Shown: positions 1 through 64,000 of the stretch, in pieces
Position numbering within the stretch: position 1 is the stretch's first letter
Layout: every line of letters starts with the position of its first letter
IMG/VR virus record: IMGVR_UViG_3300037067_013378
Location: 71,614 to 135,613 of that record
Length of the DNA stretch: 64,000 nt
Direction: 5' to 3' (one strand)
DNA from: a virus
Lineage: Duplodnaviria > Caudoviricetes
Position numbers and translations under genes: made by a program
Notes under the pieces: generated by a model
What the model was told of the DNA's origin: nothing
What the model saw: only the letters and a program-made list of their open reading frames with translations
Database searches by the model: none

Positions 1-750
1 AATTATGATAAAGTAAAAAATACAGTTAATAATAAACGAGAAAATAAAATTAATGAATATAATAAAAACCCAAAATATTGTAAAAATTGTGGAGAAATAA
101 TATCATTTGAAAAAAAGAGAAATTTTTTCTGTTCTCATTCTTGCTCTGCTGAATTTAATAATAAAGGTGTTATAAGAAATAAAAATGGAAATAGTGAAAA
201 TTTATTAAAATATAGCAAAAAACTCAAAGAATCACATAAAGATTATTATGATAATCCGAAGTTATGTTTATGTTGTGACAAACCTCTTAAATATGTAAAT
301 AGAGATTCTAAATTTTGCTCAAATAAATGTAGAAAAATGTATTATAAACAAAATGTTAGTGTTTATAAACTTTATAAATCATTTACAAATTTTAAGTTTC
401 ATGTATATAAATATACAGATTATTTTAATTTAAATTTAGTTGAAAAATTTGGTTGGTATAAAGCAAAAAATCATGGTAATAATTTAAATGGTGTTAGTAG
501 AGATCATATATTTTCTGTTAAATGTGGTTTTGAAAATTTTATAAATCCTTTATTATTATCACATCCAGCAAATTGTGAATTAATGTTACAAAGTGATAAT
601 TCAAGAAAACATATTAAATCTAATATCAATATAGAAGAATTATTATTAAAAATTGAAAATTTTGATAAAAAATATGGAACATTTTATAAACAAAAATTAA
701 AAATTGTAATAGAATATGATGATTTAATTAATGAAAAATTTTTTATTTAA
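1..750 (+). CDS. HNH-type endonuclease with CxxC zinc repeats (5'-partial; frame open from base 1)
   Basis: Frame 1 open from window start: NPKYCKNCG..FCSHSCSA repeats and C-terminal SRDHIFS..HPANCELM. Confidence 0.65.
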   Translation, partial: NYDKVKNTVNNKRENKINEYNKNPKYCKNCGEIISFEKKRNFFCSHSCSAEFNNKGVIRNKNGNSENLLKYSKKLKESHKDYYDNPKLCLCCDKPLKYVNRDSKFCSNKCRKMYYKQNVSVYKLYKSFTNFKFHVYKYTDYFNLNLVEKFGWYKAKNHGNNLNGVSRDHIFSVKCGFENFINPLLLSHPANCELMLQSDNSRKHIKSNINIEELLLKIENFDKKYGTFYKQKLKIVIEYDDLINEKFFI

Positions 751-754
751 ATAT

Positions 755-825
755 TGCCCTTTGGTGTAACGGTAGCACCACAGATTTTGGTTCTGTTGGC
801 TAAGGTTCGAATCCTTAAAGGGCAA
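755..825 (+). tRNA. tRNA-Gln(TTG)
   Basis: Cloverleaf, ACAGA-TT TTG GT-TCTGT, TTCGAAT T-loop. Confidence 0.95.
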
Positions 826-872
826 CTTTTTTAAAAATAGAACTATATATATTTAATATATAGTTATAATAT

Positions 873-945
873 CGGGATTTAGCGCAGTTGGTAGCGCACA
901 TGCTTTGGGAGCATGGGGTCATGTGTTCGAGCCACATAATCCCGA
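873..945 (+). tRNA. tRNA-Pro(TGG)
   Basis: CATGC-TT TGG GA-GCATG; acceptor CGGGATT/AATCCCG. Confidence 0.95.
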
Positions 946-1020
946 CTATGTTGAAAATCAATTAATTGAGAAATTTTTATTTTTAAATAATTTTTATTAC
1001 CTTTACAAAAAATTATTTTT

Positions 1021-1371
1021 ATGAGAATTTCTTTTGATTTCGATAAAACATTAGAAAAATCTTGGATTCAAGATTTAGCAAAAACATTCATTAAAAATGA
1101 TGATAATGTTTTTGTTATAACATCAAGATCACCTAAAATACCAAATATTGACCTTTTTAATGTTTGTGAAAAATTAGGAATTAAAAAATCTCAAATATTT
1201 TTTGTTGATATATTTCCAAAGTTGGATGAAATAATAAGATTACAAATTGATATTCATTTTGAAGATGATTTTTTAGAATTTTTAGAATTAAAAAAACAAG
1301 GTGTTAACTGTGTTTTGATTGATACTACAAATTTAGAATTCTTTCAACAAGAAAAATTTGAACAAGAATAA
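1021..1371 (+). CDS. HAD-superfamily phosphatase-like protein
   Basis: ISFDFDKTL motif I, VITSR motif II, HFEDD motif IV. Confidence 0.7.
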   Translation: MRISFDFDKTLEKSWIQDLAKTFIKNDDNVFVITSRSPKIPNIDLFNVCEKLGIKKSQIFFVDIFPKLDEIIRLQIDIHFEDDFLEFLELKKQGVNCVLIDTTNLEFFQQEKFEQE

Positions 1372-1374
1372 AAT

Positions 1375-1446
1375 GCAGTGATCGTATAATGGTTAGTATA
1401 TTGGGCTTCCAACCCAAGGGTGAAAGTTCGATTCTTTTTCACTGCT
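1375..1446 (+). tRNA. tRNA-Gly(TCC)
   Basis: TTGGG-CT TCC AA-CCCAA; canonical D/T loops. Confidence 0.95.
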
Positions 1447-1504
1447 CAAAAAGTTTATTTAAGCCTCATATAATTAAATATATACTTAAAAAGTGTATGT
1501 TTAA

Positions 1505-2515
1505 ATGTCTAAATTATGTGAGAAAAATCCTATTAAAAAATATAAATTAATTTGTATTCAATGTGGGAATGAATATGAGTTAGAAATAAAAGAATCTTTC
1601 TTTAAAAGAAATATTTATAGGAAAACTTGTTCAGATAAATGTTCTCATTCTTATTCTTCATCATTTGTAAGTGGAACTAAAAAAATATCATGTTTTGGTT
1701 GCGGAAAAGAAATTGAAGTTAATATAAGAGCAACTAAAAAAACATATTGTAAAGACTGTAAGAAAAATACAAAATATTATTTATATAAAAATAATAATAG
1801 ATATAAAATAAATGAAAATTATCAAAAAATTTGTAAATATTGTGGTCAAGAAAAATGTTTATATCCAGAAATATGTAACAATTATAAACAAATAAATACT
1901 TTTATTAAATATTTAAATTTTGATAAAACAAAAATTGGATCATTAGAATTTTATGATGAATATTATAAAGTAAAAGAATTATTATATAAAGAATATTATG
2001 AAAATGATTTATCATTATTACAAATAAGTAAAAAATATAATAATATAAATTTTAAAACATTAGCACTTATTTTTGAACGTTTTAATATTAAATTGCGAAA
2101 TCAATCTGATGCTGTATCAAATGCTTATAAAAATGGTTTAATGAAATTAAATAATGTAAATGTTTATCCATATAAATCTGGATATTATACAACAAAATTT
2201 AATGAAAAATGTTATTTTAGATCATCATATGAATTAGAATATTTTAAATTTTTAGATGAAAAAAATATATTTTTTAAATCTGAAACATTAAGAATTAATT
2301 ATTTTGATAAAGTAAAAAGAAAATTTAGAACAGCAATACCAGATATATACATACCTAATGAAAATAGAATAATTGAAATTAAAAGTAGTTGGACATATAA
2401 TAAGAAAAATATGGATGATAAAATTTTAGAATATAAAAAATTAGGATATAATGTTACTTTAATTATTGGTGGTAATAAATCATTATTTCAGAATTGTGAA
2501 ATAATTGAAAAATAA
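1505..2515 (+). CDS. Free-standing PD-(D/E)xK (TnsA-like) endonuclease with zinc-finger N-terminus
   Basis: FRSSYELEY..PDIY..IIEIKS; several CxxC pairs. Confidence 0.7.
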   Translation: MSKLCEKNPIKKYKLICIQCGNEYELEIKESFFKRNIYRKTCSDKCSHSYSSSFVSGTKKISCFGCGKEIEVNIRATKKTYCKDCKKNTKYYLYKNNNRYKINENYQKICKYCGQEKCLYPEICNNYKQINTFIKYLNFDKTKIGSLEFYDEYYKVKELLYKEYYENDLSLLQISKKYNNINFKTLALIFERFNIKLRNQSDAVSNAYKNGLMKLNNVNVYPYKSGYYTTKFNEKCYFRSSYELEYFKFLDEKNIFFKSETLRINYFDKVKRKFRTAIPDIYIPNENRIIEIKSSWTYNKKNMDDKILEYKKLGYNVTLIIGGNKSLFQNCEIIEK

Positions 2516-2565
2516 AATAAACTTTTTAAATATTTTTTAATATATAGTATAGTTTTTTGAAATAT

Positions 2566-2635
2566 GCAGGGATCATCTAATTAAGACCTTAACTTCCAGT
2601 TAGGGAATGGGTGTAAAATCGCTTTCCCTGCTCCA
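2566..2635 (+). tRNA. Atypical tRNA-Gly(TCC) with encoded CCA
   Basis: Acceptor GCAGGGA/TCCCTGC-T-CCA, CTTAA-CT TCC AG-TTAGG; no D-loop GG, no TTC T-loop. Confidence 0.7.
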
Positions 2636-2636
2636 T

Positions 2637-2709
2637 GCCGATGTAACTCAGTTGGTAGAGTAGCTGATTTGTAATCAGCAAGTCGTAGGTTCGATCCCTA
2701 TCATCGGCT
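2637..2709 (+). tRNA. tRNA-Thr(TGT)
   Basis: GCTGA-TT TGT AA-TCAGC. Confidence 0.95.
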
Positions 2710-2726
2710 CATTTTTTAAATTTATT

Positions 2727-2975
2727 ATGAATTACATATTGTTATCAAATAGAAAAAGAAAACATGAATCCTTAAATTTTGTAGGAAAAAGTGTATTAGA
2801 TGGTAGATTTATTTATGAAATTTTACTTGATAAAATAAATAAAAACGATTTTTTAATAAATCAATTACATTGTAGAATGAAAAATATTGAAATAAGACCA
2901 GAAGTAATCCTTATGCATATTTCAACAACACAAATGAAAAACACCATCAATGTATATAATCCTTATAGTTATTAA
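2727..2975 (+). CDS. Hypothetical protein
   Basis: ORF track only. Confidence 0.4.
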   Translation: MNYILLSNRKRKHESLNFVGKSVLDGRFIYEILLDKINKNDFLINQLHCRMKNIEIRPEVILMHISTTQMKNTINVYNPYSY

Positions 2976-3001
2976 TATCATTAATAATAAAAATATATTA
3001 A

Positions 3002-3442
3002 ATGTTAATTGAAAATATAAAAGATTTACAATTTAAAAAAGATGAAGTTTTCAAGAATGAATATTTTTGGATAAGATATGATAATATTTATTTAACTGAT
3101 GAGTTTGCTAAATTGTATATAAAAGAATATAAACAAAAAGTTGATAGAATTATTTTTACACCAACAACAATAAATATGAGTGTTAAACTAAATTTCATAA
3201 ATGTTAAACTTAGTATATATTTTAGAGAAATTCATTTTGATAATAATGATGAAAAGAAAAAATATAAATGGTTAGTTTGTGGGTCTTCTGGAAGTCATGG
3301 ATTTAATGGGTTAGAATATACAAAAAAAGAAACATTTGGTGTTAGAACAAGAAGAAAAGTTATTAAACATATGGTAAATCTTTTTTTAGAAAATAAAAAA
3401 TTAAATAGGATAGAAAAAATAAAAAATATTTTGTATAATTAG
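3002..3442 (+). CDS. Hypothetical protein with C-terminal RxxK[IL]xx[IL] motif
   Basis: Ends RIEKIKNILYN. Confidence 0.6.
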   Translation: MLIENIKDLQFKKDEVFKNEYFWIRYDNIYLTDEFAKLYIKEYKQKVDRIIFTPTTINMSVKLNFINVKLSIYFREIHFDNNDEKKKYKWLVCGSSGSHGFNGLEYTKKETFGVRTRRKVIKHMVNLFLENKKLNRIEKIKNILYN

Positions 3443-3457
3443 TTAATTTTATAAAAT

Positions 3458-3743
3458 GGTTCCGTAGCTCAGTTGGATAGAGCAACAGACTTCAAGTTAG
3501 GAGCTTTAATATGGAATAAGTAACATATTAAATGGACAATGCTATATCGGTGGAGTCTTAACAGGTCAAGCTGATGATAATACCGAGGGAACTTCATAAA
3601 TTATGAAGACACCGTAGAGAGTAATACGCATTGCACCTGAAATGGTGAAGATGGATTCCAGACCACAAACATTGAAAAATGGTGGTGAAAACCATAGTGG
3701 TACGCTAATCTGTAGGTCAAGGGTTCGAATCCCTTCGGAATCA
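3458..3743 (+). tRNA. tRNA-Arg(TCT) interrupted by a group I intron
   Basis: Exons 3458-3492 and 3705-3743 join to ACAGA-CT TCT AA-TCTGT; acceptor GGTTCCG/CGGAATC. Confidence 0.9.
3493..3704 (+). ncRNA. Group I self-splicing intron (212 nt, no ORF)
   Basis: 5' exon ends in U, intron ends in G; P3 CAATGC/GCATTG, P4 TCGGT/ACCGA, P8 CACC/GGTG, R/S-like GTAGAGAGTA and AAGATGGATTCC. Confidence 0.85.
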
Positions 3744-3788
3744 CTTTTTTATTTTAATGATATATAATTTAAAAATAATTTTTTGTGA

Positions 3789-4682
3789 ATGTTAATTTGT
3801 AAAATATGTAATAAAGAATTTAAAAATTTAAATGGGTTATCAAAACATTTATTAACACATCAATATAATTTAATAGATTATTATATTAAATTTGAAAATT
3901 TTAAAATTCCAAAATGTATATACTGTTCTAAAAATGCTAAATTAAGAAAAGGTATTATTTTCAATAAAACATGTTCTTCTGATGATTGTTTATCAAAAAT
4001 ATCTAAAGATAGAAAACATTCAGAAAAAAGTAAAAAAATAATATCGGATAAAAGAATAAATTATTTATTAAATAATAAAGATAAACACCCTTGGAAAAAT
4101 AATAATAAATTTATATCAAAACCATGTGAGTATTTTAAAAAAATTCTTTCAGAACATAATATAGAATATATAAGTGAGTTTAATCCAATAAAAGAACGCA
4201 ATTTTTCAATAGATATAGTAATTTTAAATAAAAAAATAGGTATAGAAATTAATGGTAATCAGCATTATAACAAAGATAAAACTTTAAAAAAATATTATAA
4301 AGAAAGAAAAGAAATAATAGAAAAAGATGGTTGGATTATATATGATATTCATTATAGTAAAGTATATGATATTAATTTTATAGAAAAATTTATACATAAT
4401 TTATTACAATTTCAAAATCAAGTGAATGTTGATTTCAATTTTAATATAAATAAAATTAAAAATAAAATATTTTGTTCAAATTGTGGCACTGAAATAACTA
4501 AATATTCTAAATCAGGATTGTGTAAAAAATGTGTAAAAACAATTTGTATTAAACGTAAATGTATAAACAGACCAACATATGATGAATTATATGAAAAAGT
4601 TAATAGATTTGGTTATAGAAAAACTGGAAAAATATATAATGTGTCTGATACTTGTATCAGAAATTGGTTAATTAAAAATTAA
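3789..4682 (+). CDS. DUF559/Vsr-like endonuclease with C2H2 and NUMOD3-like N-terminus and C-terminal HTH
   Basis: IDIVILNKKIGIEINGNQH..GWIIYDIHY; RKHSEKSKKIIS; YNVSDTCIRNWL. Confidence 0.75.
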   Translation: MLICKICNKEFKNLNGLSKHLLTHQYNLIDYYIKFENFKIPKCIYCSKNAKLRKGIIFNKTCSSDDCLSKISKDRKHSEKSKKIISDKRINYLLNNKDKHPWKNNNKFISKPCEYFKKILSEHNIEYISEFNPIKERNFSIDIVILNKKIGIEINGNQHYNKDKTLKKYYKERKEIIEKDGWIIYDIHYSKVYDINFIEKFIHNLLQFQNQVNVDFNFNINKIKNKIFCSNCGTEITKYSKSGLCKKCVKTICIKRKCINRPTYDELYEKVNRFGYRKTGKIYNVSDTCIRNWLIKN

Positions 4683-4714
4683 TGTTTATATTTGTATAAT
4701 AAAAATCAAAAACT

Positions 4715-5212
4715 ATGTTATTATTTTTCACAAAAAGGTTCAAAAAAAGAGTAGAAATATCTAAAAGTATTATTGAAGAAATCAATAAGAAAGATATTTC
4801 AAAGTGGAAATATATTTATAATGGTTTTGATATTTACATTAATAAAAGTAAAGGTATACGATATATTAAGCAAAACAAAAAATTTTACAATAAGGAGAAT
4901 GATATATTTATCAAGGTTAAAAAAAGATTTGGTTTTACCAGTGATGTCATGAAAAATATTGATTATATAATCAAGGCTATTGAGAAAAGAATCAGAAAAG
5001 AAGAAAAAGAATACGTTAAAAACAGCAAGAATAATACTGAAAAGAAAATAAAAAGAAAAATTTTAGAAGTTAAAAAGGAATTAAAGATTAAAAATTCCAC
5101 TTTACATGAACTTTCAAGAATGCCTGATGGTGGTGATGTTTTATATAAAAAAACATATAATAGGGTTAATGAATTAGAAGAAAAATTAAAAGAATTAAAA
5201 AAATTATTATAA
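4715..5212 (+). CDS. Hypothetical protein
   Basis: ORF preceded by TATATTTG promoter. Confidence 0.6.
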   Translation: MLLFFTKRFKKRVEISKSIIEEINKKDISKWKYIYNGFDIYINKSKGIRYIKQNKKFYNKENDIFIKVKKRFGFTSDVMKNIDYIIKAIEKRIRKEEKEYVKNSKNNTEKKIKRKILEVKKELKIKNSTLHELSRMPDGGDVLYKKTYNRVNELEEKLKELKKLL

Positions 5213-5214
5213 TT

Positions 5215-5667
5215 TTATTTATTTAAATCTTCTACATCAGTAAAATAATCTTCAATATTATCATTTTGAACTGTTTCTTGCCATTCATCTTTTGACATAG
5301 TTTTTTCTTCAAAAAACTCTAAATTTTCAATTTTAATGATTTTATATTTTTTTGGATGAATGTAAAATGCTGGATATCCTCTTTCAAAAGAATATGTTAA
5401 TCTTCTAAATGTTCTTGGTGATATTAAACCATTAACATATGGTAATATTATAACGGTGTTCACATCATCCACAAATTTATAAAAACTACCTCTTATTTCG
5501 GGTGTATTATAAACAAAAGGATTATCAAAATATATATTTATTAATTCCAGTGCTTGACTTTCTGCTCTTGTGTCAAATATAGATTTAGGGTGAAAAAAAT
5601 ATACTTTTTTATCACTCTTTTTTTCATTTAACATAAAATCTTTAAAATTGACAATATTTTTATTCAT
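5215..5667 (-). CDS. Hypothetical protein with capsid-targeting-like N-terminus
   Basis: MNKNIVNFKDFMLNE. Confidence 0.6.
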   Translation of the reverse strand: MNKNIVNFKDFMLNEKKSDKKVYFFHPKSIFDTRAESQALELINIYFDNPFVYNTPEIRGSFYKFVDDVNTVIILPYVNGLISPRTFRRLTYSFERGYPAFYIHPKKYKIIKIENLEFFEEKTMSKDEWQETVQNDNIEDYFTDVEDLNK

Positions 5668-6451
5668 TTTTTATATTTTCTTTTATTATAGTACTTGTGC
5701 CGAATCTATCAGCATAATCATAAAATTTTTCAATATCTTTAACATTTCTAATACCACCACTAACTTTTATTTTAATATATTCTGGTAATATTTTTCTCAT
5801 ATATTTAACTTTATCAACTTCTGCCCCTATTTCTTTAGTACCAGTTGATGTCATAACAAAATCTGCACCACCTCTATCACATATTTCACAAGCTTTTTTA
5901 ATTTCTTGTATAGTTAACATACCACTTTCAATTATTACTTTAAATATAATACTATTTCTATGACATATATCAGCAACATCCAATAAACTTTTTTCGATTT
6001 TATCATATTTATTGTCTAAATCTTCTTGTTCTTCTTTAATTTCTTCTTTTGATGAATTCTTGTCATTAATTTTTGATTTTAAAATATCTTCTAAAACTGT
6101 AGCTTCTTTTAAAGTTTTATAATTTAAAACAAAATCTATTTCATCTACTCCATCAGATATAGCTGTTGTAACATCTTTAATATTTTGTTCTGATTTATTT
6201 TGACCATCTGGAAAATTAATAACTGTACAAATTCTTATTTTTTCGTCTTCTAAAAAACCATATGCATCTGAAACGTATTTTGGATCAACACAAACAGAAT
6301 AAAAATTATTTTCTTGTGCTATATCACAAATTTCTTTTATTTTATCAACAGATGTATCGTTCTTTAAATATGTAAAATCTATCATATTATTATATTTGCT
6401 GATATTTTTATCAGCTTCTTCATTTAGAAAGTTTTTATATTTTTTAATCAT
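5660..6451 (-). CDS. deoC: Deoxyribose-phosphate aldolase
   Basis: IDFTYLK, TVINFPDG, EIDFV, KVIIESG, KVSGGIR, RFGTS; Schiff-base position reads FVMTSTG rather than FVKTSTG; helical insertion. Confidence 0.85.
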   Translation of the reverse strand: MIKKYKNFLNEEADKNISKYNNMIDFTYLKNDTSVDKIKEICDIAQENNFYSVCVDPKYVSDAYGFLEDEKIRICTVINFPDGQNKSEQNIKDVTTAISDGVDEIDFVLNYKTLKEATVLEDILKSKINDKNSSKEEIKEEQEDLDNKYDKIEKSLLDVADICHRNSIIFKVIIESGMLTIQEIKKACEICDRGGADFVMTSTGTKEIGAEVDKVKYMRKILPEYIKIKVSGGIRNVKDIEKFYDYADRFGTSTIIKENIKNE

Positions 6452-6467
6452 TATATAATATGTAATT

Positions 6468-6483
6468 TTTAATATATATTAAA
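6468..6483. promoter_or_regulatory. Palindromic TTTAATATATA(TTAAA) putative phage late promoter serving divergent genes
   Basis: Motif recurs shortly upstream of many starts (852, 7765, 16343, 41348, 63351 on +; 18599, 22987, 31373 on -). Confidence 0.55.
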
Positions 6484-6509
6484 GTTATGAAATCAAAAAA
6501 TTATTTTTT

Positions 6510-6884
6510 ATGAAATATTTAAAAACATATAATGAGTCTTTAAGAGATAAAATGACACCTAAATCAGATGAAGAAATTTTAAAAGAATTAGGAGATTTAA
6601 CACCAGATGATATGTTATTTCAATCTTCTAAATATAATTTTTTAAAAGGTGTCAAAAAAGCATTAGAAATGGGTGCTGATATTAATTATAAAAATAAAAT
6701 TAATAATACATCATTAATAATGTCTTCTGGAAAAGGTTATAAAAATGTAGTAGAATTATTATTAAAAAACGATGCTGATGTAAATATAAGAAATATTGGT
6801 GGGTTTTCTGCTTTAAATTTGGCTTCAAAGAAAGGTTATAAAGAAATAGTTGAACTACTTAAAAAATACGGTGCTAAAAAATGA
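6510..6884 (+). CDS. Ankyrin repeat protein
   Basis: GADINYK, VVELLLKNDADVN, IVELLKKYGA. Confidence 0.9.
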   Translation: MKYLKTYNESLRDKMTPKSDEEILKELGDLTPDDMLFQSSKYNFLKGVKKALEMGADINYKNKINNTSLIMSSGKGYKNVVELLLKNDADVNIRNIGGFSALNLASKKGYKEIVELLKKYGAKK

Positions 6885-7321
6885 AATATTTAAAAACATT
6901 TGAAAATTATACATTTAAATCTGAAAGTCAAGAAAAAAGATATAAACCAATTTTAGATAAAATTTATAATGCTAAAGTTGGTGATATATTAGATAATGAT
7001 GTTATATATCAGTATGTAGAATTTTTAACAGATAGTGCAGATAAATATGAAGAAAGTTTTGTTGATGGTGATTTAGGTGAAAGAATAGATAAATATGATA
7101 AATTTATATTAAAATTAATACCAATTGATAAAATTAATATTGATGAATTTTATTTATATCAAATAGATGTAGATAATTATGGTATTATGTATAATAAAAC
7201 AAAAACATATCCACCAATTGTATTAGAAGCTGATTTTACTATAATTGATGGTACACATAGAGCTAACGCATTACATAATTATGGTGTTAAAGATATATTA
7301 GCTTTTGTAGGAATAAAATAA
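6881..7321 (+). CDS. ParB/Srx-like N-terminal domain protein
   Basis: PPIVL..IIDGTHRA motif. Confidence 0.7.
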   Translation: MKYLKTFENYTFKSESQEKRYKPILDKIYNAKVGDILDNDVIYQYVEFLTDSADKYEESFVDGDLGERIDKYDKFILKLIPIDKINIDEFYLYQIDVDNYGIMYNKTKTYPPIVLEADFTIIDGTHRANALHNYGVKDILAFVGIK

Positions 7322-7329
7322 AAATAATA

Positions 7330-7749
7330 ATGATTAAAAATTATAAATATTTTATTAATGAAAATAAAACAAGTCGTATAATTTGGCGTGAACTTGTTTT
7401 AAATAATTATTATGAAAATGGTGTTTATGTAATTAATAAAATATATAATAAAAAAAATAATAAATTATTATATTTATTAGTAAATAAAAATGCTAAAAAT
7501 ATTAGAGAAGTTACAGAAAGTTTTGCGGGAATAGATTATATAAACTCAAATGTTGAAGATTGTTTTAAAACTAATAATTTAGAAGCAGCAATAAATATAG
7601 CTAATAATATTTGGGATGGTTCAACATTTAATTCTTATCGAGTAATAAATATTGAAAATAATGAAATTATATATCAAACACCATCAAATATTAAAGATAT
7701 AGATAAAGAAATAAGAAAAGTTAAGTTTAAAATGTTAAATAAAGAATAA
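7330..7749 (+). CDS. Hypothetical protein
   Basis: MIKNYKYFINE N-terminus. Confidence 0.6.
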   Translation: MIKNYKYFINENKTSRIIWRELVLNNYYENGVYVINKIYNKKNNKLLYLLVNKNAKNIREVTESFAGIDYINSNVEDCFKTNNLEAAINIANNIWDGSTFNSYRVINIENNEIIYQTPSNIKDIDKEIRKVKFKMLNKE

Positions 7750-7795
7750 TTTTAATTAAATATTTTTAATATATAATTAAAAATTAAAAATTTAT

Positions 7796-8401
7796 ATGAA
7801 ATACGTTAAAACATTTGAATATTATAGTAAAAAAGAAATTTCTGATGATAATAAATATTATAAAAAATTTATTTCTTCAACAAAAGAAGAATTAGAACAA
7901 ATAAGACAAGATTATGTAGACTTGAAAAGAGAAGCATTAAAAAATCTAAATAAAGATTTACATGATAAAGATAATACTGGTAGTATTAGTAGTTCTGATG
8001 TATCAGATACAGAATTATTTGATTATTTAGATAAAGAAAAATCAAAAAAATTTCAAGAGTATTCAAGAGTTTTAGATTTTAAAGATGGTTTTAAAAGAAA
8101 AGAAAACAAGAAAAAAGTTAATGAAATGATGTCTAAAATTCCTGATGATGATAAGAAAAAATCGGACAAAGAAATAATTCGTGCTGCTATTATTGCTGAA
8201 TATGATGCAATAAATTTATATGAACAATTATCTAAACAAGCAAAGAATGAAAATATTAAAAAAGTTTTATTAGATATAGCTAAAGAAGAAAAAACTCATG
8301 TTGGTGAATTTGAAACGTTATTAGTTATGTTAGATAAAGAACATGAAGAAGAATTAAAAAATGGTGAAAAAGAAATTGAAGAATTAATAAAAAACAAATA
8401 A
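7796..8401 (+). CDS. Ferritin/rubrerythrin-like domain protein
   Basis: RAAIIAEYDAINLYEQ..LLDIAKEEKTHVGEF di-iron ExxH motif. Confidence 0.8.
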   Translation: MKYVKTFEYYSKKEISDDNKYYKKFISSTKEELEQIRQDYVDLKREALKNLNKDLHDKDNTGSISSSDVSDTELFDYLDKEKSKKFQEYSRVLDFKDGFKRKENKKKVNEMMSKIPDDDKKKSDKEIIRAAIIAEYDAINLYEQLSKQAKNENIKKVLLDIAKEEKTHVGEFETLLVMLDKEHEEELKNGEKEIEELIKNK

Positions 8402-8406
8402 CATCA

Positions 8407-9678
8407 ATGAATATTAAAAAAATTAATAAGTTTAATGAAGATTTATCTGATGCTGGTATTCCTAAAGATTTTTTAAATAAAGCAAAAGAAGATAAATCAA
8501 AACCAAATATGCAAGATTTTATGAAAAGTGGAATGGAATCTTTTCATACAATAAATGATGTTAAAAGGAAAGAATCTAAATATTCAAATGAAGAATTGAT
8601 AGATATCGCACTTAAAACCGTAAAAAAACTTTTTAAAAATAATAAAAGTTTTAATATTGATGATGTGAATTTTGATTTAGAAATTTTAGATCAACCTTCA
8701 CCAGAATTAAAACAAGGAACAAAAGCTGGTTTAAGTGATGATGATTTCACATCTAAAAAAAATCAAGAAGAAGAAACTGTTAAAAATGAAATAGATAAAA
8801 GAAGAATTATAAATTCTTTAACACAAGGGTTTGCTATGGCTTCACAAGAAGGTATTATTTTAGAAGAAGATAATGATTTACCATCTGAATTATTTCAAGA
8901 TTATTTTAAATTAATGAAAATAACTCATGACACACATTGGAATATTCCAGATGAAATTGTAGATGATACTGAAACATCACATGAAATGGCAGTTCCATTA
9001 GGAAGAAATTTTTTGAAATATGATGATGAAACTGAACAATATACTGTGGTAGCTAAAGGTTTTATTTTAATAGTTCTTATACATGAAATGGTATTAGGGT
9101 TATATGAATTAATTGCTATGCATGGTCAAACTGGTAAATCTCCAGAAGAATTAAAAAAAGTATTTCAGTTCACAGACACCATGAGAATAGAAACAGAAGG
9201 ATTAAAATATGGACCAGAGATGGTTAAACATCTTCGTACATTTTATAATAATCTTGAAAATCGTTTAATTAAAAAAGGATTAATTTTTGAAAAACAAGAT
9301 ATTTTAGCTTCTTTGTTAGCTACATTTTACACATATCCAGCCAGAGAGTTTATTTCAATATGTGAAAAACTTTTTAGTTTAAAAGAAGAAGAACAACCTT
9401 TTGAATTTTTCGAAAAAATTTATATGAATATAATTGATAGTTCAAAAGGTAATGGTGAAAATGAAGAAGAAATTCAATCACAAGATGATAATGAATTGAT
9501 AAATTTTATGAAAAAAGATACCAAAAAATCAACCACAAAAGAAGAAAATAAAAAGAAAAATTGGGTTAATATGGGTATTAATGAATTAAATTATCAATTA
9601 AACATAGCTATTGACAATGAAGATTGGGAAACAGCTAAAGAAATTCAGGCTATGATTAGTAGAAAAACAGAAAAATAA
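8407..9678 (+). CDS. Hypothetical protein with C-terminal UVR-like helix pair
   Basis: LNIAIDNEDWETAKEIQ; LIHEM motif. Confidence 0.65.
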   Translation: MNIKKINKFNEDLSDAGIPKDFLNKAKEDKSKPNMQDFMKSGMESFHTINDVKRKESKYSNEELIDIALKTVKKLFKNNKSFNIDDVNFDLEILDQPSPELKQGTKAGLSDDDFTSKKNQEEETVKNEIDKRRIINSLTQGFAMASQEGIILEEDNDLPSELFQDYFKLMKITHDTHWNIPDEIVDDTETSHEMAVPLGRNFLKYDDETEQYTVVAKGFILIVLIHEMVLGLYELIAMHGQTGKSPEELKKVFQFTDTMRIETEGLKYGPEMVKHLRTFYNNLENRLIKKGLIFEKQDILASLLATFYTYPAREFISICEKLFSLKEEEQPFEFFEKIYMNIIDSSKGNGENEEEIQSQDDNELINFMKKDTKKSTTKEENKKKNWVNMGINELNYQLNIAIDNEDWETAKEIQAMISRKTEK

Positions 9679-9688
9679 TATTATTAAT

Positions 9689-9889
9689 ATGAAATATTTA
9701 AAAACATTTGAAAATTTTAGTTCATCAACTGAAAAGGAAATTGAAGTTAAACCAAGAACTAAACCTTCACCAACACCAACAATTAATCCAATTAAACCAC
9801 CAAAACCTGTGGTTATACCTTCACCTAAAAATGAAGAAGAAGAGATTAAAAAAATAATAAATAGGTATAACAGATTGAAAAATTTGTAA
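9689..9889 (+). CDS. Proline-rich small protein with MKYLKTFE N-terminus
   Basis: ORF track. Confidence 0.6.
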   Translation: MKYLKTFENFSSSTEKEIEVKPRTKPSPTPTINPIKPPKPVVIPSPKNEEEEIKKIINRYNRLKNL

Positions 9890-9933
9890 TTAGACCCATA
9901 TATTATTAATATATATAAGAAAAAATATAAATT

Positions 9934-10314
9934 ATGAATAAGTATTTAACTTTAATATGTGGAATTAATGGTGTTGATCCAAATAGTGTTATTAAATTTT
10001 TAGGTGAAGATGATGAACATTATTTAAGAGCCGTTGTTGGTGATATGGAATATCGTTTAATGTTAACAAGTTATCAATATCCAATAAAAAGACCAAAAAT
10101 AGTCGGAAAATATATTGATAAAGATATTAATACAGAAGAAGTTATTGAAGATGATAACGAAAGTGATGATATTAAAGAAAATGATGAAAAAAACAATGCT
10201 AATGAAGTTATTGATAATATCAACCAGATAAGTAAAGATATTAGTAAAGATAACACATTATTTAAGCAAGAATCAACAGAAAAAAGAGGTAGAGGTAGAC
10301 CTAAAACTAAATAA
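9934..10314 (+). CDS. Hypothetical protein with C-terminal AT-hook
   Basis: KRGRGRPK. Confidence 0.6.
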   Translation: MNKYLTLICGINGVDPNSVIKFLGEDDEHYLRAVVGDMEYRLMLTSYQYPIKRPKIVGKYIDKDINTEEVIEDDNESDDIKENDEKNNANEVIDNINQISKDISKDNTLFKQESTEKRGRGRPKTK

Positions 10315-10315
10315 T

Positions 10316-10339
10316 AAGCACTTAAAAAGTGCTTTTTTT
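10316..10339 (+). terminator. Intrinsic terminator
   Basis: AAGCACTT/AAGTGCTT hairpin plus T-run. Confidence 0.7.
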
Positions 10340-10398
10340 ATTTTAAAATATTTTTTTATATAAAATATTACTTTTATCTTTGTTCTAAATAAATATAT

Positions 10399-10782
10399 AT
10401 GAATATGGACAAGTATACTTTTAAAACAGAAAACTTCAAGTTGTTAATGGGTAAAAGATATAGAAATACCGATAATCTATTAAATGAAGTTGATAGAAAA
10501 ATGAGTTTTTCTGGTGATACAGCAAGTGAACTTGTTATGTCTTATTTACATGAAAGAATTGATATGTTGATATCTTGGGAATTTGTTCTACTTTTTTTAA
10601 CCATGTTAAGTGTGGTTTTTATCTCTTTTTCTCCAATATTTAAAATAATTGCACCAATTTTTATTGTTATTTCAGCTACATTCAGATTTAAAGTTTTGAA
10701 AAATATTAAATCAATCACATTTATTCATGGTACTATAATGAGTATGGCTGGTATATATAATGAAAAAACCGATGAAGAATAA
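10399..10782 (+). CDS. Membrane protein
   Basis: Two hydrophobic segments. Confidence 0.6.
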   Translation: MNMDKYTFKTENFKLLMGKRYRNTDNLLNEVDRKMSFSGDTASELVMSYLHERIDMLISWEFVLLFLTMLSVVFISFSPIFKIIAPIFIVISATFRFKVLKNIKSITFIHGTIMSMAGIYNEKTDEE

Positions 10783-10819
10783 ATCAACATCGGTTTAGAA
10801 AATTATAAAATTTCATTTA

Positions 10820-11221
10820 TTAAGCACCTTCACCAAAATTATGTCCACCAATTCCACGTGCTGTTTTAACCGAAGTAGATGCTTTATATCCAACTTTTCC
10901 ATTAGCTTCTACAACATAACCAATTGCGCCATTAGCTTCATAATCAGCTTTTGCTTGATTTAAAATTTTCAACATATCTTCTGTACTCATTTTATCAATA
11001 AGAATTTTAACTTTAGCCCAAAATTTTCTACTTAAATCAGTAACTTTTGATGCTTCTTGAAATAATTCAACAAATACATTTTTAACTTCTTCTGCTTTTT
11101 CAACTGATAAGCCAGCAATTTTAGCTATAATTTTTTTTACAGATGTGAAAAGACCTTCATCTATTATTTCAACATTTTCTAAATCTGCTGAAAAACTTTC
11201 AAATGTTTTAATATGATTCAT
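10820..11221 (-). CDS. Hypothetical (putative virion internal) protein
   Basis: MNHIKTFESF N-terminus. Confidence 0.6.
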   Translation of the reverse strand: MNHIKTFESFSADLENVEIIDEGLFTSVKKIIAKIAGLSVEKAEEVKNVFVELFQEASKVTDLSRKFWAKVKILIDKMSTEDMLKILNQAKADYEANGAIGYVVEANGKVGYKASTSVKTARGIGGHNFGEGA

Positions 11222-11279
11222 AATTATTATCTTATTTTTTTATTATATATTAAATCAAAAAAATGGTTTTTTGTTAATT

Positions 11280-11936
11280 TTAAGCAATTATTGTGATTAA
11301 AATATCTTTATCTTGTAAAATAATCTTTATTTTCTCTCTATCTAATATTTCTTGAAAAATATCATCTTTATCTTGAATATTTTGTAATTGCCAATTATTT
11401 CCAGAATTGCTTGTAAAATAGATATATTTTTTATCTTTCTTTTTTAATTCTATTGTTTTATTAGTAAGTTTATCATAAAAATTTTTTATATCATCATTCA
11501 CACTATAAAATTTAACATCACTCCATTTTTTATCAATTTTTCTTTTACTTTGAAAAATAATATATTCGGGTTTATCTAATGATGATTTATTTTCTTCATG
11601 AATAAGGAAAAATTTTATATCTAATGTGTTTTCTAAGAATGTTTCTGCATCATCACTTTCTTCAATTTGTGTTTTTTTAAGTTTTTTATCTTTTAATTTT
11701 TTATTAAAACTTCTATTATTATAAAGTTCTTCTATTGTATAATTAGTTTTAAAATTATCTGGATTTAATTCCAATGTTTTAAATATATCTTCTTCTTTAG
11801 CTTGTATAGAATTTAATAATAAATCACTATCTGTTACTATTGATTCAAGTATATTAACATCAGCAACCAATTCAACCATCTCAGGTGATATTAAATTTTC
11901 ATTTATAAAATCATTATAATTATTCAAATATTTCAT
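11280..11936 (-). CDS. Hypothetical protein
   Basis: MKYLNNYNDFINE N-terminus. Confidence 0.6.
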   Translation of the reverse strand: MKYLNNYNDFINENLISPEMVELVADVNILESIVTDSDLLLNSIQAKEEDIFKTLELNPDNFKTNYTIEELYNNRSFNKKLKDKKLKKTQIEESDDAETFLENTLDIKFFLIHEENKSSLDKPEYIIFQSKRKIDKKWSDVKFYSVNDDIKNFYDKLTNKTIELKKKDKKYIYFTSNSGNNWQLQNIQDKDDIFQEILDREKIKIILQDKDILITIIA

Positions 11937-11952
11937 ATATTTATATATTAAA

Positions 11953-12915
11953 TTATTGTATATTATATTTATTAGTTTTTAAATTTTTCTTTATTTTAAT
12001 AGAATGTATTAAATTATTTTCTTTTAAATCAACATTTGTTGTTTTTAATAATTCTTTATTTATTTTATCAAAATTATAACCTAATTCCCACCATTTTAAC
12101 ATATCTTCTTTATTAAAAATAATAGAATTTTTTGTCAATTTATATGGTGTATAATAAAAATTCATAGTTATTTCTTTTTGTTCACCAGATAAACTTCCAA
12201 CTAATATATCATCTCTTGATATCTCAATATTCATAACATCTATAATTCTCATAAAAACATTAAAAACGTTTTTTGCTTCCCAACCATCTTCATAATTAGG
12301 ATTTTTTTCTTTTAAAATTATTATATCAATTTCTTCTGCTCCAGCATCAATAGCTTTTTGAATAGGTATTGTGTGTATTAAACCACCATCAACATAATCA
12401 TATCCATCTTTTTTAACAACTTCAAAACCAACAGGAACAGAACATGAAGCATACATCCAATCACAAAAATCTTTATAATTACAATCTTTTTGTAATTTAA
12501 ATTCTGCTTTAGCCGTAGTTAAATTTGAAACACAAACATATATTTCTTTGTTTCTTTTTATTGATTCATTAAAATTTTCTTCTGTAAATATTTTTTCTAT
12601 TCTTTTTCTTAATCTTGATCCATCACCAATAGAATCTTTTCCTGTTAAAACTCTCCAAACAGCATTCAAAATTCTAACTTTACCTTTTTGTGTAAATGGT
12701 GAGATTTTAAATATAGATTTGTTATCGACACTTGTATATTGCTGTTTTAATTTATCTATATCACCTATTGAAGTACTAGGTATAATTAAACTTCCTGTTG
12801 AAGAAGCTACATATATATCCCAATCTTTATTTTTTAATTTAATTAAATTTTCAATAATTCCTCCGCTGAATGCTCCCTTAGAGCCTCCACCTGATACTAC
12901 TAAAGCTTTTTTCAT
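11953..12915 (-). CDS. Patatin-like phospholipase
   Basis: SGGGSKGA, ASSTG nucleophile, DGG motif. Confidence 0.9.
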   Translation of the reverse strand: MKKALVVSGGGSKGAFSGGIIENLIKLKNKDWDIYVASSTGSLIIPSTSIGDIDKLKQQYTSVDNKSIFKISPFTQKGKVRILNAVWRVLTGKDSIGDGSRLRKRIEKIFTEENFNESIKRNKEIYVCVSNLTTAKAEFKLQKDCNYKDFCDWMYASCSVPVGFEVVKKDGYDYVDGGLIHTIPIQKAIDAGAEEIDIIILKEKNPNYEDGWEAKNVFNVFMRIIDVMNIEISRDDILVGSLSGEQKEITMNFYYTPYKLTKNSIIFNKEDMLKWWELGYNFDKINKELLKTTNVDLKENNLIHSIKIKKNLKTNKYNIQ

Positions 12916-12944
12916 AAAAAATATTTTTTATTTATATATAAAAT

Positions 12945-12980
12945 AAAAAGGTCAATTATATATTATAATTGACCTTTTTT
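12945..12980. terminator. Intrinsic terminator (symmetric)
   Basis: AAAAAGGTCAATTATA/TATAATTGACCTTTTT. Confidence 0.7.
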
Positions 12981-13001
12981 AAATATTTTTAATAAAAAAA
13001 A

Positions 13002-14123
13002 CTAATCTATTTTATAATATTTTTTCACTAATTCTTTAGCTTTATCTGATGATAAATTCATTATTCTTTTACTACCTCTTTTTTCAATAACTTTAAAATA
13101 ATACATCATTTTAAAAAAGTTTTCTAATTCTTTTGGTGTTGCTTGAATTTCATTCATTATAATTATATCTTTAATATCATTAGCAGATGGTAAATTATCA
13201 CCTACTTGAATACCTTCAAAAACAACATCTATTAAGTTATTATAAACAACCCATTTTTTATAAGCTGGTTTACTTAATATTTCCTGTTCATATTCAGTAA
13301 CTATTCTATAATTATAATATTTATCAAAATAAATACCAATAATAATAACAGTTTCAATACAAAAAGATATTAAAATAAAAATTAACATATTAGATGAATT
13401 TTCTTCTTTCATCGAACTTAATTTAATATTTTGTTCATTTTTTATAATTTCTATTTTTTGATCTCTTTCTTTTTCGTATTTTTCAATTCTAATATTATTA
13501 TCTTTTATTTTATTATTATTTTGTTCTATTAATTTTGTATATCTACTTGCATATGCTGTTTTAGCAGCTTCTAAAAAACCATCATTTTGATTGGTTAATG
13601 ATGTATTTTCGCTTTGTAATGGTTTAATAAAAGTATTAAAATAAAAATTATTTAATGAATCAATTTGTGTTGTTAAATTAGTTTCAGTTTTAGTTATAAT
13701 AACTTGTTCATTATTCATAAATCTTTGAGCTCCATTCATACTTAAATAAAAAGAACCAGCTACTAATATTAAAACAGATAAATTAAAAGTAAACATATTA
13801 CTTTTAAATAGACCAAATTTATTTCTTATCAATTCTGTGCTAAATAAACCAAAAACATGTCTTTTTAATAATTCATACATAGATAAAAATAATATAATTG
13901 CTATTGATATAATTAAAAAATCACTTATATCAGAAAAAGCACTATTAAATAATGATTTAACAAAAAAATATGATAAAAATACAGAAACTATATTACCAAA
14001 CCATGAGAATAACCACAAACCTTTATCTGTTAATTTATGTCTATCACGATAGCTTTGTTTTACTGTATTTTCTTTTAATTTTAAATATTCTTCATGAGAA
14101 ACATACCCTTTTTCACTTGCCAT
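13002..14123 (-). CDS. Multi-pass membrane protein with coiled coil
   Basis: Four hydrophobic helices flanking a coiled-coil segment. Confidence 0.65.
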   Translation of the reverse strand: MASEKGYVSHEEYLKLKENTVKQSYRDRHKLTDKGLWLFSWFGNIVSVFLSYFFVKSLFNSAFSDISDFLIISIAIILFLSMYELLKRHVFGLFSTELIRNKFGLFKSNMFTFNLSVLILVAGSFYLSMNGAQRFMNNEQVIITKTETNLTTQIDSLNNFYFNTFIKPLQSENTSLTNQNDGFLEAAKTAYASRYTKLIEQNNNKIKDNNIRIEKYEKERDQKIEIIKNEQNIKLSSMKEENSSNMLIFILISFCIETVIIIGIYFDKYYNYRIVTEYEQEILSKPAYKKWVVYNNLIDVVFEGIQVGDNLPSANDIKDIIIMNEIQATPKELENFFKMMYYFKVIEKRGSKRIMNLSSDKAKELVKKYYKID

Positions 14124-14141
14124 TTTTATTCATTTTAATTT

Positions 14142-15071
14142 TTATAATAATAAACTTTCTATTTTATTTTTCCTTACTAAATTTTTTATTTTATTATCAT
14201 CTTTTCCTGTTATATGAGAAATACCTTGATATAAAATTTCTTTATTGTTTATATATAAATAACTTTTTTTGTCTATAAATAAACTTTTAATATTTTGTTC
14301 TAAACTAAAAGTAAAATTTTGACCATATGTGTTGATAATATGTGTTGATAATGAATTTGGATTTAAATGTTCCCTATCAGAATCAACATAAAAAAATATA
14401 TTAGTGTTACCATATATATAATAATCATTAATATAATTTTTTAAATTTATAAACATATATATTGCGTAAGAATGAATCAAATTATAATATTTTTTATTAT
14501 TTATATAAATAAAATCTTTTTGATTTAAAATAAACTTACCATTACTATACATATCATAAAAATATATAAGAAAATTATTCAAAATGCTTTCTTTAACATT
14601 ATATGATAATTTTTTAATTATGAAATCGTATTTTTGAAGAATATTATATATAACAACACCCAATTTTTCATTTTCAAATATAATTTTATCATTAAACCAT
14701 AACATAAGAAGAATTTTAATATAAAATCTTTTAAATTCTATTCTTCCTGAATTAACAATAGATTTTTCATAAACCTTGTTTAAATAAATAAAATTTTTAT
14801 TAAAATCATTATTTAATAAATAATTATCAAAATTATAATTTAATAAATTATTATATGAATTTAAAAAACATTTATCAATATTGTTGTTTTTTATATCTTT
14901 TATAGTTTCTGGTTTAATTTTTACAATTTTTAATAAGTCTGTATAAATATTATTCCAAGTAATATATGTAAATTTTTGATTATTCAAATCATAATTTGAA
15001 AAATAATGAATTAATAAATCAAGTATATGAACATCATGTTTTGTTGATGATATATTATTTTCACTATTCAT
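14142..15071 (-). CDS. Hypothetical protein; weak resemblance to family B polymerase motifs
   Basis: FFYVDSD and KKSY..QGI near C-terminus; ends RKNKIESLLL. Confidence 0.45.
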   Translation of the reverse strand: MNSENNISSTKHDVHILDLLIHYFSNYDLNNQKFTYITWNNIYTDLLKIVKIKPETIKDIKNNNIDKCFLNSYNNLLNYNFDNYLLNNDFNKNFIYLNKVYEKSIVNSGRIEFKRFYIKILLMLWFNDKIIFENEKLGVVIYNILQKYDFIIKKLSYNVKESILNNFLIYFYDMYSNGKFILNQKDFIYINNKKYYNLIHSYAIYMFINLKNYINDYYIYGNTNIFFYVDSDREHLNPNSLSTHIINTYGQNFTFSLEQNIKSLFIDKKSYLYINNKEILYQGISHITGKDDNKIKNLVRKNKIESLLL

Positions 15072-15113
15072 TTTATAATTCTCATATTTTTAATTAATAT
15101 AACATAATATATA

Positions 15114-16280
15114 TTAATCTGATTCACTTGAATTAAATCCAATTTTTTTAACAGAATTTAATGCTTTATCAACTAAATCGACTGATGGTTTATCATAAAT
15201 GTCTGATATAACTGTTGGATTTGTGAATTTTTTATTTATTTTTAAATGTTCAGCTAATCTATTGGCTTCATTAACTGATAAAGCTTTAAATTTATGATTA
15301 ACTTTTAATCTACCTGCTCTTAATAATGCAGGGTCTATTTTTTTATTTTCTACATTAAATGTAGCTATAATTTGAACACTTATTGCATCATTTAATAATC
15401 CATCACTTATATTTAAAATATTAGCTATTGCTTGGGTTCTTTCAAAAGCATCTCCTGTTAAAACATTTTCAGCATCTTCAAGAATTAATATAGAATTTTT
15501 ATATTTTGAAATAAATGATATTAATTCTGGATTTGCTAATTCATACATTAAATATGATGGTACATAAATAAAAGTTTTATCATCACTTAATTCTGATATT
15601 AATTTTCTAATGTATGTAGTTTTACCAGCACCAGAATCACCATAAAATAAATATAAACCATTATCACTATTTTTTAATGAATCTACAATTTGTTTATGTT
15701 TATCAACAAATTTATCACCATAATTTAATGCTATGTCAACATTCATTTTTCTAATATACGTACCTCTCAATTCAAATCCACTCATTTCTGATGCTGAAAT
15801 AATAAAAAATTGATTTTTTACCGATGGCATATGAATTATATCTTTTAAATTTGGTATAAATTCATCTGTTACATATTTCATTTTAGTATGATCATAAAAT
15901 ATTTTAATCATACTAATTTTATTTAATTTTTCATTTTCGTCTACTAAATCTAAATAATCATCATCATCAAGATTTTTTTCTTCATCATAAAATGATAAAA
16001 ATATATTTTCTTCTTCAATATAAATAAGATATTGGTGCATTTTTTGTTCTCTATTTTTTATATCTACATTTAAATCTGTTGAAACTATAATATTTTCATC
16101 TTTTATATTAAATTTTGTTTTTAAAAATTTCCAAAATTTTTCTGAATAAATGTTGTGTACAACAGTATACAAATTTGGAATTCTATTATAATGTAATGTT
16201 ATTAAGGACATTTCTACATTAAATTCTTCTGTGTTTTTTAACTGAATTAAATCTTTAAAATTAAAATTTAGCATACTCAT
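15114..16280 (-). CDS. AAA+ ATPase
   Basis: Walker A GDSGAGKT, Walker B ILEDAE, SRH DPALLRAGR. Confidence 0.9.
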   Translation of the reverse strand: MSMLNFNFKDLIQLKNTEEFNVEMSLITLHYNRIPNLYTVVHNIYSEKFWKFLKTKFNIKDENIIVSTDLNVDIKNREQKMHQYLIYIEEENIFLSFYDEEKNLDDDDYLDLVDENEKLNKISMIKIFYDHTKMKYVTDEFIPNLKDIIHMPSVKNQFFIISASEMSGFELRGTYIRKMNVDIALNYGDKFVDKHKQIVDSLKNSDNGLYLFYGDSGAGKTTYIRKLISELSDDKTFIYVPSYLMYELANPELISFISKYKNSILILEDAENVLTGDAFERTQAIANILNISDGLLNDAISVQIIATFNVENKKIDPALLRAGRLKVNHKFKALSVNEANRLAEHLKINKKFTNPTVISDIYDKPSVDLVDKALNSVKKIGFNSSESD

Positions 16281-16380
16281 AATATTATTTATTTTTTAGT
16301 GATTTAATATTATAGTAATTTATTATAAATAAGTTTAGAATTTTTAATATATAATTATATTAAAAAACAATTAAATAAAA

Positions 16381-16686
16381 ATGAAACATTTATCTAAATT
16401 TAAAGATTTTTTATCAGAAAAAAATAATTCTGATGATATGTGGTCAAAAGATGTTGAAATTAAAAAAGGAAAATTATACAATATTCTTAATATACCAAAA
16501 GATAAAAAAATAATTGATGTTTATACATCTGGAAAAGAATTAGCTAAAGATTTATTAAAAGCTGTTAATGGAGATAAGAAAAAAGCTGTTGGTATGTTAG
16601 CTTTTCCAGCAAATTTAAATAAAGATTATGATATTTTTGATATTGCATTAAAACATTTAGATATATTAGATAAAGAAGAAAAATAA
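16381..16686 (+). CDS. Hypothetical protein
   Basis: MKHLSKFKDFLSE N-terminus, late-motif upstream. Confidence 0.6.
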   Translation: MKHLSKFKDFLSEKNNSDDMWSKDVEIKKGKLYNILNIPKDKKIIDVYTSGKELAKDLLKAVNGDKKKAVGMLAFPANLNKDYDIFDIALKHLDILDKEEK

Positions 16687-17390
16687 TAATTTATGAGAAA
16701 AATTTATTTCTATGTAATTTTTTTAATATTATTTATATCTTGTTACACAAACAAAAATATTACAATTTCACCAATAGTTCAAGAAGAATTGCAAATTATA
16801 AATAATATTGAAATTGTTGAATATGATAGTATATCATTAATTAAAGAAGATAGTATTATATTAACAGAAACATATATAGAAGAAATAAAACATACGCCTT
16901 ATATAAAAAACAATATAGAAAAAGGAACATTAATATATCAAATTGATTCATTTTTTATTATAAATACAACAACAAGAGTTGAAGCTAAAATAATTAAAGA
17001 AAAATATGATACCATACCTAAGTATATAATAGAAACTTTCTCTAAAAATAAATCTGGAAAAATTAAAAAATATATTATACCTGTTGGTAATATTATGAAT
17101 ATGGAATTAATATCTTTAGATGAAAAAGCTTTTAATATAAATAAAATTAGCTCAGATAATCAAGAAGTGAGTGATAATGTTATAGCAGAATGGATTTGGG
17201 GTGTTACCCCCTTAAAATAGGAAATTATACATTAATTCTTAAAGCTATAATAAAAGAAAACAATACAAGTAAAGATATTATCGTTTTTGATAAACAAATA
17301 AATGTTTTAAATAAACCAAAAAAACATTTATTATTTAATATTAAACATGATGATATAATAAAAAATAAAAATAACATTTTATATTTAGAA

Positions 17391-18719
17391 ATGAACTACC
17401 ACTAAACTAATGATTTAGTAGTTTCAGGTTTCATAGACTCGTCTACTGACAACGCCTCCACCTGTTTTTGTTTAATGTCCGACTCAATTCCTGAACCAGA
17501 CAATATTTTTAGACCTTGTTTTAAAATATTTTTACTTGCGTTAAAATCTCTATCATGATTTTCTCCACAAGAAGGACAAATCCATTCTCTAATGTTTAAA
17601 TTTAAATCTTGGTAAATCCATCCACAATTAGAACACATTTTTGATGAAGGAAAATATCTATCTATTTTAATAAAATGTTTATCGTTCCATTCACATTTAT
17701 ATTCCAGTTGTCTATAAAATTCACCCAAACTAACATCAGAAAATGATTGAGCTAAACTATGATTTTTCATCATATTTTTTACTGATAAATCTTCAACACA
17801 AATGATATCGTGGTTTTTGACTATTTCTGTGCTAATTTTATGTAGATAATCTTTTCTAATATTAGTTATTTTTTCATATATTATTGCAAGTTTTTTTCTT
17901 TGTTTATTTCTACTTGAACTATTTTTTACTTTTTTTGATAATTGTCTTTGTTTATGTTTTAATTTCTTTATATTATTTTTTAATGTTTTTATATTTTCAT
18001 AAATTTTTCCATCTGAAAGTATAGCTAAATCTTTTATACCAGTATCTATTCCTATTTTTGAACCAGTTTTTTCAAACTGTTCATGTTGAACTTCACAAGT
18101 TATTGATACATAATATTTTCCTGTTGTTGATTTAGATATCGTAGCAAATAATATTTTATCATTAATTTCTTTATATAAACATATTTTTATTCCTTCATTA
18201 AATTTTGGAATATACAATATATTATTTTTTATGGTTACAGATTGTGGTGTTTTAAATGACTGTCTATCATATTTTGATTTAAATTGTGGAAATTTAGTTT
18301 GTTTTCTAAAGAATTTCATATATGAAACATCTAAATTTCTTAGAGCAGACTGAAGTGATTGACTATTAATTTCTTTTAACCAAATAAAATTTTCATCCTT
18401 TTTTAACTGAGTTAAATCATTTGCATTATCATAATAATTAAGAGTTTTCTTATCTTCAATATAAGATTCTTTTCTTTTGTTTAAATAATGATTAAAAACA
18501 AATCTACAAGCACCGAAATGTTTAGACAACAATATTTCTTGTTCTTTTGTTGGATAAATTCTAAACTTAAATGATTTAAATATAGTTTTCATTATAACTA
18601 TATATTAAATTTTTTAAGTCTATTTTTACATTTTTTATACTTTTTTGTAGATTTTTTTTTAATTATTTTTAAATTATATTTGAAATTCATCCACGAAACT
18701 AAAGATTTCGTGGTTTTCT
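17391..18719 (-). mobile_element. IS200/IS605-family (IS1341-type, TnpB-only) insertion sequence
   Basis: Related subterminal hairpins CCACGAAA-N7-TTTCGTGG (18691-18713) and CCACTAAA-N7-TTTAGTAG (~17399-17421); right end TCAT, flanking TTGAA; no TSD. Confidence 0.8.
17402..18592 (-). CDS. tnpB: RNA-guided endonuclease TnpB
   Basis: HTH FKFRIYPT, RuvC GIDTG / VEDL / DRDFNA, zinc ribbon CSNCG..CPSCG. Confidence 0.95.
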   Translation of the reverse strand: MKTIFKSFKFRIYPTKEQEILLSKHFGACRFVFNHYLNKRKESYIEDKKTLNYYDNANDLTQLKKDENFIWLKEINSQSLQSALRNLDVSYMKFFRKQTKFPQFKSKYDRQSFKTPQSVTIKNNILYIPKFNEGIKICLYKEINDKILFATISKSTTGKYYVSITCEVQHEQFEKTGSKIGIDTGIKDLAILSDGKIYENIKTLKNNIKKLKHKQRQLSKKVKNSSSRNKQRKKLAIIYEKITNIRKDYLHKISTEIVKNHDIICVEDLSVKNMMKNHSLAQSFSDVSLGEFYRQLEYKCEWNDKHFIKIDRYFPSSKMCSNCGWIYQDLNLNIREWICPSCGENHDRDFNASKNILKQGLKILSGSGIESDIKQKQVEALSVDESMKPETTKSLV

Positions 18720-19066
18720 TTCAATGAAAATATAAAATATGATTCTGTTTGTTCAAATTTAGAATGGGGTGGTGATGGTGAGATTATATTAGAAATAGAA
18801 AACGAAGAAGATTTTGAAATAGTTAAAAGCGGAACATATGACATCGTTGATAATAAAAATCATTTTAATTATAAATGGAGCATTAAACCAATTGGTAAAT
18901 CTAAAAATTTGAAATATAAAATTTATATTAATGGTGATTATGAAAAGATATTAATAACTGAAAATAAAATTAAAATTAAAAATAATTTAAAATATTCTTT
19001 TAATAATTTTATAGATATCACAATAAAAAGGTGGTATTATATTATTTTCACACTTCTAATACCAGC

Positions 19067-19296
19067 TTACTTTTGGTTAAAAAAGAAATTAAAAAAAAAT
19101 AAATTAATATTTTTATATTTCTTAATTATTTCATATGCAGAATTTAATTTTTGAAAATTTCTATTGGCTACTTCTTGATTTTCTTTAGTATCAAGAACCC
19201 ACTTGTCTGGATGCCACTTTATAGCTAATTCTTTATAACGCTTTTTTATTTCTATTTCTGTTGATTGCTGTGGATTTAAATTGTTTTATATTTCAT
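19067..19296 (-). pseudogene. J-domain (DnaJ-like) gene, frameshifted near its start
   Basis: EIKKRYKELAIKWHPDKW..FQKLNSAYEII; ATG at 19296 is out of frame by one base. Confidence 0.65.
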
Positions 19297-19985
19297 AAAA
19301 TATCTTTAATTTTTATATCTCTTATTAATTCATTAAAAATTTGTCTAAATTCTTTATTGTGTAAACCTTTTATAATATAATCATAATATTCAATACTCAA
19401 ACCATATGCATTAATACCTTGATTTTTTATTATTTCGTTTAATTTTTCGTATTTTTTTCCTTTTTCATTTAACATTTCACCTGAAAACACATCAAATTTT
19501 ATCTTTTTTTCTTTTAAGTTATTAATATTATACATTTTAGAATATGAACCAATTAAACTTATTTCATATGTTTTTTTAATAATATAATTAAAACTTTTTT
19601 GTGGTATTATATCTGTTTTTATTAATTTGGGTTCATAAACTTGAATAGGTATAAACATTTGTGTATATTTCCTAAATATATCTGTTTTTCCAATAAAAAT
19701 TATTTTTTTATCTTTAAAGAATTCTATATTTTTTAATGTACCATTAAAGTGATAAAGATATCCACTAAAATTTTTAACTTCACATTTTGGATAAAAAACT
19801 TTTAAGTTTACATTTCTAATGTTATCAATATTATAAATAAAATTAGCTTTGTTCAAATTTAATATAACATCACCTGATACATTATCATAAAAATTTATAT
19901 TTATTATTTTTTTACTTTTATAATATGTAACATAATTATGATAATTACATTCACCAATAAATGGTGTTATTTTATTTAAATCCAT
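19293..19985 (-). CDS. Hypothetical protein with C-terminal RxxK motif
   Basis: Ends RDIKIKDIL. Confidence 0.6.
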   Translation of the reverse strand: MDLNKITPFIGECNYHNYVTYYKSKKIININFYDNVSGDVILNLNKANFIYNIDNIRNVNLKVFYPKCEVKNFSGYLYHFNGTLKNIEFFKDKKIIFIGKTDIFRKYTQMFIPIQVYEPKLIKTDIIPQKSFNYIIKKTYEISLIGSYSKMYNINNLKEKKIKFDVFSGEMLNEKGKKYEKLNEIIKNQGINAYGLSIEYYDYIIKGLHNKEFRQIFNELIRDIKIKDIL

Positions 19986-19998
19986 TATTTTTTATTAG

Positions 19999-20073
19999 TG
20001 GGCCTGACAGGGCTTGAACCTGTGACTTCCAGATTATGAGTCTGGCACTCTAAACCAACTGAGTTACAGGCCC
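19999..20073 (-). tRNA. tRNA-Ile2/Met(CAT), probably Ile2
   Basis: CCAGA-CT CAT AA-TCTGG; GGGCCTG acceptor typical of Ile2. Confidence 0.9.
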
Positions 20074-20254
20074 AGTTTAAAGATTTTTATATATTGTATA
20101 AATATAATATAATTATTTATTATAACAAAATATTTTCTTAAAATAATATATTTTTATCTAATTTATTTTGTTTTATTAATTCTACATCTTTTTTCTTTAA
20201 AATAATTAAAATATTCTTTTATAATATTTTCGTCAATTGAATATCTGAAAACCA

Positions 20255-20554
20255 TTATAATTTTTTTATAATTTTCATTTTATTAGCTAAATACCAAACA
20301 CCACCTTGATGTTCTGGTCTAACCATTTTTTGAAAATCATCTATTTCTACTTCATACCAACATCTTTCTTTTTCTGTTAAATGTGGAGCAAAAGGTTTTG
20401 ATGTACAGTGCCAAAATGGTCTATATGTATATCCTTTTGTTGGATGTGGTTCAGCATGTAACCAAACACCAATAGGTATTACTAATTTTTTATTAATAAA
20501 AAGTGGCCCAATTGTACCATTTTTTCTAACTCTTAATAATTTATAAGCTTTCAT
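20255..20554 (-). CDS. Hypothetical protein
   Basis: Well-formed ORF, RPFWHC..QGGVWYLA. Confidence 0.65.
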   Translation of the reverse strand: MKAYKLLRVRKNGTIGPLFINKKLVIPIGVWLHAEPHPTKGYTYRPFWHCTSKPFAPHLTEKERCWYEVEIDDFQKMVRPEHQGGVWYLANKMKIIKKL

Positions 20555-20557
20555 ATT

Positions 20558-21260
20558 TTAATGTTTAATATCTAATATATTATAAATCTTTTTAATTCTA
20601 TCATAATTATTAAATTCATTTTCATTTGTGAATAAAACAATTTCATCATCTTCTAATGAATCTAATATTTCTATTTTCAAATTTTTAAATATTGAATGAC
20701 ATCCAATTTTATATATTTGTTTTATAAAATTATAATGAATAAAATCAGACACATATAAGAATTTTATTTTAACATTATTATCTTCTTCTAAACATTTTAT
20801 TATATAAAAAAAATTAGATGTAAATTTTAAACATAATGGTTGATCAACATGAATATAATCATATGTTTCTATATACTCTTTAAATATCATCTTCAATAAT
20901 ATTATTATTCAAATCTGGATAAATTTCTTTTAATTTAAGAATTCTATCTATGTTTTCAAATTCATATAAACTCGTAGTGAATATAATTTCATCATTTTTA
21001 AAATTATAAGCTTTTATATATTTTTTATATAACTTATTATATGGTTTATTAATATGATAATTACGTGAACTTACTAAATAAGAACCAATATTATATGAAA
21101 CAATTATATAATCAACATTTAAATAATTAGTTTTTATTTTAAATTCATTAGATAATGACATTATATATTTTGATAATAATGTTGCTTTATCTTTCATACT
21201 TAAAGATATCTGTTGTAATTCTTTTTCAATATCATAACCTAATTTATAAATACCTATCAT
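20558..21260 (-). CDS. Two tandem related hypothetical genes (20558-20896, 20880-21260)
   Basis: Shared DEI.(L/F)T...EF.N.DRI.K C-terminal segment. Confidence 0.55.
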
Positions 21261-21421
21261 TATTCTTCAGTGTTAAAAGATTTAGGATGTTTAGGTTTTC
21301 TTGTATAGGTTTTTTCTGATTTATGAACCTTATGCATAGATTTAAATCCTTTGTTAAGTTCAAGTTCGGCTTCTCTTGAACCTCTTCTGTTAGCTTTTAT
21401 ATAATCAGAAACTTTTTTCAT
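21260..21421 (-). CDS. 53-aa basic protein, not in ORF track; possible ArfA/BrfA-like ribosome-rescue peptide
   Basis: MKKVSDYIKANRRGSREAELELNKGFKSMHKVHKSEKTYTRKPKHPKSFNTEE; TATATTTG promoter at 21441-21448. Confidence 0.55.
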   Translation of the reverse strand: MKKVSDYIKANRRGSREAELELNKGFKSMHKVHKSEKTYTRKPKHPKSFNTEE

Positions 21422-21476
21422 AAAAGTATTTATTAAAATACAAATATAAGTTTTTTCTAAATAATAATGAAAAATA

Positions 21477-21993
21477 TTATAAAATTTCTTTTATTTTTCT
21501 TATTCTAATATTCTTTTTTGAATTATAAGAATTATCACAATCTGGATTAATACAATACTTTTTTCCAAACAGTTTTGGTTTTCTTATTCTCGATGAACGA
21601 CATATTGGACAATCACAATTAGAACCTTCTCTAATTATTCTACCAATTGGAGGTTTTGGTGGTTTTGGTGGTTCTGGTATTCTGTTATTCATCTATTTTA
21701 TTTAATTTATTTATTCTTTCTTTTCTAATTTTTTCTTTTCTTATTGTTTCTTCATCAATACCATAAATTTCAATTGGTTCACATTGTTTAATAATATATG
21801 GACATATAATTAAACCTTGATATTGTTTGTATGCTTTCCTAATATCACTATTCCAAAACTTCCAAGATTTAATTAACTTAAATAATTTTTTAGAATCTAA
21901 ACCTTTATCACCATCATCATTAATATAAACTGCAGATTTTATTCTCCAACCAAACATGGATATCATATCATCAATGTTATAGAATTTTTTCAT
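21477..21993 (-). CDS. Two small hypothetical genes (21477-21692 zinc-ribbon; 21685-21993), both with RxxK motif
   Basis: CPIC..CINPDC; end RIRKIKEIL and RINKLNKIDE. Confidence 0.55.
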
Positions 21994-22056
21994 ATAGATA
22001 ATATTTATAATTTATTTAAAAGTTTTAACTAAATTTAAAATATTTTTATTATATTT

Positions 22057-22965
22057 TTAAATATCATAAACTTTAAACCATTCTTTAAGTGTTGATTTAC
22101 CAATTTTATATTTTTGACACATTTTAGCTTTTGATTTTAAAATATTATAATCTTCTATTAATTGTTCTTTTGGTAGTATTGATTTTGTTTTAAATTGTTC
22201 AACAATATCTTTTATATTATATTTAATTAACCATTTTTTAACAGCGTTATCAGTTACATTATATTTTTTACCAACTTGTATATTACTTTTTAATATTTTG
22301 AAATCTTCTAATAATTGTTCTTTAGTTGGTATATTCTTATTCATGAAAATATTACGACACTCATTAGAACAAAATGTTTCATTAGATGTTTCTTTACCAC
22401 ATTCTTTACAGATATTTAATTTTTTTACTGTTCTTTCAACTTTAATTTTTTCTTTTTTAATGTAAATATTTGGTGTTTTAATATCTTTTATATCATCAAT
22501 TGTTTCTATAATATTTCTATTTTTTAAATTTTTTGAACGAAATGTTTCTGTTAAACTATGACAATTTGGACATAATATTTGTAGATTTTCAAGTAAATTA
22601 TTACTATTATCACCATCTATATGATGTAATTCTATTGGTATAGGCTGTCCTAACCATTCTGTATTATTACAATTCTCACATCTATGTTCTTTTAATCCTT
22701 CTTTTATTAATCTATTTTTTAATTTATGTGTATTTCTATATGGAGAATTTTTAACTAATATTTCTTCTAATGTTTGTTTAAATACACTTTTTTTATTTAT
22801 TCCTTTTCCAGATGGATTGGTAAAATAACAATTTAATTCTATTGCTCTTTTTTTAAAAGAATTAAAATGTATTCCTAATTTTTTAGCAGCTTGTGCCATA
22901 GTTAATGATGTTTTACAAACTTCAATAAATACATCATCATTAATTCTGTCTTTTATTTTTAACAT
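22057..22965 (-). CDS. HNH homing endonuclease with duplicated C-terminal HTH
   Basis: CENC..ELHHIDGDNSNNLLENLQILCPNCH. Confidence 0.9.
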   Translation of the reverse strand: MLKIKDRINDDVFIEVCKTSLTMAQAAKKLGIHFNSFKKRAIELNCYFTNPSGKGINKKSVFKQTLEEILVKNSPYRNTHKLKNRLIKEGLKEHRCENCNNTEWLGQPIPIELHHIDGDNSNNLLENLQILCPNCHSLTETFRSKNLKNRNIIETIDDIKDIKTPNIYIKKEKIKVERTVKKLNICKECGKETSNETFCSNECRNIFMNKNIPTKEQLLEDFKILKSNIQVGKKYNVTDNAVKKWLIKYNIKDIVEQFKTKSILPKEQLIEDYNILKSKAKMCQKYKIGKSTLKEWFKVYDI

Positions 22966-23052
22966 ACTTTAATATTATTTTTAAAGTATATATTAAAAAA
23001 AAGTAGGCACAAAAAGAAAAATAAATACGTGTCTATTAAATTATAGAAAATA

Positions 23053-23082
23053 AAAAAGACACTAATTGAATTAGTGTCTTTT
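23053..23082 (-). terminator. Intrinsic terminator after tRNA-Leu
   Basis: AAAAGACACTAATT/AATTAGTGTCTTTT. Confidence 0.7.
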
Positions 23083-23085
23083 AAG

Positions 23086-23174
23086 TAGCGGTAGTCGGAG
23101 TTGAACCGACAAGGCAGCTTTCGCTAACCGATTGATTTTAAGTCAATTGCGTTTCCCAATTTCGCCATACCGCC
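23086..23174 (-). tRNA. tRNA-Leu(TAA)
   Basis: ATTGA-CT TAA AA-TCAAT, long variable arm. Confidence 0.93.
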
Positions 23175-23217
23175 ATCATATAGAACAAAGTTAGTAATAA
23201 TTTTTTAATAAACAAAA

Positions 23218-23478
23218 TTAATATTCATATTTTAATATAATTTTATTATGATTACATATAATTTCATTAATTAATTTTTTATTACAATTAACCATAACAT
23301 AAACATCATCTAAATTATTTGAAGAAGTATTCAAAATATTTAATAGTTCATCTCTATCTAAATACGGTTTATTACCACTTGGATGCCAAATTACATTTTT
23401 ATTAGACAAAATAATTTCATTACTACGTATAAGTTGTGTACCATATTTAACTATGGTATATACATCATAGTTTGGCAT
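23218..23478 (-). CDS. Hypothetical protein
   Basis: ORF track. Confidence 0.45.
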   Translation of the reverse strand: MPNYDVYTIVKYGTQLIRSNEIILSNKNVIWHPSGNKPYLDRDELLNILNTSSNNLDDVYVMVNCNKKLINEIICNHNKIILKYEY

Positions 23479-23893
23479 TTTTTGTAATTTTTCAATTAAT
23501 TCTATTTTTTCATAAAATTATTTCTTATTTTTTTCTTTCTTTTCTTCTTTCTTTTCTAACTTTTTCCATTCACTCTTAGGACAATAATTATAACCATTAT
23601 TTAGATAAGACTTAACATCTTTTTCTTTAGCTCTTATTACATCGCTGTTTCTCTTTAATGTTTTCATATTAATTATTATTTTTTGTTAACAAAATACTAT
23701 TTTTATCTAATTTTTTATTGTGTTGATAAATATTATCATGTTTAAATTTTAAAGATTTTATATCAAGTTCCTTATTACCTATAATTTTTCCTTCATTAGA
23801 AAAAATAAGTTCAAATGCTCTAATATCTATCATAATTTTTATTTTTCTTCTTATATTCAACAAAACAAAATTTGTTTATTTTATTTTCATATG

Positions 23894-23967
23894 TAGCGAT
23901 GATCAGAGTTGAACTGATGACCCTTGGATTATGATTCCAATGCTCTAACCAACTGAGCTACATCGCT
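23894..23967 (-). tRNA. tRNA-Met(CAT), elongator-like
   Basis: TTGGA-AT CAT AA-TCCAA. Confidence 0.92.
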
Positions 23968-23970
23968 ATT

Positions 23971-24363
23971 TTAGCTTAAAATTTCTTTTGAAATTTGGCT
24001 TGCCATTTTTAAATCAATAGAATTAATAATAGGTAATTTTTTTAATTCAACAATAATTTTACCCATATCTTTCATACCAGAAAAATTATTTTTTGAAATG
24101 ATATCACTTATAATATTTTTAGTTTGATCGTAACTAATAGTTACTGGTAAATATTCATTTATAATAGAAACTTCCATATTATTCTTCATCATTTCAGCAT
24201 TTTCCTTCATTTTACGAAGTATTTTTAAAATATCTTCGTCACTAACATCTTTACCAATTCTATTCATTTCTCCAATAAAAACTCTTAACAAAGACTTTTT
24301 ATTTTCATTCTTATCAAGCATAGCTTGTTTAAGATCACTTTGTATTCTTTCTTGTAGTTTCAT
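23971..24363 (-). CDS. GatB/YqeY domain protein (true start 24363)
   Basis: MKLQERIQSDLKQAML..EYLP..MKDMGKI; track start lies inside a tRNA. Confidence 0.85.
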   Translation of the reverse strand: MKLQERIQSDLKQAMLDKNENKKSLLRVFIGEMNRIGKDVSDEDILKILRKMKENAEMMKNNMEVSIINEYLPVTISYDQTKNIISDIISKNNFSGMKDMGKIIVELKKLPIINSIDLKMASQISKEILS

Positions 24364-24381
24364 AGATTTATAATTATTTAG

Positions 24382-24455
24382 TGGCGGGAGATGGACTCGA
24401 ACCATCGACCTTCAGGTTATGGGCCTGACGAGCTACCAACTGCTACCATCCCGCA
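24382..24455 (-). tRNA. tRNA-fMet-like (CAT) with C33
   Basis: TGCGGGATGG..GGTAGCTCG, TCAGG-CC CAT AA-CCTGA, 1:72 mismatch. Confidence 0.9.
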
Positions 24456-24503
24456 ATATGTCTATTCAAATATAATATATTTTTTATCATTTAACAAAAA
24501 AGA

Positions 24504-26033
24504 TTAAATAAAATTTTTTATTTTTTCTTTTCTTAGTTCTTTAAGTAAATTTAATTTAACTTCAAATATATCAGAACCTCTAACTCTATAAAATCTTACC
24601 ATTATATTTAATTTATTATTAGTATAGATATCAAATAAACTTAAACCATATAATTTTAATAAATCTTTAATATTATTTTCAATTATTTCTGGTTTTAATT
24701 CTGAATTTTTTAAAGATAATAATTTATGTATAATATTATTTTTGTAATTATTACAAACTTTATTATAATCAGATTGTGTCATTTTCTATATTTGTTAATT
24801 TAAGTTTTCTAATTACCTTATCAATATTACTTATATTTACTTTAAAAAATTTAATATATTGATGTTTGTTATAACATAATATAATTTTATCGGTTTCTAT
24901 TTTATCAAAAATTTCTATTATTATTTCAGCTTTGTCGTTTATATTACTGGAAGATTTTTTACATTTTTTTAATGTGTTTGATATTAGATTAATTAATTGT
25001 GTGTTACTATAAAAACAAACTTCATTGAAATCAGTTTTCATTTTATTTAATACATTTATATAAATATCATCTATATTCATTTAAAAAAATATTTTATTTT
25101 CTTTTTTAAATATCTGCATATATTCTTTAAGATTTTCCACAATTTCTTTTTTAGACAATTTTCTAATTTCTTTATCATTAAAAATATTTTCGTATAATTC
25201 TCTAAAGAATTCTAACAATAATTTTTCTTTATTATTATTTACTATATATTTTAATTCTACAATTTCATCTTTCAGTTCATCCACTTCTTTTTGAAGTTCT
25301 AATATTTTATCTTTATCATCCATGTTAATTAATCATTAAAAATATTATTTAATTTATATTTTCTTATAATTTGAGTTATTCTTTTTTTATTAATATAAAA
25401 TACTGGATAAGCTCTACCTTCAATTGATATTATAATTTTTATTATTTTCTAATTTATATATAAAAGTTGATATTTCATTTTCTCTATATGCAATAGAGAA
25501 AAGTGAATATACATCTTCAATTAATATATACAAATTTTGAAAATTTATTTCCGTTTTATTTGAAAACTTTTCTAATAATTTTTCTAATATATACAATTCA
25601 AATTTTATCATGATTTATTAAAAATTGGATTTTCTATTATGTTATATTTTCTTTTATTTTTTATTTCCAAAGCATTATTTATTTTTAAAATTCTACTATA
25701 TTTTTTTCTTTCAGTTTCTATATGTTCAAAAAAATGTTTACTTTTTTCATTTAAAGTTTCATTAATAATACCATCACAAAAACCACTATAAGATGATAAT
25801 TTGATTAATAAAAAATTAAGATTAAGATTATTTTGTCTTATTATATTTTTTAATAATGTAGTATCATCATATTTATTAGTTTTTGTTACAATAAAAATAT
25901 TATTATAATAAACAAAATAATAAATTGAATCTTCTACTTTAGTTGTTTGTAACATATAATAATCTAAAGTTTTTATTAAATTAATATAATTTTTTTCTAT
26001 ATTATTATTAAATACGTGTAATAAAAATTCCAT
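24504..26033 (-). CDS. Cluster of small hypothetical genes (24504-24782, 24769-25080, 25081-25323, 25420-25611, 25608-26033)
   Basis: Abutting co-oriented ORFs, three with RxxK motif. Confidence 0.55.
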
Positions 26034-26049
26034 AGTTTTAATTTTTTTG

Positions 26050-26135
26050 AGATGGGTGTGAGATTCGAACTCACGCTGGCATTTTATTGCAACAATTTTG
26101 CAGATTGTTCCCTTCAACCACTCAGGCAACCCATC
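26050..26135 (-). tRNA. tRNA-Cys(GCA) with long variable arm
   Basis: ACAAT-CT GCA AA-ATTGT, U73, 86 nt. Confidence 0.88.
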
Positions 26136-26659
26136 ATATAATCAATAGTTTTTTCTTCGTATATTCTTCTTATTTTATTTTTTAAAACATTTTCAATATG
26201 TGTTATATTTACATTATTTAAATTTATTTTTTCTAATATTGAAAGAGTTTCTTCTGAAAGAACCCACTGCAATTCTAATTTAATTTTATATTCAAAATTT
26301 TCTTGTATATTTTTAATAATTAAAGGTGAATCTGACCATCCACCATATTTAAGAAAATATTCTATATCATTATAATTAAACAAAGAAACTGCACCCATAT
26401 AAACATATTGTTTATTATTTGGATATTTATCATCAAGAAATTTTAATTTTGGATTTAATTCTAATAATTTATTATACCTTTCTAATGTAGGTTTATTATT
26501 ATCACTAAATCTAAAATCATTCAAAAAAGATAAATTCCAGTTTTCATATAATTTACAATCTAAAATTAAAGATAAAAACAAACTATAAAAACATTCATGT
26601 TTTTGTTTATTATCATGAATATAATATTTTTCATTATTTGTTTTTATTAAAGATAACAT
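26114..26659 (-). CDS. Hypothetical protein; stop codon lies inside tRNA-Cys
   Basis: ORF track. Confidence 0.55.
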   Translation of the reverse strand: MLSLIKTNNEKYYIHDNKQKHECFYSLFLSLILDCKLYENWNLSFLNDFRFSDNNKPTLERYNKLLELNPKLKFLDDKYPNNKQYVYMGAVSLFNYNDIEYFLKYGGWSDSPLIIKNIQENFEYKIKLELQWVLSEETLSILEKINLNNVNITHIENVLKNKIRRIYEEKTIDYMMGCLSG

Positions 26660-26807
26660 AATAGTTTAAAATATTAATATAAAATTATAAGACAATATAA
26701 ATTAATAACAATAAAAATAATTAAACAGATTATACCAACAATATTTTGATATTTATTATACCATATATCACTATTAAAAAAATTAATAATATTTTTAATT
26801 TTATTTA

Positions 26808-27248
26808 TCATAATATTTTATTTAATTTATGAACTCTTTGAATTTTTTTAACACTTTCTTTATTTGTTATTTTTGTTGTATTTAAATTTTCTGGAATTAT
26901 ATTCAATATTAAATATTTCTTTTCTTTTCTTGAAACTCTTGATATATATCCACATCTACATAAAGAATTAAGATAATTATCTATTTTTTTATTAGCTGAA
27001 TCATTCATAAAATTATAATACTCACTATCATTAATATCAAAAATATCATCAACCTTATAAGAATTAATAAAATCAATTAAATAATTAAAAGGTTTCTTAT
27101 AATGTAAAAGATATCTTTCACATAAAAAATAAGAATAAGTATCATGTTGTATATGACCTAATTTTAACAAATTTAATATAGATGCTATAAATTTTATATT
27201 ATCTACATCTTTTCTTTTTTTCAGTATATCTATTTCTCTTGCTTCCAT
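26808..27248 (-). CDS. Hypothetical, winged-helix-like, with RxxK motif
   Basis: IDNYLNSLCRCGYISR; ends RVHKLNKIL. Confidence 0.55.
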   Translation of the reverse strand: MEAREIDILKKRKDVDNIKFIASILNLLKLGHIQHDTYSYFLCERYLLHYKKPFNYLIDFINSYKVDDIFDINDSEYYNFMNDSANKKIDNYLNSLCRCGYISRVSRKEKKYLILNIIPENLNTTKITNKESVKKIQRVHKLNKIL

Positions 27249-27253
27249 TCTTT

Positions 27254-28531
27254 TTATTTTTTACTCTTATCATATGTTCTGGACTTAGCTTTGAAAGATA
27301 ATCTGTTAAAATTCGACCTACAAATTTTAGATTTCAATATATCATCTTTTGCTATAAAAACCCAACCTTCTGCTAATTGTGTTGGATTATTACCGAAAAC
27401 AGTGTAAAAATTATCTACATCTTTAAGTAACATTTCAGATGTTTCTGGTAATTTAAAATTATTATCAAGAATAGGAACTGTGTTTAACATCATTTCTTTA
27501 ATCATATCAATGAATTCATCATATGGGTAATAAAGAGATGTTTTAATATCAAAACTATTGTAAAAACAAATAGTTTTTTCTTTCAGTTTATAAATATTAC
27601 CTTGAATACCATCACCAACCAATTCACCTTGCAAAGAAAAATTAGGAATATTAAATTTAGAAGAAAATTCCCTCATTTTTTCTTCTACATTTAATTTTAT
27701 TGTAGTACTCCAATAATAGTTTACCAATTCATCATTCTCTGGTTTTTTGTAATTTATATTTCTACCACAAACACTAAACTCACCATTTTTTAAATTACAT
27801 GCGATGCTTGTACCTTCAAGTTTTTCGGTCTTATAATACAAGAATTGTTTTAATTTCTCATAATTTTTTTCCAAATTTTCAACTCTTTCTTCATCACTAA
27901 CCAAAATACCTACTTGTGCTAAATCACCAAGTACAATACCACCGTTAGAATTAACTTCAGGTGCTACATATTGAATAATACCTATAATATCAGTAACATC
28001 AAAATCTTCATCTAAAACTCTAACGTTTTTATTATATTCATTATTTGTTTGTTCAATAAAAACCTTATTGTTATTTGTAAATATTTTAGTGTTTTTATTA
28101 TTCAAAATTGATAATGGAAAACAAATACCTTGTGAAATCTGACCAAAAATTTCTCTTGTTTTAATACGAAATTTTCTTTCCCTTAAAAATTCAAATTCTG
28201 GTCTTGTGTTTTGTTTAGAAATTTCTTCCATTTCTTTCTTTATAGAAATTTTTTCTTCATCAACTTTTGATTTAGATAATTTCTTCTGTAATTCTTTCCA
28301 ACTCTGTTGTAATTCTTGTGATAAACCATCAGGCAAAACAGAATCAACTTCAACATATATACACAAATCACCAGCTTTAAACTCATTCTTCTTAACTACA
28401 ACATTCCAACCTCTAACTTTAGCTAATTCTAAATTATCAGAATCTTCAATTTGTGAAATATTTAAAATCTTTGCAACAGTTGCAAGTTTTCTGATATTTG
28501 CTGTTTCATTGATGTTTTGTACGTTTTCCAT
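27254..28531 (-). CDS. RNA ligase, DRB0094/Rnl2-related family
   Basis: RKLATV..GWNVVV..DSVLP N-domain; TEKLEGTS (motif I), QGELVG, EGWV, SFKAKS. Confidence 0.9.
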   Translation of the reverse strand: MENVQNINETANIRKLATVAKILNISQIEDSDNLELAKVRGWNVVVKKNEFKAGDLCIYVEVDSVLPDGLSQELQQSWKELQKKLSKSKVDEEKISIKKEMEEISKQNTRPEFEFLRERKFRIKTREIFGQISQGICFPLSILNNKNTKIFTNNNKVFIEQTNNEYNKNVRVLDEDFDVTDIIGIIQYVAPEVNSNGGIVLGDLAQVGILVSDEERVENLEKNYEKLKQFLYYKTEKLEGTSIACNLKNGEFSVCGRNINYKKPENDELVNYYWSTTIKLNVEEKMREFSSKFNIPNFSLQGELVGDGIQGNIYKLKEKTICFYNSFDIKTSLYYPYDEFIDMIKEMMLNTVPILDNNFKLPETSEMLLKDVDNFYTVFGNNPTQLAEGWVFIAKDDILKSKICRSNFNRLSFKAKSRTYDKSKK

Positions 28532-28538
28532 AATTTCA

Positions 28539-28937
28539 TTATTTTATTTTAGTCCAAACAATTTTCAGTGAATCTTCTTTTGATATCCAAATCATTTTAT
28601 TATTCTTAATTGAAAATAAAAAATTGATTTTGTTATCTTTATTTATATCTGTTTTTTCAAAATATGTTGAATCTTTAAAATATTGTTTATTTAAAATTAT
28701 ATTATCTGAAATAATATTAAATGAATCCGTAGGATATTTAAAACTTATTTTTTGGTCTGTTAATTGCAAATAATAAATATTATCGTGTGTAAAAATACAT
28801 TGAAACCAAAAATCATCATCATAATAAGTAAATCTCTCAGATTGCCACTTACCATAAATGTTATCATTTAATGTAGTTATATCTTTATTACAACCACAAA
28901 AAATAATCATCAATATTATTAAATGTAATTTTTTCAT
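28539..28937 (-). CDS. Putative lipoprotein (lipocalin-like)
   Basis: Signal ending FCGC; IYGKW. Confidence 0.55.
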   Translation of the reverse strand: MKKLHLIILMIIFCGCNKDITTLNDNIYGKWQSERFTYYDDDFWFQCIFTHDNIYYLQLTDQKISFKYPTDSFNIISDNIILNKQYFKDSTYFEKTDINKDNKINFLFSIKNNKMIWISKEDSLKIVWTKIK

Positions 28938-29305
28938 ATATCTTTATCTGCTTTTCTTTTATTACAAATTTCACACATAGTTCTATAATTAGATATTATA
29001 TTTTTTCCACCTTTAGATTTTGCTTTTATATGATCTTTTGTAAACAAAATCTCTTTTCCATCAGAATTCACACCATATAAATTTAAATGATAATTTAATG
29101 ATGGGTCTTCTTTAATTCTTTCAACAGCAAAATATTTTCCTTCTATACCACAATCACAACACTTAATACTATTTTGAAACACTTTATATCTTTGTGATGT
29201 AATTTTAACTGGTACATTAAATAATGTAATATATTCATTTTTACCTGTTTTGTTTTTTAAATCAGGTAAAATATTCAAATCTATTATTCCAACTCTAATT
29301 ATCAT
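28934..29305 (-). CDS. Small HNH endonuclease
   Basis: CCDCG..TKDHIKAKSKGG..N..MCEICN..K. Confidence 0.85.
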   Translation of the reverse strand: MIIRVGIIDLNILPDLKNKTGKNEYITLFNVPVKITSQRYKVFQNSIKCCDCGIEGKYFAVERIKEDPSLNYHLNLYGVNSDGKEILFTKDHIKAKSKGGKNIISNYRTMCEICNKRKADKDI

Positions 29306-29405
29306 AAAAAATTATATAGCTGCATAAATAGCAACAAATGTTATACTTATAATCATAAATATAAGTAAAACAACATACCAATTAATTGAAAATGTTTTCA
29401 TAATA

Positions 29406-29699
29406 TTATACATTATTATATTTAGAAACTAATTCATCTCTCAAATCATCAGTATATTTTGAATTAGGTATAAAAATGATGTTTGTACCAATACCACCAA
29501 TAGTTGATGGTTTATGAAAAACATAAAAATTGGTATCTCTTTTAATCCTATCTGAAATGTTACCAGATGAATTATATACATGTACTAATGTAAAAGTGTC
29601 GTTAATCTTATTATTTCTTATATCTTTAAGAAGTTCAATAACATTATCCATATCATCAAGAGATAGATTTGAAAATTCGTTTACAATTGTTTGTATCAT
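29406..29699 (-). CDS. Hypothetical protein (likely start 29699)
   Basis: TATATTTG promoter just upstream. Confidence 0.5.
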   Translation of the reverse strand: MIQTIVNEFSNLSLDDMDNVIELLKDIRNNKINDTFTLVHVYNSSGNISDRIKRDTNFYVFHKPSTIGGIGTNIIFIPNSKYTDDLRDELVSKYNNV

Positions 29700-29751
29700 A
29701 ATATTAAAATTTGACACAAATATAAGAATTTTTTGTTGAAATAAAAAATAA

Positions 29752-30648
29752 TTAATAATAATATGTTTTTTTATAATCATTTTCTAAAAAATAGGCATAT
29801 TTTATTAAAAAATTTTTTTCATAACCACCAGCGACTTCATCTGAATTTACATAAACCAAATTATTAAAATAATCAATATTTTCTTTATATTGTTCTTTTA
29901 TATAATACCAATTAAAACCACCATCTTGAACAATTATTTTATTAAAATTAGTAGATAAAATAGTTAATTTTTTTGTAAATGTAATATATAAAGCATACTT
30001 ATGACTAATTGGATAATATAAAAAATCATTACTCATGATTATATTGATATCACCTGTTATAAATGGGTACTTATTAAATAAACTATTTTTAATAAAAAAC
30101 CATTTACTGTTACAATTTAGTAAATAACTTAAATATTTTTGTTTTTCACTTGAATTTAAAAAACATAAATGAGCATCTTTTATATTTATATTAGAAACCT
30201 CTTTAAAAATATTGTTTAATTCAATTTCTATTATTTTTCTAATTTTATTTGATCTAAGCCATTCATAAATCAAATATTCAGCTATTAAAGGATATTTTTC
30301 TTTTATATCTAAATTTATATCACCAGATTCTATAATTTCGAAAATATTTGAAAAAATATCTTTAGCCTTTTGTTCGCTTTTTCCTAATATAGATGTTTCT
30401 ACATAATAAACATCATTTAAATTTAAGTGTTTTGCCATTTCATCAGATAATCTATAATAATTATTTTTACTAAAAACCTCTTCACATGTTCTTTCACCAT
30501 GTTCATTATAAATGTTTTTATTATTTTTTACCAAATAAAAAATTTTAGATTGTCTGTCATATGAATTATCATATGAAAAGTTTATTAATTGTGCCATTAT
30601 TGGACTTATATGATGATTTTGTGCCATTACTAAATTATTAATTTTCAT
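29752..30648 (-). CDS. DUF4238-like protein
   Basis: QNHHISP N-terminus; FITGD..YYPISHKYAL. Confidence 0.55.
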   Translation of the reverse strand: MKINNLVMAQNHHISPIMAQLINFSYDNSYDRQSKIFYLVKNNKNIYNEHGERTCEEVFSKNNYYRLSDEMAKHLNLNDVYYVETSILGKSEQKAKDIFSNIFEIIESGDINLDIKEKYPLIAEYLIYEWLRSNKIRKIIEIELNNIFKEVSNINIKDAHLCFLNSSEKQKYLSYLLNCNSKWFFIKNSLFNKYPFITGDINIIMSNDFLYYPISHKYALYITFTKKLTILSTNFNKIIVQDGGFNWYYIKEQYKENIDYFNNLVYVNSDEVAGGYEKNFLIKYAYFLENDYKKTYYY

Positions 30649-31348
30649 AATTTTTTAACCATTTTCTTATAGAATTATCTGAAACATTATATTTTCTTCC
30701 TGTTCCAGAATAACCTAATTCATTAATTTCAATAATTAATTGTTCATATGGTGGTCTTTCAACTTTTCTTTTTTTAGAATCTTTCTTATAACATTCTAAA
30801 CATCTATCACTATTTTTTGCCATTATATTACCGCATTCAGGACAAATATGTTCCTTTTTTTCTTTTTTAATTTTAATAGGTTGTATTTTACTTTTAAGAT
30901 TTTTTCCACAATGTGTATCAAGTGTTGCATTACAATTTGGACAAACAATTCTTAAATTTTCTATTCTGTTATCATTAGGTACACCATTTTTATGGTCTAA
31001 AATTAAACTCATATGCTTACCATTCCATTCTTCTCCTTGTCCACACATTTCACATATTCTTTCTTTTAATCCTTCTTTATATAATCTTTCTTTTAAATGA
31101 TTTGATGATTTATAATCTGATTTTTCTACTAAAATTTCTGTTAAATCTCTCTTAATATAATTTTGATTTAATAAATTTTTAGTTCTTCCAAAATGACTAA
31201 TATCAATATTAAATAATTTTATATAAGATGTTAAAGTATTATAATTACCTCCAAAATTTTTTAAGTTTAAATTTTTTAAAACATCTGTTTTATTATTAGA
31301 ATTTAATATAATTTCTCTTAATTCTTTTTCTGTAATATTCCATTTCAT
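30638..31348 (-). CDS. HNH homing endonuclease with C-terminal HTH
   Basis: LDHKNGVPNDNRIENLRIVCPNC; GRKYNVSDNSIRKW. Confidence 0.9.
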   Translation of the reverse strand: MKWNITEKELREIILNSNNKTDVLKNLNLKNFGGNYNTLTSYIKLFNIDISHFGRTKNLLNQNYIKRDLTEILVEKSDYKSSNHLKERLYKEGLKERICEMCGQGEEWNGKHMSLILDHKNGVPNDNRIENLRIVCPNCNATLDTHCGKNLKSKIQPIKIKKEKKEHICPECGNIMAKNSDRCLECYKKDSKKRKVERPPYEQLIIEINELGYSGTGRKYNVSDNSIRKWLKNYEN

Positions 31349-31412
31349 AATAGATTCTGTTATTTTTTAATTTATATATTAAAAAATATCGAACCCATTC
31401 GGAAAAAAAATG

Positions 31413-31495
31413 TGGGTGCAGAGAGATTCGAACTCCCGAAGTCCTAAGACTGATGCTCTACAGGCATCCGCAGTTGACCACTTTGCTATACACCC
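31413..31495 (-). tRNA. tRNA-Tyr(GTA)
   Basis: GATGC-CT GTA GA-GCATC, long variable arm. Confidence 0.93.
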
Positions 31496-31528
31496 ATTTA
31501 ATAAAAAAAGAAGTGTAATATATTTCAA

Positions 31529-31921
31529 TTACACTTCTTCATCTTTAAACAGTTCTTTTAATTTCAGATAACGAACTTTTTTCACCAAAAAACCTTGAAT
31601 TATTTTCTTCATTTCCTCATTCGAACCGAAGTAAGAATGATCAGATAATAAATACAACAATTCAACTTTTTCAGGTTCAAATTGTCCTTCAAATCCATAA
31701 CAAGAACAGTGTCCACCATGAACCTCATACAGTTCACCCGAAGATTTCTCTAAGAGTAAAAAATAAGAAGATTCTTCATACCCATCGCCATTAACTTCAG
31801 CAATTAAGATAAAGTATCTTTCTATCTCATGTTTTTCAACATGGTAGCTATATACAACATCATTAACAACATCGTCATATGACATACCTGAGTAGTCATC
31901 TAAAAATAAAAATTTTTCCAT
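31529..31921 (-). CDS. Hypothetical phage protein
   Basis: LYEVHGGHCSCYGFEGQ; RYLKLKELF. Confidence 0.7.
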   Translation of the reverse strand: MEKFLFLDDYSGMSYDDVVNDVVYSYHVEKHEIERYFILIAEVNGDGYEESSYFLLLEKSSGELYEVHGGHCSCYGFEGQFEPEKVELLYLLSDHSYFGSNEEMKKIIQGFLVKKVRYLKLKELFKDEEV

Positions 31922-32052
31922 AGTTATAATTGATTAGTTTTTTGGTAATTAAGAAATACATATCCTAATCGTTTTAACCAATTTGTTAACTAAGAATGAT
32001 TTTTACTTTTAAAATCTGTGTAAAGATAATAAAATATTTTTAATTATAAAAA

Positions 32053-32529
32053 TTATTTTCTTTTATTTAAAATATAATGTAATGTTCCTTTACTTGATAT
32101 ATTAAAATGATTCATTGTTTCTTTATATGAACGACATTTATTATAAAAATCAATAATTTCATTTGCTTCATATTTAATAATAAAAGAGGATGCATGTTTA
32201 GCATGTTTTTGTCTTTCTTCTTTAGGTGTGTCCATCATATTTTGACTTTTTGTGCCAAAATTAATATTATTCCAACTATTATCAATCTTATTGTTATTTA
32301 AATGTCTAATATCATAATTACTTTCATAAATTATATCACCAAATTTTTGATAAGCGACTAATTTATGAACATAACAACACATTATTTTATTTCCAAATCG
32401 TAAAGAAAAAATATAATAATTTTTTTTACTATCTAAATATATTTTTCTTTTTTTATTATATATGTTAAATACATTTCCATATTTATCTACATAATAACCT
32501 TTTTCATAAGCAATTTTTTCTACATGCAT
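32053..32529 (-). CDS. HNH endonuclease (HNH_3/I-HmuI-like)
   Basis: VHKLVA..IRHLNNNKIDNSWNNI..TKSQN. Confidence 0.85.
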   Translation of the reverse strand: MHVEKIAYEKGYYVDKYGNVFNIYNKKRKIYLDSKKNYYIFSLRFGNKIMCCYVHKLVAYQKFGDIIYESNYDIRHLNNNKIDNSWNNINFGTKSQNMMDTPKEERQKHAKHASSFIIKYEANEIIDFYNKCRSYKETMNHFNISSKGTLHYILNKRK

Positions 32530-32583
32530 AACTATTTTTATTTTTTATATCAATAAAATATAAAATAGTTTAAATATTTTTAG

Positions 32584-32657
32584 TACTGCCGATGAGATTC
32601 GAACTCACATTTCAAATCTTGAAGGGATTTTTTCCTGGCCAATTAGAAGACAGCAGC
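32584..32657 (-). tRNA. tRNA-Glu(TTC) with C33
   Basis: AAATC-CC TTC AA-GATTT. Confidence 0.88.
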
Positions 32658-32686
32658 ATATAAAATAATCAAATATTTATAAAAAG

Positions 32687-32762
32687 CGGTGCGTATGGGA
32701 TTTGAACCCATGAACTCAAGCGTGACAAGCTTGCATGATAGACCAGACTTCACCAACGCACC
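32687..32762 (-). tRNA. tRNA-Asp(GTC)
   Basis: CAAGC-TT GTC AC-GCTTG, G73. Confidence 0.93.
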
Positions 32763-32769
32763 ATATTAT

Positions 32770-32785
32770 CAACATGTCAAAGAAC
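32770..32785 (-). promoter_or_regulatory. boxA-like antitermination element
   Basis: GTTCTTTGACATGTTG; core shared with 41172-41185. Confidence 0.6.
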
Positions 32786-32793
32786 AATTTTTG

Positions 32794-32866
32794 CGGGAAT
32801 AACAGGGATCGAACCTGTAACCTACTGGTTAACAGCCAGTTGCTCTACCAATTGAGCTATATTCCC
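32794..32866 (-). tRNA. tRNA-Asn(GTT)
   Basis: ACTGG-CT GTT AA-CCAGT. Confidence 0.95.
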
Positions 32867-32877
32867 AAAAAATATAG

Positions 32878-32951
32878 TTGCGGGAGGTGGATTCGAACCA
32901 CCGACCTCTTGATTATGAGTCAAGCAAGCTGACCAACTGCTCTACCCCGCA
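32878..32951 (-). tRNA. tRNA-Met(CAT), initiator-like body
   Basis: TGCGGGGTAGAGCAG; CTTGA-CT CAT AA-TCAAG. Confidence 0.92.
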
Positions 32952-32960
32952 ATATTTCTT

Positions 32961-32973
32961 TTAAAGAACTCTT
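32961..32973 (-). promoter_or_regulatory. boxA-like element after first tRNA of array
   Basis: AAGAGTTCTTTAA, identical to 40987-40999. Confidence 0.6.
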
Positions 32974-32975
32974 AG

Positions 32976-33057
32976 TACCCCTAGAAGGACTCAAACCTTC
33001 ACGCCTTTCGGCACATGATCCTAAGTCATGGATGTCTATCAATTCCACCATAGGGGC
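32976..33057 (-). tRNA. tRNA-Leu(TAG)
   Basis: CATGA-CT TAG GA-TCATG; A19/U56 variant. Confidence 0.9.
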
Positions 33058-33060
33058 ATA

Positions 33061-33091
33061 AAACAAAAAAACCAGCTTTTCGGCTGGTTTT
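33061..33091 (-). terminator. Attenuator terminator ahead of minus-strand tRNA array
   Basis: AAAACCAGC-CGAAAA-GCTGGTTTT plus T-run, 3 nt before tRNA-Leu. Confidence 0.85.
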
Positions 33092-33113
33092 CTTTATATA
33101 TTTATTCAAATCT

Positions 33114-33209
33114 TTATTTTGAACATACACATAGTTCCACCAGCTTAGATTTTGTCATCTCTTCATCTAAGTTATTAAGTAGATAATTATATATGTTACA
33201 ATTTTCCAT
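33114..33209 (-). CDS. Leader peptide A (31 aa) MENCNIYNYLLNNLDEEMTKSKLVELCVCSK
   Basis: ATG..TAA read by hand; contains GCTGGT complementary to terminator 5' arm; codons 1-18 match downstream tRNAs. Confidence 0.8.
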   Translation of the reverse strand: MENCNIYNYLLNNLDEEMTKSKLVELCVCSK

Positions 33210-33281
33210 TTGAATTTATTTTAATTTTATTTTTACTTATATATTCTTTTTAAAATGTCATTTTTTTCCGAAATGACTTTG

Positions 33282-33313
33282 CAAATATAAAACTTATATT
33301 TCAATATTCCAAA
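33282..33313 (-). promoter_or_regulatory. Bacteroidota-type housekeeping promoter for leader A
   Basis: TTTG-N20-TATATTTG. Confidence 0.75.
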
Positions 33314-33376
33314 AAAGTTTGCACATTTTTTTAAAAATATTTAAAATATTTTTCATTTATCTGATTATCAATATAT

Positions 33377-34108
33377 TTATTTTAAAGAATCATATGCTTT
33401 AGTTTTATCCATGCCTAAAACTTCAACTTTAAATTCGTAATTATTCATTAAATAATCTTTATTAACTACATCTAAAACAATATTACCTACATGTCTTCCT
33501 ATATTACCATCATGATTAGAATATACATCAATATTATATCCATCAGCAAAATTTCTTGACCAACTCATAGCTTGAACTTCTAATATAATATTTCTCCAAA
33601 TTTTTCTTCCACCTTTTTCTGGAATTTTAATTTTACCTTCTTTCATAAATTGTATAATTTTCTTTAAATATTCATAAGCTAAACCACAACCATGATATGA
33701 ATCTTTATCTATTAATAGTTCTTCTTGAACACTTTCATTAGTTATTTTATCATAATATTCTTTCTCATATCTGGTTTTATCATCTTTGTGAATAATTTCA
33801 TTACCATCTTTATCAAAATATGTTTTATATTTATTTTTAATACCAGAATATGATATATAATTAACATCCATAATAGCTGAACCATCTTTCATAACAGATA
33901 AAATACCTTTAAAAATTTGAGCATTTGGTTTATTAGTTATCTTATATTGTTTTTCAATTTTATCATCACCTTTCACTTCAATTTCTTCTGATTCAAAAGA
34001 AGAAACTTTATTTAAATATTTTTCTTTATAATTATTACCTATTCTAATATTTTAAGGTGTATCATTATTTTCGTTTAAGAAAGAATTAAAGTCTTTTATA
34101 TTTTTCAT
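33377..34108 (-). pseudogene. Hypothetical gene with one in-frame TAA at codon 19
   Basis: MKNIKDFNSFLNENNDTP*NIRIG.. continues in frame into ORF 33377-33976. Confidence 0.55.
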
Positions 34109-34563
34109 TTTAAAAAATTATTTTTTATTATATATATATATTTTTTTCCATTATAATTTAATGCTGTATTTCCATATTTATTTTTAATATTAACATCTGC
34201 ACCATTTTTTAATAATAATTTAATAATATTTTTATGATTAAATTTTGAAGCTATTATTAAAGCTGTATTTCCACCATTATTTTTAATATTAATATCTGCA
34301 CCATTTTTTAATAAAAGTTCAACTATATCTTTATATCCATAAAATGTTGCATGTAATAAAGCTGTCCACCCAATATTATCTTTATAATTAATATCAGCAC
34401 CTTTATCTAAAGCTATTTTAACACCTTTTATATAATTATTTTCAGCAGATTGTAATAATATATTTTCTGGAGATAAATCACCTAATTCTTTTAAAATGTC
34501 TTCGTCTGATTTAGGTTTCATCTTATCACGAAGACTTTCATTATATGATTTTAAATATTTCAC
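34105..34563 (-). CDS. Ankyrin repeat protein, paralogue of 6510-6884
   Basis: Shared MKYLK.YNESLRDKM.PKSDE.ILKELGDL.P; GWTALL, GNTAL repeats. Confidence 0.9.
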   Translation of the reverse strand: MKYLKSYNESLRDKMKPKSDEDILKELGDLSPENILLQSAENNYIKGVKIALDKGADINYKDNIGWTALLHATFYGYKDIVELLLKNGADINIKNNGGNTALIIASKFNHKNIIKLLLKNGADVNIKNKYGNTALNYNGKKYIYIIKNNFLK

Positions 34564-34637
34564 TCAAAAATATTTTTATTTTATATATTAAATAAATAAA
34601 AAATAAAAATAATATATCATACAATCAAATGATATAA

Positions 34638-35174
34638 TCAATTATTATCTTTTAAAGTGATAATAAAATCAAACATAATTTCAAATTCTTTATAATCTTT
34701 ACAAAAATGAATATGTTTCATATAACCAACATTTACATGTTGCATAATTTGATTAAATATATCATTCCACATTTCACCTATAATAAATATATCAGGTTTC
34801 ACTTTAGTTTCTCTTGTAATATCTAAAAGTAAAAATAATTCAGACATAGTTCCGAAACTACCTTTTTGTATAATAAAAACTGATAATTCTGAAATTAAAT
34901 AATTTAATCTTTCAAATATATTTTTACAAACAATTGTTTCTGATAGATAATCATTTCCTTTTGTAGATTTAAATAATTCACAAGTATAACCAATAACTTT
35001 ACCACTTGATTCATTAGCACCTTTAAATACAGCTTCCATAAGTCCTCTGTATCCACCGTTTTTAATAATATATTTTTTCTTAGCTAAAAATTCGCCAATT
35101 TTAACACTATCTAAATATTCAGGTGTATCAGTAATATTATAAGAACCACCAAAAAATGTTGCGTATTTTTTCAT
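34638..35174 (-). CDS. LOG/lysine-decarboxylase-like nucleotide-binding protein
   Basis: FFGGS, NGGYRGLMEAV, ERL, KGSFGTMSEL. Confidence 0.85.
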   Translation of the reverse strand: MKKYATFFGGSYNITDTPEYLDSVKIGEFLAKKKYIIKNGGYRGLMEAVFKGANESSGKVIGYTCELFKSTKGNDYLSETIVCKNIFERLNYLISELSVFIIQKGSFGTMSELFLLLDITRETKVKPDIFIIGEMWNDIFNQIMQHVNVGYMKHIHFCKDYKEFEIMFDFIITLKDNN

Positions 35175-35182
35175 ATAAATTT

Positions 35183-35491
35183 TCAATAAATTTTTTTAAC
35201 ATCAATATTTAAATAATTTTTTGCATATTTTCTAAATAAAATTATTATATCAGTTAATGATATTTTATAATCAGAATTTAAATAAAAAAATATTTCTTTA
35301 TTGACAACTAAATTTTTTGTTTTTATATGATATATAAAAACACCATTATAATTTTTATCATAAAAATTAAAAGCTAATTCATTTATTTCATTTTTTGTTA
35401 AATTAGAAAAAATATTATGTAAATATTTTTATTCTGGTTTCATACGAACCAGTTTAATTTTTTCAATATCTTTATCTAATTTATCTTTCAT
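35183..35491 (-). pseudogene. DKDIEKIKLARM-family gene with in-frame TAA at codon 21
   Basis: MKDKLDKDIEKIKLVRMKPE*KYLHNIFSNL; paralogue 55975 has E at this position. Confidence 0.65.
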
Positions 35492-36198
35492 TAATATTGT
35501 TCAATATATTTAAAATTCATATTAAAATATTTATTTGTCAAAGATAATATCTTTTTTTCAATATCACAATTTATTAATATTTTAGAATATTTCTTCAAAT
35601 TGTTATCAAGTAATAAACTCATAAATAAAGAATTATTATAATATAATATATTTTCATTATCAGAATAATATTTCATATATGAATATGTGTGTATATTATC
35701 GTGAAAATAATATGTTTTATCTAAAATACTATTTAGTTCTATTTTTAATTTTATTAATATACTATAAATAAATTTATCGTCTGGCTTCATTCGAGCCAGT
35801 TTAATTTTTTCAATATCTTTATCTAATTTATCCATATTAAAAAATTAAATAATATATAATTTTTCATATTTATCTTGATTTAAAATATCTAACATTGTTA
35901 CACTTGTTAAAGATAAATTATAATATTCATTTATTTTGTTTAAAAACTTAGATAATATTAAATTTTTATTAAAAATTTCTGAATTATATAAAAAAAGAAA
36001 TAATTGACTACCACAAAATAAAACATTATTATCAATAACAAATAATATTTTCTTATCTGAATTTATACATATTTTTAAGGTATTATCATTAAAATTGTAA
36101 GTATTGCAATATTTAATAGTTTCATAAATAATTCTATCAAAATTACTCATTCTATTAATCTTTATTTTTTCAATATCTTTATCCAATTTATCTTTCAT
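35491..36198 (-). CDS. Two DKDIEKIKLARM-family genes (35491-35835, 35845-36198)
   Basis: Shared N-terminal motif. Confidence 0.7.
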
Positions 36199-36280
36199 AA
36201 AACAAATATAGTAATTTTTTAATAAAAAATGGTGTATTTAATTAAATACACACTATAATAATATATTTTAATTATTAATA

Positions 36281-36793
36281 CTAAAATCCACCTTTATCAC
36301 ATGTTGCAAATTTTTCAACAAGATGAAACCATTTTTCAGCTTGAAATCTTAATTTTTTAGATTTTTTCATTTCATTTAAAAATTTTACTCTCATATGGTG
36401 TTGAACAATGTAACGAATTTTATCAGGATTACCACCTACTGATTTAATCCATTCAATATTTTGTTCTATATACACAAGAGATAAATCTTCATGTCCATGT
36501 GCTGAATATGTATTTTTTTCTTCATTAAAGAAAGTTGTGTCAATTTTACCTAAATCATGAAATACACCAGCAAGAATAAGATTTATATTCTTATATTTTT
36601 TATGTAAACGATTAGTTACTACTTTAGTATGAATATACAATAGGTCTTCTGGATGCCATTCTAAATTTTGATGAATCATTTTCATTTTATTAATATCATC
36701 AACCAATTCTTTTGGCATAATAGGAAGTAACACTTCTTCAAAAAGGTTATTACTCTTACTAAAAATAATATGTATTTTCTTAAAAAATCTCAT
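36281..36793 (-). CDS. Stand-alone HD-domain protein resembling the HD domain of CCA-adding enzymes
   Basis: QNLEWHPED..HT..LAGVFHDLGK..HGHE..HHM. Confidence 0.8.
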   Translation of the reverse strand: MRFFKKIHIIFSKSNNLFEEVLLPIMPKELVDDINKMKMIHQNLEWHPEDLLYIHTKVVTNRLHKKYKNINLILAGVFHDLGKIDTTFFNEEKNTYSAHGHEDLSLVYIEQNIEWIKSVGGNPDKIRYIVQHHMRVKFLNEMKKSKKLRFQAEKWFHLVEKFATCDKGGF

Positions 36794-36848
36794 TATTTAT
36801 AAATTATACTACAAAATTAATAAAAATATATATAATAAAAAAATTTTA

Positions 36849-37820
36849 TTAATCAAAAGTTTGATTCATTTGACTTGATATTCTAACCATCTCATCATAT
36901 TCATCTGCAGTAAGATCATTAAAGAAAAAACCAATTGGGTTTATTTTCTTATTATCTTTCATTACTTCATAATGTAAATGTGGGCCAGTTGATTTACCTG
37001 TGTTTCCAACTTCACCAATAACATGATTTCTTTTTACTACTTGTCCTTTTTTAACATTTATTTTACTCATATGAGCATATAATGTTTTATAACCATAACC
37101 ATGATCAATAATAACATGATTACCATATCCTCTACCACCAGTATAAGATTTAACTTTATCATCTATATGAATAATAACACCATTACCTGTTGCATATATA
37201 GGTGTACCATTTTTAGCACTAAAATCAATACCATAATGAAATTTTTTAGTTCTATATATTGGGTCTATTCTATATCCCCAACCTGATGCTGTTCTTTTTA
37301 ATGTTCTATTTGAAATAGGTTGTATAGCTGGTACATGTTCAAAAAATTTTTTGTTTTTTTGAACTTGCATTTGTAATGTATCCATTTCATAATAAGAAAC
37401 TGAAATTTTATATTCTAATTGTGAAATTCTTTTATATGTTTTATTTACTATTTCTAAATAATTAGAATTATTAACTTTCTCAATTTTATTTATATCAAAA
37501 TCTTTAATATCATCATATAAATTAGGATTAGAAGCAAATAATTCTCTATATATTGATGTATCTCTAATTAAAACTTCATCTAATAAAAAATTAAGACTTC
37601 TTAATCTTATATTCATTATTTGATAATCAAGATATAAATTATCAATTTTTTCTATTAATTTCTTTTCTTTAGGTGTGTTATAAAAATATGATATAGTTAA
37701 AATTGAAGTAAAACCGAATATAATAAAAAATAAAATATAAATAAGTAATTTTTTAAATGAAAATTTTATTCTTTCATAATTTAATGTTTCTTTGTTATAT
37801 TTATACTTTTTAATGAACAA
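36849..37820 (-). CDS. M23 family peptidase (Bacteroidota-like, N-terminal TM)
   Basis: HYGIDF, YAHMS, STGPHLHYEV. Confidence 0.92.
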   Translation of the reverse strand: MFIKKYKYNKETLNYERIKFSFKKLLIYILFFIIFGFTSILTISYFYNTPKEKKLIEKIDNLYLDYQIMNIRLRSLNFLLDEVLIRDTSIYRELFASNPNLYDDIKDFDINKIEKVNNSNYLEIVNKTYKRISQLEYKISVSYYEMDTLQMQVQKNKKFFEHVPAIQPISNRTLKRTASGWGYRIDPIYRTKKFHYGIDFSAKNGTPIYATGNGVIIHIDDKVKSYTGGRGYGNHVIIDHGYGYKTLYAHMSKINVKKGQVVKRNHVIGEVGNTGKSTGPHLHYEVMKDNKKINPIGFFFNDLTADEYDEMVRISSQMNQTFD

Positions 37821-37904
37821 AATATATTTTTATTTTTATATATTAAAAATAAAAATGAGTAGATAAAAATAAATCTACTCATTAAACAATAAAAATATTA
37901 TTAT

Positions 37905-38192
37905 TTATTCATCTAAAAATAGATATTCTTCTTTTATCATATCTTCTAAATTATCTCTATCGTCTTCTGATAATTCACCAAATTCTTCTTCATACCATTC
38001 AACTAATTCATCAATTACAGATTGAGAAGCATTAGGATTAATATCTTTTTCATATAAAGATTCAAAATTATCTTCATTATAATCATTATCTAAATTACTA
38101 TCATCTGATGTTCTTTCATTATACATCATTTCAACTGTCAATTGAGAATAATTATCTTTTAATAATTCAAAATTCTTTTTTAAAATACTCAT
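37905..38192 (-). CDS. Acidic hypothetical protein
   Basis: ORF track. Confidence 0.55.
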   Translation of the reverse strand: MSILKKNFELLKDNYSQLTVEMMYNERTSDDSNLDNDYNEDNFESLYEKDINPNASQSVIDELVEWYEEEFGELSEDDRDNLEDMIKEEYLFLDE

Positions 38193-38325
38193 AATATTAA
38201 AAAATTATTTTTTACATATATATAAAAAAAATAAAAAAAAGTTTATTAAATATAATATATTATATATATCATTATTCTGGACCTTTTTTCATACTTTGAT
38301 ATATATTTTATAATATTGTTAAATT

Positions 38326-38886
38326 TTATTTTTTAATCTTTTTAATATTATAACCATTATTTTTTAAAAATTCTAATAATTTTTCTTCTAATGATTCACT
38401 TATTGGTGAATTTTCTTTTATAATTGATTCAGATAACATTTTTTCTAATTCTGGAAATAAATAATTTTTAATCATATCTCTATTAGAATATGCATAAATT
38501 TCTGCTATTCTTTTTTGTCTAAATTCTTCTAATTCTTGATCTTTCATAGTGTTTTCTTCATTAAGATTTTTCATTATTTCTTCATAATCTTGTTCTGGTA
38601 CAATAATTTCTTCTTCCATTAATTTATCAATAGGAACATAAACAGTTATATTAAAACCAATTAAAGTAACACCTTGCTTGCTTATTTCTTTTATTTGAAA
38701 AATTTCATAAGTTTCATTATTTTTATATATTATCTTACCACCTAAACCTACTATATTATTTAAACGTTTTAAAAAATTTTTATATTCCTTTCTTTCATTA
38801 TATTTATGTGTTATATATAAACCAACAACAGTAGTTAATAAGAAAGATATTATACTTAAAAATATGTGTATTAATTCAAATTCCAT
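38326..38886 (-). CDS. Membrane-anchored hypothetical protein
   Basis: N-terminal TM helix. Confidence 0.6.
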   Translation of the reverse strand: MEFELIHIFLSIISFLLTTVVGLYITHKYNERKEYKNFLKRLNNIVGLGGKIIYKNNETYEIFQIKEISKQGVTLIGFNITVYVPIDKLMEEEIIVPEQDYEEIMKNLNEENTMKDQELEEFRQKRIAEIYAYSNRDMIKNYLFPELEKMLSESIIKENSPISESLEEKLLEFLKNNGYNIKKIKK

Positions 38887-39068
38887 AAAAATATATTTAT
38901 TTTTTTAATTATATATTAATTGTTATAAGTCAAATATTTAAAGTTTTTATAATAGTCATTATGTCACAATTACATATATTTTAAGACATTTTGTCATATT
39001 TTTTGAAATGGTATATGTTTTGTAAATATATGTTATAAATTAACAAAAAATAAAGAAAGGAGTAAATT

Positions 39069-39488
39069 ATGACATTATTAAAATTAAGAAATTCAGAACC
39101 AAGTTTTAATTCTTTTATTGATGAATTTTTTGATAAAAATTCATTTCTATCAAATTATTTAAGTGATATTAAAACAAATATAAAAGAATTAGATGATAAG
39201 TATGTTTTAGAATTATCACTTGCTGGTTTTAAAAAAGAAGATATCAAAATTGATATTGATAATGATATCTTAACTATTTTATCTGATGTAAAAACAGAAA
39301 ATGAAGAAGAAACTGATAACTATAAAAGATACGAGTTTAGAAAATCTTCATTTCAGAAATCATATTCAATACCATCTGATGTAGATATAAATAAAATTAC
39401 AGCATCACAAGAAAATGGTGTTCTTAAAATTGAGTTGGTAAAACAAGAAGATAAAATAAAACAAATAAAAACAATTGAAATTAAATAA
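39069..39488 (+). CDS. Small heat shock protein Hsp20
   Basis: LAGFKKEDIKI..FQKSY..ENGVLKI alpha-crystallin domain. Confidence 0.93.
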   Translation: MTLLKLRNSEPSFNSFIDEFFDKNSFLSNYLSDIKTNIKELDDKYVLELSLAGFKKEDIKIDIDNDILTILSDVKTENEEETDNYKRYEFRKSSFQKSYSIPSDVDINKITASQENGVLKIELVKQEDKIKQIKTIEIK

Positions 39489-39516
39489 AAAAAGCCACTT
39501 AATTGTGGCTTTTTTT
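39489..39516. terminator. Bidirectional intrinsic terminator
   Basis: AAAAAGCCAC/GTGGCTTTTT between convergent genes. Confidence 0.8.
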
Positions 39517-39862
39517 AACAACTAAAATTATCATTTTTAAGAATTATTTTTGAGAAAAAATTGTATATTATTTTAATATTTAGAATATGTAAAATATTTT
39601 CATTTATTTTATTTTGTATCATATAATAATCCATATTATATTCATATGTTAATTTTTTAAAAATTTTATAATTATAAATAAAATATTTCGATTTTATATT
39701 ATATTTTGCAAATAATTTATTATTCTTAAAATAAAAAATCATATCAGGATATTTATCATCATATTCAATATTCAATTTTGAAAATGATTTATAAATAAAT
39801 CTATCTTCTGGTTTCATTCTTGCTAATTTAATTTTTTCTATATCTTTATCTATTTTATCCAT
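39515..39862 (-). CDS. DKDIEKIKLARM-family protein
   Basis: MDKIDKDIEKIKLARMKPE. Confidence 0.7.
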   Translation of the reverse strand: MDKIDKDIEKIKLARMKPEDRFIYKSFSKLNIEYDDKYPDMIFYFKNNKLFAKYNIKSKYFIYNYKIFKKLTYEYNMDYYMIQNKINENILHILNIKIIYNFFSKIILKNDNFSC

Positions 39863-39911
39863 TATAATTCAAAGTAAGTAGTAGATTAAATTAAATATTT
39901 AAATATTATTT

Positions 39912-40288
39912 TTAAAAAATTTGAAAACCTTTATTAAAAAAGATTTTTTTAGTTAGTAATATTTCAGAATGATGCCATATTTTTAATAGTAAAACATCTT
40001 CTTTTGTTTTTTGTATAAAATATTTTATTATTAAATCTGTTATATTTTGATCAATTATTCCTTCTGTATTTCTTAATGCAAAATAAATATAATTATGATT
40101 ATAATATAATTTATGTCTATCTTTATCATAATTAAACATGAATTCGTTGTTATATAAATAATAATCACGTAAACTTTTATCCACTCTAATCTTTTTTAAA
40201 AGTGGAAACATATAATAAAAAATCTTTCATCCTTTGACAATCTTGCCACTTTTATCTTTTCAATATCTTTATCTAAACTATCTTTCAT
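39912..40288 (-). pseudogene. DKDIEKIK-family gene frameshifted in a T-run
   Basis: MKDSLDKDIEKIKVARLSKDERFF is one base out of frame with ORF 39912-40211. Confidence 0.6.
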
Positions 40289-40493
40289 TTTTTCTTTCTT
40301 CATTTATTTCTTGTAAAGTTTTACATTTCTTTCCAGTTTTTTCTTCTATACACTTTTTATGATATTTATCTTGCCACATAGTTTCACTAAACCCATTCTT
40401 TTCTTCTTTCTCATGCCAGAAAAATAAAAATGGTTTGTTGCATATTTCACAACATTTTTCCATTTCAGTATAGTGATGTATAGTTTTTTTCAT
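40278..40493 (-). CDS. Small zinc-binding hypothetical protein
   Basis: CEIC..HKKC. Confidence 0.5.
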   Translation of the reverse strand: MKKTIHHYTEMEKCCEICNKPFLFFWHEKEEKNGFSETMWQDKYHKKCIEEKTGKKCKTLQEINEERKNER

Positions 40494-40640
40494 TATGATA
40501 ATTTTGTACAAATATAATAAAATAAAATGTAATAAAAAATATTAATAAAAAATAATGTATATGAATTAATAGTAAATTAAAGCATTTAAGGGTTTTTATT
40601 TCAATAAAATATAAATTATTTAAAAATATTTTTAAACTTT

Positions 40641-40671
40641 TTTGTTTTTTAAAATATAAGTACTATATTTG
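40641..40671 (+). promoter_or_regulatory. Bacteroidota-type housekeeping promoter for leader B
   Basis: TTTG-N19-TATATTTG. Confidence 0.75.
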
Positions 40672-40725
40672 CAAAATCAAATTTAGAAAAAAACGATATT
40701 TTTTAAAGAATATATAATAAAACAA

Positions 40726-40830
40726 ATGAGAAATAATATTAACATATCAGTGATTAGTTCGATTAAACGCCATTGGTCATTTAAAAACCAAATGGGTCTG
40801 GTATGCTTATATCTTTTTTGTAATGTATAA
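40726..40830 (+). CDS. Leader peptide B (34 aa) MRNNINISVISSIKRHWSFKNQMGLVCLYLFCNV
   Basis: ATG..TAA read by hand; contains GGTCTGG complementary to terminator 5' arm; codons 8-20 match downstream tRNAs. Confidence 0.8.
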   Translation: MRNNINISVISSIKRHWSFKNQMGLVCLYLFCNV

Positions 40831-40856
40831 ATAAGAAAAAATTAAAAGAGATAAAG

Positions 40857-40889
40857 AAAATCCAGACCACAAAAAGGTCTGGATTTTTT
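40857..40889 (+). terminator. Attenuator terminator ahead of plus-strand tRNA array
   Basis: AAAATCCAGACC-ACAAAAA-GGTCTGGATTTT plus T-run. Confidence 0.88.
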
Positions 40890-40911
40890 GTTTTATGTGG
40901 TTTTTTGAAAT

Positions 40912-40985
40912 GGGGGTATCGGCAATTGGCTAGTCAAACTGACTCCAAATCAGTATCAGTGGGAGTTCGAATCTCTCTGCCCCTG
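40912..40985 (+). tRNA. tRNA-Trp(CCA)
   Basis: ACTGA-CT CCA AA-TCAGT, G73. Confidence 0.9.
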
Positions 40986-40986
40986 C

Positions 40987-40999
40987 AAGAGTTCTTTAA
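40987..40999 (+). promoter_or_regulatory. boxA-like element after first tRNA of array
   Basis: AAGAGTTCTTTAA. Confidence 0.6.
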
Positions 41000-41004
41000 T
41001 ATAT

Positions 41005-41079
41005 GGTGCTTGTAGTTCAGTTGGTTAGAATGTCTGATTGTGGATCAGAAGGTCATCAGTTCAAATCTGATCAAGCACC
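41005..41079 (+). tRNA. tRNA-His(GTG)
   Basis: TCTGA-TT GTG GA-TCAGA, G-1/C73. Confidence 0.95.
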
Positions 41080-41082
41080 CTA

Positions 41083-41257
41083 AATTTATCGGTTGAAAAA
41101 CAGATAAATGATAATTATCGGCTAAATAGGCGATAATTTACAATTATAGACTAAAAAGGCTATAATTTAGGTCTTTGACATGTTGGTATTGAAAATTTTT
41201 TAAAAATTAGGTTTGTAGACCTATAAACAAGTTTTATAGGTTTATAGACCTATAATT
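41083..41257 (+). repeat. Tandem degenerate hairpin repeats in tRNA spacer
   Basis: Three ~29-nt units (AATTATCG-N10-CGATAATT type) then AGGTTTRTAGACCTATAA twice. Confidence 0.6.
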
Positions 41258-41258
41258 T

Positions 41259-41331
41259 GGAGTGATGACCGAGTTGCTCAAGGTGTTGGTCTGAAAAACC
41301 AATAATGTAGGTTGGATTCCTACTCACTCCA
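41259..41331 (+). tRNA. tRNA-Phe(GAA), C19/G56 variant
   Basis: TTGGT-CT GAA AA-ACCAA; T-loop TTGGATT. Confidence 0.85.
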
Positions 41332-41378
41332 CTCAGAACCAATATTATTTAATATATACTTTAAAAATAAAGTGTTAT

Positions 41379-42245
41379 ATGAATAATATTAATTGGGTTG
41401 AAGTTCAAAAATTTTATGATGATAATCATTTTTGGAAAGATGTTTTAAAAGAATTTAAGTTAAATAACGAAAAATTATGTAATGGTGTTAAATTAGGTTA
41501 TTTTAAAACAAGAAATAGAGAAGAATCATCAAAATTACATAACCAATTATATCCAAGAAAACATACAGAAGAAAGTAAAAAATTAATATCAGAAAAAAGA
41601 AAAAAATTTTTAATTGAAAATCCAGATAAAGTTCCATATTTAATGAATCATTATTCTAAAGGTGATAGTTATCCAGAAAAATATTTTGAAAATATTCTTA
41701 AAAAATATAATATTAATTATATTAAAAAATATAGAATTCACACATATGAATTAGATTTTGCAATTTTAGATAAGAAAATTGATATTGAAATTGATGGAGA
41801 ACAACATTATTTAGATAAAAGAATTATTGAATCTGATAAGAGAAGAAATATTTATTTAGAAAATGATGGCTGGGTTATATTAAGAATAAGATGGTCAGAT
41901 TATCAAAAATCAAATAAAGAAGAATATGTTAAAAATTTTATTAATTATTTAAACGATTTAACTTTAAATACACCCATATTTAATATAATTGAAAAAATTG
42001 ATTCACATAAAAATTATTGTGAATGTGGAAATATAAAATGGAAAAGTTCAAAAATTTGTTTATCTTGTTATAATAAAAAAAGAATGTTATATAAAAAACC
42101 ATCTTATGAACAATTACTTAATGATATAAAAGAAACAAATTATTCTGCAACAGGAAGAAAATATGGAGTTTCAGATAATTGTATTAGAAAATGGTTAAAA
42201 AAATATAAAACGGAATATAGCTCAGTTGGTAGAGCATCTGACTGA
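41379..42245 (+). CDS. DUF559/Vsr-like endonuclease with NUMOD3-like motif and C-terminal HTH
   Basis: YELDFA..IEIDGEQH..GWVILRIRW; GRKYGVSDNCIRKW. Confidence 0.85.
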   Translation: MNNINWVEVQKFYDDNHFWKDVLKEFKLNNEKLCNGVKLGYFKTRNREESSKLHNQLYPRKHTEESKKLISEKRKKFLIENPDKVPYLMNHYSKGDSYPEKYFENILKKYNINYIKKYRIHTYELDFAILDKKIDIEIDGEQHYLDKRIIESDKRRNIYLENDGWVILRIRWSDYQKSNKEEYVKNFINYLNDLTLNTPIFNIIEKIDSHKNYCECGNIKWKSSKICLSCYNKKRMLYKKPSYEQLLNDIKETNYSATGRKYGVSDNCIRKWLKKYKTEYSSVGRASD

Positions 42246-42283
42246 TATTCAGAAGGTCGATGGTTCAATTCCATCTATTCCGA
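42211..42283 (+). tRNA. tRNA-Ile(GAT)
   Basis: TCTGA-CT GAT AT-TCAGA. Confidence 0.92.
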
Positions 42284-42354
42284 CTAAATTAAAAAATATT
42301 TTTATAAAAATTTTTTAAATTCAAAAAATTATATTACATTTGTATTATAAAAAT

Positions 42355-42428
42355 GACCTCTTAGCTCAGTTGGTAGATGCACCACACTTTTAATGTGGGG
42401 GTCCTGGGTTCGAATCCCAGAGGGGTCA
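42355..42428 (+). tRNA. tRNA-Lys(TTT)
   Basis: CCACA-CT TTT AA-TGTGG. Confidence 0.92.
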
Positions 42429-42448
42429 CAAAAATTTTTAAGAATTGA

Positions 42449-42644
42449 AAAATGGGAAGTTGGCTTGGAAGCAGCCAGTAACCTTGGAAAAGTACAAACT
42501 TTTAAAGAGTGATTTGAAGCCTTATGTGATGAATATGAGTTCCGTATTATTAATCCCTAAAAGATTTGGGAAAATTACATTAAAAGTACCAAACACTAGA
42601 GGTTGTAATCCTTACAAATCTTTGGCGTAACAGCACACCATTTT
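42449..42644 (+). ncRNA. Structured RNA containing the 23S rRNA H43/H44 (uL11-binding) motif with two insertions
   Basis: GTTGGCTTGGAAGCAGCCA ... TTTAAAGAGT ... GCGTAACAGC-ACA closed by AAAATGG/CCATTTT. Confidence 0.75.
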
Positions 42645-42665
42645 ATTTTAAAAATTTTTGTAAGT

Positions 42666-42693
42666 CCTCTCACCTTATCGGTGAGAGGTTTTT
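42666..42693 (+). terminator. Intrinsic terminator inside the tRNA array
   Basis: CCTCTCACC/GGTGAGAGG plus TTTTT. Confidence 0.75.
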
Positions 42694-42703
42694 GCTATTG
42701 TAA

Positions 42704-42776
42704 GGGGGTGTAGTTTAACTGAAAAAAACCTGACACTACGGATGTCATAATGGGAGTTTGAATCTTCTCACCCTCA
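42704..42776 (+). tRNA. tRNA-Arg(ACG), A19/U56 variant
   Basis: TGACA-CT ACG GA-TGTCA. Confidence 0.85.
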
Positions 42777-42798
42777 CTAAAAAATAAAAAATTATATT

Positions 42799-43023
42799 AT
42801 GATGAACATTAAAGAAATTATCAAAGATAATAAAGTATATTTTCACTTTATTAGAGCAAATAATGCTTTTTATAAAATTTTATATAATGATATATGGTAT
42901 ATGTTTCCAGTTTCTTTATTAGAATTAGGAGATGCTACATTATTATCTGAAGATAAAGCTATATTTTTCATGAGGTATATTAGAAAAGCTTTAGAAAATA
43001 ATGAATTTGTTATAGCAACATAA
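42799..43023 (+). CDS. Hypothetical protein
   Basis: FPV..LGDATL..DKAIFFMRYIRK. Confidence 0.65.
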   Translation: MMNIKEIIKDNKVYFHFIRANNAFYKILYNDIWYMFPVSLLELGDATLLSEDKAIFFMRYIRKALENNEFVIAT

Positions 43024-43027
43024 ACAT

Positions 43028-43116
43028 GGAAGGTCGAAATGGACAGAGCTTATCCGTTTTGAAAACGGTGATGTCAGTGAGTAACTGATGTAGGAGTTGG
43101 ATTCTCCTACCTTCCG
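43028..43116 (+). tRNA. Atypical tRNA-Ser(TGA)
   Basis: Acceptor GGAAGGT/ACCTTCC-G, long variable arm, CCGT-TT TGA AA-ACGG; weak D-arm, TTGG T-loop. Confidence 0.7.
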
Positions 43117-43205
43117 CTTTTTGAATGATTTATAATTCACTATCTTATATTTTTTAAGTTATTGAATGATTTATCATACGTATAAGGTTTAAATCTTATT
43201 AATAT

Positions 43206-43283
43206 AGGATGTTAGCGCAGTTGGTTTAGCGCATCTGCCCTACAAGCAGAGGGTCATCAGTTCAAATCTGATACATCCTACCA
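43206..43283 (+). tRNA. tRNA-Val(TAC) with C33 and encoded CCA
   Basis: TCTGC-CC TAC AA-GCAGA. Confidence 0.92.
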
Positions 43284-43378
43284 AATTAAAATTTTTCAAA
43301 AAACTTCAAAAAAACTGACATTTTTCAGTTTTATGATATCATCAAATAATATATACATAAAAAATATATTATATAAAG

Positions 43379-43768
43379 ATGAAAGAGAAATTTATTCCTT
43401 ACCACACACATTTAATAGTAAAAGGTTATATTTATAATCCACCTATGAATGAAGAAAAATTAAATGAATTTTTTATAGATTTAGTAGAATCTGTTAATAT
43501 GAAAGTTGTGGCTGGCCCAACATCAGTCTATGTTGATGATTTAGGTAATGAAGGTATGACAGGAACAGTTACGTTAGCAACAAGTCATGCAAGTCTTCAT
43601 GTGTGGTCAGAAGAAAATCCATCACTTTTTCATTTTGATTTATACAGTTGTTCTAAATTTGATCACAAAAAAGTTTTAGATTTTATTGGTGATAGATTTG
43701 ATATGATTGATTATAAATTTTGGTTTATTGATAGAAATGATGATTTTCAACTTATTGACAAAAATTAA
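43379..43768 (+). CDS. S-adenosylmethionine decarboxylase proenzyme-like protein
   Basis: GMTGTVTLATSHASLHVWSE..DLYSC. Confidence 0.8.
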   Translation: MKEKFIPYHTHLIVKGYIYNPPMNEEKLNEFFIDLVESVNMKVVAGPTSVYVDDLGNEGMTGTVTLATSHASLHVWSEENPSLFHFDLYSCSKFDHKKVLDFIGDRFDMIDYKFWFIDRNDDFQLIDKN

Positions 43769-43769
43769 A

Positions 43770-43802
43770 AAAATGCTCTACCTTTATAAGTAGAGCATTT
43801 TT
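43770..43802. terminator. Bidirectional intrinsic terminator
   Basis: AAAATGCTCTAC/GTAGAGCATTTT. Confidence 0.8.
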
Positions 43803-43817
43803 CAATTTTTATATAAA

Positions 43818-44186
43818 TTAAGAAATAACTACAGTTTTAAATGTAAAATTTAAATTTAAAGCTTCGGAATAATATTCACCAAGTTCTTTTAAATCTTCAT
43901 CATCTTCTTCATAACCCCAAATAATAGTTTCAACATTTTTTGTTAAATCTATTTTTCGTAAAATGTTATAAATACATTTACTTGAAGAAGTATTGATGTA
44001 TTCTAGTTCAAAAGATATAGTTAATTTATTATTTTTTAATAAATTTAACAAAATTTCTTCAACATTTGAATAGAAATTAATAGCGTGTTCAGGGAAAGAT
44101 TTACCACTTAATGTGAAAATGTTTTTTTCATCATCAAAATAAATTGTTGGTGTGTTAGGTGATTTTTCAATTAATAAATTATTCAT
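43818..44186 (-). CDS. SiaC/DUF1987 family protein
   Basis: TPTI..LSGKSFPE..YINTSSSK..W.YEEDDED. Confidence 0.85.
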   Translation of the reverse strand: MNNLLIEKSPNTPTIYFDDEKNIFTLSGKSFPEHAINFYSNVEEILLNLLKNNKLTISFELEYINTSSSKCIYNILRKIDLTKNVETIIWGYEEDDEDLKELGEYYSEALNLNFTFKTVVIS

Positions 44187-44342
44187 AAAATAAGGTTTTA
44201 AAAAGTTTTGTAAATATTTTTAAAGAAAGTGCAAAGTTATATTTAAAAAATGTATAAAAAAATTTATTATATTTAAAAAAATATTATATTTGTTGAACAT
44301 TTAAATTTGTTATATTAATATATAAAAATAAAAGACTAAATT

Positions 44343-44708
44343 ATGGCTGTATCAAATTACCATGAACCATATTTTAATATTGATAGAGAAAATAATAGAA
44401 TTGATTTAAGTGGTAGATCAACTATAGAATATGCTTATAATCATTATATGGGTATCATAGAAAAAGTGAAAGAATATATAAAAGAAAAACCAGAAAAGGT
44501 TGATATACATGTAAAATTAGATTATTTTAATACTACATCATCAAAATGTATTTTAGATTTGTTTAAAACTTTTAGAGAAATATCAATGTTAAAGCATAAT
44601 ATTACAATATATTGGTATTATGAAGAAGATGATGAAGATATAAAAGAAGCTGGTATGGATTATAGTGAAATTTTAACATATATAAAATTTGAGTTTGTTG
44701 AATTTTAA
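44343..44708 (+). CDS. SiaC/DUF1987 family protein
   Basis: LSGRS..YFNTTSSK..WYYEEDDED. Confidence 0.85.
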   Translation: MAVSNYHEPYFNIDRENNRIDLSGRSTIEYAYNHYMGIIEKVKEYIKEKPEKVDIHVKLDYFNTTSSKCILDLFKTFREISMLKHNITIYWYYEEDDEDIKEAGMDYSEILTYIKFEFVEF

Positions 44709-44953
44709 ACAAAATATAAATTATAATATATAATAGATATGAAAGTATGCATGACAGATATAGTGAAAATTATTTTAAATAAAAAATTTTCAAATAAAGA
44801 AATAAAAAATGATAAAAATTTAAAAAAAGATGATACTTTTGTTATATTAGGTAATGTGTATAAAATATCATCTAAATAAAATATTTTATTATGAATTGTA
44901 AAAAAATAAATAAATTAGCTATGATGTAAATTAAAAAAATAATATTTACACAT

Positions 44954-45184
44954 ATGTCTAAGTCTTATAAAAAAACACCAATTTTTGGTATAGCAGGTTC
45001 TTCAGAAAAAGAAGATAAAAGATTTGCGAATAGAGCTTTTAGAAGAATATCTAAAGTTTTATTGAATAAAGAAGAATACGAAAAAATACCAATAAGAATG
45101 AGAGAAACAATTGATGTTTGGTGTATGTCAAAAGATGGTAAATCTTATTGGTCTAATGCTCCAGATAGATTTTATAGAAAATAA
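44954..45184 (+). CDS. Small basic hypothetical protein
   Basis: MSKSYKKTP..KRFANRAFRR..WCMSKDGK. Confidence 0.65.
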   Translation: MSKSYKKTPIFGIAGSSEKEDKRFANRAFRRISKVLLNKEEYEKIPIRMRETIDVWCMSKDGKSYWSNAPDRFYRK

Positions 45185-45228
45185 AATTTTTTAAACTTTT
45201 TCATAAAAAATAATATAATTTAATTATT

Positions 45229-45315
45229 GGAGAGTTGGCCGAGTGGTTGATGGCGTTAGTCTTGAAAACTAAAGTACGGGAAACTGTATCGGGGGTTCGA
45301 ATCCCTCACTCTCCG
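45229..45315 (+). tRNA. tRNA-Ser(TGA)
   Basis: TTAGT-CT TGA AA-ACTAA, long variable arm. Confidence 0.95.
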
Positions 45316-45338
45316 CTTAAAAAATATTAATTTTTTAT

Positions 45339-46050
45339 ATGACTGATTATGAAAAAGAAATTATATCTTATAGAAAACAAGGTAAGACTTATAAAGAGAT
45401 AAAACAAATCTTAAAAATTTCTAAATCTACAATATCTTATTATTGCACTAAAAATAAATTAAATATATTATTTGAATCTACTAAACCTTCTAATATAGAA
45501 GAAATAATTTTATTTAAAAATGAATATCATACAGCAAAAGATACAATAGATAAATTTAAATTAAGTAGATATACTTATTATAAGTATATACACCCATTAG
45601 TTCAAAAAAATGTTTCCTTTAATAAAAAGAAAAAAAAAAGAATTAAGTGTTTTTTGTTGTTTAAATTGTGGAAAAGAAATATTATCTTTATATAAAAATA
45701 GAAAATTTTGTGACCATGATTGTCAGAATGAATATTATTTTAATATTAAAATTGAAAAATGGTTAAAAGGTGAAATAACAGGTAAAAGAGGGAAAACAGC
45801 AACAGCAAGTTGGATAAAAAAATATTTAATTAAAAAATTTGGAGAAAAATGTATGATATGTGGGTGGTCAGAAAGAAATCCATACACATTAAATATACCA
45901 ATAGAATTAGAACATATAGATGGTGATTATACTAATAACAATATTGATAATTTAATATTATTGTGTCCAAATTGTCATTCATTAACACCAACATATAAGG
46001 GTGCAAATAAAAAAGGAAGACCACGATCAAAATATTATAGAGGATTGTAA
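45339..46050 (+). CDS. HTH + HNH endonuclease split by a frameshift in an A10 run (~45630-45639)
   Basis: N-half HTH (45339-45695); C-half ELEHIDGDYTNNNIDNLILLCPNCH (45610-46050). Confidence 0.75.
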
Positions 46051-46094
46051 ACTTTTTTAAAAAATTAAACTATATTAAAAAAAATATTTAAATT

Positions 46095-46952
46095 ATGAAA
46101 TCACAAAGATCATCAAGAGTGAATATGAAAGAATTAGAAATTTTTGATTTTTTCTATATTGATACAAATTTACCAAAACATAAAAAGGTTAATGATAGTG
46201 AAAATCATTTTACTGTTCGAAATGATTTTCTTGTTGAAAATGATTTTGCACCATCTACTGGTGGTTTTTATGGACAAAATATGTCAATAAAACAAAAAAT
46301 TAAGAATTGGATAATTTCAAAATTAGATTCTAATAAAAAAGATAAAAAAATAAAAAGAGTTATAAGTATTCCAGAGTTTTTTACTTCTATGTCAAAATCA
46401 TTTGAAGAATTAACATCAGTTTTAGATGTAGCTTTATATTATGAAAAAGCTTTAGTGCAAGCAAATGAAAATGGACAAGTTGCGTTAGAGCAAAAAATTA
46501 AAGATAATATCAACATAGTTAAATATGAAGCACAATTAATTTCTATTGGTTTAACAAAATATGTAACAGAAAAACAAGTAATAGATTTATTTGAAAAAGT
46601 TGGTGAAGATAAAAATTTAAAATTAACTTGGATAAAAAATTTTAATAGAATTATACCAGAAAATGTTTATAAGATAAAAAAAGATGTAGATAGCAGGTTA
46701 ATTTTTGATAATTATGTAATTTTACATTATGATCCTATTAATAATGGAGAAAAACTTACAAAAGAAGAAATAGAATATAAAAAAGACCCAATTTTATTTG
46801 GTTTAATTAATAATAGTAAGAAATTATATTATGTTGCTGATTGGAAAGATGATTATTGTGACCTTACACTTGAAGAAATGTTTAACACACTTGGTGAAAA
46901 TGTTTTAGAGATTAATAATAAAAACGTTAAAACATTTATTGATAAAATTTAA
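46095..46952 (+). CDS. Hypothetical phage protein
   Basis: IKNFNRIIP..DPILFG..LYYVADW.D.YCDLT. Confidence 0.7.
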   Translation: MKSQRSSRVNMKELEIFDFFYIDTNLPKHKKVNDSENHFTVRNDFLVENDFAPSTGGFYGQNMSIKQKIKNWIISKLDSNKKDKKIKRVISIPEFFTSMSKSFEELTSVLDVALYYEKALVQANENGQVALEQKIKDNINIVKYEAQLISIGLTKYVTEKQVIDLFEKVGEDKNLKLTWIKNFNRIIPENVYKIKKDVDSRLIFDNYVILHYDPINNGEKLTKEEIEYKKDPILFGLINNSKKLYYVADWKDDYCDLTLEEMFNTLGENVLEINNKNVKTFIDKI

Positions 46953-46957
46953 AAATT

Positions 46958-47430
46958 ATGAGTAGTTTTAATGATTTTCAAAAAAAGTATGGTATATCAA
47001 AAATAACATTTATATCTGAAAGTACAATATCACCCATATGTAAAATTGATTTTGTTAATAATAATATTTTAAATATAAATTTACCAAATTTTGATATTAT
47101 AAACACAAAAGAAAAATTATATAAATATATAGAACAACCTTTGATAGAATATTATAAAAAAATAAGAAAACAAAAATTAGATGAAATTCAAAAATAAAGA
47201 ACATTATAATGAGTAGTTTTGATAATTTTGATAAAATGTATGGTGTTTCACGACTTTGGTTTAAAGGAAAAACTATTTGTAAAATTAAATTTATTAATGA
47301 TGATATTTTGGATGTTTATATACCAAATCATATAAATACAAGAGAAAATTTATATGAACATATAGAAAATGATATAAGAAAATATTTTAGAAAAATAAGA
47401 AAACAAAAATTAGATGAAATTGCAAATTAA
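46958..47430 (+). CDS. Tandem paralogous small genes (46958-47197, 47209-47430)
   Basis: MSSF..F.K.YG..ICKI.F.N..IL..KIRKQKLDEI in both. Confidence 0.7.
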
Positions 47431-48106
47431 AGAATATCGTAATGATTGGTTTGAATTTTATCCTAATTTTGGATTTAATATATCATATGATTTTGCATCA
47501 TATTATCATGATGTACCACAAATTCATTTTCATTTTATTTGGGGTAGTTTTTATATTAATTTAATTAATTATAAGAATGTTATAAACAAAATCTTTAATA
47601 AAAATATTGAATCTTATTATGAATATAATCCACCATCATATGGTGTTTATTATCATTCAAAAGCTTTTTGGTTTAAATATGGTAAAGATAAAGTTAAATG
47701 TATAAGATTACCTTTTTATTATGATTGGATTAGAACATCATATTTAAAAAAAGATGGTACATGGGGTGTAGATAAATCAAGAAAAAGATTTTCTGATATT
47801 TTTAATTATGAAAATCAATTATGGTCTGAAAAATATCCTTATGTTTATAAATTAAATAATGGTGAAATACAAGAAAGAATAGCAACAGTTACTGTTGTAG
47901 AACGAGAATGGAGAATGTTATTTATTAAATTCACTAAATTGTTTAATAAGATAGATAAAAGTATAGATATTAATTTTGATAAAGAAGTTGGTGAAAGTTT
48001 TGGATCATATAAAGGTGGTTGTTATGGGTGTTCTTATACAATGTTAAAAAATGAAACACCAGAACAAACATTAAGAAGAATGGAAAAAGAAAGAATTTTT
48101 AAATAA
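47414..48106 (+). CDS. Hypothetical protein
   Basis: EREWR..EVGE..GSYKGG. Confidence 0.65.
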   Translation: MKLQIKEYRNDWFEFYPNFGFNISYDFASYYHDVPQIHFHFIWGSFYINLINYKNVINKIFNKNIESYYEYNPPSYGVYYHSKAFWFKYGKDKVKCIRLPFYYDWIRTSYLKKDGTWGVDKSRKRFSDIFNYENQLWSEKYPYVYKLNNGEIQERIATVTVVEREWRMLFIKFTKLFNKIDKSIDINFDKEVGESFGSYKGGCYGCSYTMLKNETPEQTLRRMEKERIFK

Positions 48107-48148
48107 TAGGGTTTTGTATATTTAAAGGTCTTACATTAAAGACTTTTT

Positions 48149-48616
48149 ATGAGAAAAATATTGTTTTTATTTTTATTATTTTTTTTATCATCTTGTTCAT
48201 TATTTAAAACTTCAGAATTATATAAAGGTTATACGGTGTTACCTTTAGTTAAATCTAAAGGAATGTTATTTTTAAATGTTACGTTAAATGGAAAAAATGC
48301 AATGTTATTAATAGATACTGGTTCAAGTAAATCTATACTTGATATAAATAAAGAAAATAAGTATAATTTTAAACACACAAATTTTAAAAATGAAAGATTT
48401 ATTGGTATTGGTGGTATTCAAGATATTTACATTGTTTATGATTATAAAATTGATGGTTTTTTAATTTCAATGGTTGGAACTACGTTAGAAGAAATAACAC
48501 CATATTTTTTTAGTGATGGTATAGAAATTGTTGGAATAATTGGTTCTGATTTTTTAAATGATAAAGAAGCAAAAATTGATTATACAAATCAAATATTATA
48601 TATTAAAAATTATTAA
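48149..48616 (+). CDS. Retropepsin-like aspartic protease, lipoprotein
   Basis: LSSC lipobox; LIDTGSS, GIIGSDFL. Confidence 0.85.
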   Translation: MRKILFLFLLFFLSSCSLFKTSELYKGYTVLPLVKSKGMLFLNVTLNGKNAMLLIDTGSSKSILDINKENKYNFKHTNFKNERFIGIGGIQDIYIVYDYKIDGFLISMVGTTLEEITPYFFSDGIEIVGIIGSDFLNDKEAKIDYTNQILYIKNY

Positions 48617-48690
48617 TATTGTTAAATATAATTTTTTTCTTATATTTGTTTATATTTTTAAATAAAATTAATATTATTAAATATAATTTT

Positions 48691-48779
48691 GGAGAGGTGC
48701 TTGAGTCTGGTTTAAAAGGCCAACCTGCTAAGTTGGTGTACGAGAAATTGTACCAAGGGTTCGAATCCCTTTCTCTCCG
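48691..48779 (+). tRNA. tRNA-Ser(GCT)
   Basis: CCAAC-CT GCT AA-GTTGG, long variable arm. Confidence 0.93.
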
Positions 48780-48846
48780 CATATATTAATAATTTTAAAC
48801 TTTTCTATCTTTTATAACTATAATATTTATAAAAAAATAATAAATT

Positions 48847-49428
48847 ATGAAATCAGAGCTTCAAAATCAACTTGTCAAAAAATATCCAGAATTTTTTGAA
48901 TATCTTAAAGATTATAAAGGCCCAATTATGCCAATCTCTTTTGGTTTTAGTTGTGGGGATGGGTGGTATTTTATACTTGATACTTTGATGTCAAGTATTC
49001 AATTTTACATGAATAATAAAAATAAACAAAAAATTATTAAAAATATTTTTTTAAGATGGTTATTTAATAGAAAAAGATTTATATTTAAATTATTATCATA
49101 TTCTAAATTTGGTAGAAAATTAAATACTAAAATACTATTTGAGTTTTCTTCTAAATTTGAAAGAATAGAAAGAAATGATATTAAAGTTGATTTAATTCAA
49201 GTAAAAGAAAAATTTGGAACTTTAAGATTTTATATTCATGGTGGTGATGAATATATAAATGGTATGATATCACTTGCTGAAAGTATGTCATATCATACTT
49301 GTGAAAACTGTGGTTCAACAGAAAATATAGGAACAACAAAAAGATGGTTATCAGTTTTGTGTGAAGATTGTGCAATTAAATTAAATAAAAGAGATTCTTG
49401 GGAAAGAAGTGATAATAATAACAATTAA
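48847..49428 (+). CDS. Hypothetical phage protein
   Basis: CGDGW..QVKEKFGTLRFY..CENCG..LCEDC. Confidence 0.7.
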   Translation: MKSELQNQLVKKYPEFFEYLKDYKGPIMPISFGFSCGDGWYFILDTLMSSIQFYMNNKNKQKIIKNIFLRWLFNRKRFIFKLLSYSKFGRKLNTKILFEFSSKFERIERNDIKVDLIQVKEKFGTLRFYIHGGDEYINGMISLAESMSYHTCENCGSTENIGTTKRWLSVLCEDCAIKLNKRDSWERSDNNNN

Positions 49429-49438
49429 AATAAGTAAT

Positions 49439-50071
49439 ATGTTTGACAAAGAATTAGAAAATAAATATATATTTAATACAAGAGTTCTTGCTGCTAAAGA
49501 ATATTTGAAAAAGTGGCATCCTGATAATTATGATAAATTTATAAAACAATTAAGTGAATACCATTTAGCTGTTTTAGGTTCTATTTCAAAGGATGTTATA
49601 ACTAAAACAGGTTTAGATACATATGAACAAATTGTTGAATTGATAAATCAATATGCATCAGATAAAATTTTAAAAAATAATTCTAAAGAAGATAAAAAGA
49701 AGAAAGGATTAGTTTTAATAAAAAATTGGAATCCCGATAATTATCATGATTTATTAGATTATATTGATGATGATGAATTAATAAAATTATCAGAAGTAAA
49801 TAAAGATATTATATCTACTTATGGATTAAATACAGTTATGGATATTAAGACTTGCATAAAGAAAAATGAAACATCTAAAATAAGTAACTTTAATGTTGAT
49901 TTTTATAATGGTAATTATAATGAATTTTTATATAATACTTTCATTTCTTTTAGAAAGATTCATGATAATAAAATAGATACTGACATTAATGTAAAAGATT
50001 TTGATTATGAATTTTTTGGTGGTTTGATGGAAAATTTAATTAAAACTTATATAAAGTATCATAAAAAATGA
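49439..50071 (+). CDS. Hypothetical protein with internal W.PDNY repeat
   Basis: KKWHPDNYD / KNWNPDNYH. Confidence 0.6.
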   Translation: MFDKELENKYIFNTRVLAAKEYLKKWHPDNYDKFIKQLSEYHLAVLGSISKDVITKTGLDTYEQIVELINQYASDKILKNNSKEDKKKKGLVLIKNWNPDNYHDLLDYIDDDELIKLSEVNKDIISTYGLNTVMDIKTCIKKNETSKISNFNVDFYNGNYNEFLYNTFISFRKIHDNKIDTDINVKDFDYEFFGGLMENLIKTYIKYHKK

Positions 50072-50818
50072 TAATTGATATTGAAATTTTAGAATCATAT
50101 TTAAATTCTTTAAATCAATGCGAAAATATTGAAAATATTAAAATTTTATGTAGAAATAGTGAAGATGTTATATTTCAATGTCATTATAAATTAATAAATA
50201 ATTCTGAAGATATTCATATAAATATTTTTACTGTAAATATTAATGATATTAAAAAATGGATTAGAGTAAACAAATTAAAAAATATTTTAGAATAAAAATG
50301 TGTGATATTAATGAGAAAAATATAGAAAAATATATTAATTCTAATATTGAAATATTAAATTTTTATAAAACTACAAATATTAAAATTTTAAATATTATTA
50401 AAATAGATGATGATTTTATCACATTAAAAATTCAACGAGATTTTTGTAAAAATTGGTCATATGGAGAAACAATTTTAATTGAATTAAATAAAAAATATTT
50501 TATTAATTGGTTAAGAATTAACAAATTAAAAAGAATATCATGGAAATAACAGAAAAACATATTGTATATTATATTGAAAATAAAGTTGAAAATAATGAGA
50601 AAATAAAAATACAAAAATATTATATGAATATGAATTCTGGAAATATTCAGGTTTTTTATATGAAAATTAAAGATAAGAATAATACTGATATTGAAAAAGA
50701 TAGATATGGTTTTACTGTGTTATCACAAAATATTAATTTTTTAATAATTAATAAAAAAGACATTTTAAAACATATAAGAAAACAAAAAATTAATAATTTA
50801 ATAGATGAAAACAATTGA
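50068..50818 (+). CDS. Three tandem small genes with RxxK motif (50068-50295, 50298-50549, 50540-50818)
   Basis: End RVNKLKNIL, RINKLKRI, RKQKINNL. Confidence 0.6.
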
Positions 50819-51329
50819 AACATTAAAAGAAAATAAATGGTTATCGTTAAAGATAATGAAATATCCAGAAAAAGGTGTACATGGTTATGTTTATTCACAT
50901 GAAACAAGATGTGATGGGAAAATTGTTTCTATCTTACCATATAGAATAAAATATGGAAAAATTGAATATCTTTTAAGGAGAGAAGTTACACCATGTTGGG
51001 GTGTAGATAAACAAGTTATTAGTTCAATTACTGGTGGTGTAGAAAATGATGATCCACATACAACGGTTATTCATGAAATATTAGAAGAGGCTGGATATGA
51101 TGTAACTAAAGAGCAATTAATACCACTTGGTACATCTTTTGGTATTAAGAGTTCAGATACAGTTTATTATTATTTTTCAGTTAATCTTACTGATATGAAA
51201 AGAGAAGTTGCAAAAGGTGATGGTTCAGAATTAGAAGCGCAAGCTGAATGTGTTAGGAGTAAAAATATTGATGGTGCTGTTGTTCCTTTATTATATACAG
51301 CTTATTATTTATTACAAAAAGAATTATAA
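50805..51329 (+). CDS. NUDIX hydrolase
   Basis: GGVE..HEILEEAGY. Confidence 0.8.
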   Translation: MKTIETLKENKWLSLKIMKYPEKGVHGYVYSHETRCDGKIVSILPYRIKYGKIEYLLRREVTPCWGVDKQVISSITGGVENDDPHTTVIHEILEEAGYDVTKEQLIPLGTSFGIKSSDTVYYYFSVNLTDMKREVAKGDGSELEAQAECVRSKNIDGAVVPLLYTAYYLLQKEL

Positions 51330-51333
51330 TAAT

Positions 51334-51795
51334 ATGGCACTACCACATTTTGGAGGTAAATTTAATAATATTGATATTATTTATAATTCATTATTTGAAA
51401 TATCTACTAATATAGATAATAAAAATAATTTATTAAGAAATAATATATTAGGAATATATAATAATAAAATGATTTTTTTTGAATTTGATAAATCATTTGA
51501 AATAATAAATAAACATATTGGAGAAATTATTGATTTTAAAATAAATATTCAAAATAAAAAAGGAGAAAACGTTTTTAATCTTAAATTTAACAATTTTAAA
51601 TTTATTGGATATTTAAATTTTTTAAATTTTGATTATAATTCAAATGATGAAAAAAATTTAGAAGTTAAATATGATTTCACAGATATTCAATATATTAATA
51701 ATAAAAATTTAAAACAGTTGCGTATTGATAAAATAAATGATATCTTTGACGTTAAAAATAATGATTATATTATAAAAAAGGAATTTTTGTTATAA
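51334..51795 (+). CDS. Hypothetical protein, weakly tail-tube-like
   Basis: MALPHF..IYNSLFEI; RIDKINDIF. Confidence 0.45.
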   Translation: MALPHFGGKFNNIDIIYNSLFEISTNIDNKNNLLRNNILGIYNNKMIFFEFDKSFEIINKHIGEIIDFKINIQNKKGENVFNLKFNNFKFIGYLNFLNFDYNSNDEKNLEVKYDFTDIQYINNKNLKQLRIDKINDIFDVKNNDYIIKKEFLL

Positions 51796-51800
51796 AAAAT

Positions 51801-51988
51801 ATAATCGACCATACGCTGTGTAAACAGAGGAAACTCCCGACATCATAGCTTAATTCAGGAGATTTAAAAATCGTTTGTACTGAAAAGGATGCAACCAGAA
51901 ACAGTTTAAGAAGGTGAGCTATTCGATAATAACAAGGTTTGGGCGAAGATAAATGTATGGATAGAACAGAATCGGGGTTACGGGTTAT
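51801..51988 (+). ncRNA. rnpB: Minimal RNase P RNA
   Basis: GAGGAAACTCCCGA and AACAGAATCGGGGTTA form P4 with compensatory changes; P2 CCATAC/GTATGG; P3 CTGT/ACAG. Confidence 0.85.
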
Positions 51989-52036
51989 TTTTTTATTTCA
52001 AAAATATTTATTATATTTACACCAAAATATATTGTT

Positions 52037-52852
52037 ATGAAATTTAAAGCTAAATTTCCAATACCAACTAAAGATTTCCAAAAAATAGAATGGGTTGATT
52101 TTATTGTTGAATCTAATGTTGAAGAAAATTCAACTGCTGGAGATGAAATTGAATATAAAGCAATTATACCTGATTTTATGTTCGATGAACTTGCTGATAG
52201 TGAACCACGTTTTAAAACTAAATATGATATTAATAATCGTAATGTAAGTGGTTTATTTCCTAAAAGTATAGTTAGGAGAAAATTTCAAAAAACTCAAACT
52301 TCAATATTGTTATCTTCTCTTAGAGATTATTTTAATGAATTAACAACTCTATTAGTTGATAAACATTCAGTTCAAACTGAGAGTATGAAAAAGAAAATAT
52401 TTATTTCTTTTAATCATAGTAATGAACACACTACAAACGGATTAAATTGTGCTTATACTGGTGAAAGAATTAATCAAACGTTTAGATATTTTATTGGATA
52501 TGAAGTGATGACAGATAAATTTTCAAATCTTCTAAATAGAAAAGTTGAAAAACGTTACATCACAAAAATCGGATACGCCTCACCTATGGCATCTGTTCAA
52601 TTATACAATTCTCATTTTAAAGAAAGAGAAGATTTGTTTTTACCGATACCAAATCTTAATGAAAGTGTAGAAGATTTTGAGAAAAGATATTCTATTATAG
52701 ATTGGACAGAAGAACGAGAACAATTTTGTGAAAGAATAAAACAAACTTTCATACAAGTGAATAATGAGTTGGCTGAATTTTTGAAAGATATTGATTCAGA
52801 AAAAATTGATTTTTTAATGTCTTCAAATAAATTAAAAATTTTAGGTCAATAA
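52037..52852 (+). CDS. Hypothetical protein
   Basis: 271-aa ORF. Confidence 0.7.
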   Translation: MKFKAKFPIPTKDFQKIEWVDFIVESNVEENSTAGDEIEYKAIIPDFMFDELADSEPRFKTKYDINNRNVSGLFPKSIVRRKFQKTQTSILLSSLRDYFNELTTLLVDKHSVQTESMKKKIFISFNHSNEHTTNGLNCAYTGERINQTFRYFIGYEVMTDKFSNLLNRKVEKRYITKIGYASPMASVQLYNSHFKEREDLFLPIPNLNESVEDFEKRYSIIDWTEEREQFCERIKQTFIQVNNELAEFLKDIDSEKIDFLMSSNKLKILGQ

Positions 52853-52864
52853 ATTATACACAAA

Positions 52865-53757
52865 ATGAGAGATAATGAGATATATTTTGATAAATTTAAA
52901 AATTTTTACTATACGAATGGTTTTTATTTCAGAAATTTAGAAGATGCGAAAAATTTCATATGGGAAAAAGATAAAAATGTTATCATAAAATATTCATTTG
53001 AAACACACGAAGAGAAAATAAAAAGATTAAGAGCAGAGAGAACTTCAAAAATAAAAGAAATATTAGAATAAATTTTTCAACTTTTTTTATTTTTTAGTAT
53101 ATAAAAAATAAAAAATATGAATAAAGGTTTAAATCAAAAACTAAATATTACATATGATTTTGATGATGTTATTACAAAAACATATGTAGATTCTTGTTTA
53201 GATTCAACAGCAGAAACATCTAATAATTATATTATAGATTATAGTAAATATCAATCATTATTAGAAGAAAAAGAAGTAAGAAAGAATAGAATAGATAAAT
53301 TGTACGAAATATTTAAAGACTAAAAACTATGATAAAAAAAAGAATTTGTTCAGTTAAACATTTTGAAAGAATGTTAATTTATTTCAAAAAAACTGCTATT
53401 AAGCAGATGTTAAATAATCCACATATTAATAATAAATATTATAATGTTATTAATAGTTTCATTTTAACTGAAACATTAAACGATGATAAATCTTCACAAA
53501 TTGATGATTGTTTAGAATCCTTATTAAAAACATTTAAACATAATCCTTATAAATCAAATTCTGGTTTTCAGAAAAAGGATTTAATGTACACTATAAATAG
53601 TTTTTGGGTTACATATACATATGAAACATATGATAATAAAAGAATAAAAAATAATGATTATTCAAATTGTTATATTTGTTTTAGAATTTTTATGAAAATA
53701 GATAGCCACAGGAAAAAAAGAGTAGCTATTTGGAAAGTTAAAGTAAATTGGTTGTAA
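52865..53757 (+). CDS. Small hypothetical genes (52865-53071, 53117-53323, 53329-53757)
   Basis: First two end in RxxK motif. Confidence 0.55.
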
Positions 53758-53761
53758 AATT

Positions 53762-54187
53762 ATGGAAGAATTTAAACACCCAAGAGTTGGAGTAGCTATT
53801 GCTATATATAATAAAGAAAATAAAATTCTTTTAGGTCATAGAATAGGTAAACATGGTTATGATACTTGGTCAGTACCTGGTGGTCATCTTGAAAAATATG
53901 AATCTCCAATTAATTGTGTAATTAGAGAAACATTAGAGGAAACTGGTATTGATTTAAATCCTTACGTACATTTAATCAAAGAAGATATGTTTGTAAATAA
54001 TATATTTTTTGAATCTGATAGACATTATATAACATTAGTTTATACTTTATTTATTGATGAATATTTAGAAGCTAAAATTGTAGAACCAGATAAGTGTGAT
54101 AACTGGAATTGGTTTTCATTAGGTGAAATTCCATCAAATTTATTTTTACCACTTAAAAATTATTTAAATAAAAAACATAACATTTAA
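53762..54187 (+). CDS. NUDIX hydrolase (NUDT15/MutT-like)
   Basis: PRVGV..PGGHLE..RETLEETG..EPDKC..W.WF. Confidence 0.9.
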   Translation: MEEFKHPRVGVAIAIYNKENKILLGHRIGKHGYDTWSVPGGHLEKYESPINCVIRETLEETGIDLNPYVHLIKEDMFVNNIFFESDRHYITLVYTLFIDEYLEAKIVEPDKCDNWNWFSLGEIPSNLFLPLKNYLNKKHNI

Positions 54188-54472
54188 ATGACTTTAAATG
54201 AATATCTTATTAAAAATAATATAGATTGTGAAAGACATTTTAAACTTGATTTAAGTGTTAAGAATCTTTTAATAGGAGAAAATTTATTATTTATGTGTAA
54301 AAGTGATGGAAAAACATTTAAAGATTTGAATATTGCTGAATATTATGTACACACAACAGTATTTAATAATTTTTTCTTTTTAGATTTAAAAGAAATATAT
54401 AATAACATTGAAGTGTATAATAGTATTACATATATAAGGTATAAAAAATTAAAACAAATATTAAATAGTTAA
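54188..54472 (+). CDS. Hypothetical protein with RxxK motif
   Basis: RYKKLKQIL. Confidence 0.5.
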   Translation: MTLNEYLIKNNIDCERHFKLDLSVKNLLIGENLLFMCKSDGKTFKDLNIAEYYVHTTVFNNFFFLDLKEIYNNIEVYNSITYIRYKKLKQILNS

Positions 54473-54736
54473 ATCTTTTGTATAATCAAAATTAAAAAAA
54501 TATTGTCTTTTAGAAATAAGTTTATCTGTTAATATATCATCAACACCATTACTTATTAAATAATCTTTTATTTCTAAATCAGAACTTTCTTCATCATTTT
54601 GTAATGTTGATAAAATAAAACTCCATTCTTCGTTTGGATATTCATTTGTTAATATTTCCATAAAAGATAAAAATTCTTCTTTACTATCATATTGTTCATT
54701 AATATTAAATGATTCAAATTTTTTAATGTATTTCAT
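54461..54736 (-). CDS. Hypothetical protein
   Basis: MKYIKKFESF N-terminus. Confidence 0.6.
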   Translation of the reverse strand: MKYIKKFESFNINEQYDSKEEFLSFMEILTNEYPNEEWSFILSTLQNDEESSDLEIKDYLISNGVDDILTDKLISKRQYFFNFDYTKDLTI

Positions 54737-54803
54737 TTTCCAAAAATTATTTTTTATTATATATTAAAAATAATATATACAAAATATAAAACAATATGTA
54801 GAT

Positions 54804-55736
54804 ATGAATATACAAAAATTTTCATTATTAGAATCAAATAATTATTCAGAAAAATTATTAAGACTTCTTGCAAGAAAAAAAATTTTACCTGAAATACAAG
54901 ATGTTTATAGTAATTGGAAACAAGATGAAAATGGTATTGATGTGATGTTAGGTTCAGGTGGTATTTGTCAAGATATAGCAGAAAAAATTTGTTCTGTTTT
55001 AATTGAAAATGATATAGAATGTACAACAGTATCACAAGAAATTGATGAACAACATGTTTACACTGTTGCTAAAATGGATGATGGTGTTTATATTATAGAT
55101 GTTTCACCTTATACTTATGAAACAGGTGGTGGTTATAATTGGAAAAAAATACCAAATGTGATATTTGAAGAAAGTGATATTATAATTAAAAGAATTAGTC
55201 CTGATGTAGATGATTATAATAGTTACATATATGAATCTATATTTGAAAATATTTCTAATATGGGTGACGATATACAAATATTAAAAAGTAGTAATATGTC
55301 AGGGAATACAGAAAATAAACAAAATGATAGTTTATCTGGAGATACTGGTAATAAACAATATCAACCAAAAGAAATTATAGTTGATGTTGAAAATAAAGAT
55401 GATGAAATAATAAAAGATATAATTAATAGATTTACATTATTAATTAAAAAAAGAAAGATTAGAAATTTAAGAGTTTTAAAAATTACTGGTATTTTAAATA
55501 AATTGGATATATCAGCATTAAAATATAGTAAATTGGATATAATTATGTCAAACAATGATGAAATAATAGCCACATATACACTTAATATAAATAAAATTTC
55601 AAACATAAAAATATCTATTAATAAGAATTTAGTATTTGATTTAGACCACAAAACATATGATATTAATGCTATGATTGAAAAAATGGTAACATATTATAAA
55701 AAATATTTAGAACATAAAAATTGGAAAATAAAATAA
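54804..55736 (+). CDS. Hypothetical protein with possible Cys-His-Asp triad
   Basis: GGICQDIA..QHVY..IID. Confidence 0.55.
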   Translation: MNIQKFSLLESNNYSEKLLRLLARKKILPEIQDVYSNWKQDENGIDVMLGSGGICQDIAEKICSVLIENDIECTTVSQEIDEQHVYTVAKMDDGVYIIDVSPYTYETGGGYNWKKIPNVIFEESDIIIKRISPDVDDYNSYIYESIFENISNMGDDIQILKSSNMSGNTENKQNDSLSGDTGNKQYQPKEIIVDVENKDDEIIKDIINRFTLLIKKRKIRNLRVLKITGILNKLDISALKYSKLDIIMSNNDEIIATYTLNINKISNIKISINKNLVFDLDHKTYDINAMIEKMVTYYKKYLEHKNWKIK

Positions 55737-55811
55737 TTCTTTTTATATTTGTAATATGAATACATTATTTCCACAAATTAAAAGAAATATTTGATAAATA
55801 AATTAAATATT

Positions 55812-56506
55812 ATGGAAAGAAAAACAGGTTATTATTGGGTTAGAACTGGTAAAGGTTGGGAAGTTTCAAAATGGGATAGTTCTGAAAAATGTTGGTATTT
55901 AACTGGTGCTAATTTTAGATATTTTAATAGAGAATTGTTAGATATTGATGAAAATATGATAATTAGAAAAAATATTGATGAAGAACCAATTGGATAAAGA
56001 TATAGAAAAAATTAAATTAGCAAGAATGAAACCAGAAGAAAAGTTTCTCCACGAAACTTTTTCTAATTTAAAACAATATGAAGAAAATAATATAATTTAT
56101 TATAAAAATAAACATCATATTGTTTGTTGTTATGATAAAATATATAATACTGTTACATATGATTATAGTATTTATAGTGAATTATATAAAAAATATAAAA
56201 TGCGTGATAAAGATATTTATATTTTAGTTGATGATAGAAAAAACAATACATTATAAAAATATTAATATACCTCATCATAATATTTAAAAAATCATGGAAA
56301 AAATAAAAGAAATTGTTAAAAGTTTTAAAACTTATGACGAATTATATCAATTGATTGTTGATTTTAATTATGATGTTAAAAATGTTTTATTTAAAAAACT
56401 TGATACAAATGAATATCCTGAATTAGATTTGATGATTGAATATTTTATAAAAAAAGAAGACTTTGAAAAAGTCATCATTCTTAGACATATACAAAAAACT
56501 TTATAA
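55812..56506 (+). CDS. Small hypothetical genes (55812-55997; 55975-56256 DKDIEKIKLARM family; 56294-56506)
   Basis: ORF track and shared motif. Confidence 0.55.
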
Positions 56507-56580
56507 TTTTTTTAATAAATATTTTTATTTTAAGAAATTTATTTATATATTTGCAAGATAAAATATTTAATCTTTAAAAT

Positions 56581-56877
56581 ATGAATGATAACGACACAAC
56601 AACAGTAAAACCATCTATCTTAAATGATTTTGGTTTTGAAAATGTGACAGAAGATACCTATAAATTATTAATACATAATGATCATGTTAATGATATGCTT
56701 CATGTTGTATTGAGTTTAGTGGCTATATGTAAACTGTCACCAGAAGAAGCATCATCAATAATGATGGAAGCTCATATTAATGGTAAAGCTGTTGCAAAAA
56801 CTGGTTCACTTGAACAAATGAACAATATGAAAAAAGCTTTAAATAATATGAATATTGAAGCTACGGTGGAATTGTAA
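56581..56877 (+). CDS. clpS: Clp protease adaptor ClpS
   Basis: LLIHNDHVN..V..L..A..IMMEAH..GKA. Confidence 0.85.
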   Translation: MNDNDTTTVKPSILNDFGFENVTEDTYKLLIHNDHVNDMLHVVLSLVAICKLSPEEASSIMMEAHINGKAVAKTGSLEQMNNMKKALNNMNIEATVEL

Positions 56878-56900
56878 ATCATAAATTAAATTATATACAT

Positions 56901-59315
56901 ATGCTAAATTATTCTGAGAATTACAAAAAAATTATTGAGAACGCTAAGAGATCATCAGATGGTCTTGTTCAACCAGCGAATTTGCTTAAAGGTATCATGA
57001 TGACACCTGAAAGTACAGCTTATAGAGCTTTGGAATATTTAAATTTAAGACCAAATGTAGATTTACCTGATATTGGTGTGGAACTTCAGGAATCTTATAA
57101 AGTGACATCTTTTACTGAAAATATTCTTAAACAATCTGAACTTGAAGCAGTAAGACTGTCTTCTAAGGTGATTAAATCAGAACATCTTTTACTTGCAATA
57201 GTAAGGGCGAATTCCATAGAAAATATCAAGGTTGCTGATATTGAGATTGTTATTGACAAAATAACAAAAGAAGATTCTGATAATGGTTCTTTAACACCAG
57301 ATGGAAATGTTGACAGTAAGTCATCAAATAAGGGTAAACAGACCATTCTTGATAAATTTTGCATTAATTTGAATGATAAAGCAAAAGAAGGTAAACTTGA
57401 TCCCATTATTGGTAGAGAGAAAGAAATGCAAAGAATTGAACAAATTCTTTCAAGACGTAAAAAGAACAATCCTGTTCTTATTGGTGAAGCAGGTGTTGGA
57501 AAGACTGCTATTATTGAAGGTCTTGCACAAAGAATTGTTAATGGTGATGTTAATGAATATCTCATTGATAAGAAAATTCTTGTTATGGATATGAATTCAA
57601 TTGTAGCTGGAACTAAATTCAGAGGCGAATTTGAAGAAAGAATTAAGAAAATTATTGATGAAATCATCAAGGATAAAAATTTTATTGTTTATATTGATGA
57701 AATTCATACAATTGTTGGTGCTGGTTCTTCACAAGGTGCTTTGGATGCTGCTAATATTTTGAAACCTGCACTATCAAGAGGTGAATTTTCTTGTATTGGT
57801 TCAACAACCATGAAGGAATATCGTCAGATTGAAAAAGATGGTGCATTGGAAAGAAGATTTCAGAAGGTTATTATTAATGAACCTACAATGGATGAAACTA
57901 AGAAAATTCTTTATAGTTTGAAAAATAAATATGAAGATTTTCATGGTGTCGTTTATTCAGATGACGTTATGAGTGAGTTTTTATCTTTGTCAAATCGTTA
58001 TATGAACGAGAGAAAATTTCCTGATAAGGCCATAGATATTATGGATGAAGTTGGTTCTTATGCCAAAATCAGAAGGATTAAATCAGAAGAACTTCTTCAG
58101 AAAGAAAAGGAACTTGAAGATTTGAAAAATCAAAAAATCAAGTATGTTGAAGAACAATTGTTTGAAAAAGCTGCAGCCACAAAACAAAAAGAAAAAGTGG
58201 TTCAGAAAGAAGTTGATGAACTCATGGGTAAGCTTAAAGAAAATAAAATAGCTGTTACAAAAGAAGATGTTTTTGAAGTAACATCAGTTATGACTAATAT
58301 TCCATCAAAGAATATTACGGAAAACGAAATTGATAAGTTTATTCAACTTGAAAAGAACATCAAGTCTGTTTTTGTTGGACAAGATGAGTCTGTTGATAAG
58401 ATAACAAAAGCTCTTATTAGAAATAAGGCTGGTCTTGGTAATAGTAAAAAACCTATTGGTGTATTCTTGTTTTTAGGCCAAACTGGTGTTGGTAAAACTT
58501 ATTTGACTAAGTTGTTATCAAAGAATCTTTTCAATTCAGAAGATGATTATATTCGTGTTGATATGAGTGAATATATGGAAAAACAATCAGTTTCGAGATT
58601 GATTGGTGCATCACCTGGGTATGTGGGTTATGAAGAAGGTGGTCAGCTTACAGAAAAAGTAAGACGAAAACCGTATAGTATTATCCTTTTGGATGAGATT
58701 GAAAAAGCTCATGCAGATGTTTGGAATATTCTTCTTCAAATATTTGATGATGGTGTTCTAACTGATAGTCAAGGTAGGACAGTTAATTTCAAAAATACTG
58801 TTATTATCATGACTTCAAACATCGGAAGTAAAAAAGCTGTTGAATTTGGAACTTCAATTGGTTTTAATTCACAAGATAATGATAAATCACAATCTATTGT
58901 TGATAAAGAGTTGAAAAGTAAATTTTCACCTGAGTTTTTGAATAGGATTGATGATATCATTAAATTCAACTCTTTAACTGAAAAGGATGTTAAGGGTATT
59001 ATTGATATCGAATTGAACAATTTCTCAAAGTTGTTACTTGATACAAATGATGTTACCATAAACTTTTCAGAGTCTGTTAAAGATTTAATTTTCAAAAAGG
59101 GTTGGGATGCAAAAATGGGTGCAAGGCCGATTAAGAGAACTATTCAACATCTTGTTGAAGATGAAGTATCTTTGATGGTTTTGAGTAAGAAAGTTAACTC
59201 TGGTGATGAAATCAATTCTGAATGTAAAGATGGTGATAGTGTTATAACATTTACTATAGTGAACAAGAAGAAGGTAGAATTTAACAAAAAAAATTTAGGT
59301 GAAGTTGTTTTCTAA
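56901..59315 (+). CDS. clpC: ATP-dependent Clp protease ATPase subunit (ClpC-type)
   Basis: Two AAA modules GEAGVGKT / GQTGVGKT, UVR segment, IGF loop, GARP. Confidence 0.93.
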   Translation: MLNYSENYKKIIENAKRSSDGLVQPANLLKGIMMTPESTAYRALEYLNLRPNVDLPDIGVELQESYKVTSFTENILKQSELEAVRLSSKVIKSEHLLLAIVRANSIENIKVADIEIVIDKITKEDSDNGSLTPDGNVDSKSSNKGKQTILDKFCINLNDKAKEGKLDPIIGREKEMQRIEQILSRRKKNNPVLIGEAGVGKTAIIEGLAQRIVNGDVNEYLIDKKILVMDMNSIVAGTKFRGEFEERIKKIIDEIIKDKNFIVYIDEIHTIVGAGSSQGALDAANILKPALSRGEFSCIGSTTMKEYRQIEKDGALERRFQKVIINEPTMDETKKILYSLKNKYEDFHGVVYSDDVMSEFLSLSNRYMNERKFPDKAIDIMDEVGSYAKIRRIKSEELLQKEKELEDLKNQKIKYVEEQLFEKAAATKQKEKVVQKEVDELMGKLKENKIAVTKEDVFEVTSVMTNIPSKNITENEIDKFIQLEKNIKSVFVGQDESVDKITKALIRNKAGLGNSKKPIGVFLFLGQTGVGKTYLTKLLSKNLFNSEDDYIRVDMSEYMEKQSVSRLIGASPGYVGYEEGGQLTEKVRRKPYSIILLDEIEKAHADVWNILLQIFDDGVLTDSQGRTVNFKNTVIIMTSNIGSKKAVEFGTSIGFNSQDNDKSQSIVDKELKSKFSPEFLNRIDDIIKFNSLTEKDVKGIIDIELNNFSKLLLDTNDVTINFSESVKDLIFKKGWDAKMGARPIKRTIQHLVEDEVSLMVLSKKVNSGDEINSECKDGDSVITFTIVNKKKVEFNKKNLGEVVF

Positions 59316-59351
59316 TATGTGATTATTTAGTTTAAGTTTTGATTGTGATGT

Positions 59352-59382
59352 GGCGGTATAAGAAATTATATCGCCATTTTTT
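59352..59382 (+). terminator. Intrinsic terminator
   Basis: TGGCGGTATAA/TTATATCGCCA plus T-run. Confidence 0.7.
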
Positions 59383-59481
59383 CTATTTCTATTAAATTAG
59401 CTGTAACCGTTGGTATTTCATCTATAATTTCATCAATTTTTATTTTATATTCATATTGTAAAATATATTTAATTAATAAAT

Positions 59482-59835
59482 CTAATAATACTTTACTGTG
59501 ATTTGATATAAATTTTTCAAAATATGATTTTTTATATCTATTTCATTTATTTTTTTAATTCTTATTTTTCTTTTCATTTTATTAATATAATCACTTTCTT
59601 TTGAAATGTTAAAAACATATTGTTCAGCTATTTTAATTCCATATGTACATATATCTTCTGCATTACTTTCACAACCTAAAAATGATAAAATACCTTCAAC
59701 TCTAATTAAAACACCTAATTGATTATTAGAATTTCGATACATTGCAAAACTAACTAATTCTATATTAGTACCACCAAATGATTTTTTTAAGATTTCTATA
59801 GCTGAATAAATTACTGGTGATATATCGGTGTTCAT
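59482..59835 (-). CDS. Hypothetical protein
   Basis: RIKKINEI near C-terminus. Confidence 0.55.
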   Translation of the reverse strand: MNTDISPVIYSAIEILKKSFGGTNIELVSFAMYRNSNNQLGVLIRVEGILSFLGCESNAEDICTYGIKIAEQYVFNISKESDYINKMKRKIRIKKINEIDIKNHILKNLYQITVKYY

Positions 59836-59838
59836 AAA

Positions 59839-60924
59839 TTATAATTTTAAATATCTAAAATCTTGTTTATAATCTATTTCTAAAAGTGTGTTATAAATTA
59901 AATTTATGGCTTCTTCAACATCATCCATATTAATCATTTCAACTGTTGTGTGCATATATTTTAATGGTATAGATATTAAAGCAGTTGGTATGTTATTTAA
60001 AAAAGCTTTATCTGCATTAGTACCACCATTACCAGTTGATATTGCATTTTTATATTTTATATTATTTACACTTGCTGTTTCTTTAAATAAATTTAAAAGA
60101 TTTTTTTGAACACAGGTACTATTTGTTAAAATTGCACCATCACCAAGTTTTGCATCACAACCCAACATTTTTTTGGAACTTACCAAAGGATTTGTTGAAT
60201 CAAAAAATACATCAAATATAATTGCAACATCAGGTTGAATGTTTTTTGTTGCTATTTGTATACCAAATCCACCAACTTCTTCTTGTACACTATTTAAAAT
60301 ATATAGATCATATGGTAGTTGTTTTTTATTTTCAAATATTTTTTTAACTACCATAGTGTTAATATAACTACCAATTTTATCATCTAATGATTTACCAACT
60401 AAAAATTTATCATTTAAAAATCTTGCTTTTACATTATAAATAATAGGATCACCTATTTCAACACCCATATTTATTACTTCTTCTTTAGATGTTGCACCAA
60501 TATCAATAAATAAATTTTTTGCTTCTGGTTTAATGGATGCATCACCATCTCTTTTTAAATGAATAGGTATCCAACCAAAAACACCATCAACTTCACCATT
60601 TTTAGTTAAAATAGTAATATCTTTTGATAAAGCAAGTTGAATATCACTTCCACCATTTTTTATTGGGTGAATTAAACCATTATCATCTATATGATTAACA
60701 ACATAAGATATTTCATCTATGTGAGCATCAATAAGAACTTTAAATGGTTCTTTTGTTGGGTATATTTTCGATTTTATTACACCATATGTATTACCATAAT
60801 TATCTTCCTTAACATAATCAACATAATTTTTAATGTAATCACTCCAGAATTTTTGAAGTTTTGATTCATACATAACTGGACTTGGTGTGTTAATTAAATC
60901 TAATAAAAAATCTTTATCTTTCAT
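59839..60924 (-). CDS. M42 family aminopeptidase
   Basis: DAHIDEI, LDDK, VQEEVG, YMHT. Confidence 0.92.
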   Translation of the reverse strand: MKDKDFLLDLINTPSPVMYESKLQKFWSDYIKNYVDYVKEDNYGNTYGVIKSKIYPTKEPFKVLIDAHIDEISYVVNHIDDNGLIHPIKNGGSDIQLALSKDITILTKNGEVDGVFGWIPIHLKRDGDASIKPEAKNLFIDIGATSKEEVINMGVEIGDPIIYNVKARFLNDKFLVGKSLDDKIGSYINTMVVKKIFENKKQLPYDLYILNSVQEEVGGFGIQIATKNIQPDVAIIFDVFFDSTNPLVSSKKMLGCDAKLGDGAILTNSTCVQKNLLNLFKETASVNNIKYKNAISTGNGGTNADKAFLNNIPTALISIPLKYMHTTVEMINMDDVEEAINLIYNTLLEIDYKQDFRYLKL

Positions 60925-61072
60925 AGCTTTTAAATATTTTTAATAAAAATAATATTTTTTTGTTATATTAACAAATAAAACAAAAAATATTTTTAATTAT
61001 AAATATATAGATTATATTTTGGTTATGTTAAAAACTATAAGTATATTTGAAAAAATACATTCTTAATATTAT

Positions 61073-61483
61073 ATGAAGAGATCAGCAGGTTTAGTTATTA
61101 TTTATGACAATAAGATTTTATTAGTACATCCAACAAAACACCCTTGGATTCATTCTTTTAGTATACCAAAAGGTATGATTGAAGAAAACGAAACTGTTTT
61201 AGATGCAGCAATTAGAGAAACATTTGAAGAAGTTGGTTTATTTATAGATAAAAATCAAATAAAAGATAATGAAGAATATCTAATATGTTATAGAGATAAA
61301 CATAATAAAATATATAAAAAAATTTATTACTATATTGTTAATTTAGAATATAATGATTTCGATGTTATACCTTTTCAAAATCTTCAAGTAGAAGAAGTTG
61401 ATTGGGCTGGATTTTTATCTAAAGAAGAAGCAATTAAAAGAATAAGTCCTAAATTAATTTCGGTTTTAGACCATTTAAAATAA
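61073..61483 (+). CDS. NUDIX hydrolase
   Basis: SIPKG..AAIRETFEEVG..EVD. Confidence 0.88.
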   Translation: MKRSAGLVIIYDNKILLVHPTKHPWIHSFSIPKGMIEENETVLDAAIRETFEEVGLFIDKNQIKDNEEYLICYRDKHNKIYKKIYYYIVNLEYNDFDVIPFQNLQVEEVDWAGFLSKEEAIKRISPKLISVLDHLK

Positions 61484-61489
61484 TTTTTT

Positions 61490-61948
61490 ATGTTAATAAA
61501 TAATAGTGTATTTAAAGAATTATTAAAGTATGATTCTATATTTTTTCTACTTAATGATAATTATATAAATAGAAAACTCGTATCATCTTTATATAAAGAT
61601 TTATATAATTATAATAATGATATTGAATATGTTTCAGATATTTATAGTTATAGAAGAAAAGATGAAGATAAAAATATATTTTTTATAAATAATTATATTA
61701 ATAAATCTAATTATCAATTTAATGTTTATAAAAATGATAAATTTATTATTGTTGGTTATGATGATAACGTATTAAATAATTTATTAAAGACAATAGATTT
61801 AGTAATTTCTTCTCCATTTGAAGATGATTTTTTCATATTAAAGGATAGATATAATTTTATATATTATAATGATTTTTTTAAGTATCTAAATTCATTAAGA
61901 AAAAATATAATTAGACAAGAAAAAATAAAATCTCTTGAAATTTTTTAA
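61490..61948 (+). CDS. Hypothetical protein with RxxK motif
   Basis: RQEKIKSL. Confidence 0.55.
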   Translation: MLINNSVFKELLKYDSIFFLLNDNYINRKLVSSLYKDLYNYNNDIEYVSDIYSYRRKDEDKNIFFINNYINKSNYQFNVYKNDKFIIVGYDDNVLNNLLKTIDLVISSPFEDDFFILKDRYNFIYYNDFFKYLNSLRKNIIRQEKIKSLEIF

Positions 61949-62006
61949 TAATTTTTTAAACATTTTAATAAATATTGTATATAAATAAAAAATAATTTTT
62001 ATAAAA

Positions 62007-62399
62007 ATGGAAAGTATAATAGCATTTAGTTTAATTAGTGTTCTTTTGATTGTTGCTGGTTTTATGTTTTTTATAAATAAAAAGAAAGAAACGGCATCTG
62101 TACCAGATGAAACTACAGAAATAATTGGTAATGAATGGAAAACACAATCTTTAGAAAGTACTAAAGAATTTGTTGATAACACACTTAAAGAAATTAAAAA
62201 TGATGCCATCAATAAAGAAAAAAGTAAAAAAGTAGTTAAGAAGGTAAAAACTACGGTTCTTGAAGAAGGTAAAGAAATAAGTAATAATAAAGTTGTTACT
62301 TCACCAAAACCTAAGATTGTAAAATCACCACAAAAAGCTAAACCTAAATCTAAAACTTCTACTACAAAGAAGAATAAAACAACTAAACCTAAGAATTAA
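62007..62399 (+). CDS. Membrane-anchored protein with Lys-rich tail
   Basis: N-terminal TM, K/P/T-rich C-terminus. Confidence 0.65.
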   Translation: MESIIAFSLISVLLIVAGFMFFINKKKETASVPDETTEIIGNEWKTQSLESTKEFVDNTLKEIKNDAINKEKSKKVVKKVKTTVLEEGKEISNNKVVTSPKPKIVKSPQKAKPKSKTSTTKKNKTTKPKN

Positions 62400-62402
62400 T
62401 TT

Positions 62403-62429
62403 AAAAAGCCACATTAAAGTGGCTTTTTT
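62403..62429. terminator. Bidirectional intrinsic terminator
   Basis: AAAAAGCCAC/GTGGCTTTTT. Confidence 0.8.
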
Positions 62430-62432
62430 CAT

Positions 62433-63293
62433 TTAAAATGTATTAATATCATTTTCATCAATAATTCCTAATTCTGATAATTTATCTCTAACTGCTGCAT
62501 ATTTTTTGGGGTCTTCTAAATTAGCTATTGCTTGTAATATTTTTTTAACACCTTCTTTATTTTTTGTGTTTTTAATATTATTTACAATTTCATCTAAATC
62601 GTCAGCATTAACATTTAAAGATTCTTTAGATATTTCTCCAATATTTTTTGTTATTTTATTATAAATATTAGAATCAAACCATTGTTTTAAAATATCTCTT
62701 AAATTGTTTATTTGATCTTGTGTTACTTCATTTTTTGATGTTTCACCACTAACATTAGCATCTTTTTCGTTTTCTTTAAAACCTATTGGATTTTTTAATA
62801 TAGAAAAATTCTCAATATTTAAATCACTACCTAAATTTTCAATTAAAGAATCTGTAAAACCTTTAATATATTCTATTCTTTTTTTATCATCTTTTTGATC
62901 AAATATTTTTTTAAAACCTTTTGGAGGATTATCACCAAATATTTCACTAAAAGATATTTTAGTGTTTGATAATTTTTTTGATGCCGTAGTAAATGCTGAA
63001 TATAAACTTATAATATTTGAATAAGAAGCATCCCTAAGTTTAATTAAATCACTAACGTTTTCTAAATCTTTAGTAAAATTTTCTTTACTTATTATAATAA
63101 ATCTTTTTAAAATATCAAAAACTTCTTTTGGTTTTCTCTTGTTTTCGATATCTTTAAAAACTCTTTGAGTTTGTTCTGTGTAGATTTTATCTATACCTTG
63201 AAACATCATATTAAATAGTTTTTTTAAAAAATCAAAAATACCTGCTTCATTTAACACTTCTGTATACGTTTCAAAAGTTTTTAAATATTTCAT
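62433..63293 (-). CDS. Hypothetical (putative virion internal) protein
   Basis: MKYLKTFE..LNE N-terminus. Confidence 0.65.
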   Translation of the reverse strand: MKYLKTFETYTEVLNEAGIFDFLKKLFNMMFQGIDKIYTEQTQRVFKDIENKRKPKEVFDILKRFIIISKENFTKDLENVSDLIKLRDASYSNIISLYSAFTTASKKLSNTKISFSEIFGDNPPKGFKKIFDQKDDKKRIEYIKGFTDSLIENLGSDLNIENFSILKNPIGFKENEKDANVSGETSKNEVTQDQINNLRDILKQWFDSNIYNKITKNIGEISKESLNVNADDLDEIVNNIKNTKNKEGVKKILQAIANLEDPKKYAAVRDKLSELGIIDENDINTF

Positions 63294-63364
63294 TATATTT
63301 CATATTAGTTTTTAACTATATATAAAAATAAAATATTTGAAGTATATTATTTTAATATATAAAC

Positions 63365-64000
63365 ATGAACAATAATTCTAATATTATTATAAAAATTAAA
63401 ATATTTATCAAGATGTATAATGAAATGAGTTTTCTTTTTAATAAAACTATTAAAAGTAATAAATTTTTAGATTTAGATGCATCACAAGTTTCTAATGAAA
63501 ATACTTTATGGGGTGAGGTTAAGCCAAATTCAAATAACTATACTGTTTATAAGGATTTGAATTATTTCAATTCACAACCTGGACAAATACAAAATTATAT
63601 TAAAGAGAAAATATATGATAATGATAGTGATGACACAAATCCATATATTTCTTTATTGAAAGATACACACTTTCAAACTGGTTCAAAAAGATTAAAACCA
63701 TCATATTTCACATATTTAAGAGATTTGGGTGTATATCCTTTAAATAGACTTATAATATTAAGAAGATTTCCAGAAGGTGTTGCTGTTCATGATAATTTAG
63801 AACGAATAGCTGCTACACCAATTGCAACTGTTATAGGATGGGTTAAAGAAGATTCTGAAATATTTGATATATCTTTTAATGAAGATTGGACTACTGAAAA
63901 AAGGTATTTACATGAAGTTGTTTATGATATATTACAGAATGAATTTAAAATAGGTGGTGCAGATAAAGTTATTCCACACCCGGGTTGGACACAAGGTTTA
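63365..64000 (+). CDS. 3'-partial hypothetical protein
   Basis: Open frame to window end (YLRDLGVYPLNRLIILRRFPEG), late motif at 63351. Confidence 0.6.
   Translation, partial: MNNNSNIIIKIKIFIKMYNEMSFLFNKTIKSNKFLDLDASQVSNENTLWGEVKPNSNNYTVYKDLNYFNSQPGQIQNYIKEKIYDNDSDDTNPYISLLKDTHFQTGSKRLKPSYFTYLRDLGVYPLNRLIILRRFPEGVAVHDNLERIAATPIATVIGWVKEDSEIFDISFNEDWTTEKRYLHEVVYDILQNEFKIGGADKVIPHPGWTQGL

Follow-up and report, generated by a model that had tools for sequence, protein, structure and literature searches.

Is the only tRNA-Arg(UCU) gene on a tailed-phage record split within its anticodon by a self-splicing group I intron, and does the nuclease gene that begins just downstream serve that intron or only itself? 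The locus lies in a window of 64,000 nt, the whole stretch of DNA analysed here, which forms the last 64 kb of the 135.6-kb IMG/VR record IMGVR_UViG_3300037067_013378 (CheckV completeness 19%). We consider it probable, at roughly 75%, that the gene encodes a tRNA-Arg(UCU) with a self-removing intron of the Arg.3Ug setting and that the downstream gene, ORF 3789, is a separate selfish homing endonuclease.

Matches to a major head protein (phrog_138, E=4e-27) and to a head maturation protease among the products of the record lead us to read the carrier as a large tailed phage, in keeping with the phage origin originally proposed for the tRNA. A giant virus or a bacterial fragment was weighed as well, given a G+C content of about 21% across the window, a C2H2 finger, a histidine kinase and ClpB, and the head protein and head protease favour a tailed phage. 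The tRNA complement of the record consists of 28 ordinary genes and the split one, which is both the sole tRNA-Arg(UCU) gene in the 135.6 kb and the sole member of its intron family there. AGA accounts for 84% of Arg codons in the long ORFs of the record and no other AGA reader was found in it, so a working tRNA-Arg(UCU) product would matter to the phage unless the host supplies one. A search for syntenic relatives of the phage via two neighbouring ORFs found none.

By its gene content the record appears heavily colonised by selfish nucleases. Among the tRNA genes of the window are a treble-clef protein (1-750) and, at 1505-2515, a 336-aa HNH/endonuclease I-like ORF, both homing-endonuclease-like. 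A tRNA-rich region also holds a complete IS605 OrfB/TnpB-type protein (17402-18592, minus strand; phrog_506, E=1.5e-131) with OrfB_IS605, Cas12f1-like TNB and HTH domains. A third homing-endonuclease-like ORF among the tRNA genes of the record, at G000:C1:34865-36412, encodes a 515-aa HNH protein (phrog_559, E=2e-85). Upstream of the window, a 1235-aa ORF on the plus strand (G000:C1:1676-5383; L329:1676-5383) matches Pfam RuvC_III, the Cas9 RuvC subdomain 3 (E=3.7e-11), and no PHROG, which suggests a Cas9- or IscB-like nuclease on the phage record.

The split gene escapes both plain ARAGORN and the Rfam tRNA model. It was located with ARAGORN allowing introns, after which the junction was re-mapped to U(-1) and omega-G. 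Helices P1-P10 of the insert were sketched manually on a pair of sequences, and the drawing was then checked against 13 aligned viral homologues (alignment A2). The resulting features, all on the plus strand, are as follows.

3458-3492, plus: 5' exon of tRNA-Arg(UCU) (sequence; ARAGORN tRNA-Arg(tct) on the spliced product)
3493-3704, plus: group I intron, 212 nt, ORF-less, IC3-like, setting Arg.3Ug, omega-G at 3704 (HMM, covariation, MFE)
3490-3503, plus: P1, exon CUU (3490-3492) with guide GAG (3501-3503), U-G wobble at the splice site (covariation)
3497-3500 with 3705-3708, plus: P10, UUAG with CUAA, the first four bases of the 3' exon (covariation)
3505-3512 with 3525-3532, plus: P2 hairpin (covariation; MFE fold)
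3537-3633, plus: P3, 3537-3542 with 3628-3633, enclosing P4, P5 and P6 (covariation; MFE fold)
3547-3551 with 3582-3586, plus: P4 (invariant in A2; in MFE fold)
3556-3557 with 3576-3577, plus: base of P5 (in MFE fold)
3587-3588 with 3612-3613, plus: P6, with the additional hairpin P6a (invariant in A2; in MFE fold)
3617-3659, plus: P7, G[A]GAGU (3617-3622) with AUUCC (3655-3659), bulged A3618, pseudoknot with P3 (covariation)
3634-3637 with 3644-3647, plus: P8, followed by J8/7 AAGAUGG, enclosed by P7 (in MFE fold)
3662-3701, plus: three-way P9, outer helix ACCAC/GUGGU (3662-3666 with 3697-3701) and two inner hairpins, the second GAAA-capped
3705-3743, plus: 3' exon of tRNA-Arg(UCU) (sequence; ARAGORN on the spliced product)

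The 5' exon comprises the acceptor strand GGUUCCG, a D arm with A20, the 5' anticodon stem ACAGA and loop bases C32, U33 and U34, terminating in ...ACAGACUU. The 3' exon begins CUAAUCUGU and supplies C35, U36, A37 and A38, the 3' anticodon stem UCUGU, a variable loop, the T arm, the acceptor strand and discriminator A; CCA is not encoded. Joined after the first anticodon base, the halves form a 74-nt tRNA that ARAGORN calls tRNA-Arg(tct). U34 of the tRNA is U(-1) of the intron, and the 212-nt insert, with a G+C content about twice that of the surrounding DNA, terminates in ...GGUACG. A 7-nt loop would also result from a junction at 35/36, and from no other, but this alternative was rejected: the intron would then end in C, without an omega-G. 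The extent (3458-3743) and the split between positions 34 and 35 given in the original prediction proved exact on both the sequence and ARAGORN. The insert had also been described as ORF-less, which it is, with no ORF of at least 50 aa on either strand of 3493-3704.

The covariation evidence identifies the insert as a group I intron. Over the 13 viral homologues the 45 modelled pairs are 95.3% paired, compared with 34-44% after a shift of the 3' partners by 1-3 columns. Changes on both sides occur in 21 pairs, and none of 500 shuffles matches the observed values. These compensatory changes fall mostly in P2 (8 pairs, 7 changed on both sides, 100% paired), P3 (5 of 6 pairs changed on both sides, 97% paired), P7 (2 pairs changed on both sides, 98.5% paired) and P9, the outer helix of which is 97% paired with 2 pairs changed on both sides. 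P4, P6 and P8 are invariant in the alignment and hence uninformative for covariation. P1 is 100% paired, with the splice-site U-G wobble invariant in 13/13 sequences. In P10, the splice-proximal pair follows anticodon base 35, being G-C in Arg, U-A in UAU tRNAs and G-U in Lys; this covariation with the second anticodon base fixes the 3' junction independently. The G[A]G in the 5' strand of P7 has both of its G-C pairs invariant in 13/13 sequences, and the invariant G-C after the bulged A is presumed to be the guanosine-binding pair, by analogy with group I introns in general. Folded alone, the intron reaches a minimum free energy with z=-3.9 relative to shuffles, and the fold recovers P2-P6, P8 and the three-way P9 including its inner hairpins. 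P3, P4 and P8 had been recognised at the outset, and they hold together with the other core helices.

Leaving the window out, we built an HMM from 80 other ORF-less members of the family; it matches 3495-3703 (E=1.8e-41, 135 bits), and its envelope ends exactly at 3704. The check with a general group I model that had been proposed turned out differently: Rfam Intron_gpI has no match in the window even at E<=10, so the intron stays below the RF00028 gathering threshold. The only match to that model among the sequences run is a homologue (L001) at 23.3 bits over the full model, for a listed gathering score of 50. We considered the missing match as evidence against an intron and set it aside, because the model is known to detect bacterial tRNA introns poorly and the family HMM settles the matter. 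Williams 2020 (bioRxiv 10.1101/2020.01.27.920355) likewise describes the Rfam group I model as lacking bacterial seeds and applies its own cut-offs of 18-20 bits. The identification of 3493-3704 as a group I intron is secure, and its splicing is what the structure leads us to expect.

If so, a 286-nt precursor would be transcribed from 3458-3743, and the 212-nt intron would excise itself along the usual group I route. The first attack, by free guanosine sitting at the P7 G-C pair, would fall after U34, the base that P1 would hold in a U-G wobble with the GAG guide. P10 (UUAG with CUAA) would align the 3' exon, and the freed 3'-OH of U34 would then attack after omega-G 3704 and join the exons into a normal 74-nt tRNA. 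A phage RNA ligase lies amid the tRNA arrays of the window (27254-28531, minus strand; PHA02142 OB-fold plus RNA_ligase; phrog_968, E=3.5e-50); such an enzyme is unneeded for group I splicing and bears on tRNA repair.

How common is this intron? As a search key we used the 19-nt P8 and J8/7 motif CACCTGARATGGTGAAGAT, matched exactly, and the resulting counts are lower bounds. Two earlier viral patterns, the first stricter and the second looser, had returned 1 locus and at least 117 loci, respectively, the latter mostly left out of the analysis. The motif occurs in 24 IMG/VR loci and in at least 120 species-representative bacterial genomes, and 122 of the 145 matches listed are enclosed by an intron-split tRNA. 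Among these listed matches, tRNA-Arg(UCU) split at 34/35 accounts for 91/98 resolved bacterial species loci; in viruses it accounts for 10/16 resolved loci. The other resolved loci are tRNA(UAU), tRNA-Lys(UUU) and one tRNA-Glu(UUC) split at 35/36. Bacterial carriers include Bacillus (among them members of the B. cereus group), Exiguobacterium, Lysinibacillus, Chitinophagales, Cytophagales, Arenicellales and Chloroflexi. The original prediction had called Arg(UCU) an unusual host, a view that these counts overturn, as does the presence of the Arg.3Ug setting in the seed alignment of Williams 2020. That study raises the known tRNA intron settings from 4 to 21, and its seed alignment contains Rba190.Arg.3Ug with an identical P1 (CUUC...GGAG). 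The window intron, inserted at 34/35 of a tRNA-Arg with U34 and sharing a homologous core, belongs to this setting and is a new phage-borne case of a type already catalogued in bacteria. A search of the one library available to us found no paper describing group I introns in phage tRNA genes, which is no proof that none exists.

Aligned over its full length, the window copy shares about 75% identity with a Cytophagales MAG copy and with copies from viral contigs, and its core is about 75-80% identical to those of bacterial copies at 34/35 of tRNA-Arg(UCU). At 212 nt, compared with a bacterial median of 291, it sits at the short end of the family. An ORF is present in the longer copies (about 600-655 nt); it is of the HNH_3 type in viral loci and of the PDDEXK_5 type in bacterial loci. 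The family is therefore a mobile one of which the window copy is an ORF-less member. PDDEXK_5 is the Pfam family of I-Ssp6803I. The same intron family also sits at 35/36 of a viral tRNA-Glu(UUC) (L126:440-680), so both the host tRNA and the position in the loop have changed during its spread. Among phage records searched with BLAST, a 485-kb uncultured phage (LR745208, locus L001) has a core 78% identical to that of the window copy; there the intron splits another tRNA, with loop CUU/AUAA and anticodon UAU. The 3' third of the window intron resembles the 3' ends of GIY-YIG-bearing introns in DnaB helicase genes of crAss-like phages, which suggests that phage tRNA and protein-gene introns share, or have exchanged, 3' domains. 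In two such GIY-YIG-bearing DnaB introns (L002:1340-1560 and L004), the stretch from the P7 3' strand to P9 is about 85% identical to the tRNA intron.

The second half of the question concerns ORF 3789, which starts 45 nt past the tRNA end, as had been noted, and is organised as follows.

3789-4682, plus: free-standing nuclease gene, 297 aa (Pfam sub-threshold, AlphaFold2, Foldseek, homologues)
ORF 3789 residues 3-24: C2H2 zinc finger
ORF 3789 residues ~112-205: Vsr/DUF559/MTES_1575-like nuclease core
ORF 3789 residues 229-248: zinc ribbon CxxC...CxxC
ORF 3789 residues ~255-296: C-terminal HTH

Its Pfam matches (C2H2 finger, MTES_1575, RAP and DUF559) are all sub-threshold, the DUF559 and MTES_1575 matches scoring 24.4 bits versus a cut-off of 38.2 and 16.5 versus 20.6. 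MTES_1575 is nevertheless matched by 24 of 32 aligned homologues, and the L126 homologue passes the DUF559 cut-off with 52 bits. There are at least 234 homologues, the close ones full length, and some carry NUMOD3. D142, E153, N155, G156 and H159 are invariant across the 32 aligned homologues, giving a motif D...E-x-N-G-x-x-H in which the canonical D of ExDG is replaced by N throughout the family. The AlphaFold2 model has a pLDDT of 89.7, and the top Foldseek match is the catalytic domain of I-Bth0305I (3R3P; E=3.3e-4, target TM 0.79-0.80), followed by RAP-domain proteins, Vsr and a DUF559 protein; the PDB entries that come after it include 1cw0, 1vsr and 3hrl. The protein thus combines a Vsr-like fold with conserved acidic and His residues (D142, E153 and H159). 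When the nuclease alignment was run as a profile against PDB sequences, only zinc-ribbon noise came back and the I-Bth0305I match was lost. ORF 3789 was also compared with the intron-borne ORFs, and no direct homology emerged. The free-standing endonuclease proposed downstream is therefore backed by an intact ORF, a homing-endonuclease fold and a Vsr/DUF559-like domain. As modelled, ORF 3789 has the build of a phage homing endonuclease; that the protein cleaves DNA, and where, we infer.

Where such nucleases reside was assessed in 67 viral loci encoding ORF 3789 homologues, a set that lies outside the closest homologues (P0002-P0018). On unrelated contigs, and with a patchy spread, 61 of the 67 lie in tRNA clusters, in intergenic positions. 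For 23 of these 61, Arg(UCU) is the tRNA closest to the nuclease gene, although it makes up only 31 of 367 flanking tRNAs, contig relatedness being ignored in this comparison. In 30 loci a tRNA-Arg(UCU) gene lies within 450 nt of the nuclease gene, and it is uninterrupted in all 30. This sporadic, mobile-like distribution beside a conserved target gene is clearly that of a nuclease family which, as far as genomic position can tell, favours tRNA-Arg(UCU). Sequence diversity among the 31 adjacent tRNA-Arg(UCU) genes is high: apart from the anticodon loop YUUCUAA, their only Arg-specific common element, and the T-loop, they have little in common. In four homologue loci, besides that of L126, the tRNA just upstream holds another IC3-like intron (Thr(UGU), Leu(UAA), Asn(GUU) and one unassigned), and the family HMM also matches a tRNA-Leu(UAA) intron and others in L306, L292 and L299. 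At L263:2050-2316 (IMGVR_UViG_3300033514_000249), a split tRNA has halves nearly identical to those of the window tRNA-Arg. Its candidate loop is UUUU/AAA with anticodon UUA, a possible ochre suppressor, although the junction is putative. The intron in this tRNA is another, also IC3-like one, and an ORF 3789 homologue with 40% identity comes after the gene.

With the nuclease next to the intron, collaborative homing has to be weighed. The nuclease would cut intron-less tRNA-Arg(UCU) genes near the anticodon loop, the intron would split that site and so protect its own genome, and repair of the cut rival genome would co-convert intron and nuclease gene, as for F-CphI with the S-PM2 psbA intron. 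The concept is established in the literature (review PMC3984707), and the enrichment of the nuclease family beside tRNA-Arg(UCU) fits it. The anticodon loop shared by the adjacent genes would be the simplest family-wide Arg-specific target, and it is where the intron sits. A homologue of ORF 3789 (L126; hhalign 99.2%) also lies 110 nt past a tRNA-Glu(UUC) split by the same intron family, and free-standing nucleases of other types, PDDEXK_5 in L059 and HNH in L137, follow intron-split tRNA-Arg(UCU) genes and carry the ORF 3789-type C-terminal zinc ribbon and HTH. The four homologue loci with another IC3-like intron in the upstream tRNA likewise speak for a link. However, the Arg(UCU) gene holds an intron in 0 of the 67 viral nuclease-homologue loci. 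The neighbouring Arg(UCU) genes are nearly all intron-less, and the intron is therefore not needed for the self-immunity of those nucleases, which cannot be intron-derived there. Most intron-bearing viral tRNA-Arg(UCU) genes with readable downstream DNA have no recognisable nuclease gene beside them, and the intron family owns internal endonucleases. We regard collaborative homing at this locus as possible but doubtful. A broader idea, which we rate as speculative and rather unlikely, is that phage tRNA-Arg(UCU) is a battleground on which a guild of nucleases with one zinc-ribbon/HTH module and swapped catalytic domains, Vsr-like in ORF 3789, PD-(D/E)XK in L059 and HNH in L137, targets anticodon-loop DNA and inserts in the loop confer immunity; loop inserts such as the group I intron would then persist by breaking the target site.

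Either component could also be less than it seems. The intron might be a dead relic in a pseudogene tRNA, with the phage using the host tRNA-Arg(UCU). Its P7 has one G-U and a terminal A-G mismatch where relatives pair Watson-Crick and is thus weaker than theirs, and an ORF-less copy is what would be expected past the mobile phase. Against this, all core helices and all family-invariant columns are intact, the exons form a canonical tRNA, the family HMM matches the intron along its entire length (135 bits), and the heavy use of AGA in a record with no second reader argues for a functional gene, which makes a relic highly improbable. Alternatively, ORF 3789 might be a Vsr-type repair protein or a regulatory DNA-binding protein that lies in the tRNA region by chance: some sources name homologues 'very-short-patch-repair endonuclease', the Pfam matches of the window protein are sub-threshold, and the family has lost the canonical D of ExDG. 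Yet its top structural match is the domain of a proven homing endonuclease, the combination of zinc finger, nuclease, zinc ribbon and HTH (with NUMOD3 in some homologues) is the architecture of phage homing endonucleases, and the family is patchy on unrelated viral contigs and intergenic in tRNA arrays, all of which make this role improbable. We instead favour two selfish elements that both home to the neighbourhood of tRNA anticodon loops and would therefore meet, which appears a better reading than collaborative homing; their independence is argued from other loci, the two being adjacent in this phage. The intron is an ORF-less member of a widespread mobile family, same-site copies of which carry HNH or PD-(D/E)XK homing endonuclease genes elsewhere, and ORF 3789 would be a homing endonuclease, Vsr-like and free-standing, whose family takes up positions next to phage tRNA genes and next to tRNA-Arg(UCU) most of all.

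The relevance of the locus is moderate and lies in annotation and in the study of intron/endonuclease partnerships; knowledge of group I introns themselves is unchanged by it. Standard tRNA finders and Rfam overlook the split gene, and the phage would consequently be scored as lacking a reader for AGA, which makes up 84% of its Arg codons. Numerous bacterial genomes have their copies of the intron concealed by the same blind spot, among them members of the B. cereus group, for which a 2008 survey of 29 genomes (PMC2504315) stated that tRNA introns were absent. Several B. cereus-group species representatives, among L153, L172, L205, L151 and other Bacillus loci, carry the tRNA-Arg(UCU) 34/35 intron. 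The locus also provides a concrete test case of how free-standing nucleases and ORF-less introns come to one target, with a nuclease family tied to tRNA-Arg(UCU) and three catalytic domains sharing one DNA-binding tail beside split copies.

Among known systems, the classical IC3 tRNA introns are those of cyanobacterial and plastid tRNA-Leu(UAA) (at 34/35), Azoarcus tRNA-Ile(CAU), Agrobacterium tRNA-Arg(CCU) and Synechocystis tRNA-fMet, the last with I-Ssp6803I. The window intron shares their small size, 3-bp exon-guide P1, P2 without P2.1, simple P5 and anticodon-loop insertion. It differs from them in its tRNA, in J4/6 and P6, which read CCGAGGGAAC and not CCGAGCCAAGC, and in the P7 5' strand, CCGUAGAGA, and it is divergent enough to escape Rfam Intron_gpI. 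Arg.3Ug, as represented by Rba190.Arg.3Ug in the seed alignment of Williams 2020, is alike in isotype, 34/35 insertion (after the third loop base), U(-1), omega-G and P1; that intron comes from a bacterial chromosome, whereas the window copy is ORF-less, 212 nt long and on a tailed-phage record. Collaborative homing is known from F-CphI with the ORF-less psbA intron of cyanophage S-PM2 and from mobE/I-TevIII in T4 (PMC3984707; PMC2790892; PMC6083498). The window differs from both in that the host gene is a tRNA gene, the nuclease is Vsr-like and its relatives lie mostly beside intron-less copies. I-Bth0305I, the Vsr-like EDxHD-family enzyme of a Bacillus phage intron (3R3P), is the best structural match of the ORF 3789 core, although the phmmer match is weak, identity is 19%, and ORF 3789 is free-standing with an added C2H2 finger, zinc ribbon and HTH. 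Within the tRNA gene cluster of T4 lies SegB, a free-standing homing endonuclease of the GIY-YIG type that presumably cuts the tRNA region of rivals; it differs in nuclease family and involves no intron, but like ORF 3789 it is a free-standing gene among phage tRNAs.

Follow-up and report, generated by a model that had tools for sequence, protein, structure and literature searches.

The reasons for which phages keep tRNA genes of their own have been argued over for decades; the proposed ones are codon supplementation, making up for host shut-off, and evasion of anticodon nucleases. The locus considered here raises a narrower question: how might a phage decide when such tRNAs are to be made? 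According to the title and abstract of a paper on the subject, which do not mention cis-regulation of phage tRNA genes, phage tRNAs act as counter-defence or codon supplement, replacing depleted or cleaved host tRNAs (PMC10264068).

The window (the whole stretch of 64,000 nucleotides analysed here, positions 71,614 to 135,613 of IMG/VR record IMGVR_UViG_3300037067_013378) is part of a 135.6-kb contig with 22% GC, a fragment of an uncultured, Mahaphage-like huge phage. A 14-kb megablast query matched no deposited phage. It is likely that each tRNA array of this phage is placed under a ribosome-mediated (leader-peptide) transcription attenuator. Because the leader is written in the codons of its own array and is tied to a transcription stop that can be switched, tRNA output by the phage probably rises only while the sampled codons are decoded slowly.

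Three tRNA arrays

Three arrays on the contig jointly cover every sense codon. Array A (19998..33057, minus strand) encodes Leu-tag, Met, Asn, Asp, Glu, Tyr, Cys, three further CAT tRNAs and Leu-taa, interspersed with homing endonuclease genes and with one RNA ligase gene, of the tRNA-repair type. Among the three further CAT tRNAs, one is initiator-like and one Ile2-like. Decoding of ATA by this array is conditional, as one of its four CAT tRNAs must be Ile2; the CAT tRNA at 19998-20073 has the pairs C4:G69 and C5:G68, which we take to be E. coli TilS determinants. Decoding of CTT is conditional on U34 superwobble. Array B (40912..48780, plus strand) encodes Trp, His, Phe, Ile-gat, Lys, Arg-acg, Ser-tga, Val, a further Ser-tga and Ser-gct. 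The part of array C that falls in the window (755..3743, plus strand) encodes Gln, Pro, Gly-tcc, Thr and a split tRNA-Arg(tct) (3459-3743), the insert of which, about 210 nt long, received no group I intron call from Rfam. It was AGA codons, in the leader that stands ahead of this array, that pointed to the split gene.

A common cassette at the head of each array

A reading made from the sequence alone had placed homologous cassettes ahead of arrays A and B, and both are there. It had counted two, but the phage has three: cassette C lies just upstream of the window, before array C. The upstream DNA of cassettes A and B aligns as that reading had written it. A promoter-like site of the Bacteroidota type (TTTG, 20 nt, TAnnTTTG; 33282..33313, minus strand) in cassette A is aligned with its counterpart in cassette B (TTTG, 19 nt, TAnnTTTG; 40641..40671, plus strand), and a conserved 31-nt block comes next (33238..33268, minus strand, in A; 40686..40716, plus strand, in B). 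The 23-nt promoter motif has only two sites in the window, in these two cassettes, against 0.14 expected; promoter-like matches taken overall are not above chance across the window. As a part proper to the cassette, however, the shared DNA did not stand. The 31-nt block also sits 5' of the major head protein and head protease genes of the same phage, and is a general promoter-class element; its candidacy as an attenuator-specific element was rejected on the same ground. It was found in at least 120 IMG/VR stretches, the majority of them with no tRNA within 700 nt, partly owing to short loci, and when the pattern was lengthened to take in the -7 box as well as the block, it matched nothing viral.

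Past the block, the cassettes follow one plan. In cassette A (minus strand throughout), leader ORF A, of 31 codons and a stop (33114..33209), opens with the sensor run (codons 1-18, 33156..33209) and then contains the antiterminator segment, region 2 (ORF nt 65-72, 33138..33145). An intrinsic terminator with a 7-bp G+C stem, a 6-nt loop and a T-run (33065..33089) is found 24 nt past the leader stop and 15 nt ahead of the first tRNA by program count; that tRNA, tRNA-Leu(tag), starts at 33057 and is followed by a boxA-like GTTCTTTAA at 32961..32969. Cassette B (plus strand throughout) has leader ORF B, of 34 codons and a stop (40726..40830), with its sensor run at codons 8-20 (40747..40785) and region 2 at 40794..40809, then a terminator with a 9-bp stem, a 7-nt loop and a T-run (40856..40889), tRNA-Trp starting at 40912 and a boxA-like GTTCTTTAA at 40991..40999. 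In contig coordinates, cassette C consists of the block (70855-70885), a leader ORF of 39 codons (70912-71031) with a sensor run at 70942-70995, a terminator at about 71068-71100 and a first tRNA at 71184; the same stretch is also L001:8856-9185.

Leaders written in the codons of their arrays

The sequence-only reading had further claimed that each leader lists the decoding set of its own array, and this is borne out. Every codon of sensor run A (M, E, N, C, I-ATA, Y, L, D) is read by array A, with 9/9 anticodon classes covered; every codon of sensor run B (S, V, I-ATT, K, R-CGC, H, W, F) is read by array B, again with 9/9 classes, the rare CGC, TCG and TGG included. Leader C samples T, A, Q, G, P and R-AGA, which is the set of array C, split tRNA-Arg(tct) included, so that a prediction bearing on DNA outside the window held. 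The own-array runs span 18 (A), 13 (B) and 18 (C) codons, and all anticodon classes are covered in each. Set against contig codon usage, run A has a probability of 1e-5 and run B one of 2e-5 and, given the run, all classes are covered with a probability of 0.04 and 9e-4, respectively; the chance probability of a run with full coverage comes to about 4e-7 for leader A, 2e-8 for leader B and 7e-13 for leader C. When the whole 135.6 kb was scanned in six frames, only three full-coverage single-array runs emerged: they are the three leaders, each adjoining its own array. The matching of codons is far above chance, and the proposed permutation test of leader codons against genome codon usage was passed.

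Cassettes in related phages

Looking for such cassettes upstream of tRNA arrays in related phages, as had been suggested, proved rewarding. The complete 735-kb phage LR756501 has the cassette ahead of five tRNA arrays, and about 25 other IMG/VR contigs have it too; the collection assembled numbers 29 unique related cassettes. All 29 have an ORF running from ATG to stop (20-44 codons), an antiterminator inside this ORF, and a terminator, made of a hairpin of -9 to -19 kcal/mol and then a T-run, 21-47 nt past the stop. In LR756501 a gene for a bL12-like protein lies between leader and tRNAs.

Codon content was expected to co-vary with array content, and it does. For 19/19 amino acids, the leader count is higher when the matching tRNA is in the array (P, 2.33 with versus 0.06 without; W, 1.0 versus 0.06; Q, 4.25 versus 0.17). 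Residues matching their own array number 409, against 191 +/- 28 (maximum 304) in 20,000 permuted pairings, a comparison whose p-value overstates independence because related cassettes are homologous. Q, V, I, L, H, S and Y change array between phages and the leaders change accordingly; what relatives conserve is the composition, residue order and physico-chemical class being free to vary. At the third base, isoacceptors are tracked only marginally (odds ratio about 1.8, p about 0.05), and GC content is a confounder.

Other ways of gathering relatives brought less. With the M23 peptidase as synteny anchor only distant loci appeared, without tRNA. With the RNA ligase, a single query gave no close viral loci and an alignment search gave 80 loci; the six closest contigs are without tRNA arrays, and the more distant arrays of loci L043 and L052 have no matching leader.

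A transcription stop predicted to be switchable

In leader ORFs A, B and C, a segment inside the ORF pairs with the terminator 5' arm (region 3). The segments around CTG-GTN, which had been described at the outset as complementary to this arm, are indeed so, and equal the terminator 3' arms. Across relatives, the duplex of regions 2 and 3 has a mean energy of -13.1 kcal/mol with the leader's own terminator arm versus -7.4 kcal/mol in mismatched pairs, and the own arm is the best partner for 18 of the 29 leaders; by this measure, the 2:3 helix co-varies.

The cassettes were folded with ribosome masks, and a pairing probability was computed for region 3 at the stage when region 4 has yet to be synthesised; the partner of region 3 in the predicted structures is region 2. 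In cassette A this probability is 0.96-1.0 with the ribosome A site at or before codon 18 and at most 0.02 from codon 21; in cassette B it is 0.86-0.89 up to codon 19 and at most 0.12 from codon 22; in cassette C, 0.80 up to codon 27 and at most 0.07 from codon 29. Sensor runs terminate at codon 18 (A), 20 (B) and 28 (C). In these models, the antiterminator is predicted to be available only until the A site has moved past the last own-array codon. Equilibrium terminator probabilities change over at the same ribosome positions; counting against the scheme, equilibrium folding of cassettes B and C prefers the terminator at several early sensor positions.

The analogy with attenuation of the trp/his type, drawn by the sequence-only reading, is supported, with one correction. 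The geometry of the antiterminator fits, in masked folding and in 2:3 energies, but the folds give no support to the anti-antiterminator (1:2) hairpin of the classical model: the sensor region pairs with region 2 no more strongly than it does in codon-shuffled controls (mean z +0.34; 0/29 significant at 5%), and a strong 1:2 helix is present in the MFE structure of cassette C only. As a consequence, the default without translation is probably read-through. In most cassettes, the stop codon is located 24-40 nt past region 2, where a waiting ribosome would leave region 2 uncovered, so that termination must rest on timing or on steric hindrance.

How the arrays may be controlled

Beside the observed anatomy, statistics, structural coherence and co-variation in relatives, we infer leader translation, the sign and size of the response and its biological trigger as follows. 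Transcription would start at the shared promoter block and proceed into a leader ORF of 31-39 codons, the core of which would sample at least one codon for each tRNA species of the downstream array. Region 2, two to four codons past the last sampled codon, could pair with region 3, the terminator being placed 21-47 nt past the leader stop. A ribosome held at any sampled codon would leave region 2 free to do so; no terminator would then form and RNA polymerase would enter the tRNA genes. Since a stall at any one sampled codon would suffice, the leader would behave as a multi-input OR gate. By contrast, under fast decoding the ribosome would pass region 2 while regions 3 and 4 are synthesised, the terminator would form and the array would be off. 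The net effect would be an array-specific negative feedback, matching phage tRNA synthesis to decoding demand, and the same circuit would respond to tRNA loss through host shut-off or host anticodon nucleases. The latter may be only one of the possible selective reasons for it, plain supply-and-demand feedback fitting equally well.

On a broader scale, huge phages probably exert closed-loop control of the decoding capacity of the cell. Every array would be autoregulated by a leader sampling each encoded tRNA species, with genes between leader and tRNAs co-controlled in some relatives (the bL12-like protein of LR756501 is a case in point). The arrays would be on by default and shut only by fast translation, with the same promoter class as capsid genes, and the design would have been rebuilt repeatedly as tRNA genes were re-sorted.

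Could the same hardware report on the general state of translation, and not on the depletion of specific tRNAs by host defence? Any slowed or absent leader translation (amino-acid starvation, ribosome damage, early infection) would then open the arrays, the matching of codons only keeping the phage's own tRNA shortage from escaping notice. We see this as a real possibility, if a tentative one with less than an even chance. The lack of support for a 1:2 hairpin, and the read-through that is probably the untranslated default, agree with it; the promoter block common to the arrays and to the major head protein and head protease genes points to demand during heavy protein synthesis, and tRNAs for all sense codons in a phage of 22% GC suggest supply, not defence. 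However, a general gauge needs no codon for each tRNA species, including hardly used ones (CGN makes up 0.27% of phage codons), and the gene for a tRNA-repair-type RNA ligase inside array A fits tRNA damage as the selective pressure. Much further from likely is an opposite sign, whereby translation of the leader would shield the transcript from Rho or nucleases, and stalling would lower tRNA output. Translation-dependent protection from Rho is common in bacteria, and the candidate boxA-like elements close to the leading tRNA genes hint that these units may make use of processive antitermination; yet the conserved, co-varying 2:3 pairing competes with an intrinsic terminator and would be exposed precisely while the ribosome is in the sensor run, which gives the classical sign.

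Direct capture of tRNAs by the leader RNA, its codons pairing with their anticodons and the ORF being incidental, seems extremely improbable. T-box elements do couple tRNA status to the choice between terminator and antiterminator without any ribosome, but the matching codons form one unbroken frame, from ATG to stop, in 29/29 cassettes, specifier loop and T-box motif are absent, and 13-18 adjacent specifiers would be without precedent. Over 32900-41000, Rfam gave no T-box at E <= 1, nor any other family at that level save chance-level matches, and none at threshold for the leaders; the only leader-type match was Trp_leader (23.9 bits, E 0.23, under the 41-bit cut-off). Just as hard to credit is the reading of the small ORFs as functional peptides, or as products of chance and shared ancestry, with hairpins that are ordinary terminators or insulators. 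To be sure, short ORFs and terminator-like hairpins are common in AT-rich DNA, and the promoter-like matches of the window were at chance level overall. Against this stand chance probabilities of 1e-7 to 1e-12 per leader, the composition of relatives' leaders, which follows the tRNA set while residue order and class change, and the co-variation of the in-ORF segment with the terminator arm.

Kin among known systems

The attenuator proposed here has its closest kin in enterobacteria, where thrL (Thr, Ile), the ilvGMEDA leader (Ile, Leu, Val) and the single-input trpL, hisL, leuL and pheL also have a short leader rich in regulatory codons (presumably translated in the phage as well) with an intrinsic terminator just 3', an alternative pairing that overlaps the terminator 5' arm, relief of termination (predicted for the phage) by a stall at any regulatory codon, and a regulatory region of about 13-18 codons. 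There the targets are biosynthetic enzymes, whereas here they are tRNAs; where the enterobacterial runs stand for between one and three amino acids, the phage leaders sample up to nine tRNA species, mostly once or twice each. The phage cassettes further differ by lacking a supported 1:2 hairpin, by an ORF extending 7-9 codons past region 2, and by being carried by a phage, of a presumed Bacteroidota host. In E. coli, phenylalanyl-tRNA synthetase (pheST, with its pheM leader) is under a leader-peptide attenuator reading the level of charged tRNA: this too is attenuation of a component of the translation apparatus, but with one amino acid, a protein-coding target and a cellular gene. T-box riboswitches share with the cassettes a decision between terminator and antiterminator, taken on tRNA status upstream of translation-related genes, and differ in binding uncharged tRNA directly, with one specifier codon, a conserved Stem I and a T-box motif, features that the cassettes did not show.

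Accessory tRNA genes that are turned on when translation is impaired have been described in Anabaena PCC 7120, where translational stress induces the trn L-array (PMC8421152), which has TrcR as its repressor (PMC10272220). In contrast to the phage arrays, control is exerted there by a ribbon-helix-helix repressor at the promoter, on a cellular megaplasmid, and neither paper mentions an attenuator or a leader. Our literature search found no publication on control of tRNA genes by leader-peptide attenuation. If the proposal is true, these are the first known tRNA genes under such control, and this is the first known virus to gauge tRNA availability codon by codon. Attenuation would gain a new class of targets, tRNAs, and a higher number of inputs, up to nine tRNA species per leader. 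A sensor spelled in the codons of each array is a statement, in sequence, of what the phage measures, which makes the question experimentally direct. Because leader composition predicts array content, leaders could help annotate odd or split phage tRNAs, and they could be put to use as compact reporters of how well particular tRNAs are supplied.

A minor observation concerns the DNA beyond the terminators. A candidate boxA-like GTTCTTTAA or GTTCTTTGA lies at most about 100 nt past each terminator, here and in LR756501; the motif is placed correspondingly in cassettes A, B and C and in LR756501.

Three tRNA arrays and their leaders

The contig is an IMG/VR virus record of 135,613 bp (22% GC, 28 called tRNAs) with an estimated completeness of 19% (CheckV), and the window is its bases 71614-135613. 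In the window, ARAGORN and Rfam detect 25 tRNA genes, which fall into three groups. Array A, on the minus strand, contains Leu-tag, Met, Asn, Asp, Glu, Tyr, Cys and Leu-taa, plus four CAT tRNAs; array B, on the plus strand, contains Trp, His, Phe, Ile-gat, Lys, Arg-acg, Ser-tga, Val and Ser-gct; array C, which runs into the window from upstream, contains Gly-acc, Pro, Ala, Gln, Pro, Gly-tcc, Thr and a split tRNA-Arg(tct). Jointly the three arrays cover all sense codons, with every codon family assigned to a single array.

The sequence-only reading had proposed that arrays A and B are each governed by ribosome-mediated attenuation through a homologous cassette. Both cassettes are present with the anatomy it described: a promoter-like site, a conserved 31-nt block, an ORF of 31 or 34 codons, a G+C-rich hairpin and its T-run, followed by the first tRNA, which starts a few bases from the T-run or its T-rich tail. 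The pair is real, but two is not the full number, as a third cassette, C, precedes the third array outside the window (contig 70855-71183). There the block lies about 330 nt before the first tRNA, and a 39-codon ORF, a hairpin plus T-run and a boxA-like motif come after it.

The leader ORFs list the decoding sets of their own arrays, as had been claimed for A and B. Codons 1-18 of leader A specify exclusively M, E, N, C, I (ATA), Y, L and D, codons 8-20 of leader B exclusively S, V, I (ATT), K, R (CGC), H, W and F, and codons 11-28 of leader C exclusively T, A, Q, G, R (AGA) and P. The ATA match of leader A is conditional, since the Ile2 identity of one CAT tRNA of array A rests on its C4:G69 and C5:G68 pairs, which we take to be the TilS determinants of tRNA-Ile2; one CAT tRNA of this array has a 1:72 mismatch and is initiator-like. 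Against the codon usage of the contig's 91 long ORFs, runs of the observed length are improbable in all three leaders (P = 1e-5 for A, 2e-5 for B and 2e-12 for C), and the probability that such a run would cover all anticodon classes of the array is 0.04, 9e-4 and 0.4, respectively. A six-frame scan of the whole contig found only three single-array runs covering all classes of an array, namely leaders A, B and C, each adjoining its matching array. The presence of CGC in leader B, despite CGN making up 0.27% of phage codons, argues that the leader allots one codon to each tRNA species and does not simply mirror codon usage.

A predicted switch at the end of the sensor run

In each of the three ORFs, two to four codons past the run of own-array codons (the sensor run), a segment of 7-10 nt (region 2) is complementary to the 5' arm of the terminator (region 3), as had been noticed from the sequence for A and B. 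We folded the leaders with a 28-nt mask for the ribosome, computing region 3 pairing before the 3' arm of the terminator (region 4) is transcribed; in the predicted structures the partner of region 3 is region 2. In cassette A the probability that region 3 is paired is 0.96-1.0 with the A site up to codon 18, where the sensor run ends, and 0.02 or less from codon 21. In cassette B it is 0.86-0.89 up to codon 19 and 0.12 or less from codon 22 (sensor run end at codon 20), and in cassette C 0.80 up to codon 27 and 0.07 or less from codon 29 (sensor run end at codon 28). The equilibrium probability of the terminator, once wholly present, switches at the same positions. In these folding models, then, the last stall codon that leaves the antiterminator free would be the last codon read by the array's own tRNAs.

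Pairing of the sensor region with region 2 was not above that of codon-shuffled controls, and an anti-antiterminator hairpin is thus not supported, which would make read-through the probable default when the leader is not translated. In this the cassettes depart from the classical attenuator. In most of them the ORF extends 7-9 codons beyond region 2. As a consequence, termination would have to hinge on the position of the ribosome during the brief interval in which regions 3 and 4 emerge, when it would either cover region 2 or stand between regions 2 and 3.

Leaders follow their arrays in related phages

Among deposited phages, the closest match to the contig's RNA ligase (36.9% identity) is in the 735,411-bp uncultured phage LR756501. 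This genome has 66 matches to the Rfam tRNA model, mostly in five large same-strand arrays, and block, short ORF, antiterminator segment and terminator precede all five. Its tRNA groupings are unlike those of the contig, and the leaders differ accordingly. Thus, the array with Met, Gln, Ile-tat and Glu has a leader core of M, I, Q and E; that with Trp, His, Phe, Lys and Ser has S, K, H, F and W, without I, V or R; that with Arg, Thr, Val, Ala, Gly and Pro has T, P, A, V, R and G, without Q; that with Ile-gat, Cys, Asp, Asn and Tyr has Y, N, D, C and I; and an array made only of five Leu isoacceptors follows a leader core with all six Leu codons.

A scan with the 31-nt block found it in at least 120 IMG/VR stretches. 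From these, LR756501 and the contig we drew 29 unique cassettes with downstream tRNAs, among which there are new combinations, such as a Tyr, Ser, His, Leu array whose leader has a run of 14 codons confined to L, S, H and Y. The expectation that codon content should co-vary with array content was borne out. In the 27 cassettes that have four or more tRNAs behind them, all 19 of 19 amino acids are commoner in leaders whose array has the matching tRNA. Own-array matches account for 409 of 788 leader residues, against 191 +/- 28 (maximum 304) in 20,000 permuted pairings, a comparison that yields no clean probability because the cassettes are homologous. Q, V, I, L, H, S and Y are each found in two or more groupings, with leader composition following every time.

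The structural part of the cassette is kept as well. In each of the 29, a terminator lies 21-47 nt past the stop codon, and its 5' arm has a partner within the ORF. The terminators are diverse, with 21 distinct arm starts among them, and their partners vary in step: the duplex of leader and terminator arm has a mean energy of -13.1 kcal/mol when matched vs -7.4 when mismatched, and the leader's own terminator arm is its best partner in 18 of the 29. Codon match, folding models and co-variation in relatives together support the interpretation as ribosome-mediated attenuation of tRNA arrays.

Upstream block and boxA-like motif

Homology upstream of the cassettes had been noted, and they do share the block, but it is not specific to them. 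An exact copy precedes the contig's major head protein gene and one with two mismatches its head maturation protease gene, each about 38 nt ahead of the start codon (contig 46446-46476 and 48930-48960, both on the minus strand; loci L219). This suggests a promoter class shared by tRNA cassettes and head genes, or else a 5' leader element, common to heavily expressed structural genes. A boxA-like motif, GTTCTTTAA or GTTCTTTGA, is located no more than about 100 nt past each terminator (window 32961-32969, minus strand, and 40991-40999, plus strand; contig 71115-71123, plus strand) and also downstream of the LR756501 terminators, which hints at processive antitermination past the attenuator, as in rRNA operons.

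Relation to known systems

Full-text literature searches turned up no description of tRNA genes under leader-peptide attenuation, no Rfam family covers the leaders, and the words attenuation, leader and terminator are absent from the huge-phage paper (PMC7162821). The nearest published case is the trn array of Anabaena, which is induced by translational stress (PMC8421152); its control, however, is exerted by the repressor TrcR (PMC10272220), with no attenuator or leader in either paper. The predicted system would belong to a known type of regulator, leader-peptide attenuation; what the sequences and models support as new is its target (tRNA genes), its many inputs, its presence in a phage and its two-helix design.

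Host, unusual tRNAs and other genes

Promoter-like sites on the contig have TTTG / TAnnTTTG boxes, the Bacteroidota promoter consensus. They are consistent with the Bacteroidetes hosts predicted for the largest genomes of the huge-phage study, which, the 735-kb one included, belong to its Mahaphage clade (PMC7162821). Two such sites lie within array A, directly upstream of tRNA-Leu(taa) (window 23186-23216, minus strand) and of the initiator-like CAT tRNA (24467-24498, minus strand), and parts of this array may therefore have their own promoters. The RNA ligase (PF09414 with a PHA02142 OB-fold; window 27254-28531, minus strand) lies in array A, where the genes for tRNA-Cys and tRNA-Tyr flank it. 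It may be a tRNA-repair enzyme, and its gene would be transcribed along with the array.

The split tRNA-Arg(tct) (window 3459-3743, plus strand) is interrupted between anticodon positions 34 and 35 by an insert of about 210 nt, in which Rfam called no group I intron even at E <= 1. One tRNA-Pro(tgg) (contig 71266-71351; 9267-9352 of L001, the contig stretch with cassette C) is 86 nt long, with a long variable arm of class II style, unusual for tRNA-Pro; a normal tRNA-Pro(tgg) of 74 nt lies 1.2 kb downstream. A tRNA-Gly with anticodon ACC (contig 71184-71257; L001:9185-9258), present also in related contigs L150 and L214, has A34, which is rare in bacteria and as a rule limited there to tRNA-Arg(ACG); GGT and GGC codons are present in leader C. 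In LR756501, two tRNAs have the anticodon CTA of amber suppressors (locus L098, 690585-690737), and an ORF with a bL12-like C-terminal domain is placed between leader/terminator and the Ile-Cys-Asp-Asn-Tyr array (locus L093, 185000-189000), a position that would likewise subject it to the attenuator.

Between cassettes A and B, five small minus-strand genes (window 35440-35500, 35790-35840, 36150-36210, 39810-39865 and 40240-40295) start with an almost identical segment of some 18 residues, in which K, D, L, I and E are abundant; they are a paralogous family with a common N-terminus and unrelated bodies. The window further encodes a patatin-like phospholipase (11953-12915, minus strand), a TnpB/IS605 OrfB-like protein (17402-18592, minus strand), Hsp20 (39069-39488, plus strand), a ClpB-like double AAA+ ATPase (56901-59315, plus strand) and an M42 aminopeptidase (59839-60924, minus strand).

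Follow-up and report, generated by a model that had tools for sequence, protein, structure and literature searches.

Candidate leader-peptide attenuators preceding isotype-sorted tRNA arrays in a large phage

Introduction

Leader-peptide attenuators control the trp, his, leu and pheA operons of enterobacteria, and multivalent forms precede thr (Thr and Ile) and ilvGMEDA (Ile, Leu and Val). A component of the translation apparatus is reportedly controlled in the same way: the pheM leader, described by Springer and colleagues in the 1980s, is said to attenuate pheST, which encodes the phenylalanyl-tRNA synthetase of E. coli. In a T-box, too, the choice between terminator and antiterminator depends on the state of tRNA in the cell.

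Dozens of tRNA genes are found in large phages, and we know of no answer to the question of how they decide when to express them. A full-text literature search on leader-peptide or attenuation control of tRNA operons or of phage tRNAs gave no relevant paper. In function, the published system that comes closest is an inducible tRNA L-array, the trn operon of Anabaena PCC 7120, which is silent by default and is switched on when translation is impaired (PMC8421152, PMC10272220). TrcR, a repressor that recognizes direct repeats, controls this array by acting on its promoter (PMC8421152, PMC10272220). The 2021 paper on this array does not mention attenuation, a leader or a terminator.

This study was concerned with a locus within a window of 64,000 nucleotides of phage DNA, in which a short leader ORF and a terminator precede an array of tRNA genes. 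The locus is called cassette A and its ORF leader A. Cassettes of this kind resemble the enterobacterial attenuators in that each has a short ORF with a run of regulatory codons, a terminator and an antiterminator that share a strand, a predicted partner of the antiterminator strand (region 2) that in most cassettes overlaps the regulatory codons, and a leader stop codon located before the terminator. They differ from the enterobacterial attenuators in that their output would be tRNAs and not biosynthetic enzymes, and in that their leaders list 7-10 specificities, as against one to three. In addition, the phage antiterminator, with 6-10 bp, is short, region 2 is followed by the stop codon at a distance of 16-31 nt, which is further than in the trp leader, and the cassettes are phage-borne and present in three paralogous copies.

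The cassettes would share with pheM the leader-peptide attenuation of a translation-apparatus component in response to charged tRNA. However, pheM controls a synthetase, responds to a single amino acid and is chromosomal. The T-box, unlike the phage cassettes, binds one uncharged tRNA directly and does not need translation. The Anabaena array is controlled by a promoter and repressor, whereas the phage cassettes carry a leader and terminator. An RNA ligase gene is linked to both systems, rtcB in Anabaena and a PHROG 968 RNA ligase in the array behind leader A.

Genome setting and tRNA arrays

The window makes up the right-hand end, 64 kb, of an IMG/VR virus record that is 135,613 bp long and has a G+C content of 21%. 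CheckV gave a completeness of 19% for the whole record, from which the complete phage genome would measure roughly 0.65-0.7 Mb, the record being a fragment of it. No close relative of this phage was found among the GenBank phages searched. The listed sequencing runs that contain this DNA are metagenomes from groundwater, landfill, wastewater and digesters, and no RNA run is among them.

The ARAGORN program detected 28 tRNA genes in the record, in addition to an intron-containing Arg(UCU). All of these genes lie within three arrays, A, B and C, which jointly cover every codon box. Array A extends on the minus strand from 33057 down to 19998, with the genes in the order Leu(TAG), CAT, Asn, Asp, Glu, Tyr, Cys, CAT, CAT, Leu(TAA) and CAT. 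Its proximal block (32583-33057), which contains Leu(TAG), CAT, Asn, Asp and Glu, is directly 3' of the terminator of cassette A, and its distal members (19998-31495) are Tyr, Cys, CAT, CAT, Leu(TAA) and a last CAT tRNA that is a probable Ile2. Array B is on the plus strand, begins with tRNA-Trp at 40912 and holds nine tRNA species. Array C, also on the plus strand, starts 430 nt before the window and contains Gly, Pro, Ala, Gln, Pro, Gly, Thr and Arg-UCU.

Of the 126 long ORFs in this genome, just 2 have a motif resembling a Shine-Dalgarno (SD) sequence, and A-rich sequence lies 5' of the start codons. From what is known of Bacteroides promoters, we take these SD-less, A-rich starts and the TTTG-N19-20-TAnnTTTG blocks in the cassettes to point to a Bacteroidota host. 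The host is thus probably a member of the Bacteroidota.

Elements of cassette A

Cassette A is on the minus strand. It begins with a promoter-like block (33282-33313) that consists of TTTG (33313-33310), 20 nt and TATATTTG (33289-33282). The block fits the Bacteroidota -33/-7 promoter consensus. In an alignment with the cassettes described below, the block is kept in 8 of 10. A 5' hairpin (33257-33277) follows, with the stem GTCATTT/AAATGAC, an A-rich loop and then a T-run. All ten cassettes keep the GGAAAAAA-like loop and the T-run of this hairpin, while the stem differs between cassettes (GTCA/TGAC, ACAT/ATGT, ACG/CGT and ATC/GAT). The next element is the conserved GAATATATAAG box (33236-33246), 26 nt 5' of the ATG. 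The sequence AATATATAA is invariant in 10/10 cassettes, and a similar box is present in the cassettes of the Lak-A1 megaphage.

Leader ORF A (33114-33209, minus strand) has 31 codons and a TAA stop, and no SD motif. Codons 1-18 (33156-33209) constitute its regulatory run. Region 1 has the core CTTAGAT (33165-33171) in codons 13-15, and its partner ATCTAAG is at 33150-33144. Region 2, GCTGGT (33139-33144), occupies codons 22-24 and is a copy of the 3' arm of the terminator. It can pair with ACCAGC (33087-33082) in a predicted antiterminator. A spacer hairpin with the core TTCAAA/TTTGAA (33096-33134) lies inside the loop between regions 2 and 3 and holds the stop codon (33116-33114). The intrinsic terminator itself (33065-33094), which comprises regions 3 and 4, consists of ACCAGC, a 6-nt loop, GCTGGT and seven T residues, and its hairpin alone has a predicted energy of -13.7 kcal/mol.

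A preliminary description of this DNA had proposed the pairing of GCTGGT in the ORF with ACCAGC of the terminator, and both sequences are where it placed them. The TTCAAA/TTTGAA hairpin that it proposed is also seen in predicted folds. Its third pairing, a 1:2 hairpin of CTTAGAT and ATCTAAG overlapping region 2, holds in part: the hairpin does occur in predicted folds, but the overlap with region 2 is a single base and the pairing is weak (P 0.32).

The T-tract of the terminator ends 8 nt before tRNA-Leu(UAG), which starts at 33057. A separate promoter downstream of the terminator, driving tRNA-Leu, had been named as a finding that would speak against attenuation, and the 8-nt gap leaves no room for one. 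Since the terminator is this close to tRNA-Leu, the first five tRNAs of array A would be transcribed only by read-through.

Codon content of leader A

The claim that the first 18 codons of the ORF at 33209-33114 are all decoded by array A proved accurate, with the codons exactly as quoted and the coordinates correct. The specificities in the run are Met, Glu, Asn, Cys, Ile-ATA, Tyr, Leu-CTN, Leu-TTR and Asp. Every specificity of array A had been said to appear in it, and all nine are indeed found within the 18 codons.

The codon set of array A accounts for 45% of the codons in long ORFs, and a run of 18 is therefore unexpected. No other array-A run in the 135.6-kb record, all six frames counted, is as long, and the next longest are 16 and 14. 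The run is also specific to its frame, as the two other frames each give a match at just 6 of the 18 codons, and none of 20000 mononucleotide shuffles matched leader A at 18/18. When the segment from codon 2 up to region 2, which was set without reference to codon class, was analyzed for enrichment in codons of the leader's own array (own class), the values were P = 3e-4 for leader A, 8e-3 for leader B and 1.5e-13 for leader C. The ORF tails of leaders A, B and C were tested in the same respect and no own-class enrichment was found.

Two of the codon matches had been described as conditional. The first, CTT, depends on decoding by Leu(UAG) through its U34. Leu(UAG) is the only CTN tRNA of the phage and the A leaders of related phages also use CTT, which are both in favor of the match. 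In many bacteria, codons that end in U are read in four-codon boxes by a modified U34. The second, ATA, depends on the CAT tRNA at 19998-20073 being Ile2, and the features of this tRNA support that identity, short of proof.

Cassettes B and C

On the sequence evidence, leaders A, B and C belong to three paralogous cassettes, each of which lists the amino acids of its own array. Cassette B is on the plus strand and has a promoter-like block (40641-40671) of TTTG, 19 nt and TATATTTG. Leader ORF B (40726-40830) has 34 codons, and its codons 8-20 are all decoded by array B. This run of 13 covers Ser-TCN, Val, Ile-ATT, Ser-AGY, Lys, Arg-CGC, His, Trp and Phe. Thus, all nine array B species are represented, including the rare Trp, His and Arg-CGC, in a run which is only the third longest for the array-B set in the genome. 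Region 2 of cassette B, GGTCTGG (40795-40801), is complementary to CCAGACC of terminator B (null p 0.006). The intrinsic terminator B (40857-40889) is located 24 nt before tRNA-Trp (40912).

The attenuator reading predicted a further cassette outside the window, ahead of array C, and one was found there. Cassette C (plus strand, genome positions 70790-71110) is just outside the window and precedes the Gly/Pro/Ala/Gln/Thr/Arg(UCU) array. Leader ORF C (genome 70912-71031) has 39 codons and contains 18 consecutive Gly, Ala, Pro, Gln, Thr and Arg-AGR codons. The array-C codon set represents 19% of codons, and the longest other run of this set in the genome is 8.

Cassettes in related phages

The protein encoded upstream of leader A led to two related IMG/VR genomes, G001 (639,979 bp, with terminal repeats) and G002 (675,678 bp). 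The pattern of the 5' blocks of the cassette led to a third relative, G003 (421,673 bp). The tRNAs of G001 and G002 are sorted into the same three classes as those of this phage, and the G003 fragment has a B-type array only. ARAGORN with relaxed settings returned mostly noise. From its output, Phe(GAA) and Gly(ACC) of G001 alone were accepted, and Asn(GTT) was read by eye.

Seven further cassettes were identified in G001-G003, with own-class runs of 15-22 codons, and each array found is preceded by one. They are located at 11340-11254 of L003 (minus strand), 595-711 of L004, 418-549 of L005, 655-741 of L006, 3277-3143 of L007 (minus strand), 6693-6574 of L008 (minus strand) and 4186-4308 of L025. 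The A leaders of three lineages differ at about half of their positions, and all of the substitutions are within class A. The position of ATA also follows the tRNAs. In G001 and G002, array B includes tRNA-Ile(UAU), and all three relatives, G001-G003, have ATA in their B leaders. In this phage, which is without tRNA-Ile(UAU) and whose array A holds additional CAT tRNAs, ATA is in the leader A run. As G001-G003 are close to each other, the independent lineages are few, namely this phage, the G001-G003 group and Lak.

The broad scan for the cassette pattern gave 30 loci, of which five are true cassettes of G001, G002 and G003; the remaining loci have no tRNA downstream and are chance matches. 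Two other genomes, G004 and G005, are not of this kind. The 5'-block pattern exactly as it occurs in this phage had no match in viral contigs, and a search through the RNA ligase found no relatives.

The published genome of the Lak-A1 megaphage contains a 42-codon ORF (L041, 764-892) before a His/Pro/Arg/Gly/Cys/Met array. In this ORF, 18 of the 29 codons before region 2 belong to its own set (background 15%, P = 1e-8). The ORF holds a copy of an arm of the terminator, whose end is separated from tRNA-His by a few bases. A second Lak-A1 cassette precedes a mixed tRNA array. By these sequence features Lak-A1 has the same cassette design. Neither of the two papers on Lak megaphages speaks of attenuation, a terminator or a leader. 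Since the layout is present in a published genome, the idea can be tested on public sequences.

Co-variation and predicted folding of the switch

Each of the ten cassettes has a leader ORF of 28-44 codons that begins 8-35 nt after the conserved box and ends 19-36 nt before the terminator, and the own-class runs of 13-22 codons are seen in the correct frame only. A GC-rich stem with a T-run is located 8-149 nt before the first tRNA in 10/10 cassettes. Region 2 is a copy of the terminator 3' arm in all ten, at codons 21-31, right after the regulatory run.

The sequence of the switch varies between cassettes and its complementarity is kept. Region 2 and the 5' arm of the terminator read GCTGGT and ACCAGC, GGTCTGG and CCAGACC, CTGAGTG and CACTCAG, GGCAGGG and CCCTGCC, and CTGGAC and GTCCAG. 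The match between region 2 and the terminator has a null p of 0.003-0.13 in individual cassettes. This three-way co-variation of the predicted regions 2, 3 and 4 is the strongest structural evidence for the switch.

Folding was predicted for RNA cut before region 4. With a 30-nt footprint on codons 6-18 the 2:3 helix had a probability of about 1, and with the footprint over region 2 this helix did not form. For A- and B-type cassettes the 2:3 helix was also predicted to form without a ribosome or with a ribosome at the stop codon, and the discrimination between states must thus be kinetic or steric. In terms of this model, the off state must come about because the ribosome covers region 2 or because it fills the 2:3 loop with its bulk, or else through a kinetic 1:2 trap. 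The stop codon is inside the 2:3 loop, 16-31 nt past region 2, and its distance of 19-36 nt from the terminator stem leaves the terminator free. It is plausible that a ribosome at the stop codon would sterically block the antiterminator.

The antiterminator of leader A is a helix of only 6 bp, and as long as region 4 is absent its predicted gain is only about -1.6 kcal/mol. At equilibrium, the terminator state of the full-length leader A RNA is predicted at -39.9 kcal/mol versus -27.6 kcal/mol. The terminator is always favored in the full-length leader, so the decision must be kinetic. In classical attenuators the terminator state is likewise favored when the whole leader is present. In the nascent RNA, region 2 is predicted to pair back toward the regulatory codons with P 0.6-0.94 in 8 of 10 cassettes, the value for leader A being the 0.32 noted above. 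The upstream partners of region 2 are in or at the first codons of the regulatory part in nine of the ten cassettes, and just after the run in leader B. Minimum-energy folds pair the 5' half of the ORF, with the regulatory codons, with the 3' half that includes region 2. Because the tail pairs with the regulatory codons and carries region 2, RNA structure would explain why the leaders have similar tails and dissimilar heads.

Comparison with Rfam families gave only tRNAs at the gathering score over the whole window, and none of the leader families (Trp_leader, Phe_leader, His_leader, Thr_leader and Leu_leader). Below threshold, the part of cassette A from region 2 to the terminator (33063-33148) matched Trp_leader at 23.9 bits (cut-off 41) and Phe_leader at 20.8 bits (cut-off 55). 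The T-box family (RF00230) had no match at the gathering score, nor at E values up to 10 in 33050-33330. The predicted architecture of the cassette is that of a leader-peptide attenuator. It has no homologue among the Rfam leader families, and it is not a T-box.

Proposed mechanism and alternative explanations

Leader A is probably one of three ribosome-mediated attenuators, each of which would gate an isotype-sorted array and sense the supply of the tRNAs encoded there. This reading is supported by the cassette predicted outside the window and then found, by conservation and by co-variation. We infer that the ORF is translated and that stalling leads to read-through. Transcription would begin 5' of the 28-44-codon ORF, whose 5' two-thirds would serve as a list of codons for the tRNAs of the array behind it. 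When decoding is fast, the ribosome would pass over region 2 and on to the stop codon in the 2:3 loop, and the terminator would form. In an alternative route to the off state, region 2 would be kept paired with the regulatory codons, with the same outcome, termination a few bases before the first tRNA. When a listed tRNA is scarce, the ribosome would stall on the regulatory codons and region 2 would be freed for the terminator 5' arm. Pairing of regions 2 and 3 would then allow RNA polymerase to read into the tRNA genes. The net effect would be a demand-driven negative feedback for each set of tRNAs.

The predicted folds could also be read in the opposite sense, as a plain check on translation in which translation melts the 1:2 pairing and the arrays are on when ribosomes work. 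The equilibrium behavior of the A- and B-type cassettes, in which the antiterminator forms unless region 2 is covered, even with a ribosome at the stop codon, agrees with such a reverse switch, as does the position of the stop codon 16-31 nt past region 2. However, a reverse switch leaves unexplained the own-array codons of each leader and the restriction of substitutions to the codon class, and the overlap of the regulatory codons with the partner of region 2 is the layout of a stall-induced attenuator. We consider this switch unlikely. The conserved length of the ORFs and their similar C-terminal tails, rich in Leu, Val and Cys, would instead suit functional micro-proteins, the hairpin being a leaky terminator and the tRNAs arising from constitutive read-through. 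This is quite improbable, as the N-terminal two-thirds are unrelated in composition between the three paralogues (acidic/amide, basic/Ser/aromatic and Gly/Ala/Pro/Thr/Gln), the sequence is free to vary inside the codon class, the conservation of the tails is explained by RNA pairing, and region 2 co-varies with the terminator.

The 5' hairpin and the AATATATAA box that precede every ORF might instead belong to an untranslated RNA sensor, either with T-box-like anticodon pairing or bound by a protein, in which the open frame would be incidental. In the ten cassettes and two in Lak, the class pattern is confined strictly to a single frame that runs from an ATG to a stop codon, which speaks against a sensor of this kind, and neither a T-box nor another riboswitch was matched. 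We know of no RNA that could read a series of 13-22 triplets belonging to some nine different tRNAs, and we regard an untranslated sensor as very improbable. Chance, that is, an AT-rich intergenic ORF with common codons, might be suggested by the 45% share of the array-A set, by the rank of the leader B run and by a sigma-70-like TTCAAA-17-TATAAT site inside ORF A. This site is not conserved in the A cassettes of the relatives, such sites are no more common than in shuffled sequence (44 versus 38.9), and the genome is Bacteroidota-like. Moreover, the leader A run is the longest of its genome, the leader C run is 18 against 8, no shuffle reproduced leader A, and 10/10 cassettes match their own array. 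Chance or base composition is hardly credible as an explanation and was rejected on these tests.

If the attenuator reading is true, these cassettes would be the first case of leader-peptide attenuation of tRNA genes, and thus a new use of a known kind of regulation. The logic of the trp and his operons appears to be reused, with the ribosome as sensor, the tRNAs as output and one sensor for each set. Demand-driven attenuation would also explain why related megaphages sort their tRNA specificities into the same three arrays, would tie the tRNA arsenals of phages to host defenses that target tRNA, and could allow the leaders to serve as reporters of tRNA availability. A broader proposal is that this modular, demand-driven tRNA supply is common to Bacteroidota megaphages including Lak and has its purpose in counter-defense. 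Each leader, sensing 7-10 tRNA species, would detect in cis the loss of tRNA, whether its cause is an anticodon nuclease of the host or the shut-off of the host by the phage, and replacement tRNAs and the RNA ligase of array A would be switched on. We put this forward tentatively, as a conjecture more doubtful than not.

Distal members of array A

The identity of the last CAT tRNA of array A bears on the ATA codon of leader A. Global identity did not sort the four CAT tRNAs into Met and Ile2. The tRNA at 19998-20073 is alone among the four in having C4:G69 and C5:G68, and in the E. coli collection it matches over its full length a single tRNA, a plasmid-borne tRNA-Ile whose anticodon is CAT. 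These features lend weak support to its identification as a probable Ile2.

The distal members of array A are separated by ORFs that include the PHROG 968 RNA ligase and HNH endonucleases. Internal promoters had been suggested for this region; the elements seen there are instead two terminator-like hairpins, one at 31540-31507, which is 12 nt before tRNA-Tyr, and one at 23082-23054. They argue against a single 13-kb transcript, and it is doubtful that the leader directly controls the distal tRNAs. Direct control by leader A over 13 kb is therefore unlikely. The codon list of leader A may reflect an ancestral compact array that was later split by homing endonuclease and other insertions. G002 has such a compact array, with 12 tRNAs within 2 kb behind the leader.

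Additional cassettes in the phage and in Lak-A1

A third cassette, that of leader C, is present on the plus strand just beyond the window edge (genome positions 70790-71110, equivalent to window positions -823 to -503). Its leader ORF contains 39 codons, 18 of which in a row specify Gly, Ala, Pro, Gln, Thr or Arg (the latter as AGA), and is followed by the terminator CCCACTC/GAGTGGG and then by tRNA array C. With introns allowed, ARAGORN identified a tRNA at 3458-3744 (plus strand) with a 212-nt insert in its anticodon loop. The exons of this tRNA read as Arg(UCU), which agrees with the three AGA codons of leader C. No Rfam match to a group I intron was obtained at this locus at E values up to 1.

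The layout of a leader ORF and terminator before tRNA arrays is common to our phage and a published megaphage, Prevotella phage Lak-A1 (MK250015.1), in which it precedes both tRNA arrays (L041 764-966 and L040 4116-4305, the two Lak-A1 loci). One of these arrays comprises His, Pro, Arg, Gly, Cys and Met tRNAs, and its leader shows strong enrichment for the corresponding codons (P = 1e-8).

RNA elements of the cassettes

At leader A, two Rfam families match below threshold at 33063-33148 on the minus strand: Trp_leader, with 23.9 bits (E = 0.008), and Phe_leader, with 20.8 bits. This span extends from region 2, the copy of the terminator 3' arm within the leader ORF, through the terminator. A 5' hairpin is also predicted from sequence at 33257-33277 (minus strand), at 40675-40700 (plus strand) and at the equivalent position in all relatives, located after the promoter block and before the invariant AATATATAA box. 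It has a conserved GGAAAAAA-like loop and a stem that co-varies, and is followed by a T-run. This hairpin might stabilise the 5' end, bind a protein or belong to a phage-specific promoter.

In the related phage genomes G001 and G002, a conserved block of approximately 270 nt lies immediately 5' of the A cassette. The block, located at L006 245-443 in G002 and also present in the G001 locus, L003, resembles HEARO, an RNA that accompanies HNH/IscB elements, at a sub-threshold level (67 bits versus a cut-off of 83, E = 2e-13).

Interior of the tRNA arrays and other features

Two terminator-like hairpins are predicted from the nucleotide sequence within array A, both on the minus strand (31507-31540 and 23054-23082). 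The former is only 12 nt ahead of tRNA-Tyr, and thus tRNA-Tyr too lies directly behind a predicted terminator. Array A also contains an RNA ligase (27254-28531, minus strand; PHROG 968, E = 3.5e-50). Repair of tRNAs occurs in phages exposed to anticodon nucleases, and the ligase would fit such a role here. HNH/homing endonuclease ORFs located between tRNA genes of array A (32053-32529, minus strand) and array B (41379-42245, plus strand) are probably insertions that lengthened these arrays.

Elsewhere, the window encodes a transposase (17402-18592, minus strand; PHROG 506) and a Lon-like ATP-dependent protease (56901-59315, plus strand; PHROG 4871). The left end of the record, outside the window, holds a tandem repeat (genome positions 517-1539) of approximately 17 copies of a unit of approximately 63 nt, each with AAACATAAGT.

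Follow-up and report, generated by a model that had tools for sequence, protein, structure and literature searches.

Putative translation-sensing attenuators in front of the tRNA gene arrays of a huge-phage contig

The window, i.e. the whole stretch of 64,000 nucleotides analysed here, is the right-hand end of one virus contig of 135,613 bp, which has a G+C content of 22%. The major capsid protein encoded on this contig is 78-80% identical to those of the IMG/VR records G001 (640 kb), G002 (676 kb) and G003 (a 98-kb fragment), and 63.5% identical to that of the 735-kb GenBank record LR756501.1. A 735-kb genome, published as the largest known for a phage, belongs to the Mahaphage clade and has Bacteroidetes as predicted hosts, as do Mahaphages of over 634 kb (PMC7162821). 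The capsid identities to huge-phage records and this published genome make it most likely that the contig is part of the genome of a huge phage of the Mahaphage type. Identical DNA is present in public runs of groundwater and landfill metagenomes, and no RNA run with this DNA was found among the public runs searched. Contigs of four landfill runs that cover positions 40560-41000 are identical copies, with zero variants. Relatives were also sought through the M23 peptidase, which yielded three distant loci, all without tRNAs, and through the RNA ligase, for which the search returned no useful relatives.

A block of tRNA genes on the plus strand, hereafter called array B, is preceded in the window by a set of elements that we refer to as cassette B. 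The region harbours the following features:

40641-40671, plus strand: promoter-like pair TTTG (40641-40644) and TAnnTTTG (40664-40671), 19 nt apart, found in the sequence
40686-40716, plus strand: phage promoter-like motif GAAAAAAAYGAY, N TTTT, 4-12 nt, ATATATA, found by motif scan
40726-40830, plus strand: leader ORF B, 34 codons with TAA as the stop codon, from its translation
40747-40785, plus strand: putative regulatory run, codons 8-20 of leader ORF B, i.e. 13 codons encoding SVISSIKRHWSFK and covering all nine array-B anticodon types
40770-40795, plus strand: weak anti-antiterminator (1:2 pairing), in which CCATTGGT (40770-40777) pairs with ACCAAATGG (40787-40795)
40795-40801, plus strand: segment 2, GGTCTGG, a copy of the terminator 3' arm, predicted to pair with 40862-40868 to form the antiterminator
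40806-40856, plus strand: spacer hairpin (40806-40820 paired with 40843-40856), the predicted upper part of the antiterminator, with the stop codon (40828-40830) in its loop
40857-40889, plus strand: predicted intrinsic terminator, with a 12-bp stem, a 7-nt loop and T6, -16.6 kcal/mol, 22 nt before tRNA-Trp
40862-40868, 40876-40882 and 40884-40889, plus strand: terminator arms CCAGACC and GGTCTGG and the T-run, respectively, from sequence and fold
40912-48780, plus strand: tRNA array B, comprising Trp-cca, His-gtg, Phe-gaa, Ile-gat, Lys-ttt, Arg-acg, Ser-tga, Val-tac, Ser-tga and Ser-gct, from ARAGORN and Rfam

We matched the codons of the leader to the array using standard wobble rules, with A34 taken as inosine. 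A sequence-only reading of this DNA had pointed out that codons 8-20 form a run of 13 consecutive codons readable by the plus-strand array, and the sequence, its translation, ARAGORN and Rfam all confirm it. Its statement that all nine anticodons are represented also holds, as each anticodon type reads at least one of the 13 codons. It had further described CGC and TCG as uncommon in this genome. In the long ORFs CGC represents 0.4% of the Arg codons (0.11 per 1000 codons) and TCG 1.4% of the Ser codons, and this remark therefore stands. Across six frames of the 135.6 kb, just one longer run of array-B codons was found (14 codons, encoding F, H, I, K and W only); the run of leader B is the second longest, and it is the sole long run that samples all eight array-B amino acids. 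Array-B codons account for a fraction of 0.359 of all triplets, which gives a probability of approximately 1.6e-6 per start position for such a run, or approximately 4e-4 per 250-nt leader. Codons 2-7 and the tail of the leader do not match the array, and the enrichment over the whole ORF is modest (z = 1.7).

The tRNA genes of array B are interspersed with endonuclease-like and other ORFs over 8 kb, and terminator-like sites are found inside the array at 42666-42688 and 43769-43802. Therefore, a single attenuator may not govern the distal tRNAs of this array. In total, 18 terminator-like sites were identified, vs 1.8 expected in shuffles.

The positions attributed earlier to the two 1:2 segments, to GGTCTGG and to the terminator arms are all correct. 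To model stalled ribosomes, transcripts were cut before the terminator 3' arm and the positions covered by the ribosome were masked. Before the terminator 3' arm exists, the antiterminator is favoured by 6.6 kcal/mol in cassette B and by 2.6 kcal/mol in cassette A described below. In these models it is a long composite hairpin that comprises segment 2, the spacer hairpin and the 5' arm of the terminator. The computed probability of pairing between segment 2 and the 5' arm in cassette B is approximately 0.86-0.89 for stalls at codons 1-19 and 0.76 at codon 20, and it drops to 0.04-0.48 with the A site at codons 21-30. Antiterminator formation has a probability of approximately 0.85 for stalls at codons 1-18 in A and 1-20 in B and is blocked further on. 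The end of the matched run coincides with the onset of segment 2 masking by the ribosome. Once the complete terminator is present, its probability is approximately 1 at every ribosome position in equilibrium folding. Since the terminator wins at equilibrium for all stalls, the switch would have to be kinetic. The simple ribosome model that we used permits antiterminator pairing around a ribosome at the stop codon. Such a ribosome would be located inside the 60-nt loop of the antiterminator and would melt the spacer hairpin, and pairing around it appears sterically implausible.

The arrangement had been likened to the geometry of a trp leader. The ORF, the cognate codon run, the terminator and the antiterminator agree with this description, but the 1:2 pairing is weak and the untranslated leader is predicted to read through. 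The 1:2 pairing proposed over the His-Trp codons is present in the full-length minimum-energy fold, but it is the weaker alternative, less stable than the antiterminator by 6.6 kcal/mol as long as the terminator 3' arm has not been made; in cassette B this helix represents an alternative state once the 5' arm of the terminator is held unpaired. A more distinct 1:2 helix is seen in cassette C, for which the pairing probability without a ribosome is 0.18. As the antiterminator is favoured by 6.6 kcal/mol, untranslated leader B would therefore read through, unlike the trp leader. An Rfam search with positions 40600-40915 gave no significant match, the best being Phe_leader with 15.3 bits for a threshold of 55, and no T-box family was found among the matches at E up to 10.

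The contig has three such cassettes. In each of them, a shared promoter is followed by a leader ORF that contains the copy of the terminator 3' arm, and then by the spacer hairpin, which spans the stop codon, the terminator and the tRNAs. The 5' parts of cassettes A, B and C align with one another. The features of cassettes A and C are as follows:

33238-33268 (genome 104851-104881), minus strand: the same phage promoter motif as in cassette B, in front of leader A, found by motif scan
33114-33209, minus strand: leader ORF A, 31 codons, of which codons 1-18 are readable by array A if one CAT tRNA is Ile2 and if Leu-tag reads CTT
33139-33144, minus strand: segment 2 of cassette A, GCTGGT, predicted to pair with the terminator 5' arm at 33083-33088
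33065-33094, minus strand: predicted terminator of cassette A, 7 nt before tRNA-Leu
19998-33057, minus strand: tRNA array A, comprising Leu-tag, Met, Asn, Asp, Glu, Tyr, Cys, Met, Met, Leu-taa and Met, with four CAT tRNAs
L007:10855-11100, plus strand, just before the window: leader C, with its ORF at L007:10912-11031 (genome 70912-71031) and CTGAGTG as segment 2
755-3744, plus strand: part of tRNA array C inside the window, comprising Gln, Pro, Gly, Thr and an intron-bearing tRNA (3458-3744) read as Arg-UCU

The gene adjoining leader C codes for an ankyrin-repeat protein, and its homologues are generic only.

The array and leader sets are L, M, N, D, E, Y and C for cassette A, W, H, F, I, K, R, S and V for cassette B, and G, P, A, Q and T plus Arg-AGA for cassette C. 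The three arrays share no amino acids, the three leaders are split likewise, and each leader matches its own array only. Codons 1-18 of leader A encode L, M, N, D, E, Y and C, with the addition of one ATA codon. When the CAT tRNAs were typed by their similarity to tRNAs annotated in phages, the labels were mixed, and the tRNA at 19998-20073 is a candidate Ile2. Leader C harbours an 18-codon run of T, A, Q, G, P and AGA codons despite the 22% G+C content of the genome, together with one Val codon although the Val-tRNA belongs to array B. Its AGA codons belong to this set because the intron-bearing tRNA at 3458-3744 is read as Arg-UCU. The UCU anticodon was deduced from group-I splice rules (U before the 5' splice site and G at the intron end), and the C-type arrays of G001 and G002 have intron-less Arg-tct genes in the corresponding position; Rfam returned no group I intron match on 3350-3850. 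In six frames, the longest runs for sets A and C are those of leaders A and C, with 18 codons each, the next best having 16 (A) and 8 (C) codons; genome-wide, the 18-codon run of leader A is followed by runs of 16 and 14. Equivalents of the spacer hairpin over the stop codon are present in leaders A and C, and the stop codon falls either in the loop or in the stem of the hairpin.

We collected 21 cassettes from 11 related huge-phage contigs, and three more are found in LR756501.1 (735 kb). G001 and G002 have the same three array types, each with a homologous cassette ahead of it. A scan with a promoter-word pattern followed by ARAGORN added eight more contigs, in which the arrays are partitioned differently. 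These partitions include Pro/Ala/Gly; Thr/Gly/Arg/Val/Ala; Glu only; Ile/Asp/Asn/Cys/Gln/Met; Met/Gln/Ile-tat/Glu; and Lys/Phe/Ser/Trp/His. One contig has a single array of 23 tRNAs, and 19 of the 20 amino acids occur in its 40-codon leader. One array of LR756501.1 consists of five Leu tRNAs, and in the 22-codon leader ahead of it each of the six Leu codons occurs once before segment 2.

To quantify the match between leaders and arrays, we extracted the ORFs automatically and left out the initiator Met, and the frequencies of this genome served as background. For the 20 informative cassettes, from 10 contigs, the mean z score for the own array is 3.84, a value that no random re-pairing attained in 200,000 trials. 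Six contigs have two or three cassettes, and in all of them (6/6) the true pairing scores higher than every other permutation. The cassettes are not independent of one another because G001 and G002 are close, and the independent part of the evidence from the 21 cassettes consists of the within-genome permutations and the differently partitioned arrays. The match is specific to the reading frame: in 20 cassettes, 59% of the in-frame residues are own-array amino acids, with zero stops, and the other two frames give 31% and 29%, with 48 and 76 stops, respectively.

The leaders also follow their arrays at the level of isoacceptors. In this genome, G001 and G002, Arg is encoded by CGC in the B-type leaders, whose arrays have Arg-acg, and by AGA or AGG in the C-type leaders, whose arrays have Arg-tct or Arg-cct. 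The ATA codon is found here in leader A, and array A has four CAT tRNAs but lacks Ile-tat; the leader that contains ATA in G001 and G002 is leader B, and Ile-tat is part of array B there. The G001 leaders also contain Asn and Phe codons, and no Asn or Phe tRNA was found by ARAGORN in the array stretches that were fetched. Comparison of the peptides between this phage and G001 revealed 11 to 20 identical positions, with amino acid composition being kept more than sequence: in the first two thirds of the leaders, 17 of the 27 substitutions remain within the amino acid set of the array.

In 21 of 21 cassettes, a terminator hairpin goes together with a sequence in the final third of the ORF that is complementary to the 5' arm of the hairpin. 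A finder restricted to perfect stems missed 7 of these 21, and an RNAfold-based finder covered all of them. In the 14 perfect-stem cassettes, the exact complement has a mean length of 7.6 nt, vs 4.5 nt with foreign terminators. Over the 21 cassettes the duplex energy is -11.8 vs -7.1 kcal/mol in cross controls (Mann-Whitney p = 7e-8). Since the terminator cores differ among cassettes, the pairing of segment 2 represents covariation, which extends over at least 10 different terminator stems.

The sequences upstream of the leaders are conserved as well. The TTTG/TAnnTTTG block is kept in the three cassettes of this genome and in those of G001 and G002. We take the block at 40641-40671 to resemble the Bacteroidota housekeeping promoter type, a candidate assignment made by comparison with the Bacteroides -33/-7 consensus. 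The GAAAAAAAYGAY motif occurs four times in the 135.6 kb, in front of leaders A, B and C and in front of the major capsid gene. It also precedes the capsid gene in G004, G005 and LR756501.1. Of the five copies in G001 (640 kb), three precede tRNA arrays and another is immediately upstream of the match to the capsid gene. The occurrence of the motif ahead of capsid genes leads us to read it as a phage promoter, of a late or strong class. The arrays share this promoter with the capsid gene and are therefore probably late or high-demand units. The ATG of leader B is only 9 nt past the motif, and the cassette B mRNA may therefore be nearly leaderless if this promoter is used. A strict DNA pattern spanning both promoter blocks had zero matches in the viral_contigs collection, and no exact match to the promoter pattern was found in LR756502, LR745206 or LR756504.

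We propose that these cassettes mediate ribosome-dependent transcription attenuation that polls the supply of the tRNA isoacceptors encoded in the array itself, a reading to which we assign a probability of about 0.8. It builds on the sequence elements and their statistics, on the paralogy and conservation of the cassettes, on both covariations and on the computed alternative folds, all of which are observations. From these we infer that the leader ORF is translated, that transcription terminates at 40857-40889 and that the outcome responds to tRNA supply. Leader B would be the sensor that gates array B, and the paralogous cassettes would gate arrays A and C. Transcription would start at the capsid-gene-type promoter, and a ribosome would then translate the 34-codon leader. 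If positions 40747-40785 are decoded fast, the ribosome would move over segment 2 and into the spacer hairpin at the stop codon. Segment 2 would then be unable to pair with the 5' arm, the terminator at 40857-40889 would form, and the polymerase would halt 22 nt before tRNA-Trp. If any of the aminoacyl-tRNAs needed is scarce, the ribosome would stall upstream of segment 2. In this case, segment 2, the spacer hairpin and positions 40862-40868 would form the antiterminator, and the polymerase would enter the tRNA genes. A ribosome that reaches the stop codon would thus split the composite antiterminator.

Because the codon run would poll each isoacceptor of the array, such an attenuator would exert negative feedback on the phage's own tRNA supply, and a given tRNA block is probably produced only while its codons are being read slowly by the ribosomes. 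The array may also be switched on by the degradation or cleavage of host tRNAs. Extending this proposal to the Mahaphage clade, it is likely that the tRNA arrays are self-tuning modules, with 'pangram' leaders that poll all encoded isoacceptors, and that they are made when decoding is slow. Late-gene demand, loss of host tRNAs and cleavage by anticodon nucleases could all slow decoding.

Other explanations may be considered for these data. It is unlikely that the cassettes are constitutive, i.e. that a fixed, leaky terminator keeps tRNA low relative to leader RNA or that the hairpin stabilises the leader RNA, with the codon match serving another purpose such as tying leader translation to the products of the array without switching. 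That the terminator always wins at equilibrium fits such a model, which nevertheless leaves unexplained why a complement of the 5' arm is present inside every ORF and covaries with at least 10 stems, and why the matched run ends where segment 2 masking starts. We regard as quite unlikely that the same attenuator hardware responds to amino acid starvation, the signal being uncharged tRNA, as in the classical operons, and not the amount of tRNA; the phage would in this case increase tRNA production during amino acid shortage. Missing and uncharged tRNAs would be indistinguishable to a stalled ribosome, and the leaders are matched to the arrays at the amino acid level too; however, extra tRNA would bring no relief of an amino acid shortage, and the leaders discriminate between isoacceptors, as evidenced by the use of CGC or AGA according to the array, by the six Leu codons of LR756501.1 and by ATA, which tracks Ile-tat or the CAT tRNAs.

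The leaders might also code for small functional peptides, or the terminated leader RNA might act in trans as an sRNA, with the terminator marking no more than the end of that gene and the tRNAs being transcribed from elsewhere. The hydrophobic tails of the peptides would suit such roles, for which peTrpL and rnTrpL of Sinorhizobium, reported as a trans-acting leader peptide and attenuator RNA, provide a precedent (PMC7298713). We consider this very unlikely, given that composition is kept over sequence relative to G001 (17/27 substitutions within the array set) and that the gaps of 7-22 nt between terminator and first tRNA in cassettes A and B leave no space for a separate promoter. Moreover, a trans role could add to attenuation but not replace it. 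Lastly, short ORFs are abundant in AT-rich genomes, and F, I, K and S are common residues, so that an unrelated small ORF and a terminator could lie ahead of an array by chance. This is exceedingly improbable, with per-start probabilities for the runs of approximately 1.6e-6 (B), 3.6e-8 (A) and 1e-16 (C), a pattern that recurs in three paralogues and 18 further cassettes, and 0 of 200,000 permutations reaching the observed match. Chance is effectively refuted by the run statistics, the re-pairing permutations and the covariation.

The proposed attenuators resemble those of the amino acid operons of E. coli and Salmonella (trpL, hisL, leuL, pheL, thrL and ilvL) in having an ORF with regulatory codons, and terminator and antiterminator structures that are mutually exclusive and chosen by ribosome position. 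The Leu-only cassette of LR756501.1 is akin to leuL in spirit. However, the genes behind the terminator are tRNA genes here and not genes for biosynthetic enzymes. The thr and ilv leaders respond to two or three amino acids, whereas the leaders described here would poll five to nine tRNA species, by isoacceptor. A further difference is the spacer hairpin, which encloses the stop codon and forms part of the predicted antiterminator. Because the 1:2 pairing is weak, the leader is predicted to be ON when it is not translated. No Rfam leader is matched, and the cassettes come from huge phages whose predicted hosts are Bacteroidota. T-box riboswitches likewise sense tRNA status through the choice between a terminator and an antiterminator, but they bind uncharged tRNA directly, via a specifier codon and the T-box sequence and without translation, whereas here the reader would be the ribosome. 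Their targets are synthetase and amino acid genes, and cassette B has no T-box match.

A boxA-like word, TTCTTTGACAT, is found after the attenuator or after the first tRNAs in most cassettes. Bacterial ribosomal and tRNA operons use boxA. Antitermination of the rrn type makes the polymerase resistant to terminators once it is loaded, without codon sensing, and it is a candidate for a role downstream of the attenuator. The leader ORF of Salmonella mgtCBR carries proline codons. As in the cassettes, translation of this leader ORF, and with it tRNA supply, is expected to set downstream transcription by attenuation (PMC3641672); in contrast, a single amino acid is sensed by mgtCBR, and virulence and Mg2+ genes are the targets, hence there is no feedback on tRNA supply. 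In Anabaena sp. PCC 7120, the trn operon is a long array of accessory tRNAs that is silent and induced when translation is impaired (PMC8421152). It is similar to the present arrays in being an inducible tRNA array, but it is controlled by a protein repressor, TrcR (PMC10272220), and it is cellular, not viral. Attenuation, leader peptides and terminators are absent from both Anabaena papers (PMC8421152 and PMC10272220), and attenuation is not mentioned in the Mahaphage paper (PMC7162821). In the full-text literature that we searched, which includes only a minority of subscription journals, no paper was found on leader-peptide attenuation of tRNA genes, of phages or others.

Our reading bears on how phage tRNA genes are regulated and on why huge phages have dozens of them in blocks. 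If this reading is true, the cassettes would provide the first cis-regulatory logic for viral tRNA genes and a new regulatory class, the translation-sensed feedback control of tRNA genes. Classical attenuation would thereby extend from amino acid metabolism to the translation machinery. The partition of the arrays would define regulatory units, which would explain how the tRNAs are grouped, and the cassette would be a compact and portable sensor of the supply of individual tRNA isoacceptors. As the cassettes mark a promoter class that appears to be shared with the capsid gene, they may also offer a way into the transcription programme of uncultured phages of 600-700 kb, among them that of LR756501.1.

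We identified leader–array pairs in two related phage loci in which the codon content of the leader can be set against the tRNAs encoded downstream:
193690–196721 of the 735-kb GenBank record LR756501.1 (minus strand), where a 22-codon leader precedes an array made up of five Leu tRNAs (tag, gag, caa, taa, tag)
the entire 8.6-kb contig L097 (minus strand), where a 40-codon leader precedes 23 tRNAs grouped in one array

The former leader contains CTA, CTT, CTG, TTA, CTC and TTG once each, all of them 5′ of segment 2, the copy of the terminator 3′ arm within the leader ORF. Only Gly is missing from the latter, which thus samples nearly every amino acid (19 of 20).

Four tRNAs with CAT anticodons are found in array A, and Ile-tat is absent from the contig:
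window 19998–20073, minus strand
window 23893–23967, minus strand
window 24381–24455, minus strand
window 32877–32951, minus strand

The tRNA at 24381 has an initiator-like 1:72 mismatch. That at 19998 is similar to phage tRNAs annotated as tRNA-Ile, making it a candidate lysidine-containing Ile2 species, which would read the ATA codon of leader A. Genes for homologues of an RNA ligase (phrog_968), possibly with a role in tRNA repair, and of a transposase (PHROG phrog_506, integration and excision) are located inside or beside this array (window 27254–28531 and 17402–18592, respectively, both on the minus strand).

One further tRNA carries a 212-nt intron in its anticodon loop:
window 3458–3744, plus strand, called Ser-gct by ARAGORN

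It lacks a long variable arm, however, and with splice sites placed after a U and a G (U/...G/) its anticodon would be UCU (Arg). No group I intron match was found in Rfam at E values up to 1.

Elsewhere in the window, an 804-residue ATP-dependent protease/chaperone homologue is encoded at 56901–59315 (plus strand; phrog_4871, E = 3e-235). Next to leader C, in divergent orientation, is a gene for a 389-residue ankyrin-repeat protein (L007:9600–10769, minus strand; genome 69600–70769), and the same contig codes for a second ankyrin protein of 349 residues. Close to its left end lies a tandem repeat of ~17 copies of a ~63-bp unit (L004:518–1531, genome 518–1531), recognized as a 9-mer at regular spacing.

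In most of the 21 cassettes, a boxA-like word, TTCTTTGACAT, or its variants occurs shortly 3′ of the attenuator terminator or of the first tRNAs. Sites include, in addition to many related loci:
window 41172–41185
window 32770–32783
L007:11116–11126

This word could load an rrn-type antitermination complex onto polymerases that get past the attenuator. Strong terminator-like hairpins were found within array B, between the Lys and Arg tRNAs and 3′ of the Val tRNA:
window 42666–42688, plus strand
window 43769–43802, both strands

Array B may comprise more than one transcription unit.

Lastly, a 31-nt promoter-like word has just four copies in the contig, upstream of the three tRNA-array leaders and of the major capsid gene:
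window 33238–33268, minus strand, leader A
window 40686–40716, plus strand, leader B
L007:10855–10885, leader C
genome 46444–46476 (L006:6444–6476), minus strand, major capsid gene

The capsid genes of the related contigs G004 and G005 and of LR756501.1 are likewise preceded by this word, which probably serves this clade of phages as its late or strong promoter.
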